Assembly: GCA_015491905.1 (NCBI GenBank) | Contig: WGGC01000066.1 | Coordinates: 3,833-67,832, forward strand | Length of the DNA stretch: 64,000 bases | Reading direction: 5' to 3' | From: Bacteroidales bacterium | Lineage (GTDB): Bacteria > Bacteroidota > Bacteroidia > Bacteroidales > F082 | In this document: piece after piece, positions 1 to 64,000 of the stretch | Layout: each line of letters opens with the position of its first letter | How positions within the stretch are numbered: the first letter of the stretch is position 1 | Made by a program: the position numbers and the translations under genes | The notes under the pieces: generated by a model | What the model was told of the DNA's origin: nothing | Seen by the model: the letters and a program-made list of their open reading frames with translations, nothing else | Database searches by the model: none

Positions 1-141
1 TACATCTACTCCTCCGGCAGCTTCTTTTATTGAATTTTCATGTGTCATAAAGCTTTCAATTCCTTGCTCTTCAAGCATAGCACTAAGCAATTGTGCCCGC
101 ATCTGAGTAAGTGTGGCCAGTATTTGTAATTTATTTTTCAT
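1..141 (-). CDS. Partial CDS (N-terminus only): DUF2007-like N-terminal domain, probably the Bacteroidetes universal-stress-family protein
   Basis: Hand translation from ATG at 141 gives MKNKLQILATLTQMRAQLLSAMLEEQGIESFMTHENSIKEAAGGVDV, open to the window edge. It fits the DUF2007 pattern (A..L...Le..GI.sf). Confidence 0.6.
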   Translation of the reverse strand, partial: MKNKLQILATLTQMRAQLLSAMLEEQGIESFMTHENSIKEAAGGVDV

Positions 142-320
142 TACTAAATAACTTGAATTTCAATAGGTAAATATAATAAATTTTGCCTTTAAAGGTAAGT
201 AAAGGTTGTTTATTAGTAATTTTGCCGTCTTATTTAAGTAATCTTATTATAAGTTTATATTGTAATGATATTTTTTACAGTAAATATTATAAGATTAAAG
301 ACATATAAATTTATAAAGAA

Positions 321-1148
321 ATGAACAAAAAAAAAGGTAAGCCTTCTTCAGATAAGGGGAAAAAGAAAAATTTTAAATCCGGAGCTGCAAAATATAAAAA
401 TAAGAACCGGCAACAGAAATTAAGTCAGAAAGATACGGGTTTAATAAGGCTTAATAAATATATTGCTGATGCAGGGATTTGTTCCAGAAGAGAAGCGGAT
501 AAATTAATAGAAAGTGGTGCTGTATCTGTAAATGGGAAAGTAGTATCTCAAGTAGGGACAAAAGTAGAGCCTACCGACAAAGTACAGCTTGGTACTCAAA
601 CGCTCAAACGTGAAAAATTGCAATATTTGTTATTAAATAAACCAAAAGATTTTATTACCACCTCCAAAGATCCCCAAAATCGTAAAACCGTTATGCAACT
701 TGTTGAAAAGGCATGTGAAGAAAGGATTTACCCTGTAGGGAGATTAGACAGGAATACTACCGGATTATTATTGTTTACCAATGACGGCGATTTGGCAAAA
801 AAATTAATGCATCCCAGTTCTTCCGTTAAAAAGATTTATCATGTTTTCTTAGATAAAAATTTTAGTAAAAACGATATGCTGAAAGTTGCACAGGGCATAA
901 CATTGGAAGATGGAATAATTTTACCCGATAAAATTGCATATGTTGATGGTGTTGAAGATAAAAAACAAGTTGGTATTGAACTACATTCAGGTAAAAACAG
1001 AATAGTAAGGAGAATTTTTGAACATTTGGGATATAAAGTAAATAAATTGGACCGTGTTTTGTTTGCTGGGTTAACAAAAAAGGATTTGCCACGTGGTAAA
1101 TGGAGGTTCCTGACAAAAAAAGAAATAGATTTGCTTAAACGTCTATAA
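321..1148 (+). CDS. rluB: 23S rRNA pseudouridine synthase (RluB/RluF family, S4 domain)
   Basis: S4 motif RLNKYIADAGICSRREAD; catalytic VGRLDRNTTGLLL; GKNRIVRR. Confidence 0.9.
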   Translation: MNKKKGKPSSDKGKKKNFKSGAAKYKNKNRQQKLSQKDTGLIRLNKYIADAGICSRREADKLIESGAVSVNGKVVSQVGTKVEPTDKVQLGTQTLKREKLQYLLLNKPKDFITTSKDPQNRKTVMQLVEKACEERIYPVGRLDRNTTGLLLFTNDGDLAKKLMHPSSSVKKIYHVFLDKNFSKNDMLKVAQGITLEDGIILPDKIAYVDGVEDKKQVGIELHSGKNRIVRRIFEHLGYKVNKLDRVLFAGLTKKDLPRGKWRFLTKKEIDLLKRL

Positions 1149-1261
1149 AAATTTAAAAGACATATATATTTCATAATTTAATCATCTATTTTTCTGTGAA
1201 AATTTTAATTTTGTTAATGATTTTTGTGGATAACAGCTTATAGCATCACAATAAAAAATTA

Positions 1262-2749
1262 TTGCTTATGGATTATATGCAGAGTAAAGTAAAAATTTAC
1301 CGTCAGAAGGTTTCTTTTGTTCCATTACAAAGTAGGGTAATAACAAAAGTTTTTGACCTTGATAAAGTAAGAATATATAAGATTTTTGATCGAATTTTAA
1401 AGCTTTCAGATAAAGAACGACAGAAAATATTAAATCAGGCTATTCATAATTTTAAAAATCGTCATAAAAATATTCAAAGAATATTTAAAGATAACTTTGA
1501 TACCATTGTTAGTAGATTGGAAATAACCATTTATAATAGTTTGTCCTTGGAGAAAAAACTTACAATAGGAGCTTATTTTACTCTTGAATATTCTATTGAA
1601 GCGGCAGCTCTTTTTAATCCATCAATGGTTCCTCATCCTTTTCAAAATCCAAAAGAGCTGGGTGAAGATGAATTGAAAGTAATTATCAGCTTTCGTGCAG
1701 TAGGCGAAGGTCATATGTCGTCTATAGTATTTAGGAGTGGGATTATTGATAAAAATGGAGATATTCGAATGGACCCGGGAAGTCCACTTGTTGAGAACGC
1801 AAAAATTATTCACTCAGTTGAATACAAAAAGGCGGATTTTGCTCACAAACTTACTGATATGGGGGAATACGAATGTGTACGTGAAATATTCGATGAGTTG
1901 TTGGAGTCATTTACCTATGATGAGTTAAAAGAAAGTATCCGGATATTTCGTGAAAAACATAAACCTACTCAAAAACAGGAAGAAGCCATAGACCTTATGC
2001 GGTGGATTGTAAGGTCAAATTATGAAATAGAATTTGATGACGAATCAGATGTTTCGGAAAGAGTTATATTTCCAAGGTCAACAACAGATGTGCGAGCTAT
2101 AGAGGATGCCAGGTTCGTTTCTTTTGATCAGGGAGATGGAACTACTATTTTTTATGCTCCTTATACAGCTTACAATGGAGTTTCTATTTTACCTCAGTTA
2201 ATTGAAACACGCGACTTTTTTCGTTTCCGTATTTCTACAATGACAGGCCCTGGCTCTCAAAATAAAGGAATGGCTTTATTTCCTGAAAAAATAAATGGAA
2301 AATATGCAATAGTTTCACGTAATGATAATGAAAACCTGTATATTATGTATAGTGATAAATTATCTTACTGGGAAAATCCTATTTTAATTCGCGAACCAAA
2401 ATATCCATGGGAATTTATTCAAATAGGAAATAGCGGTTCGCCATTAAAAACAAAAAAAGGCTGGTTGTTGCTAACTCATGGCGTAGGCCCGGTACGTACT
2501 TATTCTCTGGGAGCTGTTTTACTTGATTTAAAAGATCCTACCAAAATAATTGCTGAATTAAAAGACCCGTTACTTATTCCTACGGAAAAGGAAAGAAATG
2601 GTTATGTGCCAAATGTGGTTTATGCATGTGGAGGAATTATTCACAATGGCTGGGTTGTACTACCATATGCTGCTTCTGATACACGGTCGGGTATTGTAAA
2701 ATTTAAACTGGATGACCTTATAAATCAAATGGTTCCTGTAAAAGAATAA
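1262..2749 (+). CDS. Glycoside hydrolase family 130-like protein (5-bladed beta-propeller glycosidase/phosphorylase) with N-terminal extension
   Basis: ALFNPS, SFRAVGEGHMSSI, IEDARFV, NKGMALFP, GNSGSP, THGVG and VPNVVYACG motifs. The true start may be ATG 1268 or 1277. Confidence 0.8.
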   Translation: MLMDYMQSKVKIYRQKVSFVPLQSRVITKVFDLDKVRIYKIFDRILKLSDKERQKILNQAIHNFKNRHKNIQRIFKDNFDTIVSRLEITIYNSLSLEKKLTIGAYFTLEYSIEAAALFNPSMVPHPFQNPKELGEDELKVIISFRAVGEGHMSSIVFRSGIIDKNGDIRMDPGSPLVENAKIIHSVEYKKADFAHKLTDMGEYECVREIFDELLESFTYDELKESIRIFREKHKPTQKQEEAIDLMRWIVRSNYEIEFDDESDVSERVIFPRSTTDVRAIEDARFVSFDQGDGTTIFYAPYTAYNGVSILPQLIETRDFFRFRISTMTGPGSQNKGMALFPEKINGKYAIVSRNDNENLYIMYSDKLSYWENPILIREPKYPWEFIQIGNSGSPLKTKKGWLLLTHGVGPVRTYSLGAVLLDLKDPTKIIAELKDPLLIPTEKERNGYVPNVVYACGGIIHNGWVVLPYAASDTRSGIVKFKLDDLINQMVPVKE

Positions 2750-2781
2750 AAATAATATTATAAACTTCTAAAATTAAATAA

Positions 2782-3738
2782 ATGAATGCTCTGGAGCAAT
2801 TGAAGAAACTTACAATAGTAGTGGCAGATACCGGTGATTTTCAGTCAATGAAAAAATATCAACCTAGAGATGCCACTACAAATCCTTCTCTTATATTACA
2901 ATCAGCATTAAATCCTCAGTATAAAGAATTAATTGATGATGCTATTGTTTATGCCAAATCTTTTAATGGTGATGAAAATAAAAAACTTCAAAAAGGAATT
3001 CAGAAACTGTTTGTAAACTTTGGTCTGGAAATATTAAAAATCGTCCCTGGCAGAGTCTCAACGGAAGTAGATGCCCGGTTATCTTTTCGAATTTATGATA
3101 CCATTGCCTATGCTAAAAATATAATCCGTTTGTATGAAAAGGAAGGAATTTCACGTGAACGGATATTAATAAAAGTGGCTGCTACGTGGGAAGGGGTGAA
3201 AGCTGCTGAAATATTGGAAAAAGAAGGAATCCATACAAATTTAACCTTGTTATTCAGCTTAACACAAGCAATTGCTTGCGCTGAGGCCGGCGTAAAATTA
3301 ATTTCTCCTTTTGTTGGCCGTATTCTCGACTGGTATAAAAAAGAAAAGAATGTAGATTATATTCCTGCTCCTCAGGATCCCGGTGTCCATTCACTTATTG
3401 AAATTTATAATTACTATAAAAAGTTTAATTATAAAACTGAAATTATGGGAGCCAGTTTTCGTAATAAAGAGGAAATTCTTGAGCTGGCAGGATGTGACCT
3501 GTTGACAATCTCCCCAAAACTACTGGAAGAGTTGGAAAATACTAATACTGTTGTAGAAAGGAAATTAAGTCCGGAAAATGCTAAAAACATTAATATGGAT
3601 AAAGTGGAATTAAATGAAATGGCTTTCCGTTGGAACCTGAATGAAAATCCTATGGCAACCGAAAAACTTGCTGAAGGAATAAGAAAATTTAGTAATGATA
3701 TCAAAGAACTTGAAAAAGTTATATATAAAGAGTTATAA
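2782..3738 (+). CDS. tal: Transaldolase
   Basis: VVADTGDF, DATTNPSLI, GRVSTEVDARLS, ILIKVAATWEG, NLTLLFS, ISPFVGRILDW, MGASFRN. Confidence 0.97.
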   Translation: MNALEQLKKLTIVVADTGDFQSMKKYQPRDATTNPSLILQSALNPQYKELIDDAIVYAKSFNGDENKKLQKGIQKLFVNFGLEILKIVPGRVSTEVDARLSFRIYDTIAYAKNIIRLYEKEGISRERILIKVAATWEGVKAAEILEKEGIHTNLTLLFSLTQAIACAEAGVKLISPFVGRILDWYKKEKNVDYIPAPQDPGVHSLIEIYNYYKKFNYKTEIMGASFRNKEEILELAGCDLLTISPKLLEELENTNTVVERKLSPENAKNINMDKVELNEMAFRWNLNENPMATEKLAEGIRKFSNDIKELEKVIYKEL

Positions 3739-3790
3739 TACAGGCAAAATTGATACTAAATAAAGAAGCGGTAAATTCATTAAAAAGTAT

Positions 3791-3798
3791 TATTTTTG
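3791..3798 (+). promoter_or_regulatory. Bacteroidetes -7 promoter element (TATTTTTG) for tRNA-Arg
   Basis: Matches TAnnTTTG, 12 nt before the tRNA 5' end. Confidence 0.6.
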
Positions 3799-3810
3799 CA
3801 TTCCCTAAGA

Positions 3811-3882
3811 GGCCTCATAGTTCAAGGGATAGAATAGGAGTTTCCTAAACTCTAGATCCAGGTTCGAGTCCTGGTGAGGCTA
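3811..3882 (+). tRNA. tRNA-Arg(CCT)
   Basis: Cloverleaf: acceptor GGCCTCA/TGAGGCT, anticodon arm GGAGT-TTCCTAA-ACTCT, T arm CAGG-TTCGAGT-CCTG. Confidence 0.95.
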
Positions 3883-3885
3883 CAA
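3867..3885 (+). repeat. attL core (3' end of tRNA-Arg, from the T-loop)
   Basis: Identical 19-mer at 11089-11107. Confidence 0.93.
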
Positions 3886-3940
3886 ATAAAAAACCATAAA
3901 CTTTTGATTTATAGTGTAAAATATATTTAACCGGTTGTTG

Positions 3941-3964
3941 TTGCACCGACTATTGCACCGACTT
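3941..3964 (+). repeat. Tandem integrase arm-type sites TTGCACCGAC-ta-TTGCACCGAC-tt
   Basis: 12-bp period; 23/24 identical copy at 10929-10952 in the same orientation. Confidence 0.8.
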
Positions 3965-4027
3965 CCCCGATTATTCCCGGATTTTTGACCTTTTGGGGGC
4001 GGTATCTATTCAATGAAATTTAATATC

Positions 4028-4091
4028 TTTGTCCTGCCTTGTGATTGAGGTAAAAGTTCAGGGGTAACCTTCCGGGGTTGCCCTTTTTGTT
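4028..4091 (+). ncRNA. Conserved 64-bp module: small hairpin plus intrinsic terminator (candidate sRNA or element-borne tRNA terminator)
   Basis: TATCTTTG at 4024-4031; stems TGCCT/AGGTA and GGGTAACCT/GGGTTGCCC followed by TTTTTGTT; 56/64 identical copy at 11249-11312. Confidence 0.45.
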
Positions 4092-4359
4092 ACTGTATAA
4101 TTTTCTTAATATGATAATAAGGCGGGTTTTTCACAGTGTTGTGATAAATATGTTTAAGTAAACTATCTGATGAAAAAGATTTCAGACCGTATATTTATCC
4201 CCGGGGGCTCATTAAATCTAAACAAACATGAATATCCCCTACAAATCCGACTATAAAAAGTTTCAAAAGTTTCACTATTTTTAAGCAAAGATTCACTTTT
4301 TTGAAGGGGAGTAATATTTATGGGTAATCGTTAATCCGACTACGCAAAAATCCGCTATC

Positions 4360-5703
4360 CTATTTCTGTTGTGCTAAAAATCGTTTTAACTCTTGTAGTC
4401 TTTTGAGGTATGGTAAAAAGGTTCGTTTACCGTTGTTTGCTTTCACGGTGGCAAAGTGGCTTTCAATAAATAGTGAACAATCTGTTATTGTAGTGTCCCT
4501 GTTTAGCTTTAAGGGTTGGGCTGGTATTTCAATATTTGAAAAGTAGTTTTCCAGTTCTGTAATGTTATTGTCCCAGCTTTTGGATTTTTCTTTTACAATC
4601 TGTTCAACTGGTTCAGGTTTAAATACCTCAACCTTGGGTAACGGTTCAGGCTTTGGTGCTTTCTTTATGTCCTGCTTTCTGAATAATTGCCAATCCTGTT
4701 TAATTAGATAGTCTGCAATATCTTTGCCTTTCTCTTTGTCCTGCTGTGGGGCTAATCGCTCCAATAAGTCTGAAACGTGAAAGTATGTACCCTGTAAACG
4801 CTTTTGTATTTCGGTGGCTTTATTGCTCCATAACTCAAAGGCTTTGCCGTCTTTTGATAGGTCAGGAAACAAATAAACATTCCTGCCTTTTAATGCCTGG
4901 CACTTGTTGAGGTTTAAACTGCTCAAATTGTAAACTGCCAACCAGAGTAAGTTTGTAGGTTGTTCAGGAAAACCAAAATACAACGTGCTATAAACAGCCG
5001 TTTTAGGTGCTTCAACCAATGCAATAGGGTTGTGTGGGTATTTACTTAAAAGGTGTTCACCAAACAAACAGGAAACCTTTATTTCGTTCTTATTGTATGC
5101 TTCCAACCAGCCGGGCAACGGCTTATTGTTTCGGGTGTGGTGCTTTTCAATTATTGAGTGTAAAAAGTCTGTGCCGGTGGTGTGGTTCTGTTCGTTAAAC
5201 TGTTTTACTTGTATTGCTCTAATATTACCCCGAACATCAATAAAAGGAAATGTTACCGCCCCTTTACGGTATCCGTTCTGCACCGTACCTAAACGGTACA
5301 ATGAAACAATCTTTTCAATGTCCTTTACTTCAAAAGGGAAGGCAACCTTTGCAAGTAAGTTTTGAATAAATACGTTCTGTTCATATCCCGAAAGTGTTTG
5401 TTTAAATACCTCAATTGGAATGAATACAGGTTTTGGCTGTGGTTTCTTTTGTTGTTTTGGTAGCTGTGGTTTCCGGTCTATTTTATTACCGTGTTCCTGC
5501 TCCCATATTGCTTTTGCGTAACCATCTTTGTACGGGTTGAGGTGGTAAGAACATTTACTTTCACGGTCGCAACGTCCGTACTGTTCGGGTAAATAGTCGC
5601 CCGTTTCTGTATCAATGTATTTAACAAATGACTTTTTACCACACAGGGGGCAGATAAACTTTCTGCTTCCATGTTCTAATTTGTATCTATACTCTGTATT
5701 CAT
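4360..5703 (-). CDS. Zn-ribbon plus TOPRIM-like protein (DUF6371/PG0870-related family), putative primase
   Basis: N-terminal CPLCGKK...CDRESKCSYH zinc ribbon; ALVEAPKTA and YLFPD acidic TOPRIM-type motifs; DIADYL; C-terminal helical domain. Confidence 0.7.
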   Translation of the reverse strand: MNTEYRYKLEHGSRKFICPLCGKKSFVKYIDTETGDYLPEQYGRCDRESKCSYHLNPYKDGYAKAIWEQEHGNKIDRKPQLPKQQKKPQPKPVFIPIEVFKQTLSGYEQNVFIQNLLAKVAFPFEVKDIEKIVSLYRLGTVQNGYRKGAVTFPFIDVRGNIRAIQVKQFNEQNHTTGTDFLHSIIEKHHTRNNKPLPGWLEAYNKNEIKVSCLFGEHLLSKYPHNPIALVEAPKTAVYSTLYFGFPEQPTNLLWLAVYNLSSLNLNKCQALKGRNVYLFPDLSKDGKAFELWSNKATEIQKRLQGTYFHVSDLLERLAPQQDKEKGKDIADYLIKQDWQLFRKQDIKKAPKPEPLPKVEVFKPEPVEQIVKEKSKSWDNNITELENYFSNIEIPAQPLKLNRDTTITDCSLFIESHFATVKANNGKRTFLPYLKRLQELKRFLAQQK

Positions 5704-5750
5704 ACTGCTTGAATTCCTGTTAAAAAAAGTTTTTTTTAAGGGCTAACTTT

Positions 5751-5795
5751 AGTAACTTTAGTAACTATCGAGTTATTTTCGTTACTAAAGTTACT
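5751..5795. repeat. Perfect 15-bp inverted repeat of tandem 9-mers (putative replication origin)
   Basis: AGTAACTTTAGTAAC (5751-5765), 15-bp spacer, GTTACTAAAGTTACT (5781-5795), immediately downstream of the helicase stop codon. Confidence 0.7.
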
Positions 5796-5815
5796 GTCTA
5801 AACAAATCTTTTTTT

Positions 5816-7303
5816 TTACCAATCCGAATTATTATTTTCCACATAAGCCGCCAGTTTATTCCCCGTAACTCTTTCAATTAAAACCCCAAACCCTTTTAGT
5901 CGTTTAATAAAATTAGACTTGTTCACGGGCTTAAAGCCATCTTCTATACAATAGTTTCTGTATTCTATGTATAGTTCTTTTATCAGCCTGTAATCAGTGG
6001 GGCTGCTTTGGTAGTTGTTTTCATCAATAAACATCTTTACACTATCGGACTGGCTTTTGTATTGCTCAACTGCTTGTTTTACTGCCCCACTATCTGTAAA
6101 GCTTTTTTGCTTCAATAGTCTATTAAGCCCATCCAGTACCCAATTAAAAACGCCTGAAAGTTCATTTTCAATTATTTTGGCATGTAGCTGTTTATCCTGT
6201 TCATGTTCGGGTATGGTAACATCAAAAGGAATAATCAAAAAACGTCTGAAATAAGCGTCTGTATGCTCAACATCTTTGGGTAACTCATTACTGTTAAATA
6301 TTAGTTTGGCATATTGTTTCAAAATAAATGGCTGCCCATACGGCAAGCGGGCTTCAACTGGTTCACCTGAAACCAATTGTTTAAATAAACTACTTTCCAA
6401 TTTTCCGTTAATCTCACTGCCATAATTTACCAACTTATTAGCCAGTTTCGCCCTGAAATAACCGTTATCATTTGTAAGGCTTTGCAATGAATAATTACTT
6501 GTATTCTCTGCTCCCAATAAAGCGCTCACAACTTCAAAAAACACGCTTTTCCCATTTGCTCCAGTACCGTAAAGTATTAACGCCTTTTCTTCTTTCAGTC
6601 TATTACTACCGTGCTTTATAAAAACAAAACCCAAATATTCAGCTAAAACCTTTTGGCGTTCTATGTCGGGCAATACCCTGTTTAAATAGGCTTCAAATAT
6701 CGGTGCTTTTGCCTGTGGGTCATATTCAAATGGTAATTGATAGGTGAGAAAATCTGAACGGTCAAACGGTCTTAATTGCGTACCTTTTGGGCTAACTTCA
6801 AACGTGCCGTTTTGCAAATTGATTAATACCTTATTTACCAAAGGTGGTTTTAGTTCAAGGTATGCAGTACCTAAAAACTGTTCAAAAAGTTCTTTTCTGA
6901 ATTTATAATACCGTGCTGAAAAGGTAGGAACGCCCATTTTTTCGGCTGCCTTTCCTAAAAACTTTTGAAATGTTTCTTTGTCCAGTTCAGCCCAGTGAGT
7001 ACCATTGAATAAATAAATGAAATCGTGGTTCTTGCATAAGCCCCAACGGTTGTTTTCTGCTTTCCGTAAGACGTTTTCAATAGATAAAACAGTATAATGC
7101 TTATTTGTTAGTTTAAAGTTTTCGGCACTGTGAGGGTTTGCCATTGCTTCAAAGTCCAACGGTTCAAACTGTTCAAGTAATTGGCTTAATATTTCATCGT
7201 GTGGGGTTGCTGTGGTATTTGTTATTTCCTGAACATGGTTTAAAATCGGTTTAGATTGCTGCAAGTCCTCGCCAAAATCTGGGTTTATCTTAATGGCTTC
7301 CAT
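5816..7303 (-). CDS. P4-family D5_N + SF3 replicative helicase (usually annotated 'phage/plasmid primase, P4 family')
   Basis: INLQNGT, Walker A GTGANGKS, FKQLVSGEPVEAR, IFNSNELP, AYFRRFLIIPF. Start moved to ATG 7303 (MEAIKINP), which follows AAAGGAG. Confidence 0.9.
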   Translation of the reverse strand: MEAIKINPDFGEDLQQSKPILNHVQEITNTTATPHDEILSQLLEQFEPLDFEAMANPHSAENFKLTNKHYTVLSIENVLRKAENNRWGLCKNHDFIYLFNGTHWAELDKETFQKFLGKAAEKMGVPTFSARYYKFRKELFEQFLGTAYLELKPPLVNKVLINLQNGTFEVSPKGTQLRPFDRSDFLTYQLPFEYDPQAKAPIFEAYLNRVLPDIERQKVLAEYLGFVFIKHGSNRLKEEKALILYGTGANGKSVFFEVVSALLGAENTSNYSLQSLTNDNGYFRAKLANKLVNYGSEINGKLESSLFKQLVSGEPVEARLPYGQPFILKQYAKLIFNSNELPKDVEHTDAYFRRFLIIPFDVTIPEHEQDKQLHAKIIENELSGVFNWVLDGLNRLLKQKSFTDSGAVKQAVEQYKSQSDSVKMFIDENNYQSSPTDYRLIKELYIEYRNYCIEDGFKPVNKSNFIKRLKGFGVLIERVTGNKLAAYVENNNSDW

Positions 7304-7532
7304 GGTTATCTCCTTTCTGCAAAGTGTACAACTGTGGGTTGTTCTCAATTAAAACCTTCGGCATCCCTATCCAAAGGCCACGGCCATAATTCAAGGTGTA
7401 ACCGTTTTCAGTTTCAATAAAATAATGTTTTTTGCCGGAAGGAAGTCCCAGCTTTTTAGGCATGTTTACTTGGAATTTTTTCTTATCTTTGCGCTGGTTC
7501 TGCCTGTCTTCGGATGGGCTTTTTTTATTCAT
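7290..7532 (-). CDS. Small basic hypothetical protein (80 aa), translationally coupled
   Basis: Overlaps the upstream stop and the downstream start; AAAGGAGG 8 nt before its ATG. Confidence 0.55.
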   Translation of the reverse strand: MNKKSPSEDRQNQRKDKKKFQVNMPKKLGLPSGKKHYFIETENGYTLNYGRGLWIGMPKVLIENNPQLYTLQKGDNHGSH

Positions 7533-7860
7533 CTCTCTGTCCTCCTTTGTTTATTAGTGCTTGTTCGACATCTGATCTCCTATATCGCACCTTACTGCCT
7601 ATTCTGACAGGCTTTAGTACATTTTTGTTATCCCAATGCCATAGAGTTGTGAGAGTTACTGATAGCATTTCTGCAACTTGTTGCCGGGTTAATAGTTCGT
7701 CCGGTTCATTTTGGGCTTGTATGCGGGCTTCAACCTCTTGTGCGGTATCTTGTACCAATTTATCGGCAAAGCTTATAAGATCGCTTCCGCTTACTTGTAA
7801 TGTGATGCTTTTTGCAATTTCCGGATATTGCTTTAATATTTTTATATCTATTGTTTTCAT
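7525..7860 (-). CDS. Helix-turn-helix (MerR/Xis-type, HTH_17) DNA-binding protein
   Basis: LLTRQQVAEMLSVTLTTLWHWDNKNVLKPVRIGSKVRYRRSDVE. Start set at MKTIDIK (7860), right after the upstream stop. Confidence 0.85.
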   Translation of the reverse strand: MKTIDIKILKQYPEIAKSITLQVSGSDLISFADKLVQDTAQEVEARIQAQNEPDELLTRQQVAEMLSVTLTTLWHWDNKNVLKPVRIGSKVRYRRSDVEQALINKGGQRDE

Positions 7861-7861
7861 T

Positions 7862-8089
7862 TTATTTTTCTTTGGTTGGTTCATGTTTACTACTTAATAA
7901 CCATTTGTCAATCTCTAAGCGATCGAAAAACAGAATCTTTCCTCCAGGTCGGCTATAAGGGACAACCCCCTTTCTTACCAACACATATAGATAGGCTTTA
8001 CTAATTCCAGTATAGGCGGCAAGTTCATCCATGTTAAACACCCTTTTTTGAGAGAGGTCGATTTCCGTAGTTTTAAGTTGTTTTTCCAT
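7862..8089 (-). CDS. Excisionase/AlpA-like HTH protein
   Basis: FNMDELAAYTGISKAYLYVLVRKGVVPYSRPGGKILFFDRLEIDKWL. Confidence 0.88.
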   Translation of the reverse strand: MEKQLKTTEIDLSQKRVFNMDELAAYTGISKAYLYVLVRKGVVPYSRPGGKILFFDRLEIDKWLLSSKHEPTKEK

Positions 8090-8225
8090 AATATTTATTA
8101 TTATTTATTGCATTTATAATGTGGTAATTATGCAGCAATAATATATATTATACACCCAAAGGATAGGTAATAATTACACTAATAAAGGAAATTATCACGT
8201 AATATACTCGGGTCAAATTATTTGC

Positions 8226-8233
8226 TATATTTG
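8226..8233 (+). promoter_or_regulatory. -7 promoter element TATATTTG for the lipoprotein gene
   Basis: TAnnTTTG consensus 10 nt before the ATG at 8244. Confidence 0.5.
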
Positions 8234-8243
8234 AAAAAACATT

Positions 8244-8540
8244 ATGAAAAAGTTAATTATTATTATTGCAATTGCAGCTTTGACAAGTTGTGTAATGCCG
8301 TCCAGGATGGCAAAAATTCAAATGGGATGGGATAAACAGCAAGTAGAACATCTGATGGGTAAACCTGTTGAGGTAAGCGCACAGGGACATATTACAGCGT
8401 TTAGATACCTAATGTTTGATGAATATTACTATGTTACATTCTACGATAATAAAGTAGCAAGTTTTGGAAAATTAGGCGACTTCAACTCAACAAAGAACCC
8501 AACTCTTGATTTAAATGTTACAACTAAAAAGAGGAAATAA
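8244..8540 (+). CDS. Small lipoprotein, SmpA/BamE-like fold
   Basis: Signal peptide MKKLIIIIAIAALTS-C with lipobox; IQMGWDKQQVEHLMGKP fits the 'l..Gmtk.qV..llG.P' motif. Confidence 0.7.
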   Translation: MKKLIIIIAIAALTSCVMPSRMAKIQMGWDKQQVEHLMGKPVEVSAQGHITAFRYLMFDEYYYVTFYDNKVASFGKLGDFNSTKNPTLDLNVTTKKRK

Positions 8541-8657
8541 CCACTCATCATCTGATGATTACATAATTTTATAACAAAAACGCTAAATAATTGAACACAA
8601 AAGGAAACTGATTACCCAATAATCCATCTAATAATTACTTTCTTGCACAAAAAAGTT

Positions 8658-9209
8658 ATGGGATTAGTAGATGGACTTATCGGATCGGGATTGTCAATTT
8701 TTGGAATGGCAAAAGGTGCAAAAGCCGGGAGGCAATTACAAAACGCTCAAGAAGGAGTTTTAGGCAGACAAAATAGTCTTGCGGATTGGTATAACAATCA
8801 GTCGAACAAAAGCTTTTTTGATACACAAGCAGCTCAATCAGGGTTAGCACGCATCAGAGACCAATACAAAAACTCTCTCGATCACATTAACAGCAACGGT
8901 GTTCAGGGCGGGGCTACAACGGAAGCTAAAGTAGCAGCTAAAAGTTCTTTGCAGGATTCTTATAACAAGTCTCTAAGCAACTTAGTCGGTTACGGAACAC
9001 AGTATCAGAATAACATGAAAAGAGCTTATGGAGGCACACTGCAAGGGATGTATCAGGGTAACAACGCTACTTACATGCCAGCTATTCGCTCGTGGGGGAA
9101 TCTTGCTAACAAAGGAGCAGATATAGCCCAGAAAGGGTTTGCATCAATGGAACTACCTACAGGAAAAGATGCTGGTTCTCTTGCGTCTATTCTTAAATTT
9201 TTATTTTAA
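8658..9209 (+). CDS. Gly/Ala/Gln/Asn-rich protein resembling phage virion ejection/DNA-pilot proteins
   Basis: N-terminus MGLVDGLIGSGLSIFGMAKGAKAG, then polar helical segment with WY and GGATTEAKVAAK. ORF track starts at TTG 8643; ATG 8658 is preferred. Functional call is by resemblance only. Confidence 0.55.
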   Translation: MGLVDGLIGSGLSIFGMAKGAKAGRQLQNAQEGVLGRQNSLADWYNNQSNKSFFDTQAAQSGLARIRDQYKNSLDHINSNGVQGGATTEAKVAAKSSLQDSYNKSLSNLVGYGTQYQNNMKRAYGGTLQGMYQGNNATYMPAIRSWGNLANKGADIAQKGFASMELPTGKDAGSLASILKFLF

Positions 9210-9305
9210 AAAACAATAAATACAATCTTAAAAGCTTTATATAAATAGGCAACTGTTTACTTGTAAAAAGGTCAGTCCAAAAATGGACTCATCTTTGCCC
9301 CAACC

Positions 9306-9551
9306 TCAAATAGGACGGCTCGAAAATGAGCTTTCCTGTTCAGCAGCAGAAAGTAACTCTATCAAGTCCGTATAAGTTGTGAAAACGTCACCAGTATTTG
9401 TCCTTTGGGGTTTTAAGTCGAGGAAAGCCCTGAACATATCTGTTAAATTTTCTTTGTGCCATGACATGTTTGCCTGGTCTTTCATTTCTTCAATCAATGA
9501 AATAACCTTTTCTTTACTACTGTTTTCCGTTTGTTTTTTTGCTTGTTCCAT
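9306..9551 (-). CDS. Small hypothetical protein (81 aa) downstream of the integrase
   Basis: Clean ORF co-oriented with int; predicted helical. Confidence 0.55.
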   Translation of the reverse strand: MEQAKKQTENSSKEKVISLIEEMKDQANMSWHKENLTDMFRAFLDLKPQRTNTGDVFTTYTDLIELLSAAEQESSFSSRPI

Positions 9552-9605
9552 GATAATAAATTTAAAGTGAAATAAAAGGAAATATTACTGTTATAATTAC
9601 TAATA

Positions 9606-10883
9606 TTATTTTGCAACTTTCAAATGGCTCCCGTTGTTCAGCCACATATCCCGCATCTTTTCAGCGTGTTCCTGCGGGGTTACTTTGATATATTTCAAAA
9701 ATGCGCTTTCCGTACGGTGTCCTGTTACGGCCATTATTGTAATTGAGGGGATGCCGGCCTTGTACATGTTGGTAGCAAAAGAACGCCGGGCGGTGTGGGT
9801 GCTAATCATTTGCCATTTGGGTTTTATAGTGGTTTCCAGTTTGCCTCCTCGTGTAAATTGTTTAGTGATTGCCTCTTTAAAGTCGGTCATCCGTGCAACC
9901 TCTTTCAAATATTCGTTGAATTTTTGGTTTGAAATAGGCCGGGGTAAATTGCCCTCGTATTTGTTCAGGATATTTTCAACTGGGGGATGTATAGGTATAA
10001 CAACCGGTTTGTTTGTCTTTTGTTGTTTTAGGGTGATAAATCCGTTTTCTATATTTTCCGGCCTTACTTTATGCCAGTCTGAAAATCTTAATCCAGTCCA
10101 GCAGCCGATTAAAAATAAGTCCCGTACCCGGTCAAGTTTTGGTTTATTTGACAAGTCCAAATTTTGGATTTTATCCAGTTCCGAAAGTGACAAATAAATA
10201 TTGTCTGTTTCCTCTGCAATAGCCTTAAAACGTTTACTTTTAAAAGCCAGGTTTGTATTTATACCCCTATCAGTGGCTTGGTTCAAAACAATTTTAAGGA
10301 AACGTATTTTTTTACCAATAGTATTTTGTGCTAAATTCCTGCTTTTCAAATATTTGATAAAGTCATTATAAAAATCCAGGTCAATATCTTTAAAATCAAT
10401 TTTCTTACCTCTGCTTTTGGCGTATTCTTTCAGGTAACCAAACGTTACATGAAATTCACGTTTTGACTGATAAGATATTTGCTTATCTGTCTTTTGGTTT
10501 ATCCGGTGGTCAAGGTTGTCTATTACAGACTGGAAAAACTCAAAAAGGGTCATTTTCTTTTCCTTGTATTTATCAGGAAAACGATATTTATCAATGACTG
10601 TATTTAACCATTCGGACGTCGGGGGTTCTTTCAGGGCTTTGTATGCCCCTATTATGGTGGCCTCTAACTTGTCAAGGTACTGTTTATCCTTGTCCTTATC
10701 GACGTATCTGGCCTGCTTATTTATAGTGTGGGTTTCGTTGCTGAAATGTCCCGGCAATACTTCAAGGCCTGATTTTGCATAAAGGTTGATTTTCTTTCCG
10801 TGATAAAATCTTACCCTTACATTAATTTTTTTTGTCGGGTCGGTCTTCTTTGATGTCCTGATGTAAAAATAGACTGTCGCCAT
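9606..10883 (-). CDS. Tyrosine recombinase/integrase (Bacteroidetes type with arm-binding and SAM-like domains)
   Basis: Catalytic set intact: GLRFSD (R), QKT (K), HTARR (HxxR), GHR (H), FLKYI (Y). Confidence 0.96.
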   Translation of the reverse strand: MATVYFYIRTSKKTDPTKKINVRVRFYHGKKINLYAKSGLEVLPGHFSNETHTINKQARYVDKDKDKQYLDKLEATIIGAYKALKEPPTSEWLNTVIDKYRFPDKYKEKKMTLFEFFQSVIDNLDHRINQKTDKQISYQSKREFHVTFGYLKEYAKSRGKKIDFKDIDLDFYNDFIKYLKSRNLAQNTIGKKIRFLKIVLNQATDRGINTNLAFKSKRFKAIAEETDNIYLSLSELDKIQNLDLSNKPKLDRVRDLFLIGCWTGLRFSDWHKVRPENIENGFITLKQQKTNKPVVIPIHPPVENILNKYEGNLPRPISNQKFNEYLKEVARMTDFKEAITKQFTRGGKLETTIKPKWQMISTHTARRSFATNMYKAGIPSITIMAVTGHRTESAFLKYIKVTPQEHAEKMRDMWLNNGSHLKVAK

Positions 10884-10907
10884 TGAGATTTAATTTAAAG
10901 TCCATTG

Positions 10908-10915
10908 CAAAGTTA
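10908..10915 (-). promoter_or_regulatory. -7 element TAACTTTG of the integrase promoter
   Basis: Reverse complement of CAAAGTTA, 24 nt upstream of the int ATG; its -33 region falls on the arm repeats. Confidence 0.55.
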
Positions 10916-10928
10916 TTAAATATTTTCA

Positions 10929-10952
10929 TTGCACCGACCATTGCACCGACTT
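10929..10952 (+). repeat. Tandem arm-type sites TTGCACCGAC-ca-TTGCACCGAC-tt near attR
   Basis: Near-identical to 3941-3964. Confidence 0.8.
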
Positions 10953-11088
10953 TTATTTAATTTCGTTTAATCTTTTGATACTTAATTAACCTTTTATTTA
11001 TTTTTAACATTGCTGTTAATAACTGATTAACTGCACTTTTATACCTATTTTCAGCACATTACATATCTCGTGAAATTAATAGGGTTAT

Positions 11089-11107
11089 AGTCCTGGTGAG
11101 GCTACAA
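11089..11107 (+). repeat. attR core (duplicate of the tRNA-Arg 3' end)
   Basis: Identical to 3867-3885. Confidence 0.93.
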
Positions 11108-11312
11108 CTTAAAAATATAAAGTAGTGTATTACAATTATTTATAGTACACTGCTATTTATATTGTAACCACCAATGTAACCACCACCTTAATTATTCCCT
11201 GAATATTGCTGTATTTTTACCGTGGTGGGTTAAATGGAATTTAGTTCTTTTGTCATGCCTTGTGATTAAGGCAAAAGTTCAGGGATAACCTTTCAGGATT
11301 GACCTTTTTGTT
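11108..11312 (+). mobile_element. Left end of a second, decayed sister element
   Basis: Same layout and spacing as 3886-4091: tandem TGTAACCACCA repeats (11163-11173, 11175-11185), ATTATTCCC, and the 64-bp module at offset 160 versus 161 bp from att. Confidence 0.75.
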
Positions 11313-11437
11313 TTTAAAAGAAACTATTCATAAAATGGTGAATATTTTTTTAAATATTTCTTGAATTAATCTAACAATTTTCTTTTTTTTAGAAGATGAT
11401 AGTTAAGATTATTGGGAGTTCTTTTCAATATCATAAG

Positions 11438-11579
11438 TTTTCTTTTATAACAAATAATAATAAACAAAACTACCATAACTTCCAATTGTGTATGCTGTTA
11501 CAAATATGTAGCCTTATTTAGTGAAAAAATTTATAGCATCTGTCATACCATTAAAAACTACTGGTTTATTTTTATCATC
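11438..11579 (-). pseudogene. Fragment of a small Bacteroidetes hypothetical protein with two in-frame stops
   Basis: Hand translation DDKNKPVVFNGMTDAINFFTK*GYIFVTAYTIGSYGSFVYYYLL*KK resembles a recalled family pattern (D..gk...FnsM.DAlNy....GW.fv.AY.......vYhyLlkK). Confidence 0.45.
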
Positions 11580-11870
11580 TATAATAATAAATTAATGTTA
11601 ACCGATATAATTATGGACTAGGGTAAATCGAAAAATATCTAAAATCAAAAGTCGAATAATTTGTATAATTGTAATCTGTTCTAGACTTAATAATTGGGGG
11701 TTGGGGCACAGTATACGAAAAAAATGAATCATAATATTTACTTGAAAAAATAATTGTATTTTTACTCATAATCTGTATTTTCCTACAATTCATAATAAAG
11801 TAAAACTTATGATTGGATATCATTAAAATAAATCGGGATTGCCTGAAATGAAGATTAAGCTGGCAAAAAT

Positions 11871-13937
11871 ATGAAAAAACACTATCCCTCAATATTATTT
11901 ATACTCTTACTTCTCATCGTATCATTTTATTATGGTTATAACGAGATAATATTTAAACGGCCACAGTCGATACATAAGTGGAGACAATCAGATTGTGCTT
12001 CTATTGCATTAAATTACTATCAGGATGGAATGAAGTTTTTTGAACCCGAAACCCATAACCTTACTTCAGATGGCGGAACCAGTGGGAAAGGTTGTACCAG
12101 TGAGATTCCAATCTTGTATTATAGTATAGCATCATTATATATGTTTTTTGGATATCATGAATATATATACCGGATGTTTAATACGCTTCTCTTCTTCCTT
12201 GGCCTTTTTTATCTCTTTCGTCTTATGCGTTTTATGCTTAAAGATGTTTTTTGGGCAATTACACTGACTCTCTTATTTTTCACTTCTCCGGTTCTGGTAT
12301 ATTATGGAAATAATTACCTGTCGAATTCGTCCTCGTTAGCTTTTTCAATTATCGGGTGGTATTATTTTATTCGTTTCTATTTCGAAAGAAAACCAAAATG
12401 GTTTTATGTTTCTATGTTTGTTTTTTTGATTGCTGCCGCTCTTAAAGTAACGGCTCTTTTTAGTCTTTTTGCAATTACCGGCATTTACGTGCTGGAATTA
12501 TTAGGTTTAAAGAAATTCAAGACAAAAGGAAAAATATTTAACCAGCCTGTCCGTCAAGTAGTATCTATTTTTTCAATATTTGTTATTATCAGCCTCTGGT
12601 TATTTTATGCACATAATTTTAATCAAAAACATGACTGTACTTATTTTTCCACAACAATATTTCCAATATGGAGCTTAAGCAGTACTGAAATTAACGTAGT
12701 TGCAGACAATATTAATAAGATATGGATAGATGAGTATTTCCATAAATCGGTACTGTTTTTTTTGATAATTTGTTTAGTATTTATTGTTGCGTTTTTTAGA
12801 AAAAATAATAAGCTGCTTATCTTTAGTATCCTTTTTATTTTTGTTGAGGTTATTTTGTATATCATCCTTCAGTTCTGGACATTCGCTGACCATGATTACT
12901 ATGTTATAGGAATTTATATTCTACCAGTCCTGATTGTTGTTACTGCTTTTGATGTATTAAAAAGGCATTTCAATAAAATATTTAATTCCAAAATATTTAA
13001 GATTGGATTTTTTATTTTTCTGCTTTTCAATATTTATTATGCTCATCATAAAATTAAAGATCGTTATAAAGGATGGATGAACGATTATCAGCAAAATATA
13101 GACGTCTATTCTATTACTCCTTATCTACGTCAAACAGGTATTTTGCCAGGCGATACTGTTATTTCCATCCCCGACTGGAGTAATGCCTCACTATATCTGA
13201 TGAATCAAAAAGGATGGACAGAATATACAGACGAGAGATTCAATAGGGGAGCGCCAATACGCTATAATCAGGACAGTATTGGAATTCAACATTCCATTGA
13301 TAAGGGAGCCCGGTATTTAATTGTCAACGGAATAAAAGAATTATACAACAAGCCATACTTACAAAGTTATTGTACAAACCTGATAGGGCATTATAATAAT
13401 GTTCTGATTTTTAATCTTAAAAACAATGTGAGAAACTTTAGTCTTATAAATCGTAAAATTAATGCAATTTATACTTGTGATGCTGAATCGATAAGCAATG
13501 ATAAGCGGTTTTTCATTAGCAAAATAAATGGTGCTTTATTTCAGAATGGCAAAACCCGAAGTAATATATTTGCTCACAGTGGAAGATATTCATCTAAACT
13601 TGATGCGGATTCTCCATATGGAATGACAATTAAAATGAAGAACTTGAAAGTTGGAGAAAGTTTTGATATTACTGTCTGGCGAAAAGTAACCGGCAGGGCG
13701 AAAGGTGGGTTAATAGCATCAAGTTCGCCAAAACAATATTACAATAGCAACTATAAGGTTCTTGACACAGATTTAGGTGGGTGGGAAAAGATAGAAATGC
13801 AATTATTTATTTCTTCTAAACTGGCGAACCAGGAGTTAGTAATTTATGTATATAATCCTGATAAACAGCCGGTATATTTTGATGATTTAGAAATTATCAG
13901 ATATAAAAGTGTTTTTAATAGGTTTACAGGTGACTGA
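11871..13937 (+). CDS. GT-C fold (ArnT/PMT-like, GT39) polytopic glycosyltransferase with C-terminal carbohydrate-binding-like domain
   Basis: HKWRQSDCASIA loop motif, EIPILYY, many TM segments; C-terminal AHSGRYSSKL...VYFDDLEI CBM-like domain. Confidence 0.7.
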   Translation: MKKHYPSILFILLLLIVSFYYGYNEIIFKRPQSIHKWRQSDCASIALNYYQDGMKFFEPETHNLTSDGGTSGKGCTSEIPILYYSIASLYMFFGYHEYIYRMFNTLLFFLGLFYLFRLMRFMLKDVFWAITLTLLFFTSPVLVYYGNNYLSNSSSLAFSIIGWYYFIRFYFERKPKWFYVSMFVFLIAAALKVTALFSLFAITGIYVLELLGLKKFKTKGKIFNQPVRQVVSIFSIFVIISLWLFYAHNFNQKHDCTYFSTTIFPIWSLSSTEINVVADNINKIWIDEYFHKSVLFFLIICLVFIVAFFRKNNKLLIFSILFIFVEVILYIILQFWTFADHDYYVIGIYILPVLIVVTAFDVLKRHFNKIFNSKIFKIGFFIFLLFNIYYAHHKIKDRYKGWMNDYQQNIDVYSITPYLRQTGILPGDTVISIPDWSNASLYLMNQKGWTEYTDERFNRGAPIRYNQDSIGIQHSIDKGARYLIVNGIKELYNKPYLQSYCTNLIGHYNNVLIFNLKNNVRNFSLINRKINAIYTCDAESISNDKRFFISKINGALFQNGKTRSNIFAHSGRYSSKLDADSPYGMTIKMKNLKVGESFDITVWRKVTGRAKGGLIASSSPKQYYNSNYKVLDTDLGGWEKIEMQLFISSKLANQELVIYVYNPDKQPVYFDDLEIIRYKSVFNRFTGD

Positions 13938-14129
13938 TAACCATTTTAGATCCGATAAACACAGCAAATATTTTTAAAAAAAAGCCGATGGCTCCTGCCC
14001 TCATTGCCTACTATAAAAAAAAGTTCAGATAATTTTTCCCGGAAAGGGAACCAACGGTTAAGTTAAAATAGTATTTATTACTGGATCATATTGATTATTA
14101 TATAAGGGTTTGAATATAAAATATCTTGG

Positions 14130-15296
14130 TTAAGATCTTCTTTTAATTTGATATAAACGGGTGGTAAGCAACAGTGCGCTAAATCCCAGGATTAGCAATA
14201 AATGTTGAAATTGTGGTACTACACTTTGCCAGGTTCCGCCCATCAAAAATAGCCGCCGCATAGCTTCGAGCATGGGCGTAGTTGGAATTAAAGCTGCAAG
14301 CCATTGTAAAACAACAGGCATCGAAGAAATGGGCCAGGAATATCCCGACAACAGAAAAAGCGGATAAGTTGAAAAGGCAAGAATTTCAAGGGCATGTGTT
14401 TGTTTCTTGATGAAAGAGCCAATAAGCATGGAATACATAGCGGTGGTGATAATAAACAGCAAGCCGATGATAAAAATGGGGACCATTGATGAGGCTACAG
14501 GAAGTTGAAATACGGGAAAAATGACCCGTGAAAAAAAATAGAGATAAGTAAAGTACAATAAGATGTAATAGGCTGGTTTCCCAACCATATATTGGATAAC
14601 GCCATATTGTGTAGCTTGTAGCGTCGGTGCCAGCAGCCCGTTTTGGCGATCTTTGCTAATGCTCTCGGCCATACCCAGCACCAGTGTTTGTTGCAGAATT
14701 ATAAAAAACAGGGCGGGCAGTAAAAAGTCACCATAATTATTGGTAGGATTGTAAATAGGTTTTATATTGGGTCTTATGGGGTTTGCTAATCTTGCCGCCA
14801 TCTTTGAATTAGTTCCGTCGGCATAAAAATGTTGGAGGCGTATATGTGTTCCGGCCTCCAGAAATACTCTGTTCACCGCCATGTTCAGCGTATTGGAAGT
14901 CAGAAAACGGGTTGTGTTTAAAAGCAGATTGACGTCTGCCTCTTTTTTTTTCAAGATGTTCTTTGCGAGACCTTTGGGGAATACTATGAAACCCTGGATA
15001 TTTAAATCTTGTAATTCACTTACCGCTTCATCTTTATCTTGAAGTATTTTTATGATCTTAATTTTAGGACTGGCCGATAGTTGTCGAATAAGCTCACGGC
15101 TGACATTTGAATGATCGTAATCAACGATGCCAAAAGGGATTTTGTTAATGTCTTTATTCAGGTAAATAGAACCCAAAAAGAAAGCATAAAGTATTGGGGC
15201 TGCAATTACAGTAATAAAAATACTGTGGTCATTGATAACCCTTTTCAGTTCGTTTATGAATATTTGAATGATATTGTTTAACGCTTTCATTTTCAA
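14130..15296 (-). CDS. ABC-2 type permease (YbhR/YbhS-like)
   Basis: IPFGIVDYDHSNVSRELIR, YNPTNNYGDFLLP, FLLSGYSWP. Confidence 0.88.
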   Translation of the reverse strand: MKMKALNNIIQIFINELKRVINDHSIFITVIAAPILYAFFLGSIYLNKDINKIPFGIVDYDHSNVSRELIRQLSASPKIKIIKILQDKDEAVSELQDLNIQGFIVFPKGLAKNILKKKEADVNLLLNTTRFLTSNTLNMAVNRVFLEAGTHIRLQHFYADGTNSKMAARLANPIRPNIKPIYNPTNNYGDFLLPALFFIILQQTLVLGMAESISKDRQNGLLAPTLQATQYGVIQYMVGKPAYYILLYFTYLYFFSRVIFPVFQLPVASSMVPIFIIGLLFIITTAMYSMLIGSFIKKQTHALEILAFSTYPLFLLSGYSWPISSMPVVLQWLAALIPTTPMLEAMRRLFLMGGTWQSVVPQFQHLLLILGFSALLLTTRLYQIKRRS

Positions 15297-16477
15297 GCTT
15301 CTTTTAAAATGAGATTTGATTTTGATTTTTCATCCATTCTTAATTTCATGGCAACATATGTGGTAAGAAAGCCAACAAGAGTGAAAATACCGAGAATGAG
15401 AAATTCTTTTTCCACACTTGCCAAAGGAGTTCCTATTTGATAAAGTTTGAAAAAAGCATGCAGGAAATGGGTGTAGGGAATAAACTGTGCCCAAAGTTGA
15501 TCAAAGAAAGGCATTCCCATTACAGGAAAAGTAAATCCACTAAAGATAAAAGCCGGAGAATTGTAAAACAGGGCCAGGTCGAGTGCAACAATTTCTTCCT
15601 TTACAACTGCCGAAAGGGCCATGCCTAATGTGGCATTTGCCAGTACAAACATAAAAAAAAGCAAGAGCGTTTCACCGATTTTATCTTGATAAGGAATTCC
15701 GAAAAGGTTGAAAAGGATGCTGATAAAGAAAACAATCGTCATCCCGATTCCTGTATAAACCAATAGTTTACCAAAGATAATATTCAAAACATTGTGCTTT
15801 GAGGTTTCTTGTAAATCATCCTGCCTGTTGTTCTTATATTCTTTATTCAAGGAGCGTGTCCCCATGAAAAAAACAATCATTTGAAGTAAAACAGTGAGTA
15901 ATCCCGGCACGAGATAATACAAATAGTTGTACTCTGGATTAAATAAAGAATGTGTTTTTACCGCTATAGGTAGTGCCAGTCGTCGTGCCTGATAAGGCGT
16001 TAACCCTTGTGCTACAAGTTTTTTAACTAAAACACCACCTGAAACTGTTTCAATCAGGTGAAAAGCATTTCGCTTTAAGATCTTTCCGTAAATGATGTTT
16101 GTTGAATTTGTCAATACGCTTATTTCGGTGTTTTTTCCTTTAAAAACATCTTTTTCAAGTGCCGGTGGTATGCAGTATACAGCCTTTTCGGGATAGTGTA
16201 GAAAGTAATTTTTCAGTTGTGCTTCCGAATGTAAATAACGTGTTACTTTCGTGTCGGGCGAGGCGTTGATAAAGTTGATAATGGTTCGGGAAAGTTTGGA
16301 ATGATCCTGATCCAATACCGCCACCGGAATTTTGCGTAATGCTCCGGCAGAATAAATGCCAGCCAAAAGCGTGAATACAATCAGCGGAACCCACAACACA
16401 ACCACTCTCGAATTACGGCTACTAACCATCATGTGCCATTCACGTTTTGCCACATTAAAAATTGCAGATATTTTCAT
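15293..16477 (-). CDS. ABC-2 type permease (YbhR/YbhS-like)
   Basis: IPVAVLDQDHSKLSR, FNPEYNYLYYLVPG, FIFSGFTFP. Confidence 0.88.
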   Translation of the reverse strand: MKISAIFNVAKREWHMMVSSRNSRVVVLWVPLIVFTLLAGIYSAGALRKIPVAVLDQDHSKLSRTIINFINASPDTKVTRYLHSEAQLKNYFLHYPEKAVYCIPPALEKDVFKGKNTEISVLTNSTNIIYGKILKRNAFHLIETVSGGVLVKKLVAQGLTPYQARRLALPIAVKTHSLFNPEYNYLYYLVPGLLTVLLQMIVFFMGTRSLNKEYKNNRQDDLQETSKHNVLNIIFGKLLVYTGIGMTIVFFISILFNLFGIPYQDKIGETLLLFFMFVLANATLGMALSAVVKEEIVALDLALFYNSPAFIFSGFTFPVMGMPFFDQLWAQFIPYTHFLHAFFKLYQIGTPLASVEKEFLILGIFTLVGFLTTYVAMKLRMDEKSKSNLILKEA

Positions 16478-16543
16478 TTATTTTATTTGTTTAAGATATT
16501 ACAACCCACCTGATCAAGGATATTTCAGCCTCTACCTTAACAA

Positions 16544-17524
16544 TTATAAAGTAATCTGAACAGTCATCCCCGGACGTAAACCATGAATAGGCTGTACCGG
16601 TTTAAGCCTGACTTCAAAGGTTTTTAAATCATATTCTCCTTTTGCTTTGGTAGGTACCCAGGTAGCAAAGTTGGCCATAGATGCGAGATAATAAACTTTG
16701 AATCGAAAAGTCTTTCCGCCAATGCCGGGAACTTTTCCATTCAGGATATTCCCTTTTTTGAAATGGTTTAACCGGTCTTCTCTCACGTTGATAACAGCGT
16801 AAATTTTATCAGGACGCATAATAGTAAGTATCGGATATCCGGCTTTCATTACTTCGCCTTCTTCACCAATTTTTTCACTGATTTCACCGGAAACCGGAGC
16901 AATAATTTTCAACTGTTTGTAATAGGCTTGTGCCTCTTTATAAACCCCTGTTGCCGTCTCAAGTTTACCTTTTACAATTTGAAGATCCTCGTGTGTAGCC
17001 CCGTTTTTTGCCATCTGATAAGAGGATTGGGCTGCTTCCATTTGATTTTTTGCCGCGGTGTGTTTAAAATTCAGTTCATCCATCTCCTGTTTAGAGATAA
17101 TACTATCGGCATACAAAACCCGATATCTTTTATAGGTCTTATCGACAAATTCAAACTGGCTTCTGGCTATCAGGTACTGATTGCGTGCTGCATGGATCAG
17201 TTCTTCACGTGTACCTTTTTCAACTTTCTTCATCAGTGATTCAGTAGCCTCTTTTATGCCCTGGGCTTGTGTTAGTTTGGCATTCATAATATTTGCTTCG
17301 AGCGTAGCCAGTAATTGTCCTTTTTGAACATGATCACCTAAACCAACATATAGGCTGTCGATTCTTCCGGGAATCTCAGAAGAAACATCAACAGTTGGAG
17401 CTTCAAATGTTCCTGTAATAATGTTTTTAGGTTTTTGATTTTCTCTTGTAATCATCCATAAAAGGGCAATTAGCACAACCGCAACAGGAATGGATAGAGC
17501 AAGAATACTTTTGTTTTTTTTCAT
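16544..17524 (-). CDS. HlyD-family membrane fusion protein
   Basis: N-terminal TM, VSSEIPGRI...GDHVQKGQLL, coiled coil, IIAPVSGEI, FEVRLKP...LRPGMTV. Confidence 0.92.
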   Translation of the reverse strand: MKKNKSILALSIPVAVVLIALLWMITRENQKPKNIITGTFEAPTVDVSSEIPGRIDSLYVGLGDHVQKGQLLATLEANIMNAKLTQAQGIKEATESLMKKVEKGTREELIHAARNQYLIARSQFEFVDKTYKRYRVLYADSIISKQEMDELNFKHTAAKNQMEAAQSSYQMAKNGATHEDLQIVKGKLETATGVYKEAQAYYKQLKIIAPVSGEISEKIGEEGEVMKAGYPILTIMRPDKIYAVINVREDRLNHFKKGNILNGKVPGIGGKTFRFKVYYLASMANFATWVPTKAKGEYDLKTFEVRLKPVQPIHGLRPGMTVQITL

Positions 17525-17531
17525 GGTTTTA

Positions 17532-19022
17532 TTACTTATTGTTTTGATTATTACGACTTAAAATTTCAACAGCCTTTTCCGCCTGGCCGGTGGCAAGGTA
17601 AATGTCTGCCAAAGCCAGATTATAATTGTAAAGGCTGTGCAGGCGTTCAATACGGATTTTTTCATCTAGTAACCGGGCATCAATTACATCAATCGATTTT
17701 GAAAGTCCTTCCTGAAAACGTTTTTCAGTAATTTTCAGGTTCTCGGACGATAAAGCCAGTGTGGGTTTCATTTTCAGATAACGATCTTTAGCATCTAACG
17801 CTTTTCGGTACGACTGGTTTATCCACAAATCAATCTGTTCGTTTGCGTATTTTCGTGCATTGATAATTTGTTTTTGTAAGTGCCGGGTGGCTTTTATCCG
17901 GTTTATTTTTTTAAAGCCGTTAAATAAATTGATTTTTGCCTGAATACCAACGGAAACGGGTGGCATTATCACCGGATATTGATCCTGAAAAGCACTGTAT
18001 TCGCCCCATGCAGCTATTTGTGGGAGAAATGCCGAACGGTCAACTGCTTTTTTCTGTTTAACCATATTCTCCTGCTGATCAATGAGTTTAAAAACCGGCT
18101 GATACAGTTTTGCGTCTTGTTGCAGATTTTCAAGATTTAACGGCACAGCCATGAACTTTAAAGTATTTGTTAACGTAAGAGGAATGTCCGGTTTTAACCC
18201 CATATTTGTTTTTAATGCCATAAGCGCAAGCGATTGTTTGTTTTGATCATCCGATAAATCTCGTTCAGCATTGGCAACCGCCACTTTAGCACGCAAAAGC
18301 TCTTGTTTATTGATTATTCCAAGTTTGTAAGCCTTTTCGGCCTGGCTTTCATGCTTTCGCATTCCTCCTAAAACATTTAGCCTTGTTTTAACTACTTGTT
18401 TAAGTAATGCAACAGCATAATAGTTTTTAATGGTTTCGCGAGTTAATTTGTTTTCAACTTCTTTTAATTCTAGTCGTGCGCTTTCCGCATCAGCCCTGGC
18501 AAAACGTAAACTTGCTGTGATTTTTCCTCCCGAATAAATAGGCTGGATAGCTGTTATGTTCAGGTTGGGATATTCCTGTTTGTCGATAACAATATTCGAT
18601 AGGGGCATCTTGCTTAATGTCTGCATGAGGCTGCCAAGAATCGGAAGCATGTTCGCCGGAACAGCACCACCTTGTGCTAATGCCTGACTAATCTGTTGCA
18701 TATTTTCATTTAACGAATTTTTTATTGGGCTCATATTTATTTCAGGGTTTCTGTTCAAATAAGTGTAACCAGCATTGGCATTAATACTTGGAAAGTAATT
18801 TCCTTTGGCCGCTTTTATCAAATATTCTTTTTGCCGTACGATCTGGCGATACTGGTTCACCTGACTATTGTTGTTCAACGCACTATCTACTGCTGCCTGA
18901 AGGTTTATTGTCAGAGGGGTGTTCTGTGCAATAAGTGGCGGTATCCCTAAAAAGCTGATAAGTAGAAAAAATGCGCATAAAACACATGCCCGTGAATGAA
19001 ATTTTGCTTTTGTCTGGTTCAT
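17532..19022 (-). CDS. TolC-family outer membrane efflux protein
   Basis: Signal peptide; AVDSALNNN, YFPSINANA, QPIYSGGK, FQEGLSKSIDVIDAR. Confidence 0.9.
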   Translation of the reverse strand: MNQTKAKFHSRACVLCAFFLLISFLGIPPLIAQNTPLTINLQAAVDSALNNNSQVNQYRQIVRQKEYLIKAAKGNYFPSINANAGYTYLNRNPEINMSPIKNSLNENMQQISQALAQGGAVPANMLPILGSLMQTLSKMPLSNIVIDKQEYPNLNITAIQPIYSGGKITASLRFARADAESARLELKEVENKLTRETIKNYYAVALLKQVVKTRLNVLGGMRKHESQAEKAYKLGIINKQELLRAKVAVANAERDLSDDQNKQSLALMALKTNMGLKPDIPLTLTNTLKFMAVPLNLENLQQDAKLYQPVFKLIDQQENMVKQKKAVDRSAFLPQIAAWGEYSAFQDQYPVIMPPVSVGIQAKINLFNGFKKINRIKATRHLQKQIINARKYANEQIDLWINQSYRKALDAKDRYLKMKPTLALSSENLKITEKRFQEGLSKSIDVIDARLLDEKIRIERLHSLYNYNLALADIYLATGQAEKAVEILSRNNQNNK

Positions 19023-19428
19023 AATTTTACGATTATTAATTTCGTTATAATGGCTCTCGTTTTAGCAAAAAACATGCCAAATAGATTAACTAGACTAAAA
19101 ATGTTTTATGGTCAGTATTAGAATTAAAGTTTTATTAAAATGGCGCATGGATTTATTATGCAGTCCAGATACAATTATCCTCTTATGTTGGCGCCTAAAA
19201 GTTAACAAGATGAAAGTCTCGTCAAGTCAAGATAATTTCAGGATGACTAGTTATAACTACAAACCGATATAGTTGATTATTTTTTTTATAATCGTTATGT
19301 CATATCTTAAAAAATTAGTGCAATGCAACTGACAAAGGCTGGTATTAATGAAAAAACTGTCATAGTCAATTGACAAAATTACCGAATTAAACTAAATTAG
19401 TTTATTGGTCAATAATAATTTTTATGTT

Positions 19429-20007
19429 TTATGCAGCCATTCCTTTTATGAGGATATTTATAAGGTCGTCGAAGTGCGGGCTTAGGCTGTCATATTTATT
19501 TTGAAGAAAGAACGGGATTTCCAATCCTTTTAGTACCATAATAAAAACATCCAGTAACACATCAATTTTTTCACTTTGATCGGCAAAGAAACCTGCTTCA
19601 ATTCCTTGTTTAATAATATTTTTAAGTTGTTCCTTTTCCCAATGATCCAAATCTATTCGCAGTTGATCTACAAATTCAAAGTGTTCGAAAAAATCAGCCT
19701 TCAGTGTTTCGTGATAATTGGATGCTTTGTACAAAATAGACATACGTGTCAATAAATATTTTTTAATCTTTTCTTTTGCATTTAGTTTAGGATCGGTAAC
19801 AACCATTGCCAGTTCTTTTTTGAGATTTTTTAATTCAAGAGCTACTACTTCCGTAAACAGTTCTTCCTTACTGGCAAAATGATAATAAAGTGAGCCTTTG
19901 GCCTTATGTGCCGTACGTGCAATTTCATCCATAGAAGTTTTGTAAAAGCCATAACGACTGAATATCCGGGAGGCCACACTAAGTATTTTTTCTTTTGTAT
20001 TATCCAC
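19429..20007 (-). CDS. TetR/AcrR-family transcriptional regulator
   Basis: GFYKTSMDEIARTAHKAKGSLYYHFASKEELF HTH; GTG start; TATATTTG -7 element at 20061-20068 (minus strand). Confidence 0.93.
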   Translation of the reverse strand: MDNTKEKILSVASRIFSRYGFYKTSMDEIARTAHKAKGSLYYHFASKEELFTEVVALELKNLKKELAMVVTDPKLNAKEKIKKYLLTRMSILYKASNYHETLKADFFEHFEFVDQLRIDLDHWEKEQLKNIIKQGIEAGFFADQSEKIDVLLDVFIMVLKGLEIPFFLQNKYDSLSPHFDDLINILIKGMAA

Positions 20008-20224
20008 TGATGGTTTGTTAAAGTTACTTTTTCAGGAATGATTAATATTGTTTTGCAGGTCAAATATAAATATATTTATTATAGTTTCGTTTCTTAAGGA
20101 ATCATTTATATTGTTTTTCCTTAACTTAAGCAGGAACTCATCTTGTTCTAATAATACAGGCATAACACATTTTCATGTTTGGTGTTGGGTTCTTACAGAA
20201 TAATATACTATTTTATTCAATTGT

Positions 20225-20522
20225 ATTCCTGTTATGGCCATTACCGTAAGCCCGGAATACAGGCTTTATACATATTAGTTGTGAACGAACGCAGGACAGG
20301 GGTGATGTTACCAGCTATTATTTGTGTTTTATGTTTGGTTCTGTTTTACGGCTTCGTGTAACCTGCTTTTGTTATGGATTCTTTGAATTCTGCCAGTTTT
20401 GCAATCTGTTTTAGGTACTCGTTAAGCTTCTGGTTGCTTATTATCGGGGGTAAATCACCGTTTCTCAAAAAGTTAATAAAGCCATCGTAAAAGTCTAAAT
20501 CAACATCTTTAAAATCAATATC
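20225..20522 (-). pseudogene. Internally deleted, frameshifted tyrosine integrase paralogous to 9606-10883
   Basis: Hand translation DIDFKDVDLDFYDGFINFL|RNGDLPPIISNQKLNEYLKQIAKLAEFKESITK...RSFTTNMYKA.../TVMAITG versus intact IDFKDIDLDFYNDFIKYL...ISNQKFNEYLK...RSFATNMYKA...IMAVTG. Confidence 0.85.
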
Positions 20523-20564
20523 ACAAGTTTAAAATTCGGGTGTAAAGAATGTGCAATATGTGTT

Positions 20565-20612
20565 TGTAAAACAAAAGGTTACAAAATTTAATTTGTAACC
20601 TTTTGTTTTACA
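20565..20612 (-). terminator. 21-bp perfect inverted repeat, terminator of tRNA-Lys
   Basis: TGTAAAACAAAAGGTTACAAA / TTTGTAACCTTTTGTTTTACA with a 6-nt loop, abutting the tRNA 3' end. Confidence 0.75.
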
Positions 20613-20613
20613 G

Positions 20614-20686
<73 letters not shown>

Positions 20687-20939
20687 AAATATACTTTTGA
20701 AAAGAACTAATTCTTTTAAGAGAGTTGGCAAAAGTAAGAATTTTTTAGATTTTAAGACTAAATATATTTTGTATTTTTATTTTCTGATTTTATATGTACC
20801 GGCATTTTGCTTATTACATCTTTTGACCCTAAAAAATAATGTACTTTTGTGTCAAGATAGTATTTTATTGGTTTATAATTTCATATTTTAATTGATTATT
20901 TGTAGTTAACCATATATTCTTTTTTATAAAAAATATCCT

Positions 20940-22031
20940 GTGGCAACAAAAAAAAATAAATCGGCATTAAAAATACAACCGGGTATTGATAAACCCGGCA
21001 TGATAAATCCTTCGTTACAGAATAAGATAAATAACTTAAAAAAGGAAAAACCTAATGTGGACATTCTTTTTAACGGTATTAAAAGTGGTGATCGTACTTT
21101 ACTAAGCCGTGCAATTACTCTTATTGAAAGTAAACTTCCGGAAGACAGGAAAGCTGCAAATGAACTGATAAAAAGGTGTCTCCCATATTCCGGAAAATCT
21201 TTCCGAATTGGAATAACAGGTACTCCGGGTGCAGGAAAAAGTACATTTATAGAATCTTTTGGATTATATCTGATTGAAAAAGGGAATAATATTGCTGTAC
21301 TTGCCATTGACCCAACCAGCTCACGTACTAAGGGTAGTATTCTTGGTGACAAAACCCGTATGGAGTCTTTAAGCGTCAGTAAAAATGCTTTTATCCGGCC
21401 TTCTGCCAGCGGAGGAAGTCTGGGCGGAGTATCAAGAAGTACCAGAGAAAGTATAATTTTATGTGAGGCGGCAGGGTTTAATATAATTTTTGTTGAAACG
21501 GTTGGGGTTGGTCAATCTGAAACAGAGGTTTCTAAAATGGTTGATTTCTTTTTGCTGTTGATGATTACCGGTGCCGGTGATGAGCTACAAGGAATAAAAA
21601 GAGGAATTATGGAGATGGCTGATATGATTGTTATAAACAAAGCTGATGGAGAAAACCTAAATAAAGCAATCCAAACAAGTTCTCAGTATAAAAAGGCTAT
21701 TCATCTTTTTCCTGCTTCTCCAAGTGGTTGGAAGCCGGATGTAATTACAGTATCATCATTATACCATAAAGGGTTAAACAATTTGTGGAATCATATTGAA
21801 AAATATCAAAAAATCACTTTGCAAAATGGTTTTTTTAAGAAAAATAGAATTCAACAGCTTCTTTATGTTTTTGAAGAAACTTTGCAACAAGGTGTTTTTG
21901 AACATTTTTTTAATCAGCAAAAAATTAAAAAACAAATTGAGGATATTAAATCCAAAATTCTTAATGGAGAAACTTCTCCTTATGAGGCAGCAGAATTATT
22001 ATTAGAGATTATTTTTAAAGAAAAAAAATAA
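20940..22031 (+). CDS. meaB: Methylmalonyl-CoA mutase-associated GTPase
   Basis: GITGTPGAGKST, AVLAIDPTS, GSILGDKTRM, VETVGVGQSE, GDELQGIKRGIME, INKAD. Confidence 0.95.
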   Translation: MATKKNKSALKIQPGIDKPGMINPSLQNKINNLKKEKPNVDILFNGIKSGDRTLLSRAITLIESKLPEDRKAANELIKRCLPYSGKSFRIGITGTPGAGKSTFIESFGLYLIEKGNNIAVLAIDPTSSRTKGSILGDKTRMESLSVSKNAFIRPSASGGSLGGVSRSTRESIILCEAAGFNIIFVETVGVGQSETEVSKMVDFFLLLMITGAGDELQGIKRGIMEMADMIVINKADGENLNKAIQTSSQYKKAIHLFPASPSGWKPDVITVSSLYHKGLNNLWNHIEKYQKITLQNGFFKKNRIQQLLYVFEETLQQGVFEHFFNQQKIKKQIEDIKSKILNGETSPYEAAELLLEIIFKEKK

Positions 22032-22034
22032 ATT

Positions 22035-22466
22035 ATGGAGTATTGTTATAAATATCCCCGACCGGCAGTAACTGTTGACATGGTGATTTTCCGTAATAAT
22101 GAAAATGGCGAACGGGAAGTCTTATTAATTAAAAGGAAAAATATTCCCTTTAAAGGCAGCTGGGCAATTCCCGGTGGATTTGTTAATATGGAGGAGACAT
22201 TATTACAATCTGCCGAAAGAGAATTAGCAGAAGAAACCGGTTTAAAAGGTATTTCACTTTATCAATTTTATACTTTTGGAGATCCCGGTCGCGATCCTCG
22301 TGGGAGAACTATTTCAGTTGCATTTTGGGGGTATTGCGATGAAAACAAAACTGTAAAAGCCGGTGATGATGCTTCTGAGACAAAATGGTTCTCTTTAAAA
22401 AGGCTTCCTAAGATGGCTTTTGATCATGATTTGATATTAAAGAAAGCATTAGAAGAAATACCATAA
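22035..22466 (+). CDS. NUDIX hydrolase (ADP-ribose pyrophosphatase-like)
   Basis: Nudix box PGGFVNMEETLLQSAERELAEETG; RDPRGRTIS; MAFDH. Confidence 0.9.
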   Translation: MEYCYKYPRPAVTVDMVIFRNNENGEREVLLIKRKNIPFKGSWAIPGGFVNMEETLLQSAERELAEETGLKGISLYQFYTFGDPGRDPRGRTISVAFWGYCDENKTVKAGDDASETKWFSLKRLPKMAFDHDLILKKALEEIP

Positions 22467-22559
22467 ACTTTTAATAAAGTTGTTATTAATCAATTATTTT
22501 AACAGGTTTCTCATATTAAAATAATTTTTATTTTTAGCATTCATCGAGTAATAAATTTC

Positions 22560-24068
22560 ATGATAAAAAAATATTCATTTCTGTTTTTATTATTTTTAGT
22601 TTCTTTACAGGGATATACACAGGATTTTACAAAAATTAAAACCGGATTTAAAGGGGTAATGGATCCCGTAATGGCATGGATTATTCCTAATGAGGGAAAG
22701 TCGAAGGCATTTTTGGCCGGCGATTATTTTGTTGATAATAATAAATTTATCATTTCACAGTTAAATCAATATCATTCAGTTAATTTATTTAAAACTGTTT
22801 CCACTCCTTTTCCTGCTTTGTACCAAGGCGATGCTGCAGTTGCAGATTATAATAATGATGGTTTACCGGATGTAGTTATAACAGGGCTTAACAGATACGG
22901 TGTTCCTGTTGTGAATTTATATAAAAACATGGGCCATAATCATTTTATTCAAGTTCCCGGGCCTTTTAAAGGTCTTTCAAATGGTACTATAGAGTGGGGA
23001 GATTATGACCATGATGGTGATATGGATATATTAACTACAGGTAAAAATATTAAAAATCAGCTTGAAACTATAATTTATAAAAATAACAATGGTAAATTTA
23101 GTATTATTTATCCGGATATTCCTGGAGTATACTATGGTTGTGCCAGGTGGGGAGATGTTAATGGTAATGGATGGCTGGATATTTTAATTATGGGGAATAA
23201 TGGAAAGGGCCCTTTTACGGCTTTATTCATTAATGATAAAGGAAAATATCATAAATTTTTTGAAAGTTTTGTGCCTCTTTCAAATGGCGATGCAGTATGG
23301 GCAGATTTTGATGGTGACGGTGATTTGGATTTCTTTATTACAGGAGAAAATACTGATGGCTATCCGCAATGTCTTATATATTCAAACGAAACAATGAGTA
23401 ATTATTTTAAACCTGTTTCCGTTTCTGTCCGTCCGTTAAAAAATGGAACTGTCGATGTTGGTGATTTTGATAAGGATGGTGATGCAGATTTATTAATTAC
23501 CGGCGAATCACTCGAAAGGCCTTATACTTTAGTTTATGAAAATAAAATGACCTTCGACTTTAAAAATATAAATGCAGGATTACCGGGGGTTGCAAATGGA
23601 AATGCATTATGGGGAGATTATGACCATGATGGAGATATGGATATTCTTCTTTCGGGAATAGATGTTTGTTATAAATTTCATGGAGATATTTTTAAGAATA
23701 ATTTGAATCCTCCAAAAGGAAAAAAGGAAACCGGTACCAGCATTTTTATTAATGCACCTACACCTCTTTATAATATGGGCCCTTATTACTATTATGTATT
23801 CTCATCTTGTTTTTGTGATCCTACAGGAGGTGACAATTTAAGCTATAATATGTACATTAGCAATGTGCACCTACTGAAAAAGAAATATCAGTTAAATTAT
23901 AAATTTAATGACATATTGATTAAAACCGTACCAAACTGGACACGTGTTGACAGGGGTCACAGAACCTCAAATGGATTTTTAACAAAAAAAGAAGCTGAAA
24001 AATCCAGAAAACAAGTTATTGAATCATATAAAGTAACAGGATTTAAGGTGCATTTTATTAACTGGTAA
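22560..24068 (+). CDS. Secreted FG-GAP/VCBS-repeat beta-propeller protein with unassigned C-terminal domain
   Basis: Signal peptide; repeated DxDxDGDxD loops (DYNNDGLPD, DYDHDGDMD, DVNGNGWLD, DFDGDGDLD, DFDKDGDAD). Confidence 0.8.
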   Translation: MIKKYSFLFLLFLVSLQGYTQDFTKIKTGFKGVMDPVMAWIIPNEGKSKAFLAGDYFVDNNKFIISQLNQYHSVNLFKTVSTPFPALYQGDAAVADYNNDGLPDVVITGLNRYGVPVVNLYKNMGHNHFIQVPGPFKGLSNGTIEWGDYDHDGDMDILTTGKNIKNQLETIIYKNNNGKFSIIYPDIPGVYYGCARWGDVNGNGWLDILIMGNNGKGPFTALFINDKGKYHKFFESFVPLSNGDAVWADFDGDGDLDFFITGENTDGYPQCLIYSNETMSNYFKPVSVSVRPLKNGTVDVGDFDKDGDADLLITGESLERPYTLVYENKMTFDFKNINAGLPGVANGNALWGDYDHDGDMDILLSGIDVCYKFHGDIFKNNLNPPKGKKETGTSIFINAPTPLYNMGPYYYYVFSSCFCDPTGGDNLSYNMYISNVHLLKKKYQLNYKFNDILIKTVPNWTRVDRGHRTSNGFLTKKEAEKSRKQVIESYKVTGFKVHFINW

Positions 24069-24277
24069 TTTAAATAAGCCTTTTTATATATATTTTTATT
24101 ATATAGTTTAGAATAATAATAAATTTCACATAAATATTAAAATTCAAAGATTCATTACCTTTCCTGTAAGCATTTATTGGTAAATTTGTTTTTAACGAAG
24201 GGTTCCGTGATATATTATTTCAGAATTGGAAAAAAGAGAATGTTTAAAACAAATTAATTACTAAAAAATTATTGATA

Positions 24278-25573
24278 ATGTCGTATATTGAATTAATTAA
24301 CATTACATTGGTAACAGTTGTTACTTTGGGTTTTATTGCATTTATAATTAGCGACAGAATTAACATTTCATACATTCCTTTACTTATTATTCTTGGGTTA
24401 TTATTTGGCCCTACATTTGGTTTTATAGAAAGAAAAGAAGCACAGCATGTTTTTGATTATGCTAGGGTATTTGGTTTGGTGATGATTCTTTATGCTGAGG
24501 GACATAATTTAAAATGGAAACTAATTAAAAAACATCTTCTAACGATTGGTTTACTTGATACTGTAGGTTTATTTATTACTGCAATTATTGGCGGATATAT
24601 GTTTTCATTACTTTTTCATTTGCCATTTGCTGCCGGTTTTTTATTTGGTGCAATTATTTCTGCTACCGACCCTGCCACTCTTATCCCTTTATTTAAACAA
24701 AATAAAGTAGATGAAAATATCAGGACGGTTATTGTAACCGAATCAATATTTAATGATCCGTTGGGAATTGTTTTAACTGTCCTTGCGGTAGCCCTGGTTG
24801 TACCTCAAGCTACGGAAGCGCATTTGGTAGAAGAAATTGCCCGTTATACCACTTTGTATCCTGCTGCCGTAATATTTTTTCTGTATGAAATTATTTCTTC
24901 TGTTCTTATAGGAGTAATTATGGGGTTTATAGGGTATTGGATTGTTAAAAAACTAAAACCCGGATTATTTCCTCAAATCTTTGGCCTTGCAATGGCTTAT
25001 GGTGGCTTTTTGGTTGGAGAGTATGTTCAAACATCCGGATATTTAGTTGCTACTACCATTGGAATTGTTTTTGGTAATTATAATCAAATTTTTAAGAAAA
25101 TTGAAAAAAATCCTGTTTTTGAAGGATTTGTAGAAAAAGAACTTGATTTTAATGAGAAACTGGCAGACCTGGCTACGGTATTTATTTTTATTCTTATAGG
25201 TGCAAGTATGAGCCTTTCTGTTTTGGGAAAAACATTTATTAAAGGGTCAATATTGGCTCTGGGAATTGTTTTTATTGCAAGGCCCATTGCAGGATTAATG
25301 TTACTCCCGTTGAAAAGGTGGTCTTTTAAGCAATATTTATTTATTTCACTGGAAGGGCCGCGTGGGGTTGTCCCTTCTGCTTTGGCAGGGTTGCCTCTAA
25401 GCCTGGGATTAATGTATCACGATCCAAAACTTACCGGTTGGGGTGAAATTATTCTTTCCGCTACAATTCTTACAGTGCTAATTTCTGTATTAGCAGAAAC
25501 TCTTTGGGTAAAACCTCTTTCTCAACGACTTCTTAGAAATAAAAAGAACGATGAAACGGCCATGATTGAATAA
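24278..25573 (+). CDS. nhaP: CPA1/NhaP-type Na+(K+)/H+ antiporter
   Basis: ATDPA, ESIFNDPLGIV, LEGPRGVVPSALA motifs; multiple TM helices. ORF track starts at TTG 24272. Confidence 0.9.
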   Translation: MSYIELINITLVTVVTLGFIAFIISDRINISYIPLLIILGLLFGPTFGFIERKEAQHVFDYARVFGLVMILYAEGHNLKWKLIKKHLLTIGLLDTVGLFITAIIGGYMFSLLFHLPFAAGFLFGAIISATDPATLIPLFKQNKVDENIRTVIVTESIFNDPLGIVLTVLAVALVVPQATEAHLVEEIARYTTLYPAAVIFFLYEIISSVLIGVIMGFIGYWIVKKLKPGLFPQIFGLAMAYGGFLVGEYVQTSGYLVATTIGIVFGNYNQIFKKIEKNPVFEGFVEKELDFNEKLADLATVFIFILIGASMSLSVLGKTFIKGSILALGIVFIARPIAGLMLLPLKRWSFKQYLFISLEGPRGVVPSALAGLPLSLGLMYHDPKLTGWGEIILSATILTVLISVLAETLWVKPLSQRLLRNKKNDETAMIE

Positions 25574-25705
25574 TTATCAAATTACATTCACCCTGTGAAA
25601 TAGCAAAAATTTAACAGGGCAGGGAAAATGATTATTTAATTATGGTAAATTAAATATAAACCATGAAAATCATATTAAGGCTAAGTAATAACAAATAACC
25701 ATCTT

Positions 25706-27445
25706 TTATTTCTTTTCAATAAGTTTTATCATTTTTTGATGTTGTTCTCTTAAACTAGAGAAAATCATTGATATAGCTGTAAAATCATTTCTTATTTTTT
25801 CTATAATTTCCTGAGTGCCTACCAATAATAATTCGTCTCCTTTTTGTAGTGTTAATTCTGAATCAGGAAACAGCCAGTTTCCTTCTCTGAAAATAGCCAA
25901 TACCCGTGATTTCTTATAGATAAATAATGTTAATTTACCCTCTTTTCTTTCTTCTAGTTGATAATTATTATTTAATGACCCAAAGAAAAGTTGGCGATTA
26001 TCAGAAATGTCTATTGGGATACTTGATTCAAGTAAATTAAGCAGGTCATGTGCTTCAATTGGAACACTTGTTAAAGATAATTGTTGTTTGTAAAAAGAAA
26101 GAATAGTCCTGAGTTCATCAATCTGATGGACGGGGGAGAAAGATTTTGAAGAGACTTGGGCTTCATATAAGCTTTTATATTTAGGTTTCAATGCTTTAAC
26201 TAAATAAACCTGTATAAGAAATGCTGTTATAACCGCTAAAACAGCCGGGCCAAGTAGATTATAACCACCCGTCATTTCTGTTACCATAATTAATGTTGCT
26301 AATGGTACCCGGGCTGATGAACCAAATACTGCGGCCATACCTATTACAGCAAATATAGCAGGTGGTTGTCCAAATAATAACGCAACAAAGCTTCCCAAAG
26401 TAGCTCCTAAAAACAGGCTTGGAGCAAAAACACCTCCTGAACCGCCGGAGGATACGGTAAAAGCAAAAGCAAACATTTTAGCTATAAATATTAGAGGAAG
26501 TGCCCATAATAATATTTCCCCATTTATAGATTTTTGAATCCAACCATAACCTCCTCCTAATACTTGCGGAAAAAACAAAGCTAACAAACCTACTAACAAA
26601 GCTCCTATAGCCGGTTTAAAATGTGGCTTTATGGGAATCTTATGAAATAAATCTCTTATACCATAAAACACATTTGGTAAAATAACACCAATAACTCCAC
26701 TAAAAGCTCCAAGAAGTACTAAATAAAATAATGTACTTGCATGGGTTGCGATAAGGTTTCCGGGAACACTAAATAAGGGAAGCCATCCAACGAAAAAACC
26801 ATTTACAATATAAGCTACTATTGATCCCAGAAGAGTATAAACTAATGCGTCTGCTTCAAAGTCCATATCATTATATAATACTTCTACGGCAAAAATAGCA
26901 GTACCAATGGGGGCTCTGAAAATAGCAGACAATCCGGCAGCCATACCTATTAAAACCAGTAATCGGCGTTCTCTGTTAGAGCTTTTTTTTATAGAGGCAT
27001 ATATAGATCCAATTCCAGAACTAAATAACGCTGTTGGCCCTTCTCGTCCAGCTGATCCTCCTGTGCCAATTGTAATAGCAGAAGCAATAATTTTTAGCGG
27101 CGTTACCCGGGAACGTATAAACCCTCCTGTTCTGTGATAAGCACGCACTGCAGTATCTGTTCCATGTCCTTCAGCTTCAGGAGCCCATGTGTATATAATA
27201 AAACCGGAAATTAATCCCCCTAAAACAATTACTCCGATAATAATTAGTCCGCTGTGTTGTCCCATAGTCTGAACAAGCGTTCCTCCCATATTTGGTAATC
27301 CGGGAGCTTTATAGCCGGCTAGCATATTCAAGGCGTATTTGTTGACCAGTTTAAGTAAGAATAGAAATAATTGAGCCCCCAATGCTCCAACAATACCTAA
27401 AAGAATTGAATCTAACAAAAGTGCTTTCTGGTTTTCTTTTTCCAT
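25706..27445 (-). CDS. ClC-family chloride channel / H+/Cl- antiporter with C-terminal TrkA-C-like domain
   Basis: GGSAGREGP, FRAPIGTAIFAVE, SGGSGGVFAP, VTEMTGGY; C-terminal LAIFREG...LTLQKGDELLLVG. Confidence 0.88.
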   Translation of the reverse strand: MEKENQKALLLDSILLGIVGALGAQLFLFLLKLVNKYALNMLAGYKAPGLPNMGGTLVQTMGQHSGLIIIGVIVLGGLISGFIIYTWAPEAEGHGTDTAVRAYHRTGGFIRSRVTPLKIIASAITIGTGGSAGREGPTALFSSGIGSIYASIKKSSNRERRLLVLIGMAAGLSAIFRAPIGTAIFAVEVLYNDMDFEADALVYTLLGSIVAYIVNGFFVGWLPLFSVPGNLIATHASTLFYLVLLGAFSGVIGVILPNVFYGIRDLFHKIPIKPHFKPAIGALLVGLLALFFPQVLGGGYGWIQKSINGEILLWALPLIFIAKMFAFAFTVSSGGSGGVFAPSLFLGATLGSFVALLFGQPPAIFAVIGMAAVFGSSARVPLATLIMVTEMTGGYNLLGPAVLAVITAFLIQVYLVKALKPKYKSLYEAQVSSKSFSPVHQIDELRTILSFYKQQLSLTSVPIEAHDLLNLLESSIPIDISDNRQLFFGSLNNNYQLEERKEGKLTLFIYKKSRVLAIFREGNWLFPDSELTLQKGDELLLVGTQEIIEKIRNDFTAISMIFSSLREQHQKMIKLIEKK

Positions 27446-27649
27446 ATATGCCTGAATTTATGAAGCTTAGAAGATGTTAATTAGAATTGAATACATACAT
27501 ATTATTTTATGATACACAAAAATAAGATAAATAAAGATAAAACTATGTTGTTAATAAAAAACTTTAATTAGGTTAAAATTCAAATATTCTAATGGAAAAA
27601 CTTTAATGCAAGGAGTCACTTGACTGTTAGCAACATAAAATATGACATA

Positions 27650-27690
27650 TAAAAAAACCGGAAAATCATTTTTTCAAATCATTTTCCGGT
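27650..27690 (-). terminator. Intrinsic terminator of an orphan minus-strand transcript
   Basis: ACCGGAAAAT...ATTTTCCGGT hairpin followed on the minus strand by a T7 run. Confidence 0.65.
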
Positions 27691-27800
27691 CATCTTTTTC
27701 CAGACCGTAGCCTGCAAATTGATGGCAGGTTATTTTCGGTGCCTGATTTACTAACCATTCTCCGTAGAGGTTGACTTTCTTCAGGTTTTTTCTGGTCCAT
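27690..27800 (-). CDS. Candidate 36-aa small protein MDQKKPEESQPLRRMVSKSGTENNLPSICRLRSGKR
   Basis: Only ORF positioned directly before the terminator; A-rich context upstream of ATG; no family recognised. Confidence 0.3.
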   Translation of the reverse strand: MDQKKPEESQPLRRMVSKSGTENNLPSICRLRSGKR

Positions 27801-28069
27801 TTTGAATGATGGTATCTTTTTTACATAAAATTTAAACTATGCCGGAGCTTAATCTAAACTTTTTGTATTGAAAATAAACATCATTTTCAAAATTTCATCC
27901 CAGAAAGTAACCGGTTATTTACTCCTTTTTGCAAAGAACCGAATTCTCCATGAGATTTCGTTAAAGAGATTTTATCTCCGGTTTAACTCCCTCTTTTCAG
28001 ATTTTGTTTCACCTTCGTTTCTTTCTGCTTTATGTAAAAGAACCTGCACTTTATTTTCACCTGCTGATA

Positions 28070-28102
28070 CAAATGTACGTTCATTTATGTTTAAAAGTCA
28101 AA
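28070..28102 (-). promoter_or_regulatory. Full-consensus Bacteroidetes promoter TTTG-N21-TACATTTG
   Basis: -33 TTTG at 28099-28102 and -7 TACATTTG at 28070-28077, minus strand. Confidence 0.6.
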
Positions 28103-28183
28103 TTATTAAAATCCCGGTTTCACACAATCTTTTAACAAATGATTTCAACAAATGTTTATAACCACTTTAAACGCTGGTAATTA

Positions 28184-28630
28184 TTAGCTTTCAGCACGAC
28201 GTTCTTTAAAAAATTTTTGTAAAAGAGCTATACTTTCATCTGCAAAAACATTCGTTTTTACTTTTGTACCCGGGTGTAAAATCTGTTTTGCCGTTTTTGA
28301 ATAACCGCGCTTTTCATCTTTTGCTCCAAATACTAATTTTCCAAGACGGCTCCAATAAGAAGCTCCTGCACACATTAAACAGGGTTCTAAAGTAACGTAC
28401 AATGTACATTCATTTAAATATTTGCTTCCCAGAAAATTTTCTGCAGCAGTAATAGCTAACATTTCAGCATGAGCTGTAACATCATTTAGTTTCTCCGTTA
28501 AATTATGGGCACGTGCTATTACCTGATTATTACAAACCACAACTGCTCCAATTGGTATTTCACCTTCATAATAAGCTGCTTGTGCTTCTTTTAAAGCTAT
28601 TTCCATGAAATATTCATCGGAAAAAATCAT
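28184..28630 (-). CDS. tadA: tRNA adenosine deaminase
   Basis: GEIPIGAVVV, TAHAEMLA, YVTLEPCLMC. Confidence 0.92.
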   Translation of the reverse strand: MIFSDEYFMEIALKEAQAAYYEGEIPIGAVVVCNNQVIARAHNLTEKLNDVTAHAEMLAITAAENFLGSKYLNECTLYVTLEPCLMCAGASYWSRLGKLVFGAKDEKRGYSKTAKQILHPGTKVKTNVFADESIALLQKFFKERRAES

Positions 28631-28870
28631 CCTGTTTTATAATTTATTGCGAATTTATAATTTTATCTGAGTAAAATTTAATACATGTAAAAATTAAATA
28701 AGCAAGTATTTTTTTGTTTGTTAAAAGATTAAGTAATTTTGCTTGTCTTATGATGAATAATATCTCAAAATTTGATTTTACATAGAAAAAATTAAAGAGG
28801 GATTTATTTAAAATCATAAAAGGCTAAATTAATTTACATGTTTTTTTCGAAAAATTAAAATGATAGAAAT

Positions 28871-31024
28871 ATGAAAAAATTTTCTCTTTGGATTGTAATT
28901 ATTTTTATTGCAACACCCTTTTTTGCATTTTCACAAAATAAAATGCTCACTGCTGCAGATGCTTCTTATATGAATCCTGCTGTTTTCCCAAAGTTTATGC
29001 GTCAGTTGCAATGGATTGGCGATACTCATCAATTCGCATATAATAAAAACAATAAAATCATTGCTTTGCAAGTAAATAAACCTGATGAAAACCTTCTCTT
29101 TAATTTAAAAACGTTTAACACCGATTTGAAAAAGTCCGGATTTAAATCCATGTCACGATTTCCACAATTTAAGTTTATTAAACAGGGGGTTGCTCTTTTT
29201 TCAAATAAAGGGGTTTTCTATCAATATAACTATATAACACATAAAGTCAAAAAATTAAACACTATACCAAAGGGTGCTGAAAATGTGTTTTTTAATAAAA
29301 ATAACAATAAAGTGGCATATACTTTAAAAAACAACTTGTTTTATGCCGAAAATGGAAAATCAATACAAATTACACATGAAAAAAATCCGGGAATAGTAAA
29401 CGGACAGATTGTTTCAAGAAATGAATTCGGTATTGATAAGGGTATTTTTTGGTCTCCTAACGGAAACAGCCTTGCCTTTTATCGTAAAGATCAGTCGGGA
29501 GTAACAGATTATCCACTGGTAAATATTAATCCTCGTCCTGCAAAACTTAAAAATATAAAATATCCCATGACGGGGATGACAAGCGAAATAATAAAACTTG
29601 GCGTTTATAATTTTATTTCCGGAAAAACCATTTACCTGGATACAGATACCGGTCATTTTGGTGGAAAAAATCACTATCTTATTTCCGTTACCTGGGGGCC
29701 TGAAGAAAAATATATATACCTGGCTATTTTAAACCGGGGGCAAGATCATCTGTGGATGAATAAATATAATGCTCAAACAGGAAAGTTTGTAAAAACACTT
29801 TTTGAGGAAACAAATCCAAAATATGTAGATCCTTCTAATCCGCTTTACTTTAATCCTTTTAATCCTGATCAATTTGTATGGATAAGCCGAAGAGATGGGT
29901 GGAACCATATGTATTTATATAATACTGAAGGGAAACTATTAAAACAACTGGGAAAAGGACGTTGGGAAATAACGAAATTTTTTGGGTTTTATCGTAAAAA
30001 TAAAATTTATTATCAATCAACAAAAGAAAGTCCTATTCAAAAAAACATCTATTCTGTCGATATTCGCACTAATAAAATTTCCCGTTTATCTTCGGATCAT
30101 GGTACTCATGATGCTGTTATAAGCAAAGATGGTAGATATTTAATTGATAATTATAGTAACCTTGAAACGGCAAGAGCTTATAATTTAATTAGCTATAAAG
30201 GAAAAATTATACGAACACTTCAGAAAGACGCACACCCTTTAAAAAATTACAATCTGGGAAAAATGTCCATTTTTAATATCAAATCACCTATAGATGGACG
30301 CAAATTATATTGCAGGATAATAAAACCTGCTAACTTCGATAGTACGAAAAAGTATCCTGTTATTGTATATGTTTATGGCGGCCCGCATGTACAACTTATT
30401 ACTGACTCTTGGTTAGGAGGTGCCGGATTGTTCCTGAATTATCTGGCACAAAGCGGATATGTTATTTTTACACTGGATAATCATGGTTCAGAAAACAGAG
30501 GAAGAGAATTTGAGCAGGTAATTTTCAGGCATTTGGGTACTAATGAAATAAAAGACCAGATGGCAGGGGTAAAATATTTAAAAACACTTCCTTTTGTTGA
30601 TACTACAAAAATTGGGGTAGATGGTTGGAGCTATGGTGGTTTTATGACCACCTCATTAATGGTTCGTAAGCCAGGAGTTTTTAAAGTGGCTGTTGCCGGT
30701 GGACCTGTTATCGATTGGAAATATTATGAGGTGATGTATGGAGAACGTTATATGGATACCCCCAAAGAAAACCCTGAAGGATATAAAGAAGCCAGTACAT
30801 TAACTTATGTAAAAAATTTACAGGGACATTTAATGCTAATACATGGAACTATGGATCCTGTTGTTGTTTGGCAAAATAGTTTAATGTTCTTACAGAAAGC
30901 CATTGGAATGAATAAATTAATGGATTATTTTGTTTACCCCGGTCAAGAGCATGGCGTACGAGGAAAAGACAGAATCCAGCTTACACGAAAAATCAAAACC
31001 TATTTTGATGATTGGTTGAAATAA
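28871..31024 (+). CDS. Dipeptidyl-peptidase IV (S9B)
   Basis: DPP-IV N-terminal propeller (FWSPNG, KYPMTG); GWSYGG nucleophile elbow; HGTMD; HG catalytic His. Confidence 0.92.
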   Translation: MKKFSLWIVIIFIATPFFAFSQNKMLTAADASYMNPAVFPKFMRQLQWIGDTHQFAYNKNNKIIALQVNKPDENLLFNLKTFNTDLKKSGFKSMSRFPQFKFIKQGVALFSNKGVFYQYNYITHKVKKLNTIPKGAENVFFNKNNNKVAYTLKNNLFYAENGKSIQITHEKNPGIVNGQIVSRNEFGIDKGIFWSPNGNSLAFYRKDQSGVTDYPLVNINPRPAKLKNIKYPMTGMTSEIIKLGVYNFISGKTIYLDTDTGHFGGKNHYLISVTWGPEEKYIYLAILNRGQDHLWMNKYNAQTGKFVKTLFEETNPKYVDPSNPLYFNPFNPDQFVWISRRDGWNHMYLYNTEGKLLKQLGKGRWEITKFFGFYRKNKIYYQSTKESPIQKNIYSVDIRTNKISRLSSDHGTHDAVISKDGRYLIDNYSNLETARAYNLISYKGKIIRTLQKDAHPLKNYNLGKMSIFNIKSPIDGRKLYCRIIKPANFDSTKKYPVIVYVYGGPHVQLITDSWLGGAGLFLNYLAQSGYVIFTLDNHGSENRGREFEQVIFRHLGTNEIKDQMAGVKYLKTLPFVDTTKIGVDGWSYGGFMTTSLMVRKPGVFKVAVAGGPVIDWKYYEVMYGERYMDTPKENPEGYKEASTLTYVKNLQGHLMLIHGTMDPVVVWQNSLMFLQKAIGMNKLMDYFVYPGQEHGVRGKDRIQLTRKIKTYFDDWLK

Positions 31025-31075
31025 CTGATTAAGGCTTTGAATTTATAATTGGAAATACTATTTATTAATAAATAA

Positions 31076-31106
31076 AAAGAGGCCGTCTTTTAAAGATGGC
31101 CTCTTT
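31076..31106. terminator. Hairpin terminator between convergent genes
   Basis: AAAGAGGCCGTCT...AGATGGCCTCTTT. Confidence 0.65.
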
Positions 31107-31128
31107 AGCAATGTAAACCAAAATGTTA

Positions 31129-31962
31129 TTATTTTAATGTTATAGTTTTTGTTTCTCCATTTATGGTGATGGTTGCTATGTTATCACATAACCCTTCTCC
31201 ATAATCTAACACTCTTGTTGCTCTTCCTTGTATTTTAATATTAACTGTTCCTGCTACAAAATATTTACAACTTAATATTTTTACAAGTGGTTTTACAATT
31301 TTACTTTCCCATGCAACTCCATTTGCGCGTACTCCATATGATGTTCCTGTAATAAGAAAAACATCATCCTTACGATCTTTAGGAGTAGTCATGCCACGTG
31401 CCCATTCTCTAATAAACTTGGATGTCCAGGAAATTGTTCCCCCATTATCTTTTTTAGTGATTACACCTATTACTTCTGTTGTAAAAATGAGATGACCTTT
31501 TTTATTTAAACCTCTGTTAATTATTGATTTAGATCCGGAAATCTTATTGTCATTAACGAAATAATTATCAAAACGATAAGTAATAACAGTTCCTGGTTTC
31601 CAATAGGGACCATTAAAAGAAATAAGTATTTTACCTCTACGGTAACGACCATCTTTTCCCTTACAGTTTGTATTTCCAAAGTCAATCGTTAAAACCCTGG
31701 GCCTTGCATTTGTGTCCAAGGTTATGGTAGAACAACCTCCAAGATAATTTGTTTCTGCTGCTGAACTTTTAAAAAAGTTTACAACATTATAAGCTTCATT
31801 ACCAATATCTGTTGAATTGGTAAAAATACTTTGTGCAAGAAACTCATCTGAAGAATAAGTCGGTTCATTTGTGCTTTGTTGATTTTTTTGACAAGAACTG
31901 AAAATAAACCCGGTAATAAAAATAAATATTACACTGAAGAACAGAATGTTAAATTTTTTCAT
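31129..31962 (-). CDS. Hypothetical lipoprotein (Bacteroidetes beta-rich family)
   Basis: Lipobox FSS-CQK; TIDFGNTNCKGKDGRYRRGKI; LDYGEGLCDN. Confidence 0.7.
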   Translation of the reverse strand: MKKFNILFFSVIFIFITGFIFSSCQKNQQSTNEPTYSSDEFLAQSIFTNSTDIGNEAYNVVNFFKSSAAETNYLGGCSTITLDTNARPRVLTIDFGNTNCKGKDGRYRRGKILISFNGPYWKPGTVITYRFDNYFVNDNKISGSKSIINRGLNKKGHLIFTTEVIGVITKKDNGGTISWTSKFIREWARGMTTPKDRKDDVFLITGTSYGVRANGVAWESKIVKPLVKILSCKYFVAGTVNIKIQGRATRVLDYGEGLCDNIATITINGETKTITLK

Positions 31963-32099
31963 TTTAATCTTATTTTAGTTTTTTATAGTCATTAGACAAA
32001 TTAAAATCATTAAATATTCCCCAATACATCTGTTTTCATTATTAATTCATATACATTTACTCTACTTTTGCATGAAATATTAAATTAACTCCGCCTTAA

Positions 32100-32594
32100 A
32101 TGCCCTATTATTTTAAAGCGCTTCAGGTTTTTTTGTTAGCGATGATAAAATATTTCTACGCTCCTATTTATGGTGTTGCTATAGGGTTAGGGTTTTGGTG
32201 GAACTATTTTGCGTTGATATCTGGCGGTTTAATTGGTTTTTACATATACTATTATTTTTCCAGAAGGATAATAGAAATGTTTCGTTGGATTGGACAAAAT
32301 TTCCGGAAGTTAAAATCCAAAAATATCAGTACTAATGTTAACCCATCTTTGAAAAAGAGCCATCCTTCGAAAATAATTTTTAAAAGGAATAGGTGGATTG
32401 TAAAGCTGAAATATCATTATGGTATGTGGGGAATAATTATTTTAACTCCTGTTTTGCTTTCATTACCAATAGGAGCCTTTTTACTTAGAAAATATTATTT
32501 CAATAATAAAAAAGCTTTACCTCTGATGTTTCTATCTATTATTGTAGAAGGGTTTATGCTATGCCTGGCATATTATGAATTAGCTAAAATTTAA
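32100..32594 (+). CDS. Small membrane protein (small multidrug export protein-like)
   Basis: Hydrophobic segments; YGMWGIIILTPVLLSLPIGAFL. Confidence 0.55.
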   Translation: MPYYFKALQVFLLAMIKYFYAPIYGVAIGLGFWWNYFALISGGLIGFYIYYYFSRRIIEMFRWIGQNFRKLKSKNISTNVNPSLKKSHPSKIIFKRNRWIVKLKYHYGMWGIIILTPVLLSLPIGAFLLRKYYFNNKKALPLMFLSIIVEGFMLCLAYYELAKI

Positions 32595-33409
32595 TGCAGA
32601 GAAATTGTGAAAGCCATATTTATCCCATAGTAAATAGCAGTATTTCTTCCTGCTATAGCTACAGGAGTATATATAACTATTAAATAATTCTTTCCGGTTT
32701 CTATTGTTACTCCTGTATTAAATATAAGACCAAAATCTGAAAACCTGTCATAAAGTCGATTTTTATAATGAAAATCAAGTCCCCCTATAAGTTGAAGTTG
32801 TTGATTAAAAATATAATATCCAATCTCAGAATGAGCAAATAACTCATTGGAATAATTACTTCCATTTGCTAAAGTGTTCTGCAATTGCACATCTGTGTCT
32901 AACGAAAGCCTTTCAGAAAACTGATTAGTAAAGGTGATGCCGTAAGCAATAGATGTTGTTCTCCAAGGCTCGGATGTGGCAGGTAAAGCTAAAAAGGAAA
33001 GCCGGTTATTAATAAAATTTATTCCTAATAATAAAGCTCCGGCAAATTTTTTATTTCTGAGAAAAGTATATTTTGAACCAAAAGATAAAGAAGATAAGTC
33101 TGTTGTCATAATCGTGCCAACTTCCATATCTTGTGTTAACCCATATGTAAACCTTAAATATAAATCGCTTGTTATATCAATACTATCTTTGTTGGGAGAA
33201 TAATAAAATTGTTTACCATAAGAGGAAAAACCTTTTTTCGACATTAAATAAGAAAATGAAGGTTCAATTTCTGAATGATGAAAAGGAACTGTATATGCAT
33301 TTGAAACAACCAATTTTGATGAGGAAACCCCACTAACTTGTGAATAACCTGAAAATGACTGTAAAAAAAATATGCCGGTTAATATAAAAAGAATTGCCTT
33401 AATTCGCAT
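32591..33409 (-). CDS. Hypothetical exported protein, probable outer-membrane beta-barrel
   Basis: Signal peptide; alternating amphipathic strands (LRFTYGLTQDMEVG, GVTIETG). Confidence 0.55.
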   Translation of the reverse strand: MRIKAILFILTGIFFLQSFSGYSQVSGVSSSKLVVSNAYTVPFHHSEIEPSFSYLMSKKGFSSYGKQFYYSPNKDSIDITSDLYLRFTYGLTQDMEVGTIMTTDLSSLSFGSKYTFLRNKKFAGALLLGINFINNRLSFLALPATSEPWRTTSIAYGITFTNQFSERLSLDTDVQLQNTLANGSNYSNELFAHSEIGYYIFNQQLQLIGGLDFHYKNRLYDRFSDFGLIFNTGVTIETGKNYLIVIYTPVAIAGRNTAIYYGINMAFTISLH

Positions 33410-33532
33410 AAACTAAAAAATTAAATAGCAAAAGTAGTTTATTTTATAAGTATAATAATTACTAAACAATAAGAAAAAATTAATGCTTTTTCTTAATATT
33501 CCTATATTGAAATAATTAGACACAAAATATTT

Positions 33533-35314
33533 TTATTGGGAATAAATTTCCTCTATAATATGATTATACTTTTTTAATATCACTCTTCTTTTCAGTTTAA
33601 GTGTAGGAGAAAGTTCTCCGGTCTCTGTTGACCAATTTTCGCATACTAGTCTAAAAACCTTTATTTGTTCTGTATGTCCTAATTGCTTGTTATAAAGGTC
33701 TACCTCCTGCTGATAGCGGGCTATTACTTTTGGTTTTCTTATCAGTTCTTTGTTATCTCTGTATTTAATATTATGTAGAGAACACCATTTATGCAGATAA
33801 TCAAAATCAGGAACAATCAGTGCGGCAGTAAACTTTTTATTTTCACCAACGACCATTAATTGCTCAATAAACATAGATTCTTTGAAAATATTTTCAATCA
33901 TCTGCGGAGCCACATATTTTCCTCCTGAAAGTTTAAAAATTTCCTTTTTCCTGTCAGTAATTCTCAACATTCTCATGTCGTCCAATTCACCAATGTCGCC
34001 GGTATGAAACCAACCATCACTATCAATTACTTCACGTGTTTTCTCAGGATCTTTATAATAACCTTTCATCACATTAGGTCCTTTTACCAAAATTTCACCA
34101 TCATCTGCAATTTTTACTTCAACACCATCCGCCAACACACCTACCCATCCAAACCGGATATATGGATAGTATGATTTATTAGCTGCGACAACAGGTGAGG
34201 TTTCTGTCAACCCGTAACCTTCCTGTACTAAAATTCCTGCAGCCCAGAAAATACGGGCAAGCCGTGGTTGCAAAGCAGCTCCTCCTGAAATAACACCTTT
34301 TAAATGACCGCCCAATGCTTCTTTCCATTTATTTAAAACCAGTTTTCGTGCTATACTGAGCTGCATGTTATATAACTTGCTTCTTTCTTTTGGGTTTGGG
34401 TTGTATTTATCACCAATCTTTACAGCCCAAAAGAAAATAGATTTTTTTATTCCGGTCATTTCACGTCCTTTCAAAATAATTTTATCATAAATTTTTTCAA
34501 AAACACGCGGAACTGTAATAAAAGTATGAGCTTTTATTTCCTGTAAATTTTCTACAATAGTCTCTATACTTTCGGCATAATAAATTGATAAACCTACCGA
34601 CTGCCATACATAATTCCCTGTCCGTTCTAAAATATGACACATAGGTAAAAAACTTAACGCACGATCACCTGGTTGTAAATTAGCTACATAATCTTGCGAC
34701 ATGTAAACGTTACTGATAACATTTTTGTGTGTTAGCATTACACCTTTGGAAAGTCCTGTTGTTCCGGAAGTATATATTAATGTTAGCAGATCGTCTTCAC
34801 TTACTTCCTTTTTCCTGTTTTCTATCATTGGAAAAAGTTCCATTTCTTTTTCTGCATTATCTACAAAAAGCTCTTGCCAGTTTTTAGCTCCTTTTACATC
34901 ATCAAAGGTGTAAATATCTTCTAAAGTATCAATATCATTTACAAAATGTTTTAGTCTTTCATATAAATCTTTATCCGATACTATTAACATTTTAGCCTCT
35001 GAATGAGATAATATATGCTGATATTCAGTATCACTAATTGTAGGGTAAATGCTAACATGCACACAACCTATCTGTGTCATACCCATATCCACAAAATTCC
35101 ACTCCGGACGATTATTACTTACTGTAGCAATTTTATCTCCTTTTTTAAAGCCTTTGTTTAACAGTGCTATACTAAATAAATCAGTATATTTTCTGTAGTC
35201 AGCCGTACTAAAAGTTTCCCATTTTCCATGTCTTTTTACAGCAAGGGCAATTTCCTTGGGGAAATTCTTTTCGGCATTAGTTAATAAATCAAAAGTTCTC
35301 TTTACTGATTCCAT
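33533..35314 (-). CDS. fadD: Long-chain fatty-acid--CoA ligase (AMP-binding)
   Basis: IYTSGTTGLSKGVMLTH, QEGYGLTETSP, GWFHTGDIG, ITDRKKEIFKLSGGKYVAP. Confidence 0.9.
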   Translation of the reverse strand: MESVKRTFDLLTNAEKNFPKEIALAVKRHGKWETFSTADYRKYTDLFSIALLNKGFKKGDKIATVSNNRPEWNFVDMGMTQIGCVHVSIYPTISDTEYQHILSHSEAKMLIVSDKDLYERLKHFVNDIDTLEDIYTFDDVKGAKNWQELFVDNAEKEMELFPMIENRKKEVSEDDLLTLIYTSGTTGLSKGVMLTHKNVISNVYMSQDYVANLQPGDRALSFLPMCHILERTGNYVWQSVGLSIYYAESIETIVENLQEIKAHTFITVPRVFEKIYDKIILKGREMTGIKKSIFFWAVKIGDKYNPNPKERSKLYNMQLSIARKLVLNKWKEALGGHLKGVISGGAALQPRLARIFWAAGILVQEGYGLTETSPVVAANKSYYPYIRFGWVGVLADGVEVKIADDGEILVKGPNVMKGYYKDPEKTREVIDSDGWFHTGDIGELDDMRMLRITDRKKEIFKLSGGKYVAPQMIENIFKESMFIEQLMVVGENKKFTAALIVPDFDYLHKWCSLHNIKYRDNKELIRKPKVIARYQQEVDLYNKQLGHTEQIKVFRLVCENWSTETGELSPTLKLKRRVILKKYNHIIEEIYSQ

Positions 35315-35575
35315 TTTTTAGACCTTTAAGGAGTTAAAAATAAGCATATTTATCTATATATGTGTGCTACAAAACATTACACCACTAATATATAAATATT
35401 TTCTTAAAAAAATACGTATTTAAAATAAGATTATAGAATTTATGAAATTGACTTTAATCCTTATGATTTGAGAACATTACGTGTGATAGCGTATTATTAG
35501 ATAAAAAATATGAAAATGGTTTTAGCAGTATTTATTTTAGAAGTAAAAAGCTTATGCGACCGTTTTGTTTTTTAT

Positions 35576-35583
35576 TATTTTTG
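35576..35583 (+). promoter_or_regulatory. -7 element TATTTTTG only 5 nt before the trpS ATG
   Basis: TATTTTTG-cgtcc-ATG. Confidence 0.55.
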
Positions 35584-35588
35584 CGTCC

Positions 35589-36596
35589 ATGGAAAAAAGA
35601 GAAGTCGTATTAAGTGGAATCAGGCCTACGGGTCATCTACATCTTGGAAATTATTTTGGTGCGGTAAAGAATTTTGTTAAAATGCAAGACACCAATGATT
35701 GTTATTTTTTTATAGCTGATTATCATTCGCTTACAACGCATCCCCATCCTGATAATTTGCAAGGTAATGTACGACAGGTTTTAATTGAGTACCTTGCTGC
35801 AGGTCTGGATCCTGAAAAAGCTACTCTTTATTTGCAGAGTGACATACCGGAGACAGCTGAGTTATATCTTTTCCTGAATATGAATGCGTATTTAGGAGAA
35901 TTGGAGCGAGTAACAACTTTTAAGGAGAAAGCACGAAAGCAGCCCAATAATGTAAATGCCGGATTACTCACTTATCCCACGCTGATGGCTGCTGATATTA
36001 TTATTCAGAAGGCAGCTAAGGTTCCGGTAGGAAAAGATCAGGAACAAAATTTAGAAATGACCCGCACGTATGCACGGCGCTTTAATAAGATGTATAATAC
36101 CGATTTCTTTCCTGTTCCAAAGGCTTTTAACTTTGGTGAAGCTTTGGTGAAAATTCCGGGATTGGATGGTTCCGGGAAAATGGGAAAATCAGAAGGTGAA
36201 GGGAATGCGATTTTTCTAAATGACGATCCAAAGGTTATCAGGAAAAAGATTATGCGTGCAGTTACTGATAGTGGACCAACAGAAAAAAATCAGCCTAAAC
36301 CTGAACCTATTGAAAACCTTTTTACTTTGCTGAAAGTGGTTTCTAAACCTGAGGTTGTAGCATACTTTGATGAAAAATATAATGATTGCAGCATTCGTTA
36401 CGGGGACTTGAAAAAACAACTTGCAGAAGATGTTATTGCTTTTACAACCCCTTTTGCCGAAAAAATTAAAGCTTTGGATGCTTCTGATGATTATATTTTG
36501 AAAGTTATGAATATGGGAGCTGAAAAAGCCAGAGCCAATGCCCAAAAAACAATGAGAGAAGTCAGGGAGATTATTGGTTTTCGTAAAATTTATTAA
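35589..36596 (+). CDS. trpS: Tryptophan--tRNA ligase
   Basis: VLSGIRPTGHLHLGNYFG (HIGH-like), YPTLMAADI, VPVGKDQ, KMGKS. Start moved from TTG 35565 to ATG 35589. Confidence 0.96.
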   Translation: MEKREVVLSGIRPTGHLHLGNYFGAVKNFVKMQDTNDCYFFIADYHSLTTHPHPDNLQGNVRQVLIEYLAAGLDPEKATLYLQSDIPETAELYLFLNMNAYLGELERVTTFKEKARKQPNNVNAGLLTYPTLMAADIIIQKAAKVPVGKDQEQNLEMTRTYARRFNKMYNTDFFPVPKAFNFGEALVKIPGLDGSGKMGKSEGEGNAIFLNDDPKVIRKKIMRAVTDSGPTEKNQPKPEPIENLFTLLKVVSKPEVVAYFDEKYNDCSIRYGDLKKQLAEDVIAFTTPFAEKIKALDASDDYILKVMNMGAEKARANAQKTMREVREIIGFRKIY

Positions 36597-36663
36597 ATAC
36601 AAAACTATAAGTTATTTCAACGCTGGGCTTTTTTGTACCTTTGCACACTAATTTAGTGTAACA

Positions 36664-37842
36664 TTGGGAAATACAGATATAAAAACAGAATATCAACCGG
36701 AAAGGGCTGTACTGGTAGGAGTTAGTACTCCTGAGCAATCAAAAGATAAAATTGAAGAGTACTTGAATGAACTGGAGTTTCTGGTAGAAACGGCAGGAGG
36801 TATTACAATTCATAGATTTATTCAAAACCTTCCTTATTCAAACCCTCAAACTTATGTTGGCAGTGGTAAATTGGAAGAAATTGCACAATACATAAAAGCT
36901 GAAAATATTGATATAGTTGTCTTTGATGATGAACTGGGGCCATCACAACTAAGAAACCTGGAGAAAATATTAAAATGCAAAATTCTTGATCGTACTAACT
37001 TGATACTGGATATTTTTGCAAAAAGAGCTCGAACTGCCCATGCTAAAGTACAAGTTGAATTGGCCCAATATCAATATATGCTTCCACGTTTAACGCGTAT
37101 GTGGACACATCTTGAGCGGCAAAAGGGAGGTATTGGTCTTAGAGGGCCGGGGGAAACAGAAATAGAAACTGACCGCCGTATTATCCGCGATAAAATTACT
37201 TTACTAAAGAAAAAGTTAAAGGAAATAGATAAGCAGAAATTTACCCAACGAAAAAATCGTGGCCATATGGTTCGTGTGGCATTGGTGGGATATACCAATG
37301 TTGGCAAATCTACACTGATGAACCTTATAAGTAAATCGGATATTTTTGCTGAAAATAAATTGTTTGCCACACTGGATACCACAGTAAGAAAGGTTGTAAT
37401 CGATAATCTCCCGTTTTTACTTTCTGATACAGTTGGATTTATAAGAAAACTACCCCATGGTCTGGTAGAATCCTTTAAATCTACACTTGATGAAGTACGT
37501 GAATCGGATTTGCTGATTCATGTTGTAGATATTTCACACCCTGAGTTTGAAGAGCAAATGAAAACAGTACAAAATACTCTTCAGGAAATTGGTGCCGGTG
37601 AAAAACCCGTAATCACTTTATTTAATAAAATCGATAAACTTGAGGATAGTGAAGAAAGAGAAGGAGACTTACCTAATAAAATGGAAGTTTTACAAGCTAC
37701 CTGGATGAGCAAAGAACATCAACCGGCATTTTTCCTTTCGGCTATTACCAAGGAAAATTTTCCTGAGTTCAGGAAGTTACTTTATGATAATATACGCAGA
37801 ATACATGCAATAAGATATCCGTATAATAATTTTTTATATTGA
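36664..37842 (+). CDS. hflX: Ribosome-splitting GTPase HflX
   Basis: GLRGPGETEIETDRR, VGYTNVGKST, LFATLD, DTVGFI, NKID; TACCTTTG promoter at 36636-36643. Confidence 0.96.
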   Translation: MGNTDIKTEYQPERAVLVGVSTPEQSKDKIEEYLNELEFLVETAGGITIHRFIQNLPYSNPQTYVGSGKLEEIAQYIKAENIDIVVFDDELGPSQLRNLEKILKCKILDRTNLILDIFAKRARTAHAKVQVELAQYQYMLPRLTRMWTHLERQKGGIGLRGPGETEIETDRRIIRDKITLLKKKLKEIDKQKFTQRKNRGHMVRVALVGYTNVGKSTLMNLISKSDIFAENKLFATLDTTVRKVVIDNLPFLLSDTVGFIRKLPHGLVESFKSTLDEVRESDLLIHVVDISHPEFEEQMKTVQNTLQEIGAGEKPVITLFNKIDKLEDSEEREGDLPNKMEVLQATWMSKEHQPAFFLSAITKENFPEFRKLLYDNIRRIHAIRYPYNNFLY

Positions 37843-38043
37843 TATGAAATATTATTTCCGGATATAGGCTGTTTTTTTAAATAAAAAAGGATTTCTTTTG
37901 TCTTTATCGCCTTTAATTATTTGCTAATCAATAGTAAATAAAGCATGTTACTTTTATCTTTAAAAAAACAAATAATTTATATGGTTATTTAAAAAATATA
38001 TGACTATATAATTTGTACCTTTATAAACTAAAAACCAATTGGA

Positions 38044-39813
38044 ATGAAAAGACGCTGGAAAGTAAAGGAAGAAGCCGTAAAACAAGACGTTGAGCATCTG
38101 TCAGCAGCTTTAAATATTCATCCAAAATTAGCTAATTTATTAGTTCAGCGTGGAATTCGTACCTTTAAGGAGGCGAAAGCTTTTTTTAGACCTTCTCTGG
38201 AAGATTTACATGATCCTTTTTTGATGAAAGATATGGATAAAGCCGTAGCACGAATATTGACGGCCATCAAAAACAATGAAAGGATAATGATTTATGGTGA
38301 TTATGATGTAGATGGAACTACGGCTGTATCATTGGTGTATATGTTTTTAAAAAATATTCATAAGAACCTGGAATTTTATATTCCTGACAGGTATAAAGAG
38401 GGATATGGAATTTCTTTATTAGGGATTGATACAGCAAAAAAACATGATGTAAACTTGATAATAGCACTAGACTGCGGCATAAAAGCCATTGATAAAATTG
38501 AGTATGCCAATGGAAAGGGAATTGACTTTATTATTGGGGATCACCATCGTCCCGGGGATAAAATTCCTGAAGCTGTTGCCGTTCTCGATCCAAAACGAAA
38601 AGATTGCCAATACCCTTTTAAAGAGCTGTCGGGTGCAGGTGTTGGATTTAAACTTACCCAGGCATTGGCGCAGGAGTTAAATATTCCAAAAGAGAAAGTG
38701 TTTTCAGGAATAGATTTAGTTGCAGTAAGTATTGCCTCAGATATTGTTCCTATTGTTGGCGAAAACAGAATTTTAGCATATTATGGTTTAAAAAAAATTA
38801 ATAACAATCCACGTCCCGGGATTCTTGCCATATTAAATGCTGCTGGTTTTCAGGTTCAAGAACCAAAAAAAATGGCAAATACTATTTTCTCCAGAGAGAT
38901 TACTATTAACGATTTGGTTTTTGCTGTTGGGCCTCGTATTAATGCTGCTGGACGAATAAAAGATGCTACTCACTCTGTTCGGTTACTAATAAGTTATAAT
39001 GATGACTATGCACTAAAATTGGGTGATGAAATTGATGATTTGAATACAACCCGTCGTGATCTTGATAAGCAGATTACCGAAGAAGCACTCTCTATGATTG
39101 ATGAGAGTTATATGCAAAAGTCGAAAAAAACAACGGTATTATACAATCGTAACTGGCATAAGGGAGTTATTGGTATTGTAGCTTCCCGCTTAATAGAAAA
39201 ACATTATAAACCAACTATTATTTTAACATATTCAGATGGTTTGATTACCGGATCTGCTCGTTCTGTAAAAGATTTCGATATTTATGATGCTATAGATTCA
39301 TGCAGCCATTTACTCGAACATTTTGGAGGTCACATGTATGCTGCCGGACTGGCAATGAAACCGGAAAACCTGGAAGCTTTTATTGAAGCTTTTGAAAACT
39401 ATGCTGAAGAACATCTTACTGAAGAAATGATGATTCCTGAAATTGAAATTGATGAGGAAATATATTTTAGTGATATAAACTCTAAGTTTTACAGGATATT
39501 AAAACAGTTTGCTCCTTTTGGCCCGGGCAATTTAACTCCATTGTTTATGTCGCAAAACCTTATTGATACCGGGTATGCACGTTTGGTAGGGAAAAACGGG
39601 GATGCTAAACATTTGAAATTTGAACCTGTTCATAAAAATCATTCCGGAAACCCCATTAGTGCTATTGGTTTTAACCTGGGACATTTCTTTGATTCAATTC
39701 AAAAAAACGAACCGTTTAAAATTTGTTATTACATTGAAGAAAATCATTGGCAAGGTAAAACAACTTTGCAATTACGGGTAAAAGACATACTTCCCAACGA
39801 TGAAATGACTTAA
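38044..39813 (+). CDS. recJ: Single-stranded-DNA exonuclease RecJ
   Basis: YGDYDVDG, ALDCG, GDHH (DHH), SDIVP, RINAAGR, GSARS, GGHMYAAG. Confidence 0.96.
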   Translation: MKRRWKVKEEAVKQDVEHLSAALNIHPKLANLLVQRGIRTFKEAKAFFRPSLEDLHDPFLMKDMDKAVARILTAIKNNERIMIYGDYDVDGTTAVSLVYMFLKNIHKNLEFYIPDRYKEGYGISLLGIDTAKKHDVNLIIALDCGIKAIDKIEYANGKGIDFIIGDHHRPGDKIPEAVAVLDPKRKDCQYPFKELSGAGVGFKLTQALAQELNIPKEKVFSGIDLVAVSIASDIVPIVGENRILAYYGLKKINNNPRPGILAILNAAGFQVQEPKKMANTIFSREITINDLVFAVGPRINAAGRIKDATHSVRLLISYNDDYALKLGDEIDDLNTTRRDLDKQITEEALSMIDESYMQKSKKTTVLYNRNWHKGVIGIVASRLIEKHYKPTIILTYSDGLITGSARSVKDFDIYDAIDSCSHLLEHFGGHMYAAGLAMKPENLEAFIEAFENYAEEHLTEEMMIPEIEIDEEIYFSDINSKFYRILKQFAPFGPGNLTPLFMSQNLIDTGYARLVGKNGDAKHLKFEPVHKNHSGNPISAIGFNLGHFFDSIQKNEPFKICYYIEENHWQGKTTLQLRVKDILPNDEMT

Positions 39814-39854
39814 ATTTTATACTTTTGGCTTCCTATTTATAAAAAATTAAAAAA

Positions 39855-41843
39855 ATGAAAATTTTTAAAGCTATTGCTGTAATTTTTTTTACTGCTATTT
39901 TTATACCTATTGCCTCAGGTCAGAATGTTAAAAGGGAATTTTCTCTTGTTGATTTAAGAAAGATACATAATATTTCTTCTCCTGCTATTTCGCCTGACGG
40001 AAAGAAAGTGGCTATAATTGACTCCAAGCCGGTGTGGAAAACTGATAAAAACCGGCAGCAAATAGTATTATTGCAGATTGCAACACGCAAGAAACGAATA
40101 CTTTCTCAAAACCGGAGTTCTATAGGAAATCTACGTTGGTCACCAAAAGGAACGAAATTAGCATTTCTTGCCAAAGCCCCTAAAAGTAAAAAAGTTCAAA
40201 TATTTATTTTACCCATGAATGGTGGAGACGCTTTACAGGTAACACATTCTAAAACCGGAGTGGCAAGATTCGAATGGAGTCCGGATGGAAAAAATATTGC
40301 TTTTATTGTCCAGGATACTATTCCTAATCCTAAAGCAATAAAACATCATGAAGATGCTTTTAAGGTTACAGATAATAATTACCTTACCCGTGCACAAGTA
40401 CAACCATGGCATTTATGGCTGGTGAAGTCCAACGGAAAAGATGCAAAACAACTTACACATGGAAAATGGAGCCTTGGCACTGACCAGGGTAGCCTTTCAG
40501 CTATCTCGTGGTCTTCTGACGGACAGCACATTGTTTTCACAAAATTTCCTGATGTATGGGAAGGAAACGCCTGGCATTCCGTGTTGGGAGAAGTTAATTT
40601 GAAAACAGGAAAAACAACTGTAATTGTTGATAAACAAGGTGCTACCAATGCCCATTTTGCTCCCGGAAAAAATATTATCGCTTTTAGCAGGCCAAAAAAT
40701 GGTGATCAAAACAATGGTAATGCTGTTTATATTATGAAGGATAATAAAATTATTGATGTTACTGCTGATTTAAACAGGAATATTAATAATTATATCTGGT
40801 CTTCCGATGCTGCCGGACTTATATTATCTGGTGATAAAGGTACATCTTCAGTAATTTGGTATCAGCCACTTAACGGAAAAGCAAAAGAACTTCCCACAGG
40901 AAATGTAGAAGTAAATGCCTACAGCATAAAAACTTCAGGTAAGGGAGTACTTATATTTACAGGTAGTACGTCTATACATCCTAACGAATTATATTTAAAA
41001 AGAAGCTATGCTTCAATTCCCTCATCATTAACTGATTACAATGCCTTTGCTGACTCTTTGCAATTGGGAAAATCTGTTACTGTAAATTGGAATGGCCCGG
41101 ATGGTTTTAAAGAAGATGGAGTTTTGACTTACCCGCCTGATTTTGAAAAAGGTAAAAAATATCCTTTAGTATTGGTTATTCATGGAGGTCCGGAAAGTGC
41201 ATCTATTTTAAGGTTTTCGTCTCTGGTACAGCTTCTGGCAGCAAAAGGTTTTTTAGTATTTCAACCCAATTATCGAGGAAGTACCAATTTGGGAAACAAA
41301 TTTCAACATGCTATTTTCAGAGATACCGGTAAAGGACCGGGAGAAGATGTTATGGCCGGGTTAAAAAAAGTGGAATCTATGGGTATTGTTGATAAATCAC
41401 GTATTGGTGTGAGTGGCTGGTCATATGGCGGCTACATGACCTCATGGCTTATTGGAAAATATCCTGATGTATGGAAAGCTGCAGTTTCGGGTGCAGCGTT
41501 AAACGACTGGGTAATGGATTACACTATTGCTTATTATCAAAAAGGAGATTTATATTTTTTTGGAGGCTCGCCATGGGTGAAAAAATATTGGAAAATATGG
41601 AGAAAACAGTCGCCAATTGAATATGCGGATAGAGCGAAAGCCCCTACACTTATTATGGGTGATGCGGGAGATCCAAATGTTCCTATAGTTAATAGTTATC
41701 AAATGTATCATGCTTTACGCGATAATGGTGTAAAAGTAGATTTTTATGTGTATCCTGTTAACACACATTTCCCTCATGACATTGTTCGCACTACTGATGT
41801 ATATCGTCGTTGGGTGGATTGGATGGTAAAATATTTAAAATAA
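39855..41843 (+). CDS. S9-family peptidase (acylaminoacyl/dipeptidyl-peptidase-5-like)
   Basis: WD40/TolB-like propeller (ISPDG, WSPKG, WSPDG); IHGGPES; GWSYGG; D..VP. Confidence 0.9.
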   Translation: MKIFKAIAVIFFTAIFIPIASGQNVKREFSLVDLRKIHNISSPAISPDGKKVAIIDSKPVWKTDKNRQQIVLLQIATRKKRILSQNRSSIGNLRWSPKGTKLAFLAKAPKSKKVQIFILPMNGGDALQVTHSKTGVARFEWSPDGKNIAFIVQDTIPNPKAIKHHEDAFKVTDNNYLTRAQVQPWHLWLVKSNGKDAKQLTHGKWSLGTDQGSLSAISWSSDGQHIVFTKFPDVWEGNAWHSVLGEVNLKTGKTTVIVDKQGATNAHFAPGKNIIAFSRPKNGDQNNGNAVYIMKDNKIIDVTADLNRNINNYIWSSDAAGLILSGDKGTSSVIWYQPLNGKAKELPTGNVEVNAYSIKTSGKGVLIFTGSTSIHPNELYLKRSYASIPSSLTDYNAFADSLQLGKSVTVNWNGPDGFKEDGVLTYPPDFEKGKKYPLVLVIHGGPESASILRFSSLVQLLAAKGFLVFQPNYRGSTNLGNKFQHAIFRDTGKGPGEDVMAGLKKVESMGIVDKSRIGVSGWSYGGYMTSWLIGKYPDVWKAAVSGAALNDWVMDYTIAYYQKGDLYFFGGSPWVKKYWKIWRKQSPIEYADRAKAPTLIMGDAGDPNVPIVNSYQMYHALRDNGVKVDFYVYPVNTHFPHDIVRTTDVYRRWVDWMVKYLK

Positions 41844-41856
41844 TTAGTTGTCACAT

Positions 41857-41897
41857 AAAAAAAGGCAGATTTCAAGATAGAAGTCTGCCTTTTTTTT
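41857..41897. terminator. Bidirectional intrinsic terminator
   Basis: A-run, AAGGCAGA...TCTGCCTT, T-run between convergent genes. Confidence 0.75.
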
Positions 41898-41914
41898 ATT
41901 GAAAAATTCCCGGT

Positions 41915-42463
41915 TTACTCAAGGTGTGCAAAAAAATTTTTCATTTTCAATGCCAGAATAATTAAAATAACACCTATTATTAACGAAATAATACCGGCAA
42001 TAACAACCAGGGCTTCTGCGGCTTTAAAAGGATTGGTAAATAATAATATACCAAAAATCAAACTAATTACAGAACTAATTATCAGAGTATTTTTGCTTTT
42101 TAATTCAGAAGTAACTTTAAAAGCAAAAATCAATTGTAGTATTGCTAAAAATATAGCCCAGCTGCCCACAATTATGACAAAAACTTCCAAAGAATCTTTA
42201 CTGTAGAAGGTGAGAAAGAAACCTATTACCAGCAATATAATTGTTTCTATTAGATCTGTAGCATAGGATAATTGATTTTTTATATTTAATATTACTCCGA
42301 CAAGCATTGCCAGTCCGAGGATCAGAACCACAATTCCCAGATATGTTACTACTGTTAGTAATGTTGCACCGGGAACAAAGATAACCAGTGCTCCAAATAA
42401 AACTGCAATAAGGCCATTGACAGCCAGTACTCCCCATTTATTAAAATGATTTATATTTTCCAT
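41915..42463 (-). CDS. HdeD/DUF308-family membrane protein
   Basis: WGVLAVNGLIAVLFGALVIFVP...; six hydrophobic helices; GILLFTNPF. Confidence 0.8.
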   Translation of the reverse strand: MENINHFNKWGVLAVNGLIAVLFGALVIFVPGATLLTVVTYLGIVVLILGLAMLVGVILNIKNQLSYATDLIETIILLVIGFFLTFYSKDSLEVFVIIVGSWAIFLAILQLIFAFKVTSELKSKNTLIISSVISLIFGILLFTNPFKAAEALVVIAGIISLIIGVILIILALKMKNFFAHLE

Positions 42464-42604
42464 GATTATTTTTTTATAAAATTAAGCAAATTTCAACTAT
42501 TAAATAAAACTTTTTTAATGTAATACTGACTATATGGGTTTTAATAATTTTTTAAATGCGATACATTTTTTATTATTTGCTATAGATTAAATTGTAACCG
42601 TGTT

Positions 42605-42747
42605 GCGGTAGGGATTGAAACGGCAGCTGCCTGTAATGAAAAGCAGATGGGGTGTTTTCCGGAGGGTGCGACGAGGGGAGCGCCCCGAAGGAATTTACAC
42701 CCCACGCTTTTTGTTACTGGCACTATAGTGGAAAGCCCGGCTACCGC
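42605..42747 (+). ncRNA. GC-rich nested-hairpin element, Flavo-1-like structured repeat/RNA
   Basis: Closed by GCGGTAG/CTACCGC; 5' GGATTGAAACGG and 3' AGTGGAAAGCCCG blocks; inner stems TGCC/GGCA, AAAAGC/GCTTTT, GGGGTGT/ACACCCC. Family name is from recall; strand uncertain. Confidence 0.55.
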
Positions 42748-42941
42748 CCAAAGTGTTATAATAAACTTGTTATTTTATAGTGTTTATATGAAGGGTATTT
42801 TTCACAATTTTAATTGATTCTAAAATGCAATATCTGTGTTGAAGTGAAAAAATAAGTTTTAATTTTACCAGCAAAATTATAAATCTGGAAAGATGAAGCG
42901 ATAATTTATGTTTTATTTATCCGATTTTAAACTTAAAAATC

Positions 42942-43466
42942 ATGAAAAAAGTTGTGTTATTATACTGGGGAAAGGGTGGAAATGTTGAAAAAGCAGCTAA
43001 CACCATTTACCAACAGTTTGATCCTGAGATTATTGACATTTTCCCGCTCGATAACTTCAATGTTGAAAATCTGGATCAGTATAAATTAGTTATTTTAGGT
43101 GGCTCAACAGTAGGTGCTGAAAACTGGCAAGATGCTACAAATGATAATATGTGGAATAATTTTTTAAGAAAGATTGAAAATAAAGACCTTAGTAAGCTTA
43201 CTTTTGCAGCATTCGGATTGGGAAATCAAGTTCTTTATCCAAATCATTTTGTTGATGGTCTGGGCTTTTTTAATGAAGAGATTTCCAAAACAAATGCTAA
43301 AGTTATTGGTAAATGGCCTACAGAGGGATATAGTTTTACTGATTCGGAGGGGGAAGAAAACGGTATGTTTTACGGACTTGCTCTTGATGAGGATACTGAA
43401 CCCGAACTAACTGCTGAACGGGCAAAAAAATGGACTGATGAATTAAAAAAAGAAATGGGATTTTAA
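42942..43466 (+). CDS. fldA: Long-chain flavodoxin
   Basis: VILGGSTVG, AAFGLGNQVLYPNHFVDGLG, FYGLALDED. Confidence 0.88.
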   Translation: MKKVVLLYWGKGGNVEKAANTIYQQFDPEIIDIFPLDNFNVENLDQYKLVILGGSTVGAENWQDATNDNMWNNFLRKIENKDLSKLTFAAFGLGNQVLYPNHFVDGLGFFNEEISKTNAKVIGKWPTEGYSFTDSEGEENGMFYGLALDEDTEPELTAERAKKWTDELKKEMGF

Positions 43467-43487
43467 AAGAAAATACTTAATAAACTG

Positions 43488-43520
43488 AAAGTCCGTCTAT
43501 TTTTTATGGCGGACTTTTTT
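43488..43520. terminator. Bidirectional terminator between fldA and mltF
   Basis: AAAGTCCGTC...GGCGGACTTT followed by a T run. Confidence 0.65.
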
Positions 43521-44969
43521 ATTTTTATCAGGTTTTATTAATTTTTTATAGTTGTTATATCTTTTCATAATGTCCTTAACGAATTTATAAGTTTCCCATC
43601 CGCGCATGTATCCGTTTTTCACTACCGGGTCGTGATAGAAGTGTTTTTCTGATAAATGCAGAACATAATAATCTACGTTATTATTCCAAATGTCAGGGTT
43701 TTTACCATATTTTTTTGCTAAGGCTCTTGCATCCATTATATGCGATATTCCTCCATTGTATGCAGCCAAAGTAAATTTAATTCTGTTAATTCCTGTAATA
43801 CTGTCGGGGAGTTTTTTTTCTATAGATTTCAACAGTTTTACACCGGCGAGTATTTGTTCTTTTGGTGAAGAATTAACAGTAATATTATAATTTTTCATAG
43901 CTTCGGGCATAAGTTGCATTAAACCATAAGCTCCAACCCAGGAACGTTGATTTTTTTTAAATCCTGATTCCTGATAAATTATTGCTGCAAGCAAACGCCA
44001 ATCCCACCCTAACTTTTGTGCTGCAAGTTTTATTTCACTATCATATGGAGATAAATGACCACCTTTAAACGACCAGTATTTTGCTATGGAAATACTTTTT
44101 GTAGCCATATTTTTGAAATATTTGTTATAAAGCAATCGGGATTGAAGAGTGCGGTTAAATTTGGAAAGCCACCTGTTAATTGTGTCGAGTAGGGGTTTTT
44201 GGTCTTTTCTTACTGCCCATGCTATTTTCTGGTCGAAACTTAAGGGTGTGTTTACGTCAAGGTTAGGGTAAATTTTTGCTGCAACCCTTGCTACAATTTC
44301 ATCAGCTACTGTATAATTAATTTTTCCGTTTGCCACAGCTTTAATTAAACTTTCTGTGTCGAGAGTATCCTGAATAATATGGATGGTATCGGCAATTTGA
44401 TTTTGCATATCCAGCAGATGGGAGTAGAAAATTGTACCTTTTTGAACATAAACCGTTTTACCGGCTAGCTCCATTGGGTTTCTTATAAGATATTTATTTA
44501 TCTCATCAGCGGTTTTCATTTTTTTGTACCCTTTGGGTTTTCTTTGTACCAGTACTTGCCGGGTGTAAAATAAGGGATGGGTAAAAGCTAAATTTTTCAT
44601 TCGTTGGGAGGTAACTGTCAGTCCCATGGCAAGTAAATCCACTTTTCCCTGTTGTAGTAAAGAAATTGCAGTATCCAGATTTTCCTGAATTCTTAAATCT
44701 ACTGATACCCCTAACCATTTAGCAAAATGTTGTAATAAATTATATTGGTAGCCCATAGTCTGGCCTTTATAAATAAAAAAATTGCTTGCTCCATAATCTG
44801 TTAAGGCGATGATTTTTTTTTGTTTCAGTATGGTATCTAGTAAATTTACTTTTTGATTTTTTTGGTTTGTATGTTTGGGTAAAGGGCTTAAGCAACCTGA
44901 AAAAAACATCCATACAAAGAAAAATATGAAAACAAATAAACTAAATATTTTTAGTTGGTTACGTTTCAT
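43497..44969 (-). CDS. mltF: Membrane-bound lytic murein transglycosylase F (substrate-binding + SLT domains)
   Basis: SBP_bac_3 (MGYQYNLL, IAWAVRK); LAAIIYQESGF, GLMQLMP, AAYNGG. Confidence 0.88.
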   Translation of the reverse strand: MKRNQLKIFSLFVFIFFFVWMFFSGCLSPLPKHTNQKNQKVNLLDTILKQKKIIALTDYGASNFFIYKGQTMGYQYNLLQHFAKWLGVSVDLRIQENLDTAISLLQQGKVDLLAMGLTVTSQRMKNLAFTHPLFYTRQVLVQRKPKGYKKMKTADEINKYLIRNPMELAGKTVYVQKGTIFYSHLLDMQNQIADTIHIIQDTLDTESLIKAVANGKINYTVADEIVARVAAKIYPNLDVNTPLSFDQKIAWAVRKDQKPLLDTINRWLSKFNRTLQSRLLYNKYFKNMATKSISIAKYWSFKGGHLSPYDSEIKLAAQKLGWDWRLLAAIIYQESGFKKNQRSWVGAYGLMQLMPEAMKNYNITVNSSPKEQILAGVKLLKSIEKKLPDSITGINRIKFTLAAYNGGISHIMDARALAKKYGKNPDIWNNNVDYYVLHLSEKHFYHDPVVKNGYMRGWETYKFVKDIMKRYNNYKKLIKPDKNKKVRHKK

Positions 44970-45200
44970 GGTGCCTAAAATACAAAAAATCAGAAAAAAA
45001 CAATCATCATATTGATATATGATTAAATAGTTTAAATAAATAGGTGTTATTTTGTTGTGGTTAACAAAAAAGTTCTTTCTTTTGCCGCAAATTTATATAG
45101 TATTTAAAAAGCTCTTTATAATAAATTAAAATATTATTAACCAGTGATTTAAAATATTGTTATTTTTGATTATTATCCTATATATTTAAAATATTATCCC

Positions 45201-46094
45201 ATGGCATTTATAAATAAAGAAAAAGTATTCAGTCGTCGATGGTTTATCGACTACAGTCTTATTATTATTGGCTCTTTTATTTTGGCAGCTGGTTTTGTCC
45301 TTTTTATTACCCCCTATAAAATTGTTCCCGGGGGTGTTTATGGTATTTCCATTGTATTACATTATATATTCGGAACGCCTGTTGGTATGGTAGCTTTGGC
45401 TTTTGACATACCCTTAACGATTATTGGAATTAAAGTACTTGGTCCGCGTTTTGGAGTAAAAACAGTTGTAGGGTTTACCCTTACGGCGTTTTTCAATGAT
45501 GGTTTAACGTATTTATATGGATATGAACCTCTTGTAAAGGGTGATGCTTTGTTGTCTTCAATTTTTGGAGGTTTATTTTTAGGAGTAGGCCTTGGATTGA
45601 TTTTTAAGTCAAAAGCTACATCCGGAGGTACAGATATAATTTCTATGATTATTAGTAAGTACACTCATATTCCTGTGGGTCAGTTAATGATTTTAGTTGA
45701 TTCAACTATAGTATTGCTTGGACTAATTGTATTTAAGGACTGGAAAATACCTCTTTACTCACTTATTGTAATTTTTATTACCGGAAAAGTTGTAGATACT
45801 ATTTTGGAAGGAATGAATTATGATAAAGTACTATTTATTATATCTGATAAATATAAAGAAATAGGAGATAAGATTATGAATGACCTTAACCGTGGTGGAA
45901 CGATTTTTAAAGGAACCGGAATGTATAATAAAGCTGAGCGGCAAGTTATTTTTTCTGTTGTTAATCGCAGGGAAGTAACAATACTACAATCGTTTATTCA
46001 TCAGGTTGACCCAAATGCTTTTGTTACAGTATTAAATTCAAATGAAATACTTGGAGAAGGGTTTAAATCATTAGGAGAAAAAGTGACTAAATAA
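45201..46094 (+). CDS. YitT-family membrane protein (DUF161/DUF2179)
   Basis: IVPGGVYGISI, ATSGGTDII, RGGTIFKGTGMY, DPNAFV. Confidence 0.9.
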   Translation: MAFINKEKVFSRRWFIDYSLIIIGSFILAAGFVLFITPYKIVPGGVYGISIVLHYIFGTPVGMVALAFDIPLTIIGIKVLGPRFGVKTVVGFTLTAFFNDGLTYLYGYEPLVKGDALLSSIFGGLFLGVGLGLIFKSKATSGGTDIISMIISKYTHIPVGQLMILVDSTIVLLGLIVFKDWKIPLYSLIVIFITGKVVDTILEGMNYDKVLFIISDKYKEIGDKIMNDLNRGGTIFKGTGMYNKAERQVIFSVVNRREVTILQSFIHQVDPNAFVTVLNSNEILGEGFKSLGEKVTK

Positions 46095-46096
46095 AA

Positions 46097-46315
46097 ACCT
46101 GAGTTCTACATAAGACTTTGTTTCAGTCATAGATAATTTTTTCCTGAACGATGCAAAATTTCGCAGGACTATCGGGATAATTCAAGGAATTTTGCGGAAG
46201 TATAGGGGAAAATTATCATGACCCTTTAGGGAAAGCCAACAAAAAGCCATCTTTGATGAAAAAAACTCACTCCCTGTTGGTTTTCTGTAGCTAAAGTCTT
46301 ATGTCGAACTCAGGT
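46097..46315. mobile_element. 219-bp MITE (non-autonomous element) with 23-bp terminal inverted repeats
   Basis: ACCTGAGTTCTACATAAGACTTT (46097-46119) versus AAAGTCTTATGTCGAACTCAGGT (46293-46315), 1 mismatch; possible TAAAA target duplication (46092-46096, 46316-46320); no ORF. Confidence 0.75.
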
Positions 46316-46316
46316 T

Positions 46317-46354
46317 AAAAGTAAATGGGTTACTTTAGTAACCCATTTACTTTT
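46317..46354. terminator. Bidirectional terminator between yitT and ssb
   Basis: AAAAGTAAATGGGTTACT / AGTAACCCATTTACTTTT perfect inverted repeat. Confidence 0.8.
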
Positions 46355-46367
46355 ATTTAAGGGTTTT

Positions 46368-46706
46368 CTAATTTTCTTTTCCCAGAAGAACGATTTCGTT
46401 GGCAACAACTTCTGTCATAAACTTTTTGTTTCCATCAGCATCTTCCCAGGATCTGCTGACAAGTTTTCCCTGAATACCTGTTTCTTTACCTTTAGAAAGG
46501 AATTTTTGTGCTAACTCAGCTGTTTTGCCCCATGCAACAATATTGTGCCATTGGGTTTCTTTTACTTGTTTTCCTTCTGCATCACGATAGTAATCATTTG
46601 TAGCCAGTGAAAATTTAGCCATAGTTTTGTTTTCACCAAAGGTTTTAATTTCCGGGTCGTTTCCCAGTCTTCCAATTAAACTTACTGAATTTCTTAAAGA
46701 TGTCAT
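46368..46706 (-). CDS. ssb: Single-stranded DNA-binding protein (short, no acidic tail)
   Basis: NSVSLIGRLGNDPE, FSLATN, TQWHNIVAWG, TEVVANEI. Confidence 0.92.
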   Translation of the reverse strand: MTSLRNSVSLIGRLGNDPEIKTFGENKTMAKFSLATNDYYRDAEGKQVKETQWHNIVAWGKTAELAQKFLSKGKETGIQGKLVSRSWEDADGNKKFMTEVVANEIVLLGKEN

Positions 46707-46959
46707 TTTGTATAAAATTAATAGTTAATAAATAGAATTGACTTAATTGTTATTCATCATCAAAATAATATGTGAATCAAACAATGGTACAAAAGTAAAG
46801 CGGTGGTAATTTTTATTCGGTTAATAGTCATTTACTTCCGTTTAACATTCGTTTATAAACGGTTAAAAATGAAAAAAAACCTGAAGATAAGTAATTTACA
46901 ACCACAATTAGTGGTTTAAATTTTATAAGGAGTAAAGACACATAAAATAAAGAAATACA

Positions 46960-48021
46960 TTATTTATTTACAGGCGGTACTTTAAAGCTGATACTATATA
47001 AGATTGACTGTACCTGGAGAAGAATATTTCTTTTGTTATGATTTGGATAATAAACATATCCGAATAAAGTTACAATCTCATTAGTTTTATGATCTAGAAA
47101 AGTATAACTTACAAAAGGGCCACCCATAAAATCATGTTCTACTCTCCAAAGTCCAATTATTTCGGCGGCATATTTTGTAGGGAAGTTTGTAGTAATTTTA
47201 TAGTGAGGGATTTCAAACTTTCTGTCTAATGCCATATACGAACCATTTGTAGGGCCTGGGATAAAGCGTCTTTGGTAATTCTGTATTCTGTTAAGAATAC
47301 TTTCTCTTGAAAATTGTGCTGTATCTACATAAGGAACTGAAATTATCAATATTCCCTGGCTATACATGCTGGCTTCATGACGTATCCACATAAAACCAGG
47401 ATCTGTTTTAGCAATATAAAAACCTGTTGGAACATCAAGTGTAAAGCCAAACTGTTTTTTAATTTTTTCTATTAATTTAACATCCAGGGAAGTTTTGAAA
47501 ACGTCAATTATCCTTTGTCTTTCCAGTGCCTGAAAGCGCCTCATAATAACACTGTTATTGTTTGAAAATACTTTTTCGAAAACAGTAGAAGAAGGTGCTG
47601 TAATTGTAAAAACCAATTGGGGTGCTGCCCATACATCAGCTCTTAACCTGATACTGGGACGGGTAACTTTAGGGTCAATATTAACAACAATAATATTGCG
47701 TTGCTTTTTAAACATGTCATTAAAAATTTTTTCTGTGACATGTAACAATTTAAATTTTGGTTCCGGTTGTGGCAATCCATATTGAGGTGCTGCCATATAT
47801 TTTTTAATTGTTTTACCTATAGTTCCCTTCCATTGCTGGTCATTTTGAAGAACAACCAATACTTCATCTGTTCCCCCTATTGAACTTGGTTTAATTTGCT
47901 GAGACCTTATATTCTTCTCATTTTTATTACCACTTTTTTTTGATTTAGAATTACAGGAAGACAATCCCGGTAATATAAGAATAGCTATCAGCAGAACCGA
48001 AAGAATATTTTTTAATTTCAT
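46960..48021 (-). CDS. DUF4837-family lipoprotein
   Basis: Lipobox LSS-C; YGLPQPEPKF, DVWAAPQLV, IPGPTNGSYM, DFMGGPFVSY. Confidence 0.82.
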   Translation of the reverse strand: MKLKNILSVLLIAILILPGLSSCNSKSKKSGNKNEKNIRSQQIKPSSIGGTDEVLVVLQNDQQWKGTIGKTIKKYMAAPQYGLPQPEPKFKLLHVTEKIFNDMFKKQRNIIVVNIDPKVTRPSIRLRADVWAAPQLVFTITAPSSTVFEKVFSNNNSVIMRRFQALERQRIIDVFKTSLDVKLIEKIKKQFGFTLDVPTGFYIAKTDPGFMWIRHEASMYSQGILIISVPYVDTAQFSRESILNRIQNYQRRFIPGPTNGSYMALDRKFEIPHYKITTNFPTKYAAEIIGLWRVEHDFMGGPFVSYTFLDHKTNEIVTLFGYVYYPNHNKRNILLQVQSILYSISFKVPPVNK

Positions 48022-48149
48022 GGCTTATAATTTTATCTTTTAGTATTTTATGTTTTAATAAGAAATTAAAATTTAGTTAAAAAAAATTACTATAAAATTA
48101 GCTGAAATATTTTAATTATAATTTTAAAAAAATAAAAAAGATAAAATTT

Positions 48150-49949
48150 TTATCCAATTGTAGCAATTTTAATTTTCATACCCGGCCTTAAGCGGTGGCT
48201 GTTACGAATATGATTTAATCGTTTAATTTGCTGTACAGTAACGCCATCATATTCCTGAGCAATATCCCATAAGGTATCTCCTTTTTTTACAATATGGTAA
48301 ACATACTTACCATTTTTTATTGTAGAGGTATTTTTCTCGTTGGGTTTATAAACAAAAATTTTCTGACCGGGATAAATCCGGGAGTTTTTAAGGTTATTCC
48401 ATTCTTTTAAATCAGTAGGTGTACATCTGTATTTTTTTGCAATGAGGCCAAGATTTTCTCCGGATCTGACGATATGCATTGTTTTACTTCCTGAGCGAGA
48501 AATTGGAACTCTGGTTTTTTGATAAAATTTACTGTTTCCGGAGCCATAAATTACTAATTTTTGACCCGAATAAATCCGGCTACTTCTTAGTTTATTCCAG
48601 AATTTTAACTGACTAACGTACACATGATATCGTTTTGCAATAAGTCCCAGGCTTTCACCATATCTTACAATATGAATATCACGATTTTTAATTTTTTTAA
48701 TGTCGGCCAGTAATTTTTCCCGTTCTATTCCTTTTTTTGTTTTGTATGCGTACAATGCTTGTTCATTATTTATAAAGTCATCGGTAAATTGACGTGGAAG
48801 TCTGATTACAAATGTTTTACCTTTATAAGCAGGAATAATACCCATTTTAAACTGGGGGTTAAGAAATTTTAATTCATCCAATGGAATTCCTAACATTTCA
48901 TGTAACTGATCAAATGATAATACATCATGTACTGTAACAGTATCTATATCATAAAAAAAGATGCCGGGCATCATTGGTTTCAGATTATGTTCAGCGCTAT
49001 AGTGCATAATATAATTTACGGCAATAAAAGCCGGAACATAGCCCCGGGTTTCTCTGGGTAGAAATGGCCATATTGCCCAATAGTTTCTTGTTCCTCCGGC
49101 ACGTCTAATAGCTCTGTTTACATTACCGGCTCCTGAATTATATGCTGCAAGTGCCAATGACCAATCTCCATAGATAGCATGCAAATCGGTTAAATGCTTG
49201 CAGGCAGCTTCTGTGGCTTTCACCGGGTCGTAACGATCATCAACCATAGATGTTACTTTAAGTCCGTAAACTTTTCCGGTACCATACATAAACTGCCATA
49301 ATCCTTTTGCGCCTTTTGGTGAGCCGGCAGCAGGATTGAGAGCTGATTCAACTACTGCCAGATACTTTATTTCCAAAGGCATATTATATTTATCCAATTC
49401 CTGCTCTATCATTGGAAAATAAATTTTGGCAAGGCCCAGTACCTTTTCAGTAAGTCGTCTTTTTTTAATTGCGTATAAATCAATAAAAGCTTTAACTTGT
49501 TTATTATAAATAAAATTAAAAGGGGTTTCAACGTTTAATGCGGCTATCCTTTTTTGATATACAGAATCCGGAAAGGTTGGAATAATATTATCTGATATAT
49601 TATGTTTTTTTCTGAGGTTTGTGTCTAATATAAGATATTGCTTTTTATAAAACTTTACATATGCCAGGCTGTCAAGGGCTTCAACAATAGGAGAGTCTTT
49701 TATAAGTTTATTGCCATTAACAATCATAGTTTTATGAATACTGTCGTTTACCCAGTCGAGATAACTTATTTTTTTTGGTAGCTGAATGCTGTCCCTGCTG
49801 GAGGGCATAATATCTGCCAAAGTGTCAACTTTTATTTTAGAAGAATCCACAATAGTTGTTAAAGAATCTTTCTTTTTAGGTTGTCCGAAAATTGCAGTGC
49901 TGACAAATGCAAAAATAAGTATGAGTTGAATTTTAAAATAAATTTTCAT
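48150..49949 (-). CDS. mltD: Lytic transglycosylase MltD-like with three LysM repeats
   Basis: [36 protein letters not shown]; LysM motifs [27 protein letters not shown]. Confidence 0.9.
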
Positions 49950-50142
49950 TTGTTTAAAGTTTATATCTCATTGGTCAAATGAAACATCTATATTATTTTG
50001 TTAAAACACGAAATAAATTGTAATGATAATTAAACCATACATATTTAATGAAGATATTGCCAATAAAATAATTTTTTTACCGGATAATTATATTTTACCC
50101 TTTTTTTTACTAAAAAAATAATTCTCTAAGGTAAGAAAATTA

Positions 50143-50352
50143 TTATTTTTTCTTAGAGTCGTCATTTTCTTCAGCAGGCTTTTGATCCGGATTTTCACTA
50201 ACCCCTTCCTTAAACTCTTTAACACCTTTTCCTATTCCCCTCATTAATTCGGGTATTTTTTTACCTCCGAAAAGTAAAATAATTGCTAAAACAATTAATA
50301 CAATTTCAGGAGCTCCAAACCATCCTGCCTGATGTAACATTAAATTATTCAT
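50143..50352 (-). CDS. tatA: Twin-arginine translocase subunit TatA/E
   Basis: GAPEIVLIVLAIILLFGGKKIPELMRGIGKGVKEFK. Confidence 0.95.
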   Translation of the reverse strand: MNNLMLHQAGWFGAPEIVLIVLAIILLFGGKKIPELMRGIGKGVKEFKEGVSENPDQKPAEENDDSKKK

Positions 50353-50572
50353 GATTCATTTCCTTTTAAGGAATACAAAAGTAACACAAATCAATTAACC
50401 AAATACAAAATGATTTTTTTCATTAAATAAAGTTGTAGCAATAAATATAAATTATACTAGATGAAAAGATAAATATACGGCTAATATAACCGAAGTTATA
50501 ACAATTACAACGGTAACATTTGTTGGAAGTTTATCCTTTTCCGGATCATAATCGAATTTACTTTTCCACATT

Positions 50573-51775
50573 TTATTTTAAATTTTTTGGTAAATGACTC
50601 ATTCTTCTGCCATTTTTAAAGAATACAACGAAGGCACCCGGGACTTTATTTTTGGTTATTAAAATTTTTCTGTAGTAGTTGGCCTGGCTAAAGGTATCAA
50701 ACGAACCAACAGTATAAATGTAGTATCCATTATATTGATTTGACCTTATTTTTGATTCGGGAATATTGAAACGTTTGCTTAAATAAGACAGCGGAACAGG
50801 TTGACCATATTTAGCCCTTATCTGAACACGATATTCTAACATGGGTCTTGGAGGTGCCGGCATAATATGGCGTACAGGTTCTTTCACCTTTTTTTCAACA
50901 GGGTAAACGGGTTTTGGTTTAGGGGCTGTTTTCTTTGCCTTTTTAGGTGGCGAAAGAGGTTGCTTTGTAATATTAGAATTGTTGCTTCCAACAGGCCTGT
51001 TAAGAGTATTTTTTGTTGTGGTGGAGTAATTATTTTGTCTTCTTTGAAAAGTAGGAACGTTTCTTTTTTTACTGGTAAGTTTATAAGTTATCCCTATGGA
51101 AGTATAATTATATATATCATTTTTAGAAGTTAATAGAGGATCCATTTTTTTTGTGTTAAGAAATCTATTAACCGATTCTAATTGAAGACTCCAGGTGTTG
51201 TTAATTTTATAATTTACTCCAATTCCGCCTAAAAGTATTCCTTCCAGTGTTCTTCCGCCGATTCCTTTACCATGCCCATGCCCCATTTGCTCTAATAGAG
51301 TGGTGCTTGAAAGTTGAAATATCTCGGTATTGTAATTTGTTAAACCTATTCCAAAAGTTAAAAAGGCTCCCCATTTTCTCATTGGAGAATATCCTGAAAT
51401 TAAGTTATTTATATTAATAGTAGAATTTATATTAAATTCCAGATAATCACCTTGCAAATATTGGTCTGAATTAATATTAAATCCTGACAGTTGTCCATAA
51501 ATACTTTGTCCTCTTAACATAAAAACCGGAGATAATTCCCAGCCTATTTGTATTCCGGCTCCCATTCTCCACTCTGTATTGCCATTATATGTTGAAGGTA
51601 AAAATGAGGGTTGTTTAGGTTCTCCATAAAATAAACTGGCACCTGTTGACAATTGAATATTCCATGACCGCGAAAAGACAGTTGGACTTATTTTAACTGT
51701 TTGGGCTTGGCCAAATAAAGGAATTATTAGTAATAAACTAACAAATATTGCAGAATATATTTTAGTTGGCTTCAT
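50573..51775 (-). CDS. Exported protein: OmpA-like beta-barrel, Pro/Lys-rich linker, SPOR-like C-terminal domain
   Basis: Signal peptide; strands GAGIQIGWEL, GGIGVNYKI, IGITYKL; PPKKAKKTAPKPKP linker; YRVQI...YIYTVGSF...AFVVFFKNG. Confidence 0.65.
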   Translation of the reverse strand: MKPTKIYSAIFVSLLLIIPLFGQAQTVKISPTVFSRSWNIQLSTGASLFYGEPKQPSFLPSTYNGNTEWRMGAGIQIGWELSPVFMLRGQSIYGQLSGFNINSDQYLQGDYLEFNINSTININNLISGYSPMRKWGAFLTFGIGLTNYNTEIFQLSSTTLLEQMGHGHGKGIGGRTLEGILLGGIGVNYKINNTWSLQLESVNRFLNTKKMDPLLTSKNDIYNYTSIGITYKLTSKKRNVPTFQRRQNNYSTTTKNTLNRPVGSNNSNITKQPLSPPKKAKKTAPKPKPVYPVEKKVKEPVRHIMPAPPRPMLEYRVQIRAKYGQPVPLSYLSKRFNIPESKIRSNQYNGYYIYTVGSFDTFSQANYYRKILITKNKVPGAFVVFFKNGRRMSHLPKNLK

Positions 51776-51974
51776 ACTTAATTTTTTAATTAATAGTAAA
51801 AAAGTATTTTAAAAATGGATTCTGTAAATATAATGATTTTTAATTTATTACTTTATCCTGAGATTAAAATAATTAACATATGTATGTTAACATGACATAC
51901 TGTTGATATATGACAAAAAAATAAAGTCTTCTGAATAAATTTCAAAAGACTTTATCTTATAATATAAATATATC

Positions 51975-53699
51975 TTATTTGATATTATCTATCCAAATTT
52001 GGATTTCATCTTGTTGAATAGCAGAAAGAGATAATTTTTTCTTTTTCCTCAAGCCATTTAATTTTTGTTGAATAACGGTTACTTTATGTTCTTTTAGTTC
52101 TTCCGGTTTTGAGAATCCGGCTTCCATGATATGAATAGCCCATTCTTGGGGAACTCCTATTTTCATAAAGTCTTCAGGACCGTATGTTTTTACCGGTTTT
52201 TCAGGCCGCATTTGGGGAAAAAATAATACTTCCTGAATAGATGATTGGTTGGTCATAAGCATAGCTAACCTGTCAATGCCAATTCCCATTCCTGATGTGG
52301 GAGGCATACCATATTCCAGTGCACGCAGAAAGTCATAATCGATAAACATAGCTTCGTCATCTCCTTTTTCAGCAAGTTTTACTTGCTCCTCAAAACGTAA
52401 TCTTTGGTCGATGGGGTCATTGAGTTCGGTATATGCATTGGCAAGTTCCTTTCCGTTTACCATGAGTTCAAAGCGTTCTGTTAATTCAGGGTTTTCCCTG
52501 TGACGTTTACATAACGGTGACATTTCAACGGGGTAATCGGTAATAAATGTAGGTTGGATATAATTAGCCTCACATTTTTCGCCAAAAATTTCATCGATAA
52601 GTTTACCTTTTCCCATTGAAGGGTCTGTTTCAATATCAAGTTTTTTACATACTTCTCTTAGCTGATCTTCATTCATGCCATTTACATCTATACCTGTATT
52701 TTCTTTAATGGCATCCAGCATGCTGATTCGTTTGTATGGAGCAGCAAAGTCAATGGTACGATCTCCTACCTGAATTTTTGTTGTGCCGTGTATGTCTGTG
52801 GTAATTTTTTCAATCATTTGTTCGGTGGTCTCCATCATCCACAAATAGTCCTTGTATGCAACATACATTTCCATTTGGGTAAATTCAGGATTATGGAAAC
52901 GATCCATGCCTTCATTTCTAAAATCTTTAGCAAATTCATATACTCCTTCATAACCACCTACAATAAGCCTTTTCAGATAAAGTTCATTGGCAATACGCAG
53001 ATAAAGGGGAATGTCAAGAGCATTGTGATGTGTAACAAATGGTCGTGCGGCAGCTCCTCCCGGTATAGACTGGAGAATAGGAGTTTCTACTTCCAGATAG
53101 CCTTTAGCATTAAGAAAATTACGCATAGACTGTAAAATCTGTGCCCTTTTTATAAAAATATCTTTTACAGGATCGTTAACAATTAAATCAACATACCTTT
53201 GGCGGTACCTTTGATCCGGATCGGTAAAAGCATCATAAACTTTCCCTTCTTTTTCTTTAACAATCGGGAGTGGTTTTAATGATTTTGCCAGGACAGTAAA
53301 CTCTTTGACATGAATTGTGACTTCTCCCATTTTTGTAATAAAAGCATACCCTTTAATTCCAATAAAATCACCAATATCCAACAGTTTTTTAAAAACAGTA
53401 TTGTACATTGTTTTGTCGTCACCGGGACATACCTCATCACGTTTTATGTAAATTTGAATTTTTCCGGAAGAATCTTTAATTTCAGCAAATGAAGCTGCCC
53501 CCATAATGCGCCGGCTCATAATACGTCCTGCCATAGAGACTTCCTGGTATAAGGCATTGTTTTCAGGGAAGTTATTTAAAACCTCCTGAGCGTGAGCATT
53601 TACCGGATAGGCGGCTTGTGGATAAGGATTGATACCCAGTTTTTTTAATTCTTGCAGTGCGTTTCTTCTTACAATTTCCTGTTCGCTTAACTGTTGCAT
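51975..53699 (-). CDS. lysS: Lysine--tRNA ligase (class II)
   Basis: [50 protein letters not shown]; TATCTTTG promoter at 53727-53734 (minus strand). Confidence 0.97.
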
Positions 53700-53862
53700 T
53701 TATTTTCTGTTATTTGAAATTTTTTGCAAAGATAGTATATCTCATTTATACACTTATAGAGTTATTTTTAAAAATATTAAAATGGTGTATTTTTATTTTC
53801 TTTTTACTTGTAACATACATGCTCTCTAACTCACAATACTTTTTCCTTACTTTTGCATTATT

Positions 53863-55761
53863 ATGAAGAAAATGGTGTCTCCCGGAAAATTGTTGGCGGA
53901 AATTAATTCTCCTTTGGATTTGAGAAAAGTACCTGTAGAGAAACTTCCTGAACTTTCCAGTGAAATAAGGGATTTTATTCTGGATATTACTTCAGTACAT
54001 CCGGGGCATTTGGGCGCAAGCCTCGGAGTGGTAGAGCTCACCATTGCTTTACATTATATTTTCAATACTCCTTATGATCGCTTAATATGGGATGTTGGGC
54101 ATCAGGCTTATGCCCATAAAATATTAACCGGCAGGCGAAATAGCTTTCATACCTTAAGGCAGTACAAGGGAATTAGTGGTTTCCCTTCACGTATGGAAAG
54201 TAAGTATGATGCTTTTGGCACCGGTCATGCTTCCACAAGCATTTCGGCAGCACTTGGAATGGCAGAGGCTGCTTGCTTAAAAGGAGAGACAGAAAGACAT
54301 CATATTGCAGTAATAGGCGATGGAGCAATGACAGGAGGAATGGCTATAGAAGGGTTGAATAATGCAGGTGCCAGTAAAGCAAACCTATTGGTGATATTAA
54401 ATGATAATGGAATTTCTATTGATAAAAATGTAGGGGTAATTCCGGATTACCTGAAAGGAATGAGTCATAATTTGGTATTAAATGGTGATGCTGTTAAAAC
54501 TTTTATTTCCAATAGTAGAGAAAAAAGAAAACGTCAAAGAAAAAATAAAGAAATTGATAAGGATGCTTTTTTAAGAAGTAGTAATTTATTTGAAGCTTTT
54601 GGTTTTGAATATTTTGGCCCTGTCGATGGAAATGATTTATCAGTTTTAATTCCGGTTCTTAATGAAATGAAAAAACTAACAGGCCCTCGTTTATTGCACA
54701 TTGTTACTGTAAAAGGTAAGGGTTTTGAAAAAGCAGAACAGGAACAAACCATTTTTCATGCCCCCGGGCGTTTTGACAGGAATACAGGAGCTTTGCTGGC
54801 TGAGAATACTGATAATAGAATTACTTTTCAGGAAGTTTATGGAAAAACATTGCTGGAATTAGCTTCATTAAATAAAAAGGTTGTTGCAGTAACTCCTGCA
54901 ATGCCAACAGGGTCAGCGTTAAATTTTATGATGGAAAAATATCCGCAACGTGTTTTTGATACTGGCATTGCTGAGCAACATGCGGTTACTTTTTCTGCAG
55001 GTTTGGCAGCAGAAGGCCTGATACCTTTTTGTACTATATATTCTACATTTTTACAGCGTGCTTATGATCAGGTAATACATGATGTGGCATTGCAAAAACT
55101 ACATGTTATTTTTGGTATTGATCGCGCCGGAATAGTAGGTGCTGATGGTGCCACTCATCATGGTATTTTTGATTTAGCATATTTAAGTTGTATTCCAAAT
55201 ATGACTATAGCAGCACCTATGGATGAAAGAGATTTGCGTAATATAATGTTTTCTGCTCAGGAATATAAAGAAGGCCCGGTAGCTATCAGATATCCAAGAG
55301 GTTATGGTTTTTATGATGCGAGTCATTGGAGGCATCCATATAAAAAAATATCTAAAGGAAAAGGCAGGCTGATAAAAGAAGGAACTGATGTGGCTGTTTT
55401 AAGTCTCGGTCAACCGGGTAATTATGCCAAGGAAGCATGTACGCGTTTGGAAAAAGAATCTATTTCAGTTGCGCTGTACGATATGCGTTTTTTAAAACCT
55501 TTGGATCAAAATATTTTGGAAGAAGTTTTTAATAAGTTTAATAAAATTATTACCATTGAAGATGGGGTTCTTACAGGAGGTTTTGGATCTGTGATTTCTT
55601 CTGTTGCTATTAAAAAAGAATGGAAAGGTTCGTTGGTTTCACTGGGTATTACAGATAAATTTCCAGAACATGGTGATAAAGAAACGTTATATAAAGAATG
55701 TGGACTGGATATAGATAGTATTCAAACACAAGTCAGGGCATTAGTAAAAAAACAGATATAA
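53863..55761 (+). CDS. dxs: 1-deoxy-D-xylulose-5-phosphate synthase
   Basis: GHLGASLGVVEL, WDVGHQAYAHK, GHASTSISAALG, GDGAMTGG..E..NN, GIAEQHA, DRAG; TACTTTTG at 53848-53855. Confidence 0.96.
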   Translation: MKKMVSPGKLLAEINSPLDLRKVPVEKLPELSSEIRDFILDITSVHPGHLGASLGVVELTIALHYIFNTPYDRLIWDVGHQAYAHKILTGRRNSFHTLRQYKGISGFPSRMESKYDAFGTGHASTSISAALGMAEAACLKGETERHHIAVIGDGAMTGGMAIEGLNNAGASKANLLVILNDNGISIDKNVGVIPDYLKGMSHNLVLNGDAVKTFISNSREKRKRQRKNKEIDKDAFLRSSNLFEAFGFEYFGPVDGNDLSVLIPVLNEMKKLTGPRLLHIVTVKGKGFEKAEQEQTIFHAPGRFDRNTGALLAENTDNRITFQEVYGKTLLELASLNKKVVAVTPAMPTGSALNFMMEKYPQRVFDTGIAEQHAVTFSAGLAAEGLIPFCTIYSTFLQRAYDQVIHDVALQKLHVIFGIDRAGIVGADGATHHGIFDLAYLSCIPNMTIAAPMDERDLRNIMFSAQEYKEGPVAIRYPRGYGFYDASHWRHPYKKISKGKGRLIKEGTDVAVLSLGQPGNYAKEACTRLEKESISVALYDMRFLKPLDQNILEEVFNKFNKIITIEDGVLTGGFGSVISSVAIKKEWKGSLVSLGITDKFPEHGDKETLYKECGLDIDSIQTQVRALVKKQI

Positions 55762-55852
55762 TAAACACACCAAATAAATCTGATAACAAATAGTAAAGGA
55801 TAAATTGTATTTTTGTAATACAATGAATTAAAACAAATTTGGAAAACCAATT

Positions 55853-56434
55853 ATGTACGAATACATTTCAGGAAAGATTATTGAGCGCACACCTACTTTT
55901 GTAATAGTTGAAAATAATGGTATAGGATATTTTATTAACATTTCGCTGCATACATTTGATAAAATTAAATCCCTTGAAACGGCTAAGTTTTTTCTTCATT
56001 TTATTGTCAGGGAAGATGCACAAATTTTTTACGGATTTTATGATGATAATGAGCGGGTTTTGTTCCGGGCTTTGATTTCGGTGTCAGGGGTAGGTGCTAA
56101 TACTGCCCGATTGGTATTGTCCGCGTTATCTCCCGAAGATGCTTATCAGGCTATAGCGTCCGCTGATGTTGTTAAACTTACAAGCGTTAAAGGAATAGGC
56201 GGAAAAACGGCACAACGAATTGTGGTGGATCTGAAAGATAAACTTGTGAAAAAGGGATTTATAACAGAAAATATGGGGTCTTCTCACAATACAATCAAAG
56301 AAGAAGCGTTATCAGGATTACAGATATTGGGTTTTAATAAAATAGCTGCTTCCCGGGTATTGGATAAAATATTAAAAAGCGGTAATGTAGATACTGTGGA
56401 AGGTCTTATAAAAGAAGCGTTAAAAATTCTTTAA
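55853..56434 (+). CDS. ruvA: Holliday junction branch migration protein RuvA
   Basis: LISVSGVGANTA, VKGIGGKTAQRIVVDLKDK, EALSGL. Confidence 0.96.
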   Translation: MYEYISGKIIERTPTFVIVENNGIGYFINISLHTFDKIKSLETAKFFLHFIVREDAQIFYGFYDDNERVLFRALISVSGVGANTARLVLSALSPEDAYQAIASADVVKLTSVKGIGGKTAQRIVVDLKDKLVKKGFITENMGSSHNTIKEEALSGLQILGFNKIAASRVLDKILKSGNVDTVEGLIKEALKIL

Positions 56435-56471
56435 AATTCAAATTATTGTTTTTTGGTTAATCACTAGCGAA

Positions 56472-59400
56472 TTGAAACATCTGAAATTTTACCATTTTAA
56501 ACTTTTATTTCTCATTCTGATTGGGATTTTCCTTTCATCACCTTCTATTTTTGCTCAAAATATTAACAGAAACAAAAGCGGATTTAATATTTTGAATGAT
56601 TCTACGGCTTCTTTACTGTTTCCATTTAAAGATTTTACAGGAATCCCTTCCCTTGACACCTTAAATAGCAGTCCTTTATTCCTTAAATTACCTCCTAATA
56701 TTCATCAAAAAATTATATACAATCCTCTTAAAGATAAATATGAAATTGTATATATGGCAGGGAATTTTGCTGTTCGTCCGCCGGCCCTTATGAATCTTTC
56801 TACATTCCGTAAATATGAAAATAAAAAAGCTTTACAGCATTACTGGATGCAAAAGGCATATACAACAGGAACCGCCAACGGAAAACGCCTTATTCCAAAA
56901 ATATACATAAAAGGTAAGGCTTTTGAACAAATTTTTGGGAGCAATACCATTGATATCCGTCCGCAGGGTTCAGCGGAGATTAGCTTCGGGGTGCTCTCTA
57001 ACTTTCGTGATGACCCTTCTATTGACGTGCGACAGCGAAGGACTACAAACTTCGATTTTAATGAAAAAATTCAAATGAATGTATCTGCACGAATTGGTGA
57101 CAAACTTTCTTTTCGTGCCAATTATAATACCCAGTCGGCATTTAACTTTGAAAACACTCTTAAATTAAAATATGTTGGTAAAGAAGATGATATTATTAAA
57201 TCTATCGAAGCCGGAAATGTTAGCATGCCACTGCAGTCGAGTTTAATTACCGGAGCACAGAGTTTATTTGGAGTTAAAACAAAACTCCAGTTTGGAAAAA
57301 CAGCCATTACAGCAGTGTTTTCACAACAGCAAAGTCAGACAAAAAATATTACAGTTCAAAATGGAGGACAAAAAAATCATTTCCAGCTTACCCCGCTTGA
57401 TTATGAGGAGAATAGGCATTTTTTTCTAAGTCAATATTTTAGGGATCATTATGAACAGGCTTTAAAAACACTTCCTATTGTCTCTTCTGATATTAATATT
57501 ACTAAAATTGAAGTCTGGGTAACAAATATTGGGCCTGCTACTCAGCAAAACCGGAATGTTGTTGCTTTTACTGATCTCGGAGAAGGAAAAAAAGCTGAAA
57601 TATATAATCCTTATATTCAGCCTTTACCGGGAGGTGCCCTTCCTACTAACAATTCTAATAATTTACTTGCAAAAATCGACACTCTTAAAGTGCGCAATAT
57701 AAATACAGTTACAAATTATCTTACCGGTGATCCGTTGGGAATTGGAAAAACAAATTATTTCACTTCTGGAGAGGACTATGTAAAACTTGAAAATGCCCGC
57801 CGGCTAAAGCCTTCAGAATATACCGTTAACACTAAATTAGGGTTTATTACATTAAACACAGCATTAAGTAAAGATCAGGTATTAGCTATTGCTGTGCAAT
57901 ATACTGTAATTGGTCATAATGAGGTTTTTCAGGTTGGAGAGTTTTCAGATCAGGGTATCAGTGCACCGAAGGCATTAATATTGAAATTACTCAAAAGTAA
58001 TACTCTTAATACTTCAATGCCGATGTGGAATTTGATGATGAAAAATGTATATGCCATAGGTGGATATCAAATACAACCCAAAGATTTTGTGTTGAATATT
58101 TTATATTCGGGTAATAAACAAGGCGTTCCTACCGGTTATTTTACGGAAGGGAGCCATAGAGTAAAGGGTGTTCCTTTATTACATTTATTTGATTTGGATA
58201 ATCTCGACCAACAATTAAACCCGGTACAGGGAGGAGATGGTTTTTTCGACTTTATTAATGGTGCTGAAACTACCGGAGGTACATTCCAGGCTAGTAATGG
58301 GAGATTATATTTTCCTGTTTTGGAGCCTTTTGGAAAATTTATTCACGATTCTATTTTTCCTAATAATCCGGCTTTAGCCGATAAATATGCTTATGATTCA
58401 CTTTATTCGCAAACAAAAACCGGTGCAGAACAATATGCTGATAAAAATAAGTTTTGGTTGGAGGGATACTATCAGTCTGAATCAGGTTCAGAGATCAGCC
58501 TGAACGCTATGAACGTACCTCCCGGGTCTGTAAAAGTTACTGCCGGAGGTGTACCGTTAAAAGAAAATGTTGATTATACTGTTGATTATACTCTGGGCAG
58601 GGTTACTATCCTTAATCAGGGAATTTTAAGTTCGGGAACGCCTATCCACGTTTCTTTGGAAAATAATTCTCTTTTTAATTTGCAGCAAAAAACAATGATG
58701 GGTTTTAATGTAACTCATGTTTTTAATCGGCATTTAAAAATTGGAGGTACATTACTAAATCTTCATGAACGACCGCTGACACAAAAAATTAACTACGGAC
58801 AAGATCCTATCTCCAATACCATATGGGGTATGAATCTTTCCTATTCCAACGAATCGCGGTTATTGACAAAATGGGTTTCCAAACTTCCGGGAGTATCATC
58901 ACAAACAAAGTCCAATATAAATTTATATGCAGAATTTGCACAGTTTTTTCCGGGTCATTCTAAAACCATTGGAAAATCAGGAACTAGTTATATTGATGAT
59001 TTTGAAGGAGCCAAGTCAACAATTGATTTAACCAATATCAATGCATGGTTTCTGGCCAGTACTCCACAAGGTCAACCGGGACTTTTCCCGGAGGCTTATT
59101 CTCAATCAGGATTGGACTACGGAAAAAACAGGGCTTTATTTTCATGGTATATTATAGATCCGACAATATTTTATGATATTCGAGGAACTTTGAGGCCTCC
59201 AAATATTTCCAAAGATGAAATTTCAAAAAATTCTACACGGCAGGTGCTGGAAACGGAAGTTTTTCCTAATAAAGATATTCCAAATGGAGTTCCTACCAAT
59301 ATTCCGGTTTTTAACCTTGCATTTTTTCCATCTGAGAAAGGAGCTTATAATTATGATGTTGCGTCAGGAACTTATTCGTCAGGAATTAATCAGGACGGTA

Positions 59401-62400
59401 CTTTGGCACAACCAGACAGCCGTTGGGGGGGTATGATGAGAAGTCTGGAAACAACGGATTTCCAGTCTGCTAATATCCAATATATAGAATTTTGGATGAT
59501 GGATCCTTTTTCCTCAAACTCCACTAATAAGGGGAAATTATATATAGATCTGGGAGATATTTCTGAAGATATTTTACGAGATGGAAGGAAAAGTTATGAA
59601 AATGGATTGCCTGCCACAGACGTAGTAAAAGATGTGGACACTACTCTTTGGGGCCGTGTGCCTAAATTGCAGTCATTGGTAGAATCTTTCAGTAATATTC
59701 CGGGATCCAGAGTTTATCAGGATGTAGGTTATGATGGCTTGAGTGATAATGATGAGAAGAATTTCTTTTCCCGGCAATATTTAGATTTGATAAAAAAACA
59801 ATATGGCGTTAATTCACAGGCTTATGTGTTGGCAAATATTGATCCCTCTTCTGATGATTATCATTATTACCGTGGTTCTGATTATGATGTAAATCCATTG
59901 TATTCAAGTATTACCGAAAGGTATAAACATTATAATAATTCGGAAGGCAATTCTCCTACAGCAGCACAAAACCCGGAACCATATAATACAACAGGAAGTA
60001 ACCTTCCTAACAGAGAAGATATTAATAATGATAATACTTTAAGTGAGTCGGAACGATATTATCAATATAAAATTGATTTGGACCCTTCACGTATGAACGT
60101 TGGGGAGAATTATATTACTGATATACATCAGGCAGCGAATATCAGGTTGCCTAACGGCGAAACAACAAGTGTAAAGTGGTATCAGTTTAAAATTCCGGTT
60201 CGTATTCCCGATAAGGTAGTAGGAAATATAAAAGATTTCCAGTCTGTTAGGTTTATGCGCGTGTTTATGAAAGGTTTCTCCAAGCCAATTGTTGTTCGTT
60301 TTGCAAGGTTTAATTTGGTTAGGGGCGACTGGCGTTCTTTTACACAATCTTTGTTGCCCAAAAATAATACCTCACCGGTAGGAAATACTTCTCAAACTCA
60401 TTTTGTTATTTCTACAGTAAATCTGGAAGAAAATGCAAACAGGCTGCCTGTTCCTTATGTAATTCCTCCCGGTATTCAACGGGAAGTAAACTTCGGTACT
60501 ACTAATTATGTAAGGCTTAATGAGCAATCATTACAGTTTACAGTTATTAATTTAGCCGACGGAGATGCAAGAGGAGCATATAAAAATACCAGTTTTGACT
60601 TTCGTCAGTATAAAAAAATAAAAATGTTTGCTCATGCTGAAAAACTTTTGGCAGATCAAAATTTGAAAAATGGTGATTTACGTCTTTTTATACGTATAGG
60701 CTCTGATTTTACTCAAAATTATTATCAGTATGAAATTCCGTTACAGTTTACGCCATGGTATACTTCTTCGGCAAATCCTGATGCTATATGGCCTGCCGCG
60801 AATCAAATGGAAATAATACTGGATAAACTAATTCAGGTAAAACAAGATCGTAATATTGCTATGCGAGCGGGAAATTCTAATGTTTCTTTGTTTACTCCTT
60901 TTTCTGAATATGATGGTGGTGATAAGATTACTGTTGTCGGTAACCCTAATTTAGGTGATGTGAGAGGGGTACTTATAGGTGTGAAAAATCCGGCTCGTGT
61001 CGGTGCTTCTCTGAAAGATAATGGACAGCCTGTAAATGCAGTAGTTTGGGTTGATGAACTTAGATTGACAGATTTTAATAAGAAATCAGGCTGGGCTGCT
61101 ACAGGCAGACTTGAAGCAAATTTATCCGATTTAGGAAGAATCTCTGCAAGTGGAACATATCAATCTGCAGGTTTTGGGTCTCTCGATCAAAGGCTTACAC
61201 AAATTTCTTTGGATAATTCTGCCGGCTATACAGTTGCTACAGATATGGATCTGGGAAAACTATTGCCTAAAAAAGCAGGGATTAAAATACCTTTCCATAT
61301 GGATTATGGTAAAGGGGTAATTACTCCTGAATATAACCCTTTAAATCCTGATACAAAATTAAAAAGAGATCTTTCAGGCTATTCTACACGTGCACAAAAA
61401 GACTCTGTAAGAAATATTGTTATTGATTATACCAGGAGGACGAATATAAATTTTATGAATGTACATAAAGAACGTACAGGCAATAGAACAAAAAAGAAAT
61501 CTCCCAGAATTTATGATCCTGAAAATTTTAATGTTTCATTTGCATATTCACAGATATATCGCCATAATATTGATATTAAATCTGATAATATGGTGAATTA
61601 TCAGGGTGGCTTTGGATATAATTATTCTATACAACCAAAAAATATTAAACCTTTTGCTAAAATTAAGCAATTGAAATCACCATGGTTACAGTGGCTTAAA
61701 GATTTTAATTTTTATTTACTTCCAAAAATGATTTCTATACGAAGCGATATGCAGCGGCTGTTTAACCGGCGTTTATATAGAGATAAAAGTATCGGGAATA
61801 TTATTATATATCCTACATATAAACGACTATGGACATGGAATCGGGATTATACCTTAAAATATGATGTTTCAAACTCTCTTTCGGTAGAATATATGGCAGG
61901 AGCAAAAGCTTATATTCGTGAACCTCAGATCTTCCCTGATAAAAATACCCAGGCATGGAATGATTATAAGCGGGAAGTTTGGGGACAAATAACTTCAATG
62001 GGAACATTACAGAACTTTAATCATTCCTTAAGAGTTTCTTATCAGGTGCCATTTTCTAAAATACCTTTAACCGACTGGCTGAATATGACCGGAAGCTATC
62101 AAACACAATATAACTGGAATGCTTCACCTTTTGCTGTGCAACATCGTTTTGGAAATAACATCGAAAATTCACGAAATATTCAAATTAACAGTGGCGCCAA
62201 TTTCAGACGACTATTTAATAAAATACCATTTTTAAGAAAAGCCAATAGCAGGAGGGGAGGGCGCACAATGAATAATCCTCGCATTGCAAATGCAGAGAAA
62301 ACAAAAGATAAATCAAATAGGCTTTCCCGAAATAACGGACTGAAAACCATTGGGAATGGTTTTTTGAGACTGCTAATGTTTTTGCAAAATGCAAATGTTG

Positions 62401-63737
62401 TTTATTCCAGATCTGATGGAACACAACTTCCGGGATTTAAACCTGTACCTGATTTTGCAGGCATGAACCTTTCTGCCGCAGCTCCCGGGTGGGGATTTGT
62501 TTTTGGAAGTCAGGCAGATATTCGTGGTAAAGCAGCAGACAGAGGTTGGATTACAAAAGATACAATACTAAATCAACCATATATTACTAAATTAACAGAA
62601 CAGCTGTCTTATAAACTCAATGGTAATATTTTAAACACAGTAACAATCGATGTTGAAGGAAGCCGTATTTTTGGAAAAAATTATACATCCTATTATCGAT
62701 TTGACCCCGCCAGAGGTAATTTTTTTAGCTTCTCACCTATTGAAGCAGGTAATTTTAGTATTTCCTATCCTTTTATTCGCACAGCTTTTGAAAAAGGTAA
62801 TAACGATAACTTCTCGAATGCTTTCGAACAGTTTAAAAAATACAGGCTGGCAGTTGCCGAGCGTTTGGCCTTTAACAACCCTAAATGGTCGGGTCAGTAT
62901 GTTTACGATAGTATTGCCCGGCAAAATTTTCCTTTGGGTTATACTTCCACTCAGCAGGATGTAATGTATTTCGCTTTTCTTTCCGCTTATTCCGGTTCTT
63001 CGCCGGGACAGATGGATGTTAGTAGTGCTTTTCCGAAAATACCTTTTCCAAACTGGAGGATTAACTTTAACGGCCTTACCCGTATTAAAGCTATTGGAAA
63101 AATATTTCGAAGTTTAAATATTTCGCATGGTTATCGTTCTGTGCTAAGCATAAATTCATGGAAATCCAATGTTTTATTCGACGCTGCTAATCCTGATAAG
63201 GTATATAAAAATACTTATAATTTTATTAATCAATATGATTTAGGGATTGTATCTTTCTATGAACAATTTAGCCCTCTTATTGGTATTGATTTTACACTTA
63301 AAAATAGTTTTGGCGGACGTGTAGAGTATAAGAAATCAAGAAATATTGTATTAAGTTTTGTTAATAACCAAATTACAGAAATAGATGCCAACGAACTTGT
63401 TGTTGGTCTTAGTTATCGCTTAAGGGGGTTGAAATTTTCAATAGCAAATTTTACAGGTAAAAAGGGTAAAAGATATAATACAGATTTAAATCTAAAAATG
63501 GATTTTGGTATGAGGGATAATAAAACAATTTTGAGACGTATTGATGAAGCTAATAACCAGATTTCTGCAGGTTCCAGACAGTTTACTTTAAATTTTGCTG
63601 CTGATTATATGTTAAGTAGTAGTCTCCAGTTTCGTGCTTATTTTAACTGGAATCGTAACAACCCGTATATTTCAACTCAATTTCTTAATGCAACTTCAAA
63701 CGGAGGTTTTACTTTACGGTTTCTATTAGGCCAATAG
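56472..63737 (+). CDS. sprA: Type IX secretion system outer-membrane translocon SprA (Sov)
   Basis: 2421 aa; FDFNEKIQMNV, SIEAGNVSMPL, YIDDFEG, RWGGMMR, WVDELRLTDF; canonical position after ruvA. Confidence 0.95.
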   Translation: MKHLKFYHFKLLFLILIGIFLSSPSIFAQNINRNKSGFNILNDSTASLLFPFKDFTGIPSLDTLNSSPLFLKLPPNIHQKIIYNPLKDKYEIVYMAGNFAVRPPALMNLSTFRKYENKKALQHYWMQKAYTTGTANGKRLIPKIYIKGKAFEQIFGSNTIDIRPQGSAEISFGVLSNFRDDPSIDVRQRRTTNFDFNEKIQMNVSARIGDKLSFRANYNTQSAFNFENTLKLKYVGKEDDIIKSIEAGNVSMPLQSSLITGAQSLFGVKTKLQFGKTAITAVFSQQQSQTKNITVQNGGQKNHFQLTPLDYEENRHFFLSQYFRDHYEQALKTLPIVSSDINITKIEVWVTNIGPATQQNRNVVAFTDLGEGKKAEIYNPYIQPLPGGALPTNNSNNLLAKIDTLKVRNINTVTNYLTGDPLGIGKTNYFTSGEDYVKLENARRLKPSEYTVNTKLGFITLNTALSKDQVLAIAVQYTVIGHNEVFQVGEFSDQGISAPKALILKLLKSNTLNTSMPMWNLMMKNVYAIGGYQIQPKDFVLNILYSGNKQGVPTGYFTEGSHRVKGVPLLHLFDLDNLDQQLNPVQGGDGFFDFINGAETTGGTFQASNGRLYFPVLEPFGKFIHDSIFPNNPALADKYAYDSLYSQTKTGAEQYADKNKFWLEGYYQSESGSEISLNAMNVPPGSVKVTAGGVPLKENVDYTVDYTLGRVTILNQGILSSGTPIHVSLENNSLFNLQQKTMMGFNVTHVFNRHLKIGGTLLNLHERPLTQKINYGQDPISNTIWGMNLSYSNESRLLTKWVSKLPGVSSQTKSNINLYAEFAQFFPGHSKTIGKSGTSYIDDFEGAKSTIDLTNINAWFLASTPQGQPGLFPEAYSQSGLDYGKNRALFSWYIIDPTIFYDIRGTLRPPNISKDEISKNSTRQVLETEVFPNKDIPNGVPTNIPVFNLAFFPSEKGAYNYDVASGTYSSGINQDGTLAQPDSRWGGMMRSLETTDFQSANIQYIEFWMMDPFSSNSTNKGKLYIDLGDISEDILRDGRKSYENGLPATDVVKDVDTTLWGRVPKLQSLVESFSNIPGSRVYQDVGYDGLSDNDEKNFFSRQYLDLIKKQYGVNSQAYVLANIDPSSDDYHYYRGSDYDVNPLYSSITERYKHYNNSEGNSPTAAQNPEPYNTTGSNLPNREDINNDNTLSESERYYQYKIDLDPSRMNVGENYITDIHQAANIRLPNGETTSVKWYQFKIPVRIPDKVVGNIKDFQSVRFMRVFMKGFSKPIVVRFARFNLVRGDWRSFTQSLLPKNNTSPVGNTSQTHFVISTVNLEENANRLPVPYVIPPGIQREVNFGTTNYVRLNEQSLQFTVINLADGDARGAYKNTSFDFRQYKKIKMFAHAEKLLADQNLKNGDLRLFIRIGSDFTQNYYQYEIPLQFTPWYTSSANPDAIWPAANQMEIILDKLIQVKQDRNIAMRAGNSNVSLFTPFSEYDGGDKITVVGNPNLGDVRGVLIGVKNPARVGASLKDNGQPVNAVVWVDELRLTDFNKKSGWAATGRLEANLSDLGRISASGTYQSAGFGSLDQRLTQISLDNSAGYTVATDMDLGKLLPKKAGIKIPFHMDYGKGVITPEYNPLNPDTKLKRDLSGYSTRAQKDSVRNIVIDYTRRTNINFMNVHKERTGNRTKKKSPRIYDPENFNVSFAYSQIYRHNIDIKSDNMVNYQGGFGYNYSIQPKNIKPFAKIKQLKSPWLQWLKDFNFYLLPKMISIRSDMQRLFNRRLYRDKSIGNIIIYPTYKRLWTWNRDYTLKYDVSNSLSVEYMAGAKAYIREPQIFPDKNTQAWNDYKREVWGQITSMGTLQNFNHSLRVSYQVPFSKIPLTDWLNMTGSYQTQYNWNASPFAVQHRFGNNIENSRNIQINSGANFRRLFNKIPFLRKANSRRGGRTMNNPRIANAEKTKDKSNRLSRNNGLKTIGNGFLRLLMFLQNANVVYSRSDGTQLPGFKPVPDFAGMNLSAAAPGWGFVFGSQADIRGKAADRGWITKDTILNQPYITKLTEQLSYKLNGNILNTVTIDVEGSRIFGKNYTSYYRFDPARGNFFSFSPIEAGNFSISYPFIRTAFEKGNNDNFSNAFEQFKKYRLAVAERLAFNNPKWSGQYVYDSIARQNFPLGYTSTQQDVMYFAFLSAYSGSSPGQMDVSSAFPKIPFPNWRINFNGLTRIKAIGKIFRSLNISHGYRSVLSINSWKSNVLFDAANPDKVYKNTYNFINQYDLGIVSFYEQFSPLIGIDFTLKNSFGGRVEYKKSRNIVLSFVNNQITEIDANELVVGLSYRLRGLKFSIANFTGKKGKRYNTDLNLKMDFGMRDNKTILRRIDEANNQISAGSRQFTLNFAADYMLSSSLQFRAYFNWNRNNPYISTQFLNATSNGGFTLRFLLGQ

Positions 63738-63806
63738 GTTTATATAAATAGCATAAGATTTAGCGTATTAAAAAATTAATATTTTTGTTATATAAAAAAA
63801 TGATTT

Positions 63807-64000
63807 ATGAATCAAATAGATACCTTATCTAAAAGTGCTGCCCAATGGGGACAGGTTATGATTGATTTTGCAACCAAATATGGCCTTCGGTTATTAGGCG
63901 CCATTTTTGTTTTGTTTGTGGGTTTATGGTTAATAGGATTGTTAACCAGGAGTACTCATAAAATGATGAGCAGAGGTAATATTGACCCCTCTTTAAGTTC
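63807..64000 (+). CDS. mscS: Partial CDS: MscS-family mechanosensitive channel (N-terminus)
   Basis: Hand translation MNQIDTLSKSAAQWGQVMIDFATKYGLRLLGAIFVLFVGLWLIGLLTRSTHKMMSRGNIDPSL, open to the window edge. Confidence 0.75.
   Translation, partial: MNQIDTLSKSAAQWGQVMIDFATKYGLRLLGAIFVLFVGLWLIGLLTRSTHKMMSRGNIDPSLS

Follow-up and report, generated by a model that had tools for sequence, protein, structure and literature searches.

The locus considered here raises the question of what kind of integrative element occupies a tRNA gene of an uncultured Bacteroidota bacterium, and by what route it could move between hosts. Within the window, that is the whole 64-kb stretch of DNA that was analysed, an intact 7.24-kb integrative element lies in tRNA-Arg(CCT) and is present as one copy in its genome. 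Its ends are marked by the following features:

3811..3883, plus strand: tRNA-Arg(CCT), the integration target (ARAGORN; Rfam tRNA, 62 bits)
3867..3885, plus strand: attL core, 19 bp (exact repeat)
3941..3964, plus strand: left arm-type repeat pair, TTGCACCGAC twice (direct-repeat family D16), candidate integrase arm sites
10929..10952, plus strand: right arm-type repeat pair, TTGCACCGAC twice (family D16), upstream of the int start
11089..11107, plus strand: attR core, 19 bp (exact repeat); the sequence before it is non-tRNA
11108..11312, plus strand: left-end remnant of a sister element, beyond the live one (aligns with the left end here and with the element of genome G019)

The attL site is formed by the 3' end of tRNA-Arg(CCT), and the core 19-mer, AGTCCTGGTGAGGCTACAA, has exactly two copies in the 64-kb window with 0 expected in shuffles, which bears out an earlier reading made from the letters alone (the sequence-only reading) that had placed an intact element between 19-bp att repeats. 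The two arm-repeat pairs lie just inside each end, are 96% identical and have analogues at the same offset in the G019 element and in the sister remnant. The latter carries its own arm repeats (TGTAACCACC twice) together with a degraded copy of an 83-nt module, and is 74% identical to G019 over 159 nt. With a further integrase remnant at 20247-20459, it shows that decayed relatives accumulate at tRNA-Arg(CCT).

The element itself has been recently mobile. The ENA scaffolds L008 and L120, the latter holding a sister variant, stop exactly 36 nt outside the att core, and since 36 + 19 = 55 is likely to be the final assembly k-mer size, these ends fit a graph branch from a co-occurring empty attB; the breaks thus suggest that empty and occupied sites occur side by side. 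The tRNA beside a sister element in the complete genome G007, of the same genus, is 100% identical to the present one over 78 nt. Other genus members have a single copy of the att core, site occupancy varies within the genus, and one element lineage is present in two host backgrounds whose tRNA core variants differ.

The genes for integration, excision and replication are arranged as follows, with a candidate origin and the 83-nt module on either side of the primase gene:

9606..10883, minus strand: tyrosine integrase, 425 aa, intact (Pfam Phage_int_SAM_5 and Phage_integrase; phrog_1)
9306..9551, minus strand: 81-aa ORF next to int on its downstream side (integrase-contiguous gene), without assigned function (ORF list)
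7862..8089, minus strand: HTH_17/AlpA-like excisionase, 75 aa, with which the leftward operon begins (Pfam HTH_17 1.5e-8; TIGR01764 above cut-off)
7525..7884, minus strand: HTH_17/MerR-like excisionase-regulator, 119 aa (Pfam HTH_17 1.5e-9; phrog_66)
7290..7532, minus strand: 80-aa ORF between the 119-aa excisionase-regulator and the helicase, without assigned function (ORF list)
5816..7348, minus strand: D5/P4-family SF3 replicative helicase, D5_N and DUF5906 (Pfam; phrog_864 1e-85; TIGR01613 1e-57)
5722..5815, no strand assigned: candidate replication origin between the helicase and primase genes (inverted repeat I1)
4360..5703, minus strand: predicted Zn-ribbon and TOPRIM DnaG-type primase, Zn_ribbon_16, DUF6371 and a C-terminal DUF6965 (Pfam)
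4009..4091, plus strand: conserved 83-nt module, after the primase gene (repeat match and comparison with G019)

The integrase is 80% identical to that of the 19.9-kb sister element in G007, which is bounded by the same att core, and 89% identical to that of L120, in which the 81-aa ORF is also conserved (88% identity); this ORF has no family match. The 119-aa HTH_17 protein is 61-62% identical to its G007 and G019 copies. The frames of both HTH_17 genes, the 80-aa ORF and the helicase overlap, so that these genes are translationally coupled. The 80-aa ORF has no family match in Pfam, PHROG or NCBIfam and no blastp match in 80 related loci, and relatives carry a ~100-aa ORF at this position. 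The helicase probably starts at 7303, giving 495 aa, and the identical ENA scaffold likewise carries a helicase gene call of 495 aa. Helicase and primase genes are separated by 112 nt, a gap filled by the iteron-like inverted repeat I1 (45-nt arms, 76% complementary), in which 9-bp units TAACTTTAG face inverted copies and A7 and T8 runs lie on the flanks. Judging from this sequence pattern, 5722..5815 would act as the replication origin. The DUF6371 protein is by its predicted fold a DnaG-type primase: the AlphaFold model (pLDDT 86) has DnaG, T4 gp61 or T7 gp4 primases as all of its top 26 Foldseek PDB matches, and C18/C21/C45, E231, D281 and D328/D331 are invariant in 52 sequences, with C51 in at least 90%. 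The intact integrase and the xis-xis-orf-helicase-ori-TOPRIM operon of the sequence-only reading are thus upheld by domains and overlapping frames, the ori itself as a candidate, and the TOPRIM call by the structure model.

A search for related elements across the Bacteroidota, proposed in that reading, returned close primase relatives in the genomes of at least 153 species from several orders, and 80 loci were compared. Directly upstream of the primase stands a D5 (40 loci), AAA_25 (17) or DUF3987 (10) helicase, and the three types are interchangeable in the family. A co-oriented integrase lies at most 9 kb away in 55 of the 80 loci; the integrases vary, as do the integration sites, which include several tRNAs and the 3' end of mnmE. 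A chassis conserved in so many species while integrases, helicases and sites vary argues for frequent horizontal movement and recombination. Relaxases of either type had no BLAST match in the 80 loci, and no relaxase family was found among 108 unlabelled ORFs. The element is a member of a phylum-wide, unnamed family of relaxase-less elements, and there is little doubt about this identity and family placement.

In the G007 sister the cargo slot is a defence island with type I R-M, a Schlafen/AlbA ATPase, a DUF1016 nuclease and a KAP NTPase. A 7.55-kb relative, L101, bounded by an 18-bp repeat (17/18 identical) at the mnmE stop, has a Terminase_2 small subunit (TerS) gene directly after the primase (E 7e-27; phrog_51 1e-27), whose product is 36% identical to TerS of Cellulophaga phage Nekkels, and in a Chryseobacterium cluster this slot holds a gene with weak likeness to TerS (phrog_24579, 9e-5); among about 55 complete relatives, TerS is found in just one. 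This post-primase slot, which holds mob, terS or unknown genes in relatives, is filled here by the 83-nt module, which contains a TAnnTTTG-like -7 box and two hairpins, a small one and a GC one that has a U-tract (terminator-like site at 4060-4085). The module is 82% identical to that of the G019 element and 83% to 11230-11312, in the remnant whose terminator hairpin is weakened; it folds at -21.8 kcal/mol (z = -2.0), matched no Rfam family and is a candidate ~55-nt sRNA or bidirectional terminator.

In agreement with the sequence-only reading, no relaxase, capsid, portal, terminase or CI-type repressor is matched in the element by Pfam, PHROG, NCBIfam or PADLOC, and the HMM check of its ORFs for a relaxase gave no match; nor does the element have a TerS or a recognisable cos site, pac site or oriT. 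The Mob protein of Tn4555 itself has no Pfam match, so HMM negatives alone do not exclude unusual relaxases, and the point rests on BLAST and on ORF size, since a usual relaxase would need more than the 80-183 aa of the remaining unassigned ORFs. The contrast that had been drawn with NBU-type elements did not hold. The Tn4555 circle (CP103138.1) has the order excisionase, AAA ATPase, DUF6371 and mobilization protein, and MTnBf8 the order xis-like, AAA, topoisomerase/primase and mobN1 (PMC13597742). The xis-helicase-DUF6371 block is homologous to this Tn4555/NBU-type backbone minus mob, which makes the element a relaxase-less relative of those elements and not of PICIs.

The slot between int and xis is occupied by a divergent cassette of two cargo genes:

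8244..8540, plus strand: 98-aa lipoprotein with lipobox LTSC (sequence)
8658..9209, plus strand: p183, a 183-aa all-helical protein (ATG at 8658; 188 aa from TTG at 8643)

The lipoprotein has a weak BamE-like Pfam match, below cut-off, and is missing from L120, where only 220 nt separate xis from the 183-aa gene. Homologues of p183 number about 10 in 5.8 billion proteins. On phage-like contigs, copies 42-75% identical to it stand first in a conserved operon, with a partner of ~340-411 aa next and, on longer contigs, a giant InPase/Eco57I/SNF2 protein; the same contigs have RecT, endonuclease VII, NinG and ANT genes. Compared with L123, the p183 region has 70% nucleotide identity beginning 79 nt upstream of the ATG. 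The partner has no homologue within the window, the genome has no second p183, and p183 itself is an orphan copy of the gene heading this operon.

The cassette might primarily be an anti-phage device, which would be compatible with any transfer route: p183 would poison the assembly or function of the phage ~400-aa and giant proteins, and the lipoprotein would block a surface receptor. Such a role is possible though doubtful. It would account for a p183 that stands without its invariable partner, in the slot holding defence genes in G007 and with an upstream region of its own, shared at the DNA level with a phage-type contig, and PICMIs and other satellites are known to protect their hosts against competing phages (PMC10803314). 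However, the cassette has no PADLOC match as a defence system, the structure model of p183 is unreliable (pLDDT 48), and the lipoprotein is dispensed with in L120.

As to transfer, the element is tentatively regarded as a phage satellite packaged in phage particles, and the whole explanation, an intact relaxase-less element with a phage route, is put forward just as cautiously. Upon a signal, the HTH_17 proteins and the integrase would excise the element as a circle, which the helicase-primase pair would amplify, starting at the intergenic origin. Since it has no transfer gene, it would then hitch-hike, most likely in the capsids of an infecting, non-resident and possibly virulent phage like the Vibrio PICMI minimal satellites, and p183 might interface with the helper or interfere with related phages. 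Family-level clues, namely the TerS of L101, the rarity of conjugation genes and the phage-derived p183, lean to this route, as do the absence of relaxases from the 80 loci and a gene set that agrees with the PICMI model of a minimal satellite save for the integration site. Spread in helper-phage particles, which the sequence-only reading had put forward as an inference, stays one. Nothing directly indicates a circle, replication or encapsidation: IMG/VR contains neither the attP junction nor a copy of p183, and its only two real primase relatives come without proof of virion origin. An attP branch would have interrupted the L008 contig, which instead runs on unbroken past that point, so circles were not abundant in that sample, and three genus genomes contain no Terminase_6N prophage, so no helper was identified. 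The "unrecognised route" of that reading also overlooked the PICMIs, which are minimal satellites without capsid or terminase genes, and the VEIMEs. It counts against the phage route that, of the elements built on this chassis, those studied by experiment all move by conjugation. The primase-like gene of NBU1 was reportedly needed for excision and not for replication (work of Shoemaker et al. 2000).

Conjugation is the second route to be weighed and is considered unlikely. A relaxase-less NBU/Tn4555-type derivative would retain an oriT, with the 470-bp non-coding end and the helicase-primase spacer as possible places, and use the relaxase and mating channel of a conjugative element in trans, with the primase making the complementary strand in the recipient. 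The chassis is indeed homologous to Tn4555 and MTnBf8, in which mob directly follows the DUF6371 gene, the mob slot here holds a conserved and structured module, Bacteroidota relaxases may evade Pfam, and other phyla are known to have hitchers with an oriT alone. However, PF03432 relaxase, CTnDOT TraJ and the TraG-D_C coupling protein are absent from G000, G007 (complete) and G019, all of which carry family members (control genomes match), and CTnDOT-type TraJ is found in only 6-8 of 50 other carrier genomes. Furthermore, the non-coding ends have no similarity to the Tn4555 circle, its mob-upstream region included, and L101 took in TerS, not mob. Less probable again is a self-replicating island without a dedicated transfer route, persisting mostly vertically through the benefit of its cargo slot (defence genes in relatives, lipoprotein and p183 here) and spreading rarely, when generalized transduction, vesicles or transformation bring it into a new cell where the integrase inserts it: the lack of any detected transfer gene, the defence island of the G007 sister, the decayed relatives at the same tRNA (11108-11312; 20247-20459) and the rarity of the family in IMG/VR are in keeping with it, but the chassis kept in at least 153 species amid changing integrases, helicase types and sites, the one lineage in two host backgrounds with their different tRNA cores and the uneven site occupancy within a genus argue against it.

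Among known systems, Tn4555, NBU1, NBU2 and MTnBf8 share with the element a Phage_int_SAM_5-type tyrosine integrase, HTH_17/excisionase gene(s) and a P-loop helicase-type ATPase followed by a Zn-ribbon/DUF6371 TOPRIM protein in equal order and orientation, and the NBUs likewise integrate into tRNA 3' ends. Unlike them, the element has no mob relaxase gene after the primase or elsewhere and no recognisable oriT, its helicase is D5/SF3 whereas theirs is AAA_25, its primase has an added DUF6965 tail, and its host genomes are without CTn-type conjugation markers. The VEIMEs of marine plankton (virion-encapsidated integrative mobile elements; PMC9618062), reported as integrated in Flavobacteria among other hosts, are likewise small and integrative and have integrase, AlpA/excisionase and primase/helicase genes, but what defines them is that they were recovered from purified virus particles, whereas the element and its close relatives are known as sequences. 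PICIs and SaPIs share the int, xis/alpA, pri/rep and ori layout, and L101 resembles PICIs in having terS at its end; the element itself differs in lacking terS, ppi, capsid-morphogenesis genes and a Stl-like repressor, and is smaller than typical PICIs. The PICMIs of the Vibrionaceae are proven minimal satellites with int, AlpA/HTH_17 and a DUF5906/DUF3987 primase but no capsid or terminase genes (PMC10803314). They belong to another phylum, lie next to fis and not in a tRNA, and have no split of replication between a helicase and a separate DnaG-type primase; the likeness is one of shared domains only, with no sequence-level relatedness seen. Of the four genes in the PICMI model the element has three, and it shares with PICMIs a size of ~6-7 kb, the lack of capsid-remodelling and terminase genes, an integrase with a small adjacent gene, AlpA/HTH_17, a small ORF and a DUF5906/DUF3987 primase-helicase, and cargo able to protect the host.

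The 7,241-bp interval at 3867-11107 has the sequence features of a classic insertion into the 3′ end of a tRNA gene. A tRNA-Arg(CCT) gene is accompanied by a 19-bp repeat, AGTCCTGGTGAGGCTACAA, which consists of the final 17 bases of the gene plus two more, and the sequence before the right copy is non-tRNA. The sequence-only reading had described an intact att-bounded element, and the repeat pair, the integrase, the HTH_17 genes, the helicase and the primase were all found.

Features of the element and its integration site (window positions)
3811-3883: tRNA-Arg(CCT), the integration target
3867-3885 and 11089-11107: 19-bp att core, exactly two copies in 64 kb against a chance expectation of none
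From the right end, read leftward: integrase (425 aa), then an 81-aa ORF
Rightward: lipoprotein (98 aa) and p183 (183 aa)
Divergent from the lipoprotein/p183 pair: overlapping chain of HTH_17 (75 aa), HTH_17 (119 aa), an 80-aa ORF and a D5_N/DUF5906 SF3 helicase
Directly after the helicase gene: 112-nt spacer with iteron-like inverted repeats
After the spacer: Zn_ribbon_16/DUF6371/DUF6965 protein (447 aa)
4009-4091: 83-nt module, with a further copy at 213-294 of locus L029

Two tandem copies of TTGCACCGAC (repeat family D16) lie in the same orientation about 60 and 140 bp inside the two element ends and are predicted to be the expected arm-type integrase sites. The final 470 bp ahead of attL are non-coding and hold the 83-nt module, which resembles a promoter, hairpin and terminator. 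It is 82-83% conserved in three elements in the midst of diverged non-coding DNA, folds into two hairpins and a U-tract in its two intact copies, and has no match among Rfam families. The element is present as a single copy in its own 3.0-Mb genome of 204 contigs. Directly after attR, positions 11108-11312 hold what remains of a sister element's left end, decayed but with two TGTAACCACC arm repeats and with the 83-nt module at 83% identity, its terminator weakened. About 9 kb beyond this remnant and on the same strand as the integrase gene, a fragment at 20247-20459 is 50% identical to integrase residues 311-381. Judging from their sequence, the two remnants suggest an older element that accreted in tandem and then decayed.

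The DUF6371 protein is predicted to be a DnaG-type primase. Its AlphaFold model, built on 45 family sequences, reached a pLDDT of 86, and in a fold search its 26 best PDB matches were all DnaG-type primases, including the Aquifex primase, T4 gp61, the catalytic cores of bacterial DnaG and T7 gp4. The likeness is seen by fold search only, as a profile-to-PDB sequence search gave no match. Across 52 sequences the Zn-ribbon cysteines C18, C21 and C45 never vary, nor do one glutamate and three aspartates; at least 90% of the sequences also have C51. At 80 related loci its immediate upstream neighbour encodes a helicase (D5/SF3 in 40, RepA-like AAA_25 in 17 and DUF3987 in 10); these are three unrelated types, the pattern to be expected if the primase works together with a replicative helicase. 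Both the earlier 'TOPRIM' call and the idea of a split replisome, with a separate helicase gene directly upstream of the primase, are thereby upheld.

DUF6371 is listed within the Tn4555 gene block (PMC13183296), and the circular form of Tn4555 (CP103138.1) has the gene order excisionase, AAA ATPase, DUF6371, mobilization protein, cfxA and, further on, integrase. The NBU-like MTnBf8 is similarly ordered as xis-like, AAA, topoisomerase/primase and mobN1 (PMC13597742). The sequence-only reading had contrasted the element with NBU-type elements. That contrast falls, as by gene order its xis-helicase-primase block is the Tn4555/NBU backbone itself, minus the relaxase gene. The reading's other point, that a relaxase is lacking, was borne out: no ORF of the element matched one in Pfam, PHROG or NCBIfam searches, with the caveat that the Mob of Tn4555 itself goes undetected by Pfam, and a tblastn search of the whole 64-kb window with that Mob and with a PF03432-type relaxase gave no match. 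Since the unassigned ORFs are also small (80-183 aa), the relaxase is considered absent, and the element is very probably a member, lacking a relaxase, of a Bacteroidota family that is widespread and has a Tn4555/NBU core. Its non-coding ends show no similarity to the Tn4555 circle, including the region upstream of mob; an oriT may still be present. Several small GenBank records from human faecal samples labelled 'Bacteriophage sp.' (MT836643.1 and other MT83xxxx entries) are themselves NBU/Tn4555-like elements, the first encoding int, xis, a DUF3987 helicase, DUF6371 and a PF03432 relaxase.

Relatives of the primase were sought with two peptide patterns and occur in at least 153 of about 185,000 species genomes; the locus counts rest on the best 80 of the 153. 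The record titles of these 80 include Flavobacteriales, Bacteroidales, Chitinophagales and Saprospiraceae, with genera such as Algoriphagus, Cyclobacterium and Parapedobacter. Several are cultured strains, and cultured carriers include strains of Maribacter, Algoriphagus, Chryseobacterium, Tenacibaculum, Moheibacter and Parapedobacter, among them Maribacter thermophilus HT7-2, Chryseobacterium shigense DSM 17126, Algoriphagus namhaensis and Tenacibaculum insulae. Family elements adjoin mnmE or a tRNA and are usually laid out as an optional HTH gene, int, a variable ORF, xis, an ORF of about 100 aa, helicase and primase, in some cases followed by genes for a 198-aa and a 195-aa protein. BLAST matched neither relaxase type to any of the 80 loci, and among 108 unlabelled ORFs within family elements Pfam recognised no relaxase family. 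Of the syntenic set that the sequence-only reading had proposed to look for across Bacteroidota, the helicase-DUF6371 pair is widespread (with D5 in 40 of 80) and p183 occurs in none of the 80. The 80-aa ORF, the 81-aa ORF and the lipoprotein likewise have no counterpart there, so all four are specific to the lineage of the element. Charybdis elements and the Riemerella '10K GI' in tRNA-Arg were rejected as relatives because their gene content differs, and the family appears to be undescribed in the literature searched.

Loci related to the element
G007:C1:541922-561826 (L028 + L128): 19.9-kb sister element at the same tRNA-Arg core
L101, 4881-12448: 7.55-kb relative at the mnmE stop codon of a Bacteroidales MAG chromosome, bounded by an 18-bp repeat (17/18 identical)
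L009 10001-20630 and L038 9899-20474: operon of a p183 homologue, a protein of about 400 aa and a giant protein, on phage-like contigs of 64 and 86 kb

The sister element lies in a complete genome of the same genus (G007), where an identical tRNA and 19-bp core bound it. It shares 60% identity with the element in the primase, 62% in xis and 80% in the integrase, has an AAA_25 helicase and encodes no relaxase. Its cargo slot, between int and xis, holds a type I R-M system with an embedded Schlafen/AlbA ATPase, a DUF1016 nuclease and a KAP NTPase, together with an IS3-type insertion. Another relative sits at the same tRNA in a second genome of the genus (G019), and seven other members have one copy of the att core only. 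An independent ENA scaffold of 7,313 bp (L008) corresponds to window positions 3831-11143, that is the core-bounded element plus exactly 36 nt on each side. A contig of 3127 bp from a second sample (L120), with an integrase 89% and a p183 83% identical to those of the element, no lipoprotein and a tRNA core variant ending in CTACTA, likewise stops exactly 36 nt past its own att core. The source metagenomes are the samples of ENA assemblies ERZ23496706 and ERZ23495180. As 36 and 19 add up to 55, a likely final assembly k-mer size, it may be inferred from contig geometry rather than from reads that the breaks are assembly-graph branches due to an empty attB present alongside; for the break on the right in particular, reads must lead from the tRNA across the core and on into the flank there. 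The breaks argue for presence/absence polymorphism and not for circles, because the L008 scaffold is unbroken where an attP branch would fall. Such a 36-nt signature at att sites could serve to screen assemblies for polymorphic insertions.

The cargo protein p183 has only about 10 relatives in 5.8 billion proteins; a copy in a sister element is 83% identical and the others 75-42%. Each of these others is followed within a few bases by a protein of about 340-411 aa, all of one family, and on contigs that extend far enough a giant protein comes third (>2,860 aa in L038; 4,447 aa, with InPase, Eco57I-methylase and SNF2-helicase domains, in L009). The giant resembles injected 'polyvalent'/DarB-like proteins. 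Genes beside the operon on the 64- and 86-kb contigs encode RecT, endonuclease VII/HNH, FtsK-like, NinG and ANT proteins, and none of the three operon proteins has a PHROG family. Because its relatives head this operon and its DNA similarity (70%) to one phage-like contig starts 79 nt upstream of the start codon, p183 is read as an orphaned copy of a phage operon's leading gene that brought its upstream region along. No partner is present in the window and no second p183 in the element's own genome, and single-sequence and profile searches of the phage GenBank collection and IMG/VR gave no match. The AlphaFold model of p183 (pLDDT 48) is unusable. By analogy with injected giant anti-restriction proteins, its earlier 'virion-like' label was a reasonable guess. 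A role in interference is at least as likely as one at the helper interface, since the same cargo slot holds defence genes in G007; PADLOC gave no defence assignment for the element's cargo.

The element must depend on a helper. PICMIs are proven satellites without capsid or terminase genes whose concatemers are packaged by virulent phages (PMC10803314), and a PICMI-like phage route is favoured here, with a likelihood a little short of even. Directly 3′ of its primase gene, L101 encodes a 192-aa small terminase (Terminase_2, 7e-27; phrog_51, 1e-27), which shares 36% identity with the protein annotated as TerS in Cellulophaga phage Nekkels. The terS gene is a PICI hallmark, and L101 may be regarded as a PICI-like candidate satellite. 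In a Chryseobacterium subgroup the post-primase slot is taken by a gene with weak likeness to TerS. Both findings speak for a phage route, as does the element's own agreement with the integrase, AlpA/HTH_17 and DUF5906 components of the PICMI model. IMG/VR contains no virome copy of the element and no attP junction; its two family members, a tandem pair of elements and one element beside tail-like genes, do not prove encapsidation. The tandem pair makes up a 'viral' contig of 12.7 kb (IMGVR_UViG_3300009870_000703) without phage genes. The three genus genomes have no Terminase_6N prophage, so any helper would be non-resident.

Conjugation in trans, by which conjugative machinery would move the relaxase-less element, would suit its common ancestry with mobilizable transposons and the conserved structured module in the place of mob. 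It is nevertheless improbable, as PF03432 relaxase, CTnDOT-type TraJ and TraG-type coupling protein are all missing from the element's own genome, the complete G007 and G019, with controls that match, and TraJ occurs in just 6-8 of 50 other carrier genomes. That there is no dedicated transfer route is less probable still.

The phage route can be extended to a broader reading that is rather doubtful as a whole, namely that of a Bacteroidota-wide 'hitcher' class in which one xis-helicase-DnaG-primase chassis is combined with an interchangeable transfer adaptor after the primase. The adaptor would be the Mob relaxase in Tn4555/NBUs, for conjugation, a small terminase in L101, for phage packaging, and a 198-aa/195-aa pair in many members. 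At least 19 of the 80 loci have, after the primase, a protein of about 195 aa that is rich in basic residues and has an invariant C-x6-C; in several it comes after one of about 198 aa (7 clustered at 1e-5), and these genes occupy the slot of Tn4555 mob and L101 terS. Their products have no Pfam, PHROG or phage match. That they are unrecognised small terminases was rejected for now; an hhalign comparison between the 198-aa family and L101 TerS gave a probability of 0.7%. In the present element the slot would hold only the structured RNA-like module. The element would then be a terminase-less PICMI-like satellite of virulent phages, with p183, a copy of a phage gene, as its grip on the helper.

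Many genomic islands carry integrases without known means of cell-to-cell movement. This family is common across Bacteroidota and shares the core of textbook mobilizable transposons, yet lacks their relaxase. If its members are borne in capsids, they would to our knowledge be the first phage satellites of Bacteroidota amenable to laboratory study, a single-gene swap could switch one replication chassis between conjugative and viral hitch-hiking, and vehicles for defence cargo would have been identified in Bacteroidota from marine and gut habitats. Cultured carriers make these ideas directly testable.

The element had been placed outside the definitions of PICIs, cf-PICIs, P4-like satellites and PLEs; the defining genes of all four are indeed absent, but the element is kin to other known kinds. 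Unlike PLEs, which have a large serine recombinase and PLE-specific genes, it uses a tyrosine recombinase. It shares with P4-like satellites only the P4-family helicase domain (TIGR01613), with no match to psu, sid or delta. In contrast to cf-PICIs it has no capsid, protease, portal or head-tail adaptor of its own and no head or packaging PHROG match. Pfam, PHROG and NCBIfam searches found none of the terS, ppi, capsid-morphogenesis and master repressor genes of PICIs, and terS occurs within the family only in the distant relative L101. VEIMEs are defined by recovery from purified virus particles; the IMG/VR entries for the family's two members there do not prove such an origin. Like NBU/Tn4555 elements it is bounded by att repeats and has a site-specific integrase, excision genes and an ATPase-DUF6371 pair, but its helicase is D5 rather than AAA_25 and it has no mob gene of its own. 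The PICMI model requires an integrase, AlpA (PF05930/PF12728), a primase (PF13148 or PF19263) and integration next to fis (PMC10803314); although the element lies in tRNA-Arg(CCT) and not beside fis, it carries PF00589, PF12728 (twice) and PF19263, corresponding to the integrase, AlpA/HTH_17 and DUF5906 components of that model.

What the first reader, a model, noticed from the sequence alone, without database searches (positions are those of the whole stretch)
8658..9209. A lone virion ejection/DNA-pilot-like protein carried by a capsid-less element
Seen: a 183-aa ORF with a Gly-rich amphipathic N-terminus (GLVDGLIGSGLSIFGMAKGAKAG), a Q/N/A/S-rich helical body, a WY motif and GGATTEAKVAAK, with no Cys. 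Established: this layout is typical of podovirus ejection proteins (P22 gp7-like) and microvirus pilot proteins. From recall, not a search: it closely resembles uncharacterised proteins in Bacteroides/Prevotella prophage morphogenesis modules (G..GSIFGG..A.KA...WY...AQ...GGT.E..AAAK). It is the only structural-looking gene here. Inference: the element loads its own ejectosome subunit into helper virions, either to deliver its DNA or alter host range, or as a dominant-negative mimic that poisons helper particles. This would be a satellite strategy distinct from capsid-size redirection, TerS swapping or tail hijacking.
Basis: partly seen in the sequence, partly recalled or inferred. Interest (0 to 1): 0.92.

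Follow-up and report, generated by a model that had tools for sequence, protein, structure and literature searches.

The report
Phage internal-virion gene on capsid-less island
A small integrated mobile element in a Bacteroidota genome has no capsid or packaging genes. It carries one intact gene copied from short-tailed phages, where that gene sits beside the portal and a giant injected protein, so the element probably interferes with or exploits phage DNA delivery.

Summary
The ORF (8658-9209, +, 183 aa) is real and has the described motifs. It lies in a 7.2 kb tRNA-Arg island with an integrase, two HTH_17 proteins, a D5-type helicase and a DUF6371 protein, and no capsid, terminase or relaxase.

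It has no Pfam, PHROG, NCBIfam, PADLOC or PDB match. A profile search still finds a family of 585 cluster representatives, all about 150-250 aa.

Outside the island, every copy I could place (at least 17 contexts) is the first gene of a conserved run: small, then medium (178-452 aa), then large or giant "polyvalent" protein (up to 5553 aa). In three genomes this run lies next to the portal gene; the one portal scanned against Pfam is P22-like. One of them is the cultured Bacteroides phage BKO1-TP3.

The island copies form one clade nested among phage copies up to 75% identical. None of 80 related islands carries the gene, so it is accessory cargo.

Two otherwise identical island copies differ only in two short patches, and one patch is in this gene.

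Homology to P22 gp7 and T7 gp14 was tested and not found, so the "ejection protein" label rests on synteny. The satellite-ejectosome mechanism is untested, and exclusion or interference is at least as likely.

The parts
3811..3883 (+). tRNA-Arg (CCT), the integration target; its 3' end holds the attL core
   Evidence: ARAGORN; direct repeat with 11083-11115
3867..3885 (.). attL core, 19 bp AGTCCTGGTGAGGCTACAA
   Evidence: Exact shared core inside repeat D4 (3861-3893 vs 11083-11115, spacing 7222)
4360..5703 (-). Zn_ribbon_16 / DUF6371 / DUF6965 protein (447 aa), candidate primase partner of the helicase
   Evidence: Pfam 4e-38, 1e-23 and 1e-22; present in 71 of 80 related islands
5816..7348 (-). 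D5_N / DUF5906 SF3-type helicase (P4 alpha-like C-terminal part)
   Evidence: Pfam; PHROG 'DNA primase' families at 1e-85; 326 related loci across Bacteroidota
7525..7884 (-). HTH_17 (excisionase/AlpA-like) protein
   Evidence: Pfam 1.5e-9; phrog_66 excisionase/regulator
7862..8089 (-). Second HTH_17 (excisionase/AlpA-like) protein, 75 aa
   Evidence: Pfam 1.5e-8
8226..8233 (+). Bacteroidota-type -7 promoter box TATATTTG, ending 10 bp before the lipoprotein ATG (motif start 18 bp upstream); candidate promoter of the lipoprotein/target pair
   Evidence: Pattern search and sequence. The motif is not enriched in the window, so this is weak evidence.
8244..8540 (+). 98-aa lipoprotein (MKKLIIIIAIAALTSC lipobox), upstream partner of the target gene
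   Evidence: Sequence; weak BamE hit at 2e-4, below the Pfam cut-off; absent from island variant L008
8578..8633 (+). Upstream segment shared with the closest phage copy (L033), captured together with the gene
   Evidence: Local alignment score 33 against a shuffle mean of 18.4 +/- 2.7, 0 of 500 shuffles as high; conserved in islands L008 and L034
8658..9209 (+). The finding: a 183-aa all-helical protein, member of an unannotated phage family (first gene of the small/medium/giant trio, which lies beside the portal in three genomes)
8861..8915 (+). Hypervariable patch 1 (codons 68-86, end of helix 2 just before the conserved GAT.E motif)
   Evidence: 18 of the 32 differences between the window and the 7313-bp contig L001 fall here
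9306..9551 (-). 81-aa acidic ORF of unknown function, convergent with the target gene; holds hypervariable patch 2 (9375-9470)
   Evidence: The other 14 of 32 differences fall here, and the L001 allele equals the L008/L034 allele; no family hit
9606..10883 (-). Tyrosine integrase (425 aa)
   Evidence: Phage_int_SAM_5 plus Phage_integrase; phrog_1 at 3.5e-36
11089..11107 (.). attR core, 19 bp identical to attL

Best explanation
The gene is a full-length copy of a podovirus morphogenesis gene. A 7.2 kb tRNA-Arg integrative, satellite-like island captured it, together with about 55 bp of its upstream region, as accessory cargo.

In phages. This family is the first gene of a conserved run: small (159-250 aa), then medium (178-452 aa), then large or giant polyvalent protein. 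In three genomes the run lies beside the portal gene; the one portal scanned against Pfam is P22-like. The small protein has a hydrophobic or Gly-rich N-terminal segment followed by three long helices. By position and build it is most likely an internal virion protein. It would leave the capsid with the giant protein and help form the DNA-delivery conduit through the cell envelope, as P22 gp7 and T7 gp14 do. This step is inferred.

On the island. My preferred mechanism is interference. The resident copy is made in the host, probably together with the neighbouring lipoprotein. It is targeted to the envelope by its N-terminal segment. It is 64-75% identical to the phage subunit, so it could co-assemble with the incoming or newly made medium and giant partners. 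That would jam the conduit or the loading of internal proteins, as a superinfection-exclusion or dominant-negative decoy.

What is shown: the gene's origin, synteny, intactness, accessory status and allelic hypervariability. What is inferred: the virion location and the interference mechanism.

Rough odds. The family is a virion-internal or ejection protein: about 0.6. Interference or exclusion is the island role: about 0.35.
For: Phage origin and synteny:
- The run small, medium, then large or giant is seen for P0011/L002 (209, 399 and 4447 aa; the giant matches DarB-like phrog_10089, and a region at about 980-1200 matches endolysin, minor-head and virion-structural PHROGs).
- It is also seen for P0161/L012 (250, 382 and 4105 aa, the giant carrying MuF_C and ART/Kinase-PolyVal domains), P0140, P0008, P0007, P0006 and P0005, and L120 (224, 411 and >2193 aa).
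- It recurs in prophages of a same-order genome.
- It recurs in IMG/VR record G001, which is 46.7 kb and 100% complete by CheckV. There the trio is followed directly by the portal (PF16510 P22_portal, 6e-38), TerL and an SU10-type major capsid protein.
- It recurs in cultured Bacteroides phage BKO1-TP3, as gp57, gp56, gp55 (5553 aa) and gp54 portal.
- The medium proteins are homologous to each other.

Giant proteins as ejected cargo: in podovirus phi24B a polyvalent protein was found in virions by proteomics and proposed as an ejection protein (bioRxiv 10.64898/2026.04.10.717836).

Membrane-seeking N-terminus: Kyte-Doolittle hydropathy reaches about 2.0 in many phage members.

The island copy is nested in a phage clade with 100/99 support.

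Accessory cargo: 0 of 80 related islands carry it. Hits in same-genus genomes cover only other parts of the query, and none covers this gene.

Exclusion-like features:
- It is co-oriented with a lipoprotein gene behind a -7 box, on the strand opposite the island core operon.
- All 32 differences between two 7.3 kb island copies lie in two patches, one of them in this gene.
- The ejection conduit is a proven target of prophage exclusion: P22 SieA escape mutations map to gp16 and gp20 (PMC10883804).
- The host assembly has no P22-like portal, no medium-protein gene and no second copy of this gene.
Against: - No sequence or fold link to any proven ejection protein. hhalign gives 2.6% to the P22 gp7 family and 0.4% to T7 gp14. 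Foldseek gives nothing below E=0.04; T7 gp14-type 'internal virion protein B' models appear only at E 0.14-0.9.
- No virion proteomics exists for any family member.
- The island protein's N-terminal segment is only weakly hydrophobic (Kyte-Doolittle 1.16 over 19 residues), so membrane insertion is uncertain.
- The gene kept about 55 bp of the phage's own upstream region. This could mean expression in step with phage late genes, which fits an assembly-stage role rather than constitutive exclusion.
- There is no PADLOC match.
- The low dN/dS (0.04) may have accumulated in phages. dS for this gene (2.9) far exceeds dS for the neighbouring integrase (0.40), which points to allele exchange.
- The lipoprotein gene is missing in island variant L008, so the two genes are not an obligate pair.
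Confidence: 0.35

Rival explanations
1. Satellite piracy. The island is a helper-dependent satellite. During helper infection it makes its own version of the small internal or ejection protein, which is built into helper-made particles. This would ensure or retarget delivery of island DNA, for example by escaping exclusion systems aimed at the helper's allele or by changing host range.
For: - The island has the minimal satellite gene set (integrase, two Xis/AlpA-like proteins, helicase, primase-like protein) and no capsid, terminase or relaxase. This matches marine VEIME satellites, which are packaged as concatemers in full-size helper capsids without structural genes of their own (PMC9618062).
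- The protein is full length and keeps every invariant family residue.
- It is 64-75% identical to phage copies, so it is plausibly still competent to assemble.
- It kept the phage's upstream segment.
- Patch-wise allele exchange with phage-like alleles shows that island and phage DNA meet in the same cell.
Against: - The gene is absent from all 80 related islands, so it is not part of the family's core life cycle.
- A satellite packaged in helper capsids would get the helper's own ejection proteins for free.
- It has the medium and giant partners nowhere in the host assembly and so depends on the helper's.
- No helper has been identified.
Confidence: 0.3
2. The family is not a conduit or ejection protein. 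It is instead a morphogenetic helper for the giant polyvalent protein, such as a membrane or portal-proximal anchor, chaperone or loading factor. The island copy would then alter loading of the giant anti-restriction protein into particles. That would disarm the phage's counter-defence or free capsid volume.
For: - The gene is always linked to, and co-oriented with, the medium and giant genes, often with gaps of only 4-15 bp.
- It shows no homology to known ejection proteins.
- The giant proteins carry DarB-like, MuF_C and ART/kinase polyvalent domains, and their packaging must need dedicated factors.
Against: - In prophage L029 and contig L006 the partner is only about 716-770 aa, not a giant polyvalent protein. 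The family therefore does not depend on a giant cargo.
- A strongly hydrophobic N-terminal segment suits a membrane-inserting ejected protein better than a cytoplasmic chaperone.
Confidence: 0.15
3. Neutral hitch-hiker. The gene is a phage fragment picked up by illegitimate recombination and has no role for the island.
For: - It is rare. It occurs in four island variants of one clade only, in 3 of 401 phylum genomes, and in none of 185,579 species genomes by pattern scan.
- The selection signal may have been inherited from phages.
Against: - The ORF is intact and full length in all four island variants, which have diverged to 83% protein and 75% DNA identity. No frameshift or stop is present, and dN/dS is 0.04.
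- The upstream region is conserved among islands.
- The differences between near-identical islands are concentrated in this gene, which is not expected for junk.
Confidence: 0.1

Closest known systems
P22 ejection protein gp7 (Pfam PF25688), with gp20 and gp16
   Same: - It is the first and smallest of three consecutive genes ordered small, medium, large in the late region of a phage with a P22-type portal.
- Size is similar: 159-250 aa against 229 aa.
- Both are rich in Ala, Gly, Gln, Asn and Ser, are helical, and carry a Gly-rich hydrophobic segment. In gp7 this segment is C-terminal (AIGGGIGLLGSLF); here it is N-terminal.
   Different: - There is no detectable homology. Pfam gives no hit, and hhalign gives 2.6%.
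- Here the trio lies upstream of the portal rather than after the head-completion genes.
- The third member is usually a 3000-5500 aa polyvalent protein rather than the 609-aa gp16.
T7 internal virion proteins gp14, gp15 and gp16
   Same: - The gene order is small, medium, large.
- The large member carries a cell-wall-degrading domain. The L002 giant matches endolysin and virion-structural PHROGs at about residues 980-1200.
- Weak Foldseek matches to gp14-type 'internal virion protein B' models have TM-scores of about 0.4.
   Different: - hhalign gives 0.4% probability.
- The fold matches are not significant (E 0.14-0.9).
- The phage lineage is different, with a P22-like portal and an SU10-like capsid protein.
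Capsid-less phage satellites: marine VEIMEs, P4-like elements and PICMI
   Same: - It is a small tRNA-integrated island.
- It has a tyrosine integrase, AlpA/Xis-like HTH proteins and a D5-type primase-helicase.
- It has no major capsid gene (PMC9618062).
   Different: - None of these is reported to carry an internal-virion or ejection-protein homologue. A literature search found no such paper.
- Neither packaging nor helper dependence has been shown for this island.
Prophage superinfection-exclusion proteins acting on DNA entry (P22 SieA; the lipoproteins T5 Llp and phi80 Cor)
   Same: - It is accessory cargo on an integrated element, and it faces away from the core operon.
- An envelope-targeted small protein is paired with a lipoprotein.
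- The ejection conduit is a proven exclusion target (PMC10883804).
   Different: - SieA is not a homologue of the ejection proteins it blocks. Here the candidate blocker would be a copy of the phage's own subunit, acting as a decoy or poison subunit.
- No phenotype is known.

Membership tests
P22 gp7 ejection protein family (PF25688) | Sequence match to the family profile | tested here: not met
   No PF25688 hit in the Pfam scan at E<=0.01. hhalign of the 150-sequence family profile against a 24-sequence gp7 alignment gives 2.6% probability. hmmsearch of the family profile against P22 gp7 gives no hit at E<=10.
P22 gp7 ejection protein family (PF25688) | First of three consecutive small/medium/large genes in the morphogenesis region of a phage with a P22-type portal | tested here: met
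   G001 has, in order, small, medium (366 aa), giant (3993 aa) and portal (PF16510, 6e-38). BKO1-TP3 has gp57, gp56, gp55 and the gp54 portal. The P22 gene order 7-20-16 is shown.
P22 gp7 ejection protein family (PF25688) | Present in the virion and released into the host envelope at infection | not testable with these tools
   No proteomics exists for any family member. The only indirect support is phi24B, where a giant polyvalent protein was found in virions.
T7 gp14 (internal virion protein B) | Sequence or fold similarity to gp14 | tested here: not met
   hhalign gives 0.4%. Foldseek against BFVD finds gp14-type models only at E 0.14-0.9 with TM-scores of about 0.4. Foldseek against PDB finds nothing below E=0.3.
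Microvirus DNA pilot protein (phiX174 H, gokushovirus VP2) | Encoded in a 4-7 kb ssDNA microvirus genome alongside the major capsid and replication-initiator genes | tested here: not met
   The short contigs carrying homologues are island fragments (integrase, HTH_17) or fragments of tailed-phage trios. Long contigs carry portal, TerL and giant polyvalent genes.
Phage satellite (P4-like, PICI or VEIME type) | Small integrative island with integrase, excisionase or AlpA-like regulator and its own replication genes, lacking a full virion gene set | tested here: met
   7.2 kb between 19-bp att cores at tRNA-Arg. Gene content from Pfam and PHROGs.
Phage satellite (P4-like, PICI or VEIME type) | Packaged in particles made by a helper phage | not testable with these tools
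The 7313-bp contig L001 is the integrated form, with tRNA and attR ends and no terminal overlap.
Phage satellite (P4-like, PICI or VEIME type) | Identifiable cognate helper | tested here: inconclusive
   The 96%-complete host assembly has no P22-like portal, medium-protein gene or second family copy. Phage copies up to 75% identical exist in metagenomes.
New family: small subunit of the small/medium/giant-polyvalent trio of P22-portal podoviruses | Conserved core: WY after helix 1, the G-A-T-x-E-A motif between helices 2 and 3, G-x-G-T-Q-Y-K in helix 3, and a hydrophobic or Gly-rich N-terminus | tested here: met
   W44, Y45, G85, A86, T87, E89, A93 and G111-Y116 are invariant in A1. G85, E89 and A93 are at least 90% conserved in 150 sequences. 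The profile scores the window gene at 5.5e-55.
Superinfection-exclusion or defence cargo | Match to a known defence family | tested here: not met
   PADLOC gives no hit for the target or the lipoprotein.
Superinfection-exclusion or defence cargo | Accessory, variable-slot location with allelic hypervariability | tested here: met
   0 of 80 related islands carry it, and the slot between integrase and xis holds unrelated ORFs elsewhere. All 32 differences between two island copies lie in two patches.

The most novel reading that the evidence does not exclude
A capsid-less satellite-like island acts on the DNA-delivery stage of its phage. It makes a divergent copy of the smallest internal-virion (ejectosome) subunit, which co-assembles with the phage's medium and giant partners. 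The result is either poisoning or blocking of the conduit, or re-equipping of the particles that carry the island. This would be a mode of satellite/phage conflict distinct from capsid resizing, terminase redirection and tail hijacking. It would also give a first functional handle on a 585-cluster phage family that currently has no annotation.
Probability: 0.3. Interest if true: 0.8.

Novelty: new variant of a known kind. Interest (0 to 1): 0.58.

Why it matters
Known satellites and defence islands act on capsid size, packaging specificity, tails, late transcription or nucleic acids. I found no report of one carrying a copy of an internal or ejection protein. If the island copy co-assembles with the phage machinery, it shows that the DNA-delivery conduit can be attacked or pirated by a mimic subunit.

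Separately, the work defines a large unannotated phage family and a conserved trio (small, medium, giant polyvalent protein), found beside the portal in three genomes, in Bacteroidota and other podoviruses. One carrier is a cultured gut Bacteroides phage, BKO1-TP3. That makes the packaging and ejection of giant polyvalent proteins experimentally approachable.

The two-patch hypervariability between otherwise identical islands marks candidate specificity determinants.

Tried and rejected
- Microvirus pilot idea. Homologues lie on 1.3-7.3 kb contigs, which suggested microviruses. These contigs are fragments of islands or tailed phages. Rejected.
- Terminase small subunit. I considered this because satellites often carry TerS. 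Many members have a strongly hydrophobic N-terminal segment. The gene is coupled to the medium and giant genes, not to TerL. An 83-85 aa ORF sits directly upstream of TerL instead. Rejected.
- Scaffold. A 287-aa gene precedes the major capsid gene in G001. Rejected.
- Homology to P22 gp7 and T7 gp14. None was detected.
- Structure searches. The PDB sequence profile search, Foldseek against PDB and Foldseek against BFVD gave nothing significant. The first AlphaFold2 run, with 11 sequences, was poor (pLDDT 50).
- PHROG scan of 150 members. It gave only 13 single-member hits to mixed families (tape measure, endolysin, internal virion protein and others), most likely compositional.
- tblastn of P0001, P0011 and P0161 against 50,697 phage records gave no match. 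Only the central family members P0027 and P0038 reached the Bacteroides phages.
- IMG/VR scans with A1 and P0011 found nothing. Alignment A3 was too diverse to seed a scan.
- The genome-contig scan with A1 found nothing.
- L001 as an excised circle. It has no terminal overlap and is the integrated form.
- Remnant of the medium gene downstream of the island copy. None was found.
- Pfam on the variable-slot ORFs of 10 related islands gave no hits.
I could not test for attP junctions or concatemers, for presence in virus-particle fractions, or for transcription.
Full report
**1. The observation**

Window 8658-9209 (+) is a stop-free 183-aa ORF, and the opposite strand is closed. All quoted motifs are present and there is no Cys. 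Close homologues all begin MGL(I/V)DGL, which fixes the ATG at 8658 as the start rather than the TTG at 8643.

AlphaFold2 with a 150-sequence alignment gives pLDDT 80.6. The model has three long helices (7-49, 57-84, 88-163), preceded by a low-confidence Gly-rich N-terminal segment.

**2. The element**

The gene lies in a 7.2 kb island bounded by a 19-bp direct repeat, AGTCCTGGTGAGGCTACAA, at 3867-3885 and 11089-11107. The left copy is the 3' end of tRNA-Arg(CCT).

On the minus strand the island encodes:
- a tyrosine integrase (9606-10883);
- an 81-aa ORF (9306-9551);
- two HTH_17 excisionase/AlpA-like proteins;
- an 80-aa ORF;
- a D5_N/DUF5906 helicase;
- a Zn_ribbon_16/DUF6371/DUF6965 protein.

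Only two genes are on the plus strand: a 98-aa lipoprotein (lipobox LTSC, 8244-8540) and the target. A Bacteroidota -7 box, TATATTTG, ends 10 bp before the lipoprotein ATG, with the motif start 18 bp upstream. No such box precedes the target, so the two are probably one transcript. This is weak evidence.

The island has no capsid, terminase, portal or relaxase gene.

The island family is widespread. A scan with the helicase found 326 related loci across Bacteroidota, with up to 89% identity in Maribacter, Algoriphagus, Pedobacter and Chitinophagaceae. None of the 80 fetched loci has the target, the lipoprotein or the 81-aa ORF. The slot between the integrase and xis holds unrelated same-strand ORFs of 190-660 aa with no Pfam match. 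The target is therefore accessory cargo, not a core gene.

**3. What the protein is**

It matches nothing in Pfam, PHROGs, NCBIfam, PADLOC or PDB. A word-indexed search found only 10 relatives. A full profile search found 585 cluster representatives at E<=1e-3 and 223 at E<=1e-10, all about 150-250 aa.

*Island contexts.* There are four, forming one clade at 83-96% protein identity:
- the window;
- L001, with the same gene order and 99.56% DNA identity;
- L008;
- L034.

*Phage contexts.* In all other placeable cases the gene is followed on the same strand, usually within a few bases, by a charged coiled-coil-like protein of 178-452 aa. These medium proteins are homologous among themselves. A large protein comes next:

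| Context | Small, medium, large (aa) | Notes |
|---|---|---|
| L002 | 209, 399, 4447 | Giant matches DarB-like phrog_10089; a region at about 980-1200 matches endolysin, minor-head and virion-structural PHROGs |
| L012 | 250, 382, 4105 | Giant has MuF_C and ART/Kinase-PolyVal domains |
| L014 | 243, 384, cut | |
| L006 | 175, 333, >716 | |
| L007, L009, L033, L117, L118 | fragments of the same arrangement | |
| L120 | 224, 411, >2193 | |
| L028 (prophage, same-order genome) | 165, 364, >2961 | |
| L029 (second prophage, same genome) | 177, 178, 770 | TerL on one side; a phrog_32516 protein and the portal on the other |
| G001 (IMG/VR, 46.7 kb, 100% complete by CheckV) | small, 366, 3993 | Then portal (PF16510 P22_portal, 6e-38), TerL, a scaffold-sized gene, an SU10-type major capsid protein and tail-fibre-like genes; no tape-measure-sized gene |
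| BKO1-TP3 (cultured temperate Bacteroides phage) | gp57 (159), gp56 (371), gp55 (5553, 'DarB-like') | Then gp54 portal; gp57 matches the family profile at 2.4e-40 |

Many phage members have a strongly hydrophobic N-terminal segment (Kyte-Doolittle hydropathy about 2.0). The island clade and its nearest phage relatives have a weaker Gly-rich one (1.2-1.5).

**4. Is it an ejection protein?**

*By homology: no.*
- Pfam has a gp7 family (PF25688), and it does not match.
- Profile-profile comparison with a gp7 alignment gives 2.6% probability.
- Comparison with T7 gp14 gives 0.4%.
- Foldseek finds nothing significant. T7 gp14-type 'internal virion protein B' models appear only at E 0.14-0.9.

*By position and build: yes.*
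- It is the smallest and first of a small/medium/large run, found beside the portal in three genomes, in a lineage with a P22-type portal. P22 itself has genes 7-20-16 in that order, and T7 has 14-15-16.
- The large partner carries a cell-wall-hydrolase-like region and polyvalent-protein domains.
- A polyvalent protein of this kind was detected in phi24B virions and proposed as an encapsidated ejection protein.

I put the internal-virion or ejection identity at about 0.6. No proteomics exists for any family member.

**5. How the island got it, and what is happening to it**

In a maximum-likelihood tree the four island copies sit inside a 100/99-supported clade with the phage-context copies P0005-P0008. 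The closest phage copy, P0005, is 75% identical in protein and 63.5% in DNA.

About 55 bp upstream of the gene is also shared with that phage. The alignment score is 33 against a shuffle mean of 18.4 +/- 2.7, and 0 of 500 shuffles score as high. That segment is conserved among islands. Similarity stops in the last 60 nt of the gene, and no remnant of the medium gene follows.

Between the window and L008, the target has dS 2.9, dN 0.118 and dN/dS 0.04. The adjacent integrase has dS 0.40 and dN/dS 0.16. The protein is therefore strongly constrained. Its synonymous divergence far exceeds that of the island backbone, which points to allele replacement, so part of the constraint signal may have been acquired in phages.

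The window and the 7313-bp contig L001 differ at only 32 positions, and all of them lie in two patches:
- 8861-8915, which covers target codons 68-86 at the end of helix 2, just before the conserved GAT.E motif;
- 9375-9470, in the convergent 81-aa ORF.

In the 81-aa ORF, the L001 allele equals the L008/L034 allele. In the target, the L001 allele (EQYKQSLANVNNQ) resembles the phage-context P0006 and the unplaced P0010.

These look like recombination tracts or population-level hypervariable sites. Assembly from a mixed population could produce the mosaic, but the alleles themselves would still be real.

**6. Host**

The 96%-complete assembly has a single copy of the family, no P22-type portal and no medium-protein gene. 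In the same-genus species genomes searched, hits cover only other parts of the 10 kb query and none covers the target. The family was found in 3 of 401 phylum genomes.

**7. Mechanism**

Any role should run through interaction with the cognate phage's medium and giant partners.

*Interference or exclusion, which I slightly prefer (0.35).* The arguments are:
- accessory-slot location;
- pairing with a lipoprotein, opposite to the core operon;
- allelic hypervariability;
- the precedent that the P22 ejection conduit is the target of prophage SieA.

- the island's satellite-like gene set, comparable to capsid-less VEIME satellites;
- the retained phage upstream segment;
- full-length conservation of the protein.

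*Further rivals.* A loader or anchor role for the giant protein gets 0.15. A neutral passenger gets 0.10.

**8. Novelty**

I found no report of a satellite or island carrying an internal-virion or ejection-protein homologue. The family and the conserved trio are unannotated. I rate this a new variant of a known kind.

Interest is moderate to high. However, function is inferred from synteny only, and the host is an uncultured environmental bacterium. BKO1-TP3 offers a cultured system in which to test the family.

**Limitations**

- Contexts are known for only about 20 of the 585 family clusters.

Noticed in passing
window 11083-11312 vs 3861-4091: After attR, about 230 bp repeats the layout of the island's left end at the same spacing (7221-7222 bp). 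This includes an 83-nt block at 83% identity (4009-4091 vs 11230-11312) and a 24-nt tandem 'TTGCACCGAC' pair (3941-3964 vs 10929-10952, 96%). It suggests stacked or former tandem elements at this tRNA site.
   Followed up: no
window 9306-9551 (-), patch 9375-9470: The 81-aa acidic ORF next to the target has no family match. It holds the second of only two variable patches between otherwise identical island copies (LKPQRTNTGDV vs SKPRKRYKGDV). It is as island-specific as the target, since it is absent from all 80 related islands.
   Followed up: partly
L035-L114 (genome contigs): The integrase, variable ORF, xis, D5 helicase and DUF6371 island family occurs at 326 loci across Bacteroidota. Helicases are up to 89% identical between different orders (Maribacter, Algoriphagus, Pedobacter, Chitinophagaceae), which implies recent wide horizontal spread. 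Its variable-slot ORFs (190-660 aa; one cluster of 19) have no Pfam match.
   Followed up: partly
L002:11912-20630; L012:12210-20753; L115:5630-22291; G001 15310-27291: Giant polyvalent proteins of 3993-5553 aa (DarB-like, InPase/Eco57I/SNF2, MuF_C, ART/Kinase-PolyVal domains) lie immediately upstream of the portal in G001 and BKO1-TP3 (the portal region of L002 and L012 was not fetched). They are always preceded by the same two unannotated genes.
   Followed up: partly
L006 (JAGHAB010000138.1): A 3.9 kb contig binned as 'Candidatus Aenigmarchaeota archaeon' carries the small/medium/large phage trio (P0008, 54% identical to the window protein). It is probably a mis-binned bacteriophage fragment.
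   Followed up: no
L116 (PQ571269) 23818-33318: Bacteroides phage BKO1-TP3 has a reverse transcriptase gene next to a 2638-aa hypothetical protein. This looks like a diversity-generating retroelement acting on a tail or receptor-binding protein.
   Followed up: no
G410:C1:541866-561682 (same-genus genome): A relative has pieces of a related island near a copy of the same tRNA: DUF6371 at 68% identity, xis at 72% and integrase at 75%. They are spread over about 20 kb, which suggests a larger or composite element at the same tRNA-Arg site.
   Followed up: no

Follow-up and report, generated by a model that had tools for sequence, protein, structure and literature searches.

The integrases of lambda and HK022 are close relatives whose DNA specificity is modular: the two share arm sites and differ in core specificity. 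The integrase family described here presents the reverse case, in which the same core is found with different arms, both between an element that we call element 1 and a relative in genome G007 and between the integrase loci L085 and L086. Element 1 lies in a 64,000-nucleotide stretch of DNA from a Bacteroidales bacterium, analysed here as a whole (the window), and is followed by a short segment that we refer to as the relic. As in lambda-type heterobivalent sites, short repeats on both arms of element 1 flank a tRNA-derived core, and the predicted fold of its integrase places an N-terminal three-strand sheet and a helix before the core-binding and catalytic domains. Unlike the lambda-type sites, however, each arm of element 1 is one direct pair with a 12-bp period, the two pairs being putative sites in the same orientation at ≈160 and 57 nt from the core, and the relic keeps one arm only.

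The IntCTnDOT subgroup and NBU1 (PMC8138268) resemble element 1 in their Bacteroidota host, in an integrase made up of Phage_int_SAM_5, catalytic, and unannotated N-terminal domains, and in the use of a tRNA 3′ end, a likeness of the element 1 integrase to the subgroup that is based on domain make-up and target. Element 1 differs from them in having no relaxase or oriT; with its D5-like helicase, DUF6371 Zn-ribbon protein, and HTH_17 protein, it looks more like a P4/PICI-style satellite. Tandem islands at tRNA genes are already well known, and Islander counts a tandem array only where every member comes with an integrase and a tRNA fragment of its own (PMC4383910). The window resembles the Islander arrays in that successive elements share a tRNA gene, with the newer one nearest the intact tRNA and the displaced fragment between them. 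Unlike the members of such arrays, however, the relic has no intact integrase and no displaced tRNA fragment of its own (only two cores are found when three mismatches are allowed), and the window therefore holds an island plus a remnant, not an array, under that definition (PMC4383910).

The integration target is a tRNA-Arg(CCT) gene (3811-3883, plus strand; found by ARAGORN, with an Rfam tRNA score of 62 bits) whose 3′ end forms the attL core of element 1, GTCCTGGTGAGGCTACAA, at 3868-3885 on the plus strand. This 18-bp core occurs exactly twice in the window, against a shuffle expectation of 0.03. The other copy, at 11090-11107 on the same strand, is the attR core of element 1, a displaced tRNA fragment; it denotes where the relic starts and where the junction lies in an element-free allele (L035, described below). 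No third core was found in the window, which was scanned with a tolerance of three mismatches, or in the rest of the genome. The 7.2 kb between the two cores (3886-11107) constitute element 1, which carries on its minus strand genes for a Zn-ribbon/DUF6371/DUF6965 protein, a D5_N/DUF5906 helicase, an HTH_17 protein, and, at the far end, a tyrosine integrase. Between the helicase and DUF6371 genes lies a perfect 15-nt inverted repeat (AGTAACTTTAGTAAC / GTTACTAAAGTTACT, with a 15-nt spacer, at 5751-5795), which is a candidate replication origin.

The arm unit of element 1, TGCACCGAC, occurs four times in the window, as two 12-bp-phased pairs that begin at 3942/3954 and 10930/10942. The tRNA-proximal pair (3942-3962, plus strand) lies 57 nt past the left core, and the int-proximal pair (10930-10950, plus strand) precedes the right core by 160 nt and sits 47 nt from the start of int, on the upstream side. 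Beyond the tRNA-proximal pair are a box, GATTATTCCCGGAT, at 3969-3982, and a module (4009-4091, plus strand) that comprises a −7-like box (TATCTTTG, 4024-4031), a 7-bp hairpin, and an intrinsic terminator with a T-run (4060-4085, also matched by a terminator scan). The integrase itself (9606-10883, minus strand; 425 aa) is a tyrosine recombinase with matches to Pfam PF13102 and PF00589, and its PF00589 catalytic domain contains the invariant R/K/H/R/H/Y columns. In its AlphaFold model (pLDDT 92), strands at residues 3-8, 20-28, and 32-42 and a helix at 63-82 precede the core-binding domain, and this sheet and helix are the predicted counterpart of the arm-binding domain. A Foldseek search with the model matched Tn1549 Int and full-length lambda Int (1z1g), the latter over 380 columns.

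The initial annotation had described the left-end layout of element 1 as repeated after attR at matching spacing, and this description holds, as the core, the 12-bp-phased pair, the box, and the module are all present. With 3867 and 11089 as zero points, the offsets are 75 and 74 for the arm pairs and 161 and 160 for the module register (4028 and 11249), just as that annotation had given them, and its coordinates and the shared arm skeleton TGnAnCnAC are likewise correct. The arm pair of the relic consists of two copies of TGTAACCAC with a 12-bp period (11163-11183, plus strand; copies at 11163 and 11175), 56 nt past the core. These are the only copies of TGTAACCAC in the window, and no tandem of this unit was found elsewhere in the whole genome. 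Two exact copies carry little weight by themselves, as 6 of 100 shuffles give two, but its position makes it non-random: relative to the core, it sits where five other left ends of the family have theirs. An element with TGTAACCAC ×2 arms was also sought; the 72 matches in the genome collection and at least 120 matches in metagenomes had no family integrase nearby, and the pattern is too frequent in 12-nt coding repeats for this search to be informative.

Between the arms and the module of the relic, alignments reveal a conserved box, AATTATTCCCTGAAT (the ATTATTCCC box; 11190-11204, plus strand), which is the counterpart of the element 1 box and is also found in G001 and G023. The relic module (11230-11312, plus strand) is 83% identical to that of element 1 (4009-4091) over 83 nt without a gap, with a BLAST E value of 7e-19 against the whole genome. 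The stretch between core and arms is mostly diverged from that of element 1, and homology to the family ends at 11312, so that the left end of the relic (11108-11312) measures 205 bp. We consider that this segment is very probably the orphan tRNA-proximal end (the attL side, or P′ arm) of an older, gutted relative of element 1, a reading that draws on the layout, on its homology, on the absence of partner parts, on the presence of the relic in an allele free of element 1, and on a plain ancestral spacer in related species.

The same layout, in which the core is followed by ≈56 variable nt, a 12-bp-phased pair, the box, and the module, is found in other genomes of the genus, after tRNA-Arg in G019 and G007, after another tRNA in G001, and after tRNA-Thr in G023. 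The G007 element (L142, G007:C1:541800-561799) is intact, spans 19.9 kb, and has an identical 18-bp tRNA-Arg core; it carries pairs of TGCAACCAC at both ends, at the same distances as in element 1, and its integrase is 79% identical to the element 1 integrase. In place of the D5-like helicase this element has an AAA_25 helicase, and its defense-type cargo includes type I restriction-modification genes (HsdM/S/R), Schlafen/AlbA_2, DUF1016, and ApeA-HEPN proteins, a KAP NTPase, and an IS3 transposase.

Five copies of the module, all from this genus, were aligned, and the alignment falls into three parts, a −7-like box, a 7-bp hairpin, and an 11-bp terminator stem followed by a U-tract. Across the 18 pairs of the two helices there are many G-U pairs, which work on the plus strand only, together with one compensatory change and several one-sided changes. 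An Rfam scan of 3500-22000 (E ≤ 1) returned two tRNAs and chance matches, none of them for the module. An exact-pattern scan of the genome collection returned the two known copies in the genus and one chance match inside an amylase-like gene, and a covariance model (R1) found no module copies in 60 family genomes or 98 loci except for a weak match (E = 0.4) at the analogous place in G007. The module could be a small RNA or a replacement terminator for a tRNA whose own terminator is displaced by the element.

Assemblies of the same species carry the tRNA-Arg site both with and without element 1. In L035 (JALSWB010000628.1 of GCA_027073335.1), window positions 2440-3885 are joined directly to 11108-12688, and the allele differs from the joined window flanks by two SNPs and one 3-nt indel, none of them within 11108-11312. 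A second conspecific assembly (L034) has the same tRNA-Arg/relic junction without element 1, conspecific L037 carries element 1, and the contigs of L033, L036, and L038 end precisely at the core. The population is polymorphic for element 1, and because clean empty and occupied sites are both present with flanks that are 99.9% identical, the element has been active recently. The relic appears to be older than element 1, as it is present and identical in alleles with and without that element. In this species, attB is the tRNA plus the relic.

Several parts of the relic module are degraded. Its −7-like box reads TTCTTTTG (11245-11252) versus TAnnTTTG, and its terminator stem (11282-11304) has two mismatches, A·A and C·A; hairpin 1 (11256-11273) is intact. 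The fold z-score is −0.1 for the relic module versus −1.9 for that of element 1, and a terminator scan of 10880-11900 found no terminator-like site, although the same scan detects the site in element 1. These observations bear on the idea that the relic has been co-opted, whether for termination of read-through from tRNA-Arg in the element-free allele, as attB-adjacent sequence, or as a decoy for the arm-binding integrase. Co-option would be in keeping with hairpin 1, which is not only intact but even improved (G-C where element 1 has G-U), with an arm pair that is perfect in both copies, and with the lack of allele differences within 11108-11312. The terminator, however, is the part required for tRNA termination and is also the part that is broken, and the identity between alleles reflects the 99.9% overall identity and not selection, which leaves co-option unlikely.

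The relic might instead be a diverged duplicate of element 1's own left end, created for example by aberrant excision or re-integration, and indeed the element 1 copy of the module is the best match to the relic module in the genome. We regard such an origin as very unlikely, given that the relic is 64% identical to the element 1 end overall, no closer than to the ends in G001, G019, and G023 (60-64%). In both copies, moreover, its arm unit departs from that of element 1 at three of nine positions and lies one base from TGCAACCAC, the unit of G007, G019, and G001; and element 1 is recent, being polymorphic, whereas the relic is identical in both alleles. Since its identity to all other left ends is alike at 60-64%, the relic is, on the evidence of these alignments, a separate lineage and not a recent copy. 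The T in its arm unit could be post-mortem drift from TGCAACCAC, an explanation made less likely by the identical change in both relic copies.

The relic has arm repeats on one side of the core only, whereas element 1 has pairs on both sides (3942 and 10930), and no second TGTAACCAC pair that could serve as its right-end arm pair was found in the window or genome. A search for an intact second family integrase was negative, as the region holds one intact family int gene and the other is a pseudogene. Searches of 11100-20700 with the proteins of element 1 and the G007 element (tblastn, E ≤ 5) found no replication or Xis remnants, the sole match being the integrase pseudogene. A live or mobilisable sister element in tandem, kept from co-excision by its different arms, would fit with the complete left-end layout and the distinct arms, and tandem arrays in tRNA genes are common, with 125 among 3919 islands (Islander, PMC4383910). 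Such an element is nevertheless extremely unlikely here: the segment has no attR core, second arm pair, replication genes, or intact integrase of its own, its promoter box and terminator are damaged, and the interior genes are vertically inherited chromosome.

The sister element at the same att site that the initial annotation had proposed thus survives in part. A second family member with the same tRNA-Arg(CCT) core and a different arm repeat is indeed represented, but as a 205-bp orphan end that lacks an integrase, a right core, a second arm pair, and replication genes and in which the promoter box and terminator have decayed. Similarly, the proposal that successive elements stack and regenerate the core agrees with our reading insofar as an older member appears to have held the site and the core to have been regenerated, but the piece that remains is a dead end, for which the suggested role of diverged arms in preventing cross-excision is moot because nothing is left to excise. 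The segment is an ordinary fossil, chiefly useful for annotation, where it fixes how far element 1 really extends on the right and cautions against calling a tandem array.

Another contig of the same genome (C81:6590-7520) holds a degenerate remnant of the family that consists of a truncated DUF6371 gene and a C-terminal helicase fragment, with TAGTGCCGA-type 9-nt repeats between the two that are candidate iterons. This DUF6371/helicase remnant was considered as the missing body of the relic and rejected, as no link between the two was found.

Two related species provide a view of the chromosome around these tRNA genes. The G010 locus runs TAL, tRNA-Arg with its own terminator, a 150-aa ORF, tRNA-Lys, MeaB, and NUDIX, with 0.6 kb between the tRNAs, and in G009 the spacer ORF, tRNA-Lys, MeaB, and NUDIX are arranged as in G010, with 1.1 kb between the tRNAs. 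The outer genes of the window, TAL at one end of the locus and MeaB and NUDIX at the opposite end, are those of G010, yet 16.7 kb separate its tRNAs, and the 150-aa spacer ORF was not found anywhere in its genome. Protein and tRNA anchors were used for these comparisons in place of a DNA search for synteny with the relic and the downstream gene, which was uninformative because the species are too diverged. The plain spacer of 0.6-1.1 kb between tRNA-Arg and tRNA-Lys in two related species argues that the relic is not ancestral chromosome. The initial annotation had named, as the finding that would speak against it, the presence of the segment as ancestral chromosome at an empty tRNA-Arg site; the segment does stand at such a site in L035, but it is not ancestral, the spacer in G009 and G010 being plain. 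Ancestral host sequence, either the native region downstream of tRNA-Arg or the region upstream of the 688-aa gene that follows the relic, copied by element 1 or resembled by it through chance, would account for the identical segment in the allele without element 1 but can be given almost no credence, as a terminator belonging to the tRNA and then an unrelated ORF come next in G009 and G010, the region downstream of tRNA-Arg is variable across the genus, the arm-plus-module layout adjoins three different tRNAs as element ends, and the 688-aa gene is never syntenic with tRNA-Arg in relatives.

If the segment is an orphan end, as we favor, the following course of events would account for the locus. 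An older family element, bearing its own TGTAACCAC pair (putative arm-type integrase sites) and a promoter-hairpin-terminator module, would have integrated at the tRNA-Arg(CCT) 3′ end and restored the 18-bp core, so that a later element was able to enter. It would later have been gutted, with the loss of its replication genes, right-end arm pair, and attR core; its integrase now probably persists only as the pseudogene at ≈20230-20582, and relocated chromosomal genes would fill the space between relic and pseudogene. Element 1, with the same core and TGCACCGAC arms, would then have entered the intact tRNA 3′ end and moved the relic 7.2 kb downstream.

The family integrase pseudogene (≈20230-20582, minus strand) fuses residues ≈146-189 to residues ≈305-388, contains stops, and is devoid of the N-terminal part. 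It is ≈50% identical to the element 1 integrase, and a comparison with the three close integrases (those of the window, G007, and G001) discerned no nearest one. The pseudogene abuts the terminator of tRNA-Lys(CTT) (20613-20686, minus strand), which in G009 and G010 is the convergent neighbor of tRNA-Arg, and its strand and position are as expected for the distal int of a tRNA-Arg element, not of a tRNA-Lys element. It is reasonably likely to be the right end of the relic, a link across 9 kb that is drawn only from orientation, position, and ancestral spacing. Such an assignment needs a deletion that removed the 5′ part of int, the arm pair, attR, and the ancestral spacer. An int fragment also lies beside tRNA-Lys in G019 (L053 913-1163), so the family may target tRNA-Lys(CTT) as well.

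The DNA between the relic and the pseudogene amounts to ≈8.7 kb and is not typical cargo. An AT-rich non-coding stretch (11313-11870) with no homology to family elements is followed by a gene for a PMT_2-like membrane protein and an operon of TetR, OEP, HlyD, and two ABC-2 genes (11871-20007, identified by Pfam). The 688-aa downstream gene has only ≈35% identical paralogues, on other contigs, and was therefore of no use as a synteny anchor. Orthologues of the TetR operon are found in G017 (85% identity) and G005 (77%), and in both genomes the operon adjoins a different gene, whose orthologue sits on another contig of the window's own genome. On this distribution, the operon is vertically inherited chromosomal DNA that is located elsewhere in the nearest relatives, which implies at least one further rearrangement.

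Several smaller observations concern the same region. The AT-rich stretch holds a 54-nt sequence (11655-11708, TTTGTATAATTGTAA...GGGGGTTGGGGCA) that is multicopy in G017 (six copies, several of them at contig ends), G002, and G014 and that in one case is directly followed by an IS30-like transposase fragment. This repeat could represent a lone IS end or a MITE, and we can only speculate that it marks a rearrangement event. Contig C83 of the window's own genome (1862-2440) carries a second TetR-family gene, of 192 aa, beside a glycyl-tRNA-synthetase-like gene, which in G017 and G005 neighbors the orthologue of the window's TetR operon; the C83 gene may be a trace of the event by which the operon was relocated. 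The gene order around tRNA-Lys and MeaB also differs in L147 (G017:C1:70000-86000), where a GH130 orthologue lies downstream of MeaB, and within this genus the tRNA-Arg/tRNA-Lys neighborhood seems to be a hot spot of rearrangement.

To place the arm repeats in a wider context, we turned to the integrase family, using a set of 80 Bacteroidota loci that encode integrase relatives, of which 77 were usable. In 52 of these 77 loci, the region 20-140 nt upstream of the int start holds an exact tandem repeat (≥8 nt), with a 12-bp period in 41, whereas such repeats occur in only 2.3% of the 15,234 control windows drawn from these loci. The repeat units differ widely among family members. Six loci, one of them the window, have the same unit again at a distance of several kb, ≈57-70 nt from a tRNA gene that is not the same in all, and three of the six have it there as a full tandem pair. 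From their placement, we infer that the 12-bp-phased repeats are arm-type sites bound by the integrase N-terminal domain.

The expectation that arm sequence and integrase arm-binding residues would co-vary across the family is supported at the level of domains: the arms vary across the 77 loci and change together with the N-terminal domain, most clearly in L085 and L086 (Paludibacter/Bacteroidales; integrases at L085:9566-10996 and L086:586-1947). The catalytic domains of these two integrases are ≈90% identical and the core-binding domains 79%, but identity over the first ≈100 residues is 37%, the change being abrupt near residue 130. The arm units are unrelated (TATTCTTACCA versus TTTGTCCCCCC), while the tRNA-Gln core is identical. 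The pair is the clearest natural experiment in exchange of an N-terminal domain together with its arm repeats, and it offers a natural system for asking what determines arm specificity in Bacteroidota integrases and whether this specificity insulates co-resident elements. Among pairs with at least 60% catalytic-domain identity, the N-domain identity minus the catalytic identity is −6.5 for like arms versus −17.3 for unlike arms (Mann-Whitney p = 0.002, a value not corrected for relatedness, from non-independent pairs and a crude measure of arm similarity).

Orphan ends similar to that of the window occur at two other loci. In L086, an orphan left end with L085-type arms lies just past the element's own attR core, with the same spacing as in the window (−298 versus −302 from the int start), and it shares a further block with the left end of the L086 element itself. 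In L095, at tRNA-Phe, a similar extra pair resembles the TGTACC-type arms of other tRNA-Phe elements, and no second integrase was found within 9.5 kb of it. Given these orphan ends, which are like that of the window, elements with the same core and different arms do, on this comparison of ends, succeed one another at one tRNA. At least three arm variants, TGCACCGAC, TGCAACCAC, and TGTAACCAC, occur among the family members that use the tRNA-Arg core. A broader proposal, which we offer tentatively and consider doubtful, is that competitors for the same core diversify by swapping a cassette of the integrase N-terminal domain and its cognate arm repeats, which would insulate co-resident elements; the relic of the window and the L086 and L095 ends would then be traces of turnover. 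If this were true, elements could stack without cross-excision, composite excision, or competition for arms.

Among the closest integrases, the comparison is informative chiefly for the core. The N-terminal domains of the window, G007, and G001 integrases are 76, 73, and 77% identical, which gives no clear signal for the small change in arms. The core-binding domain (residues 100-220 of the window integrase) is 85% identical between the window and G007 but ≈60% identical between the window and G001, which uses another tRNA; outside this domain, identity is 70-77% whichever two of the three integrases are compared. As aligned, the core-binding domain is tracking the tRNA core among these three integrases. 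Few N-terminal differences accompany the small change in arms. Within the N-terminal domain, integrase positions 5-7, 21, and 27, which fall in predicted strands 1 and 2 of the model, are candidate determinants of arm specificity.
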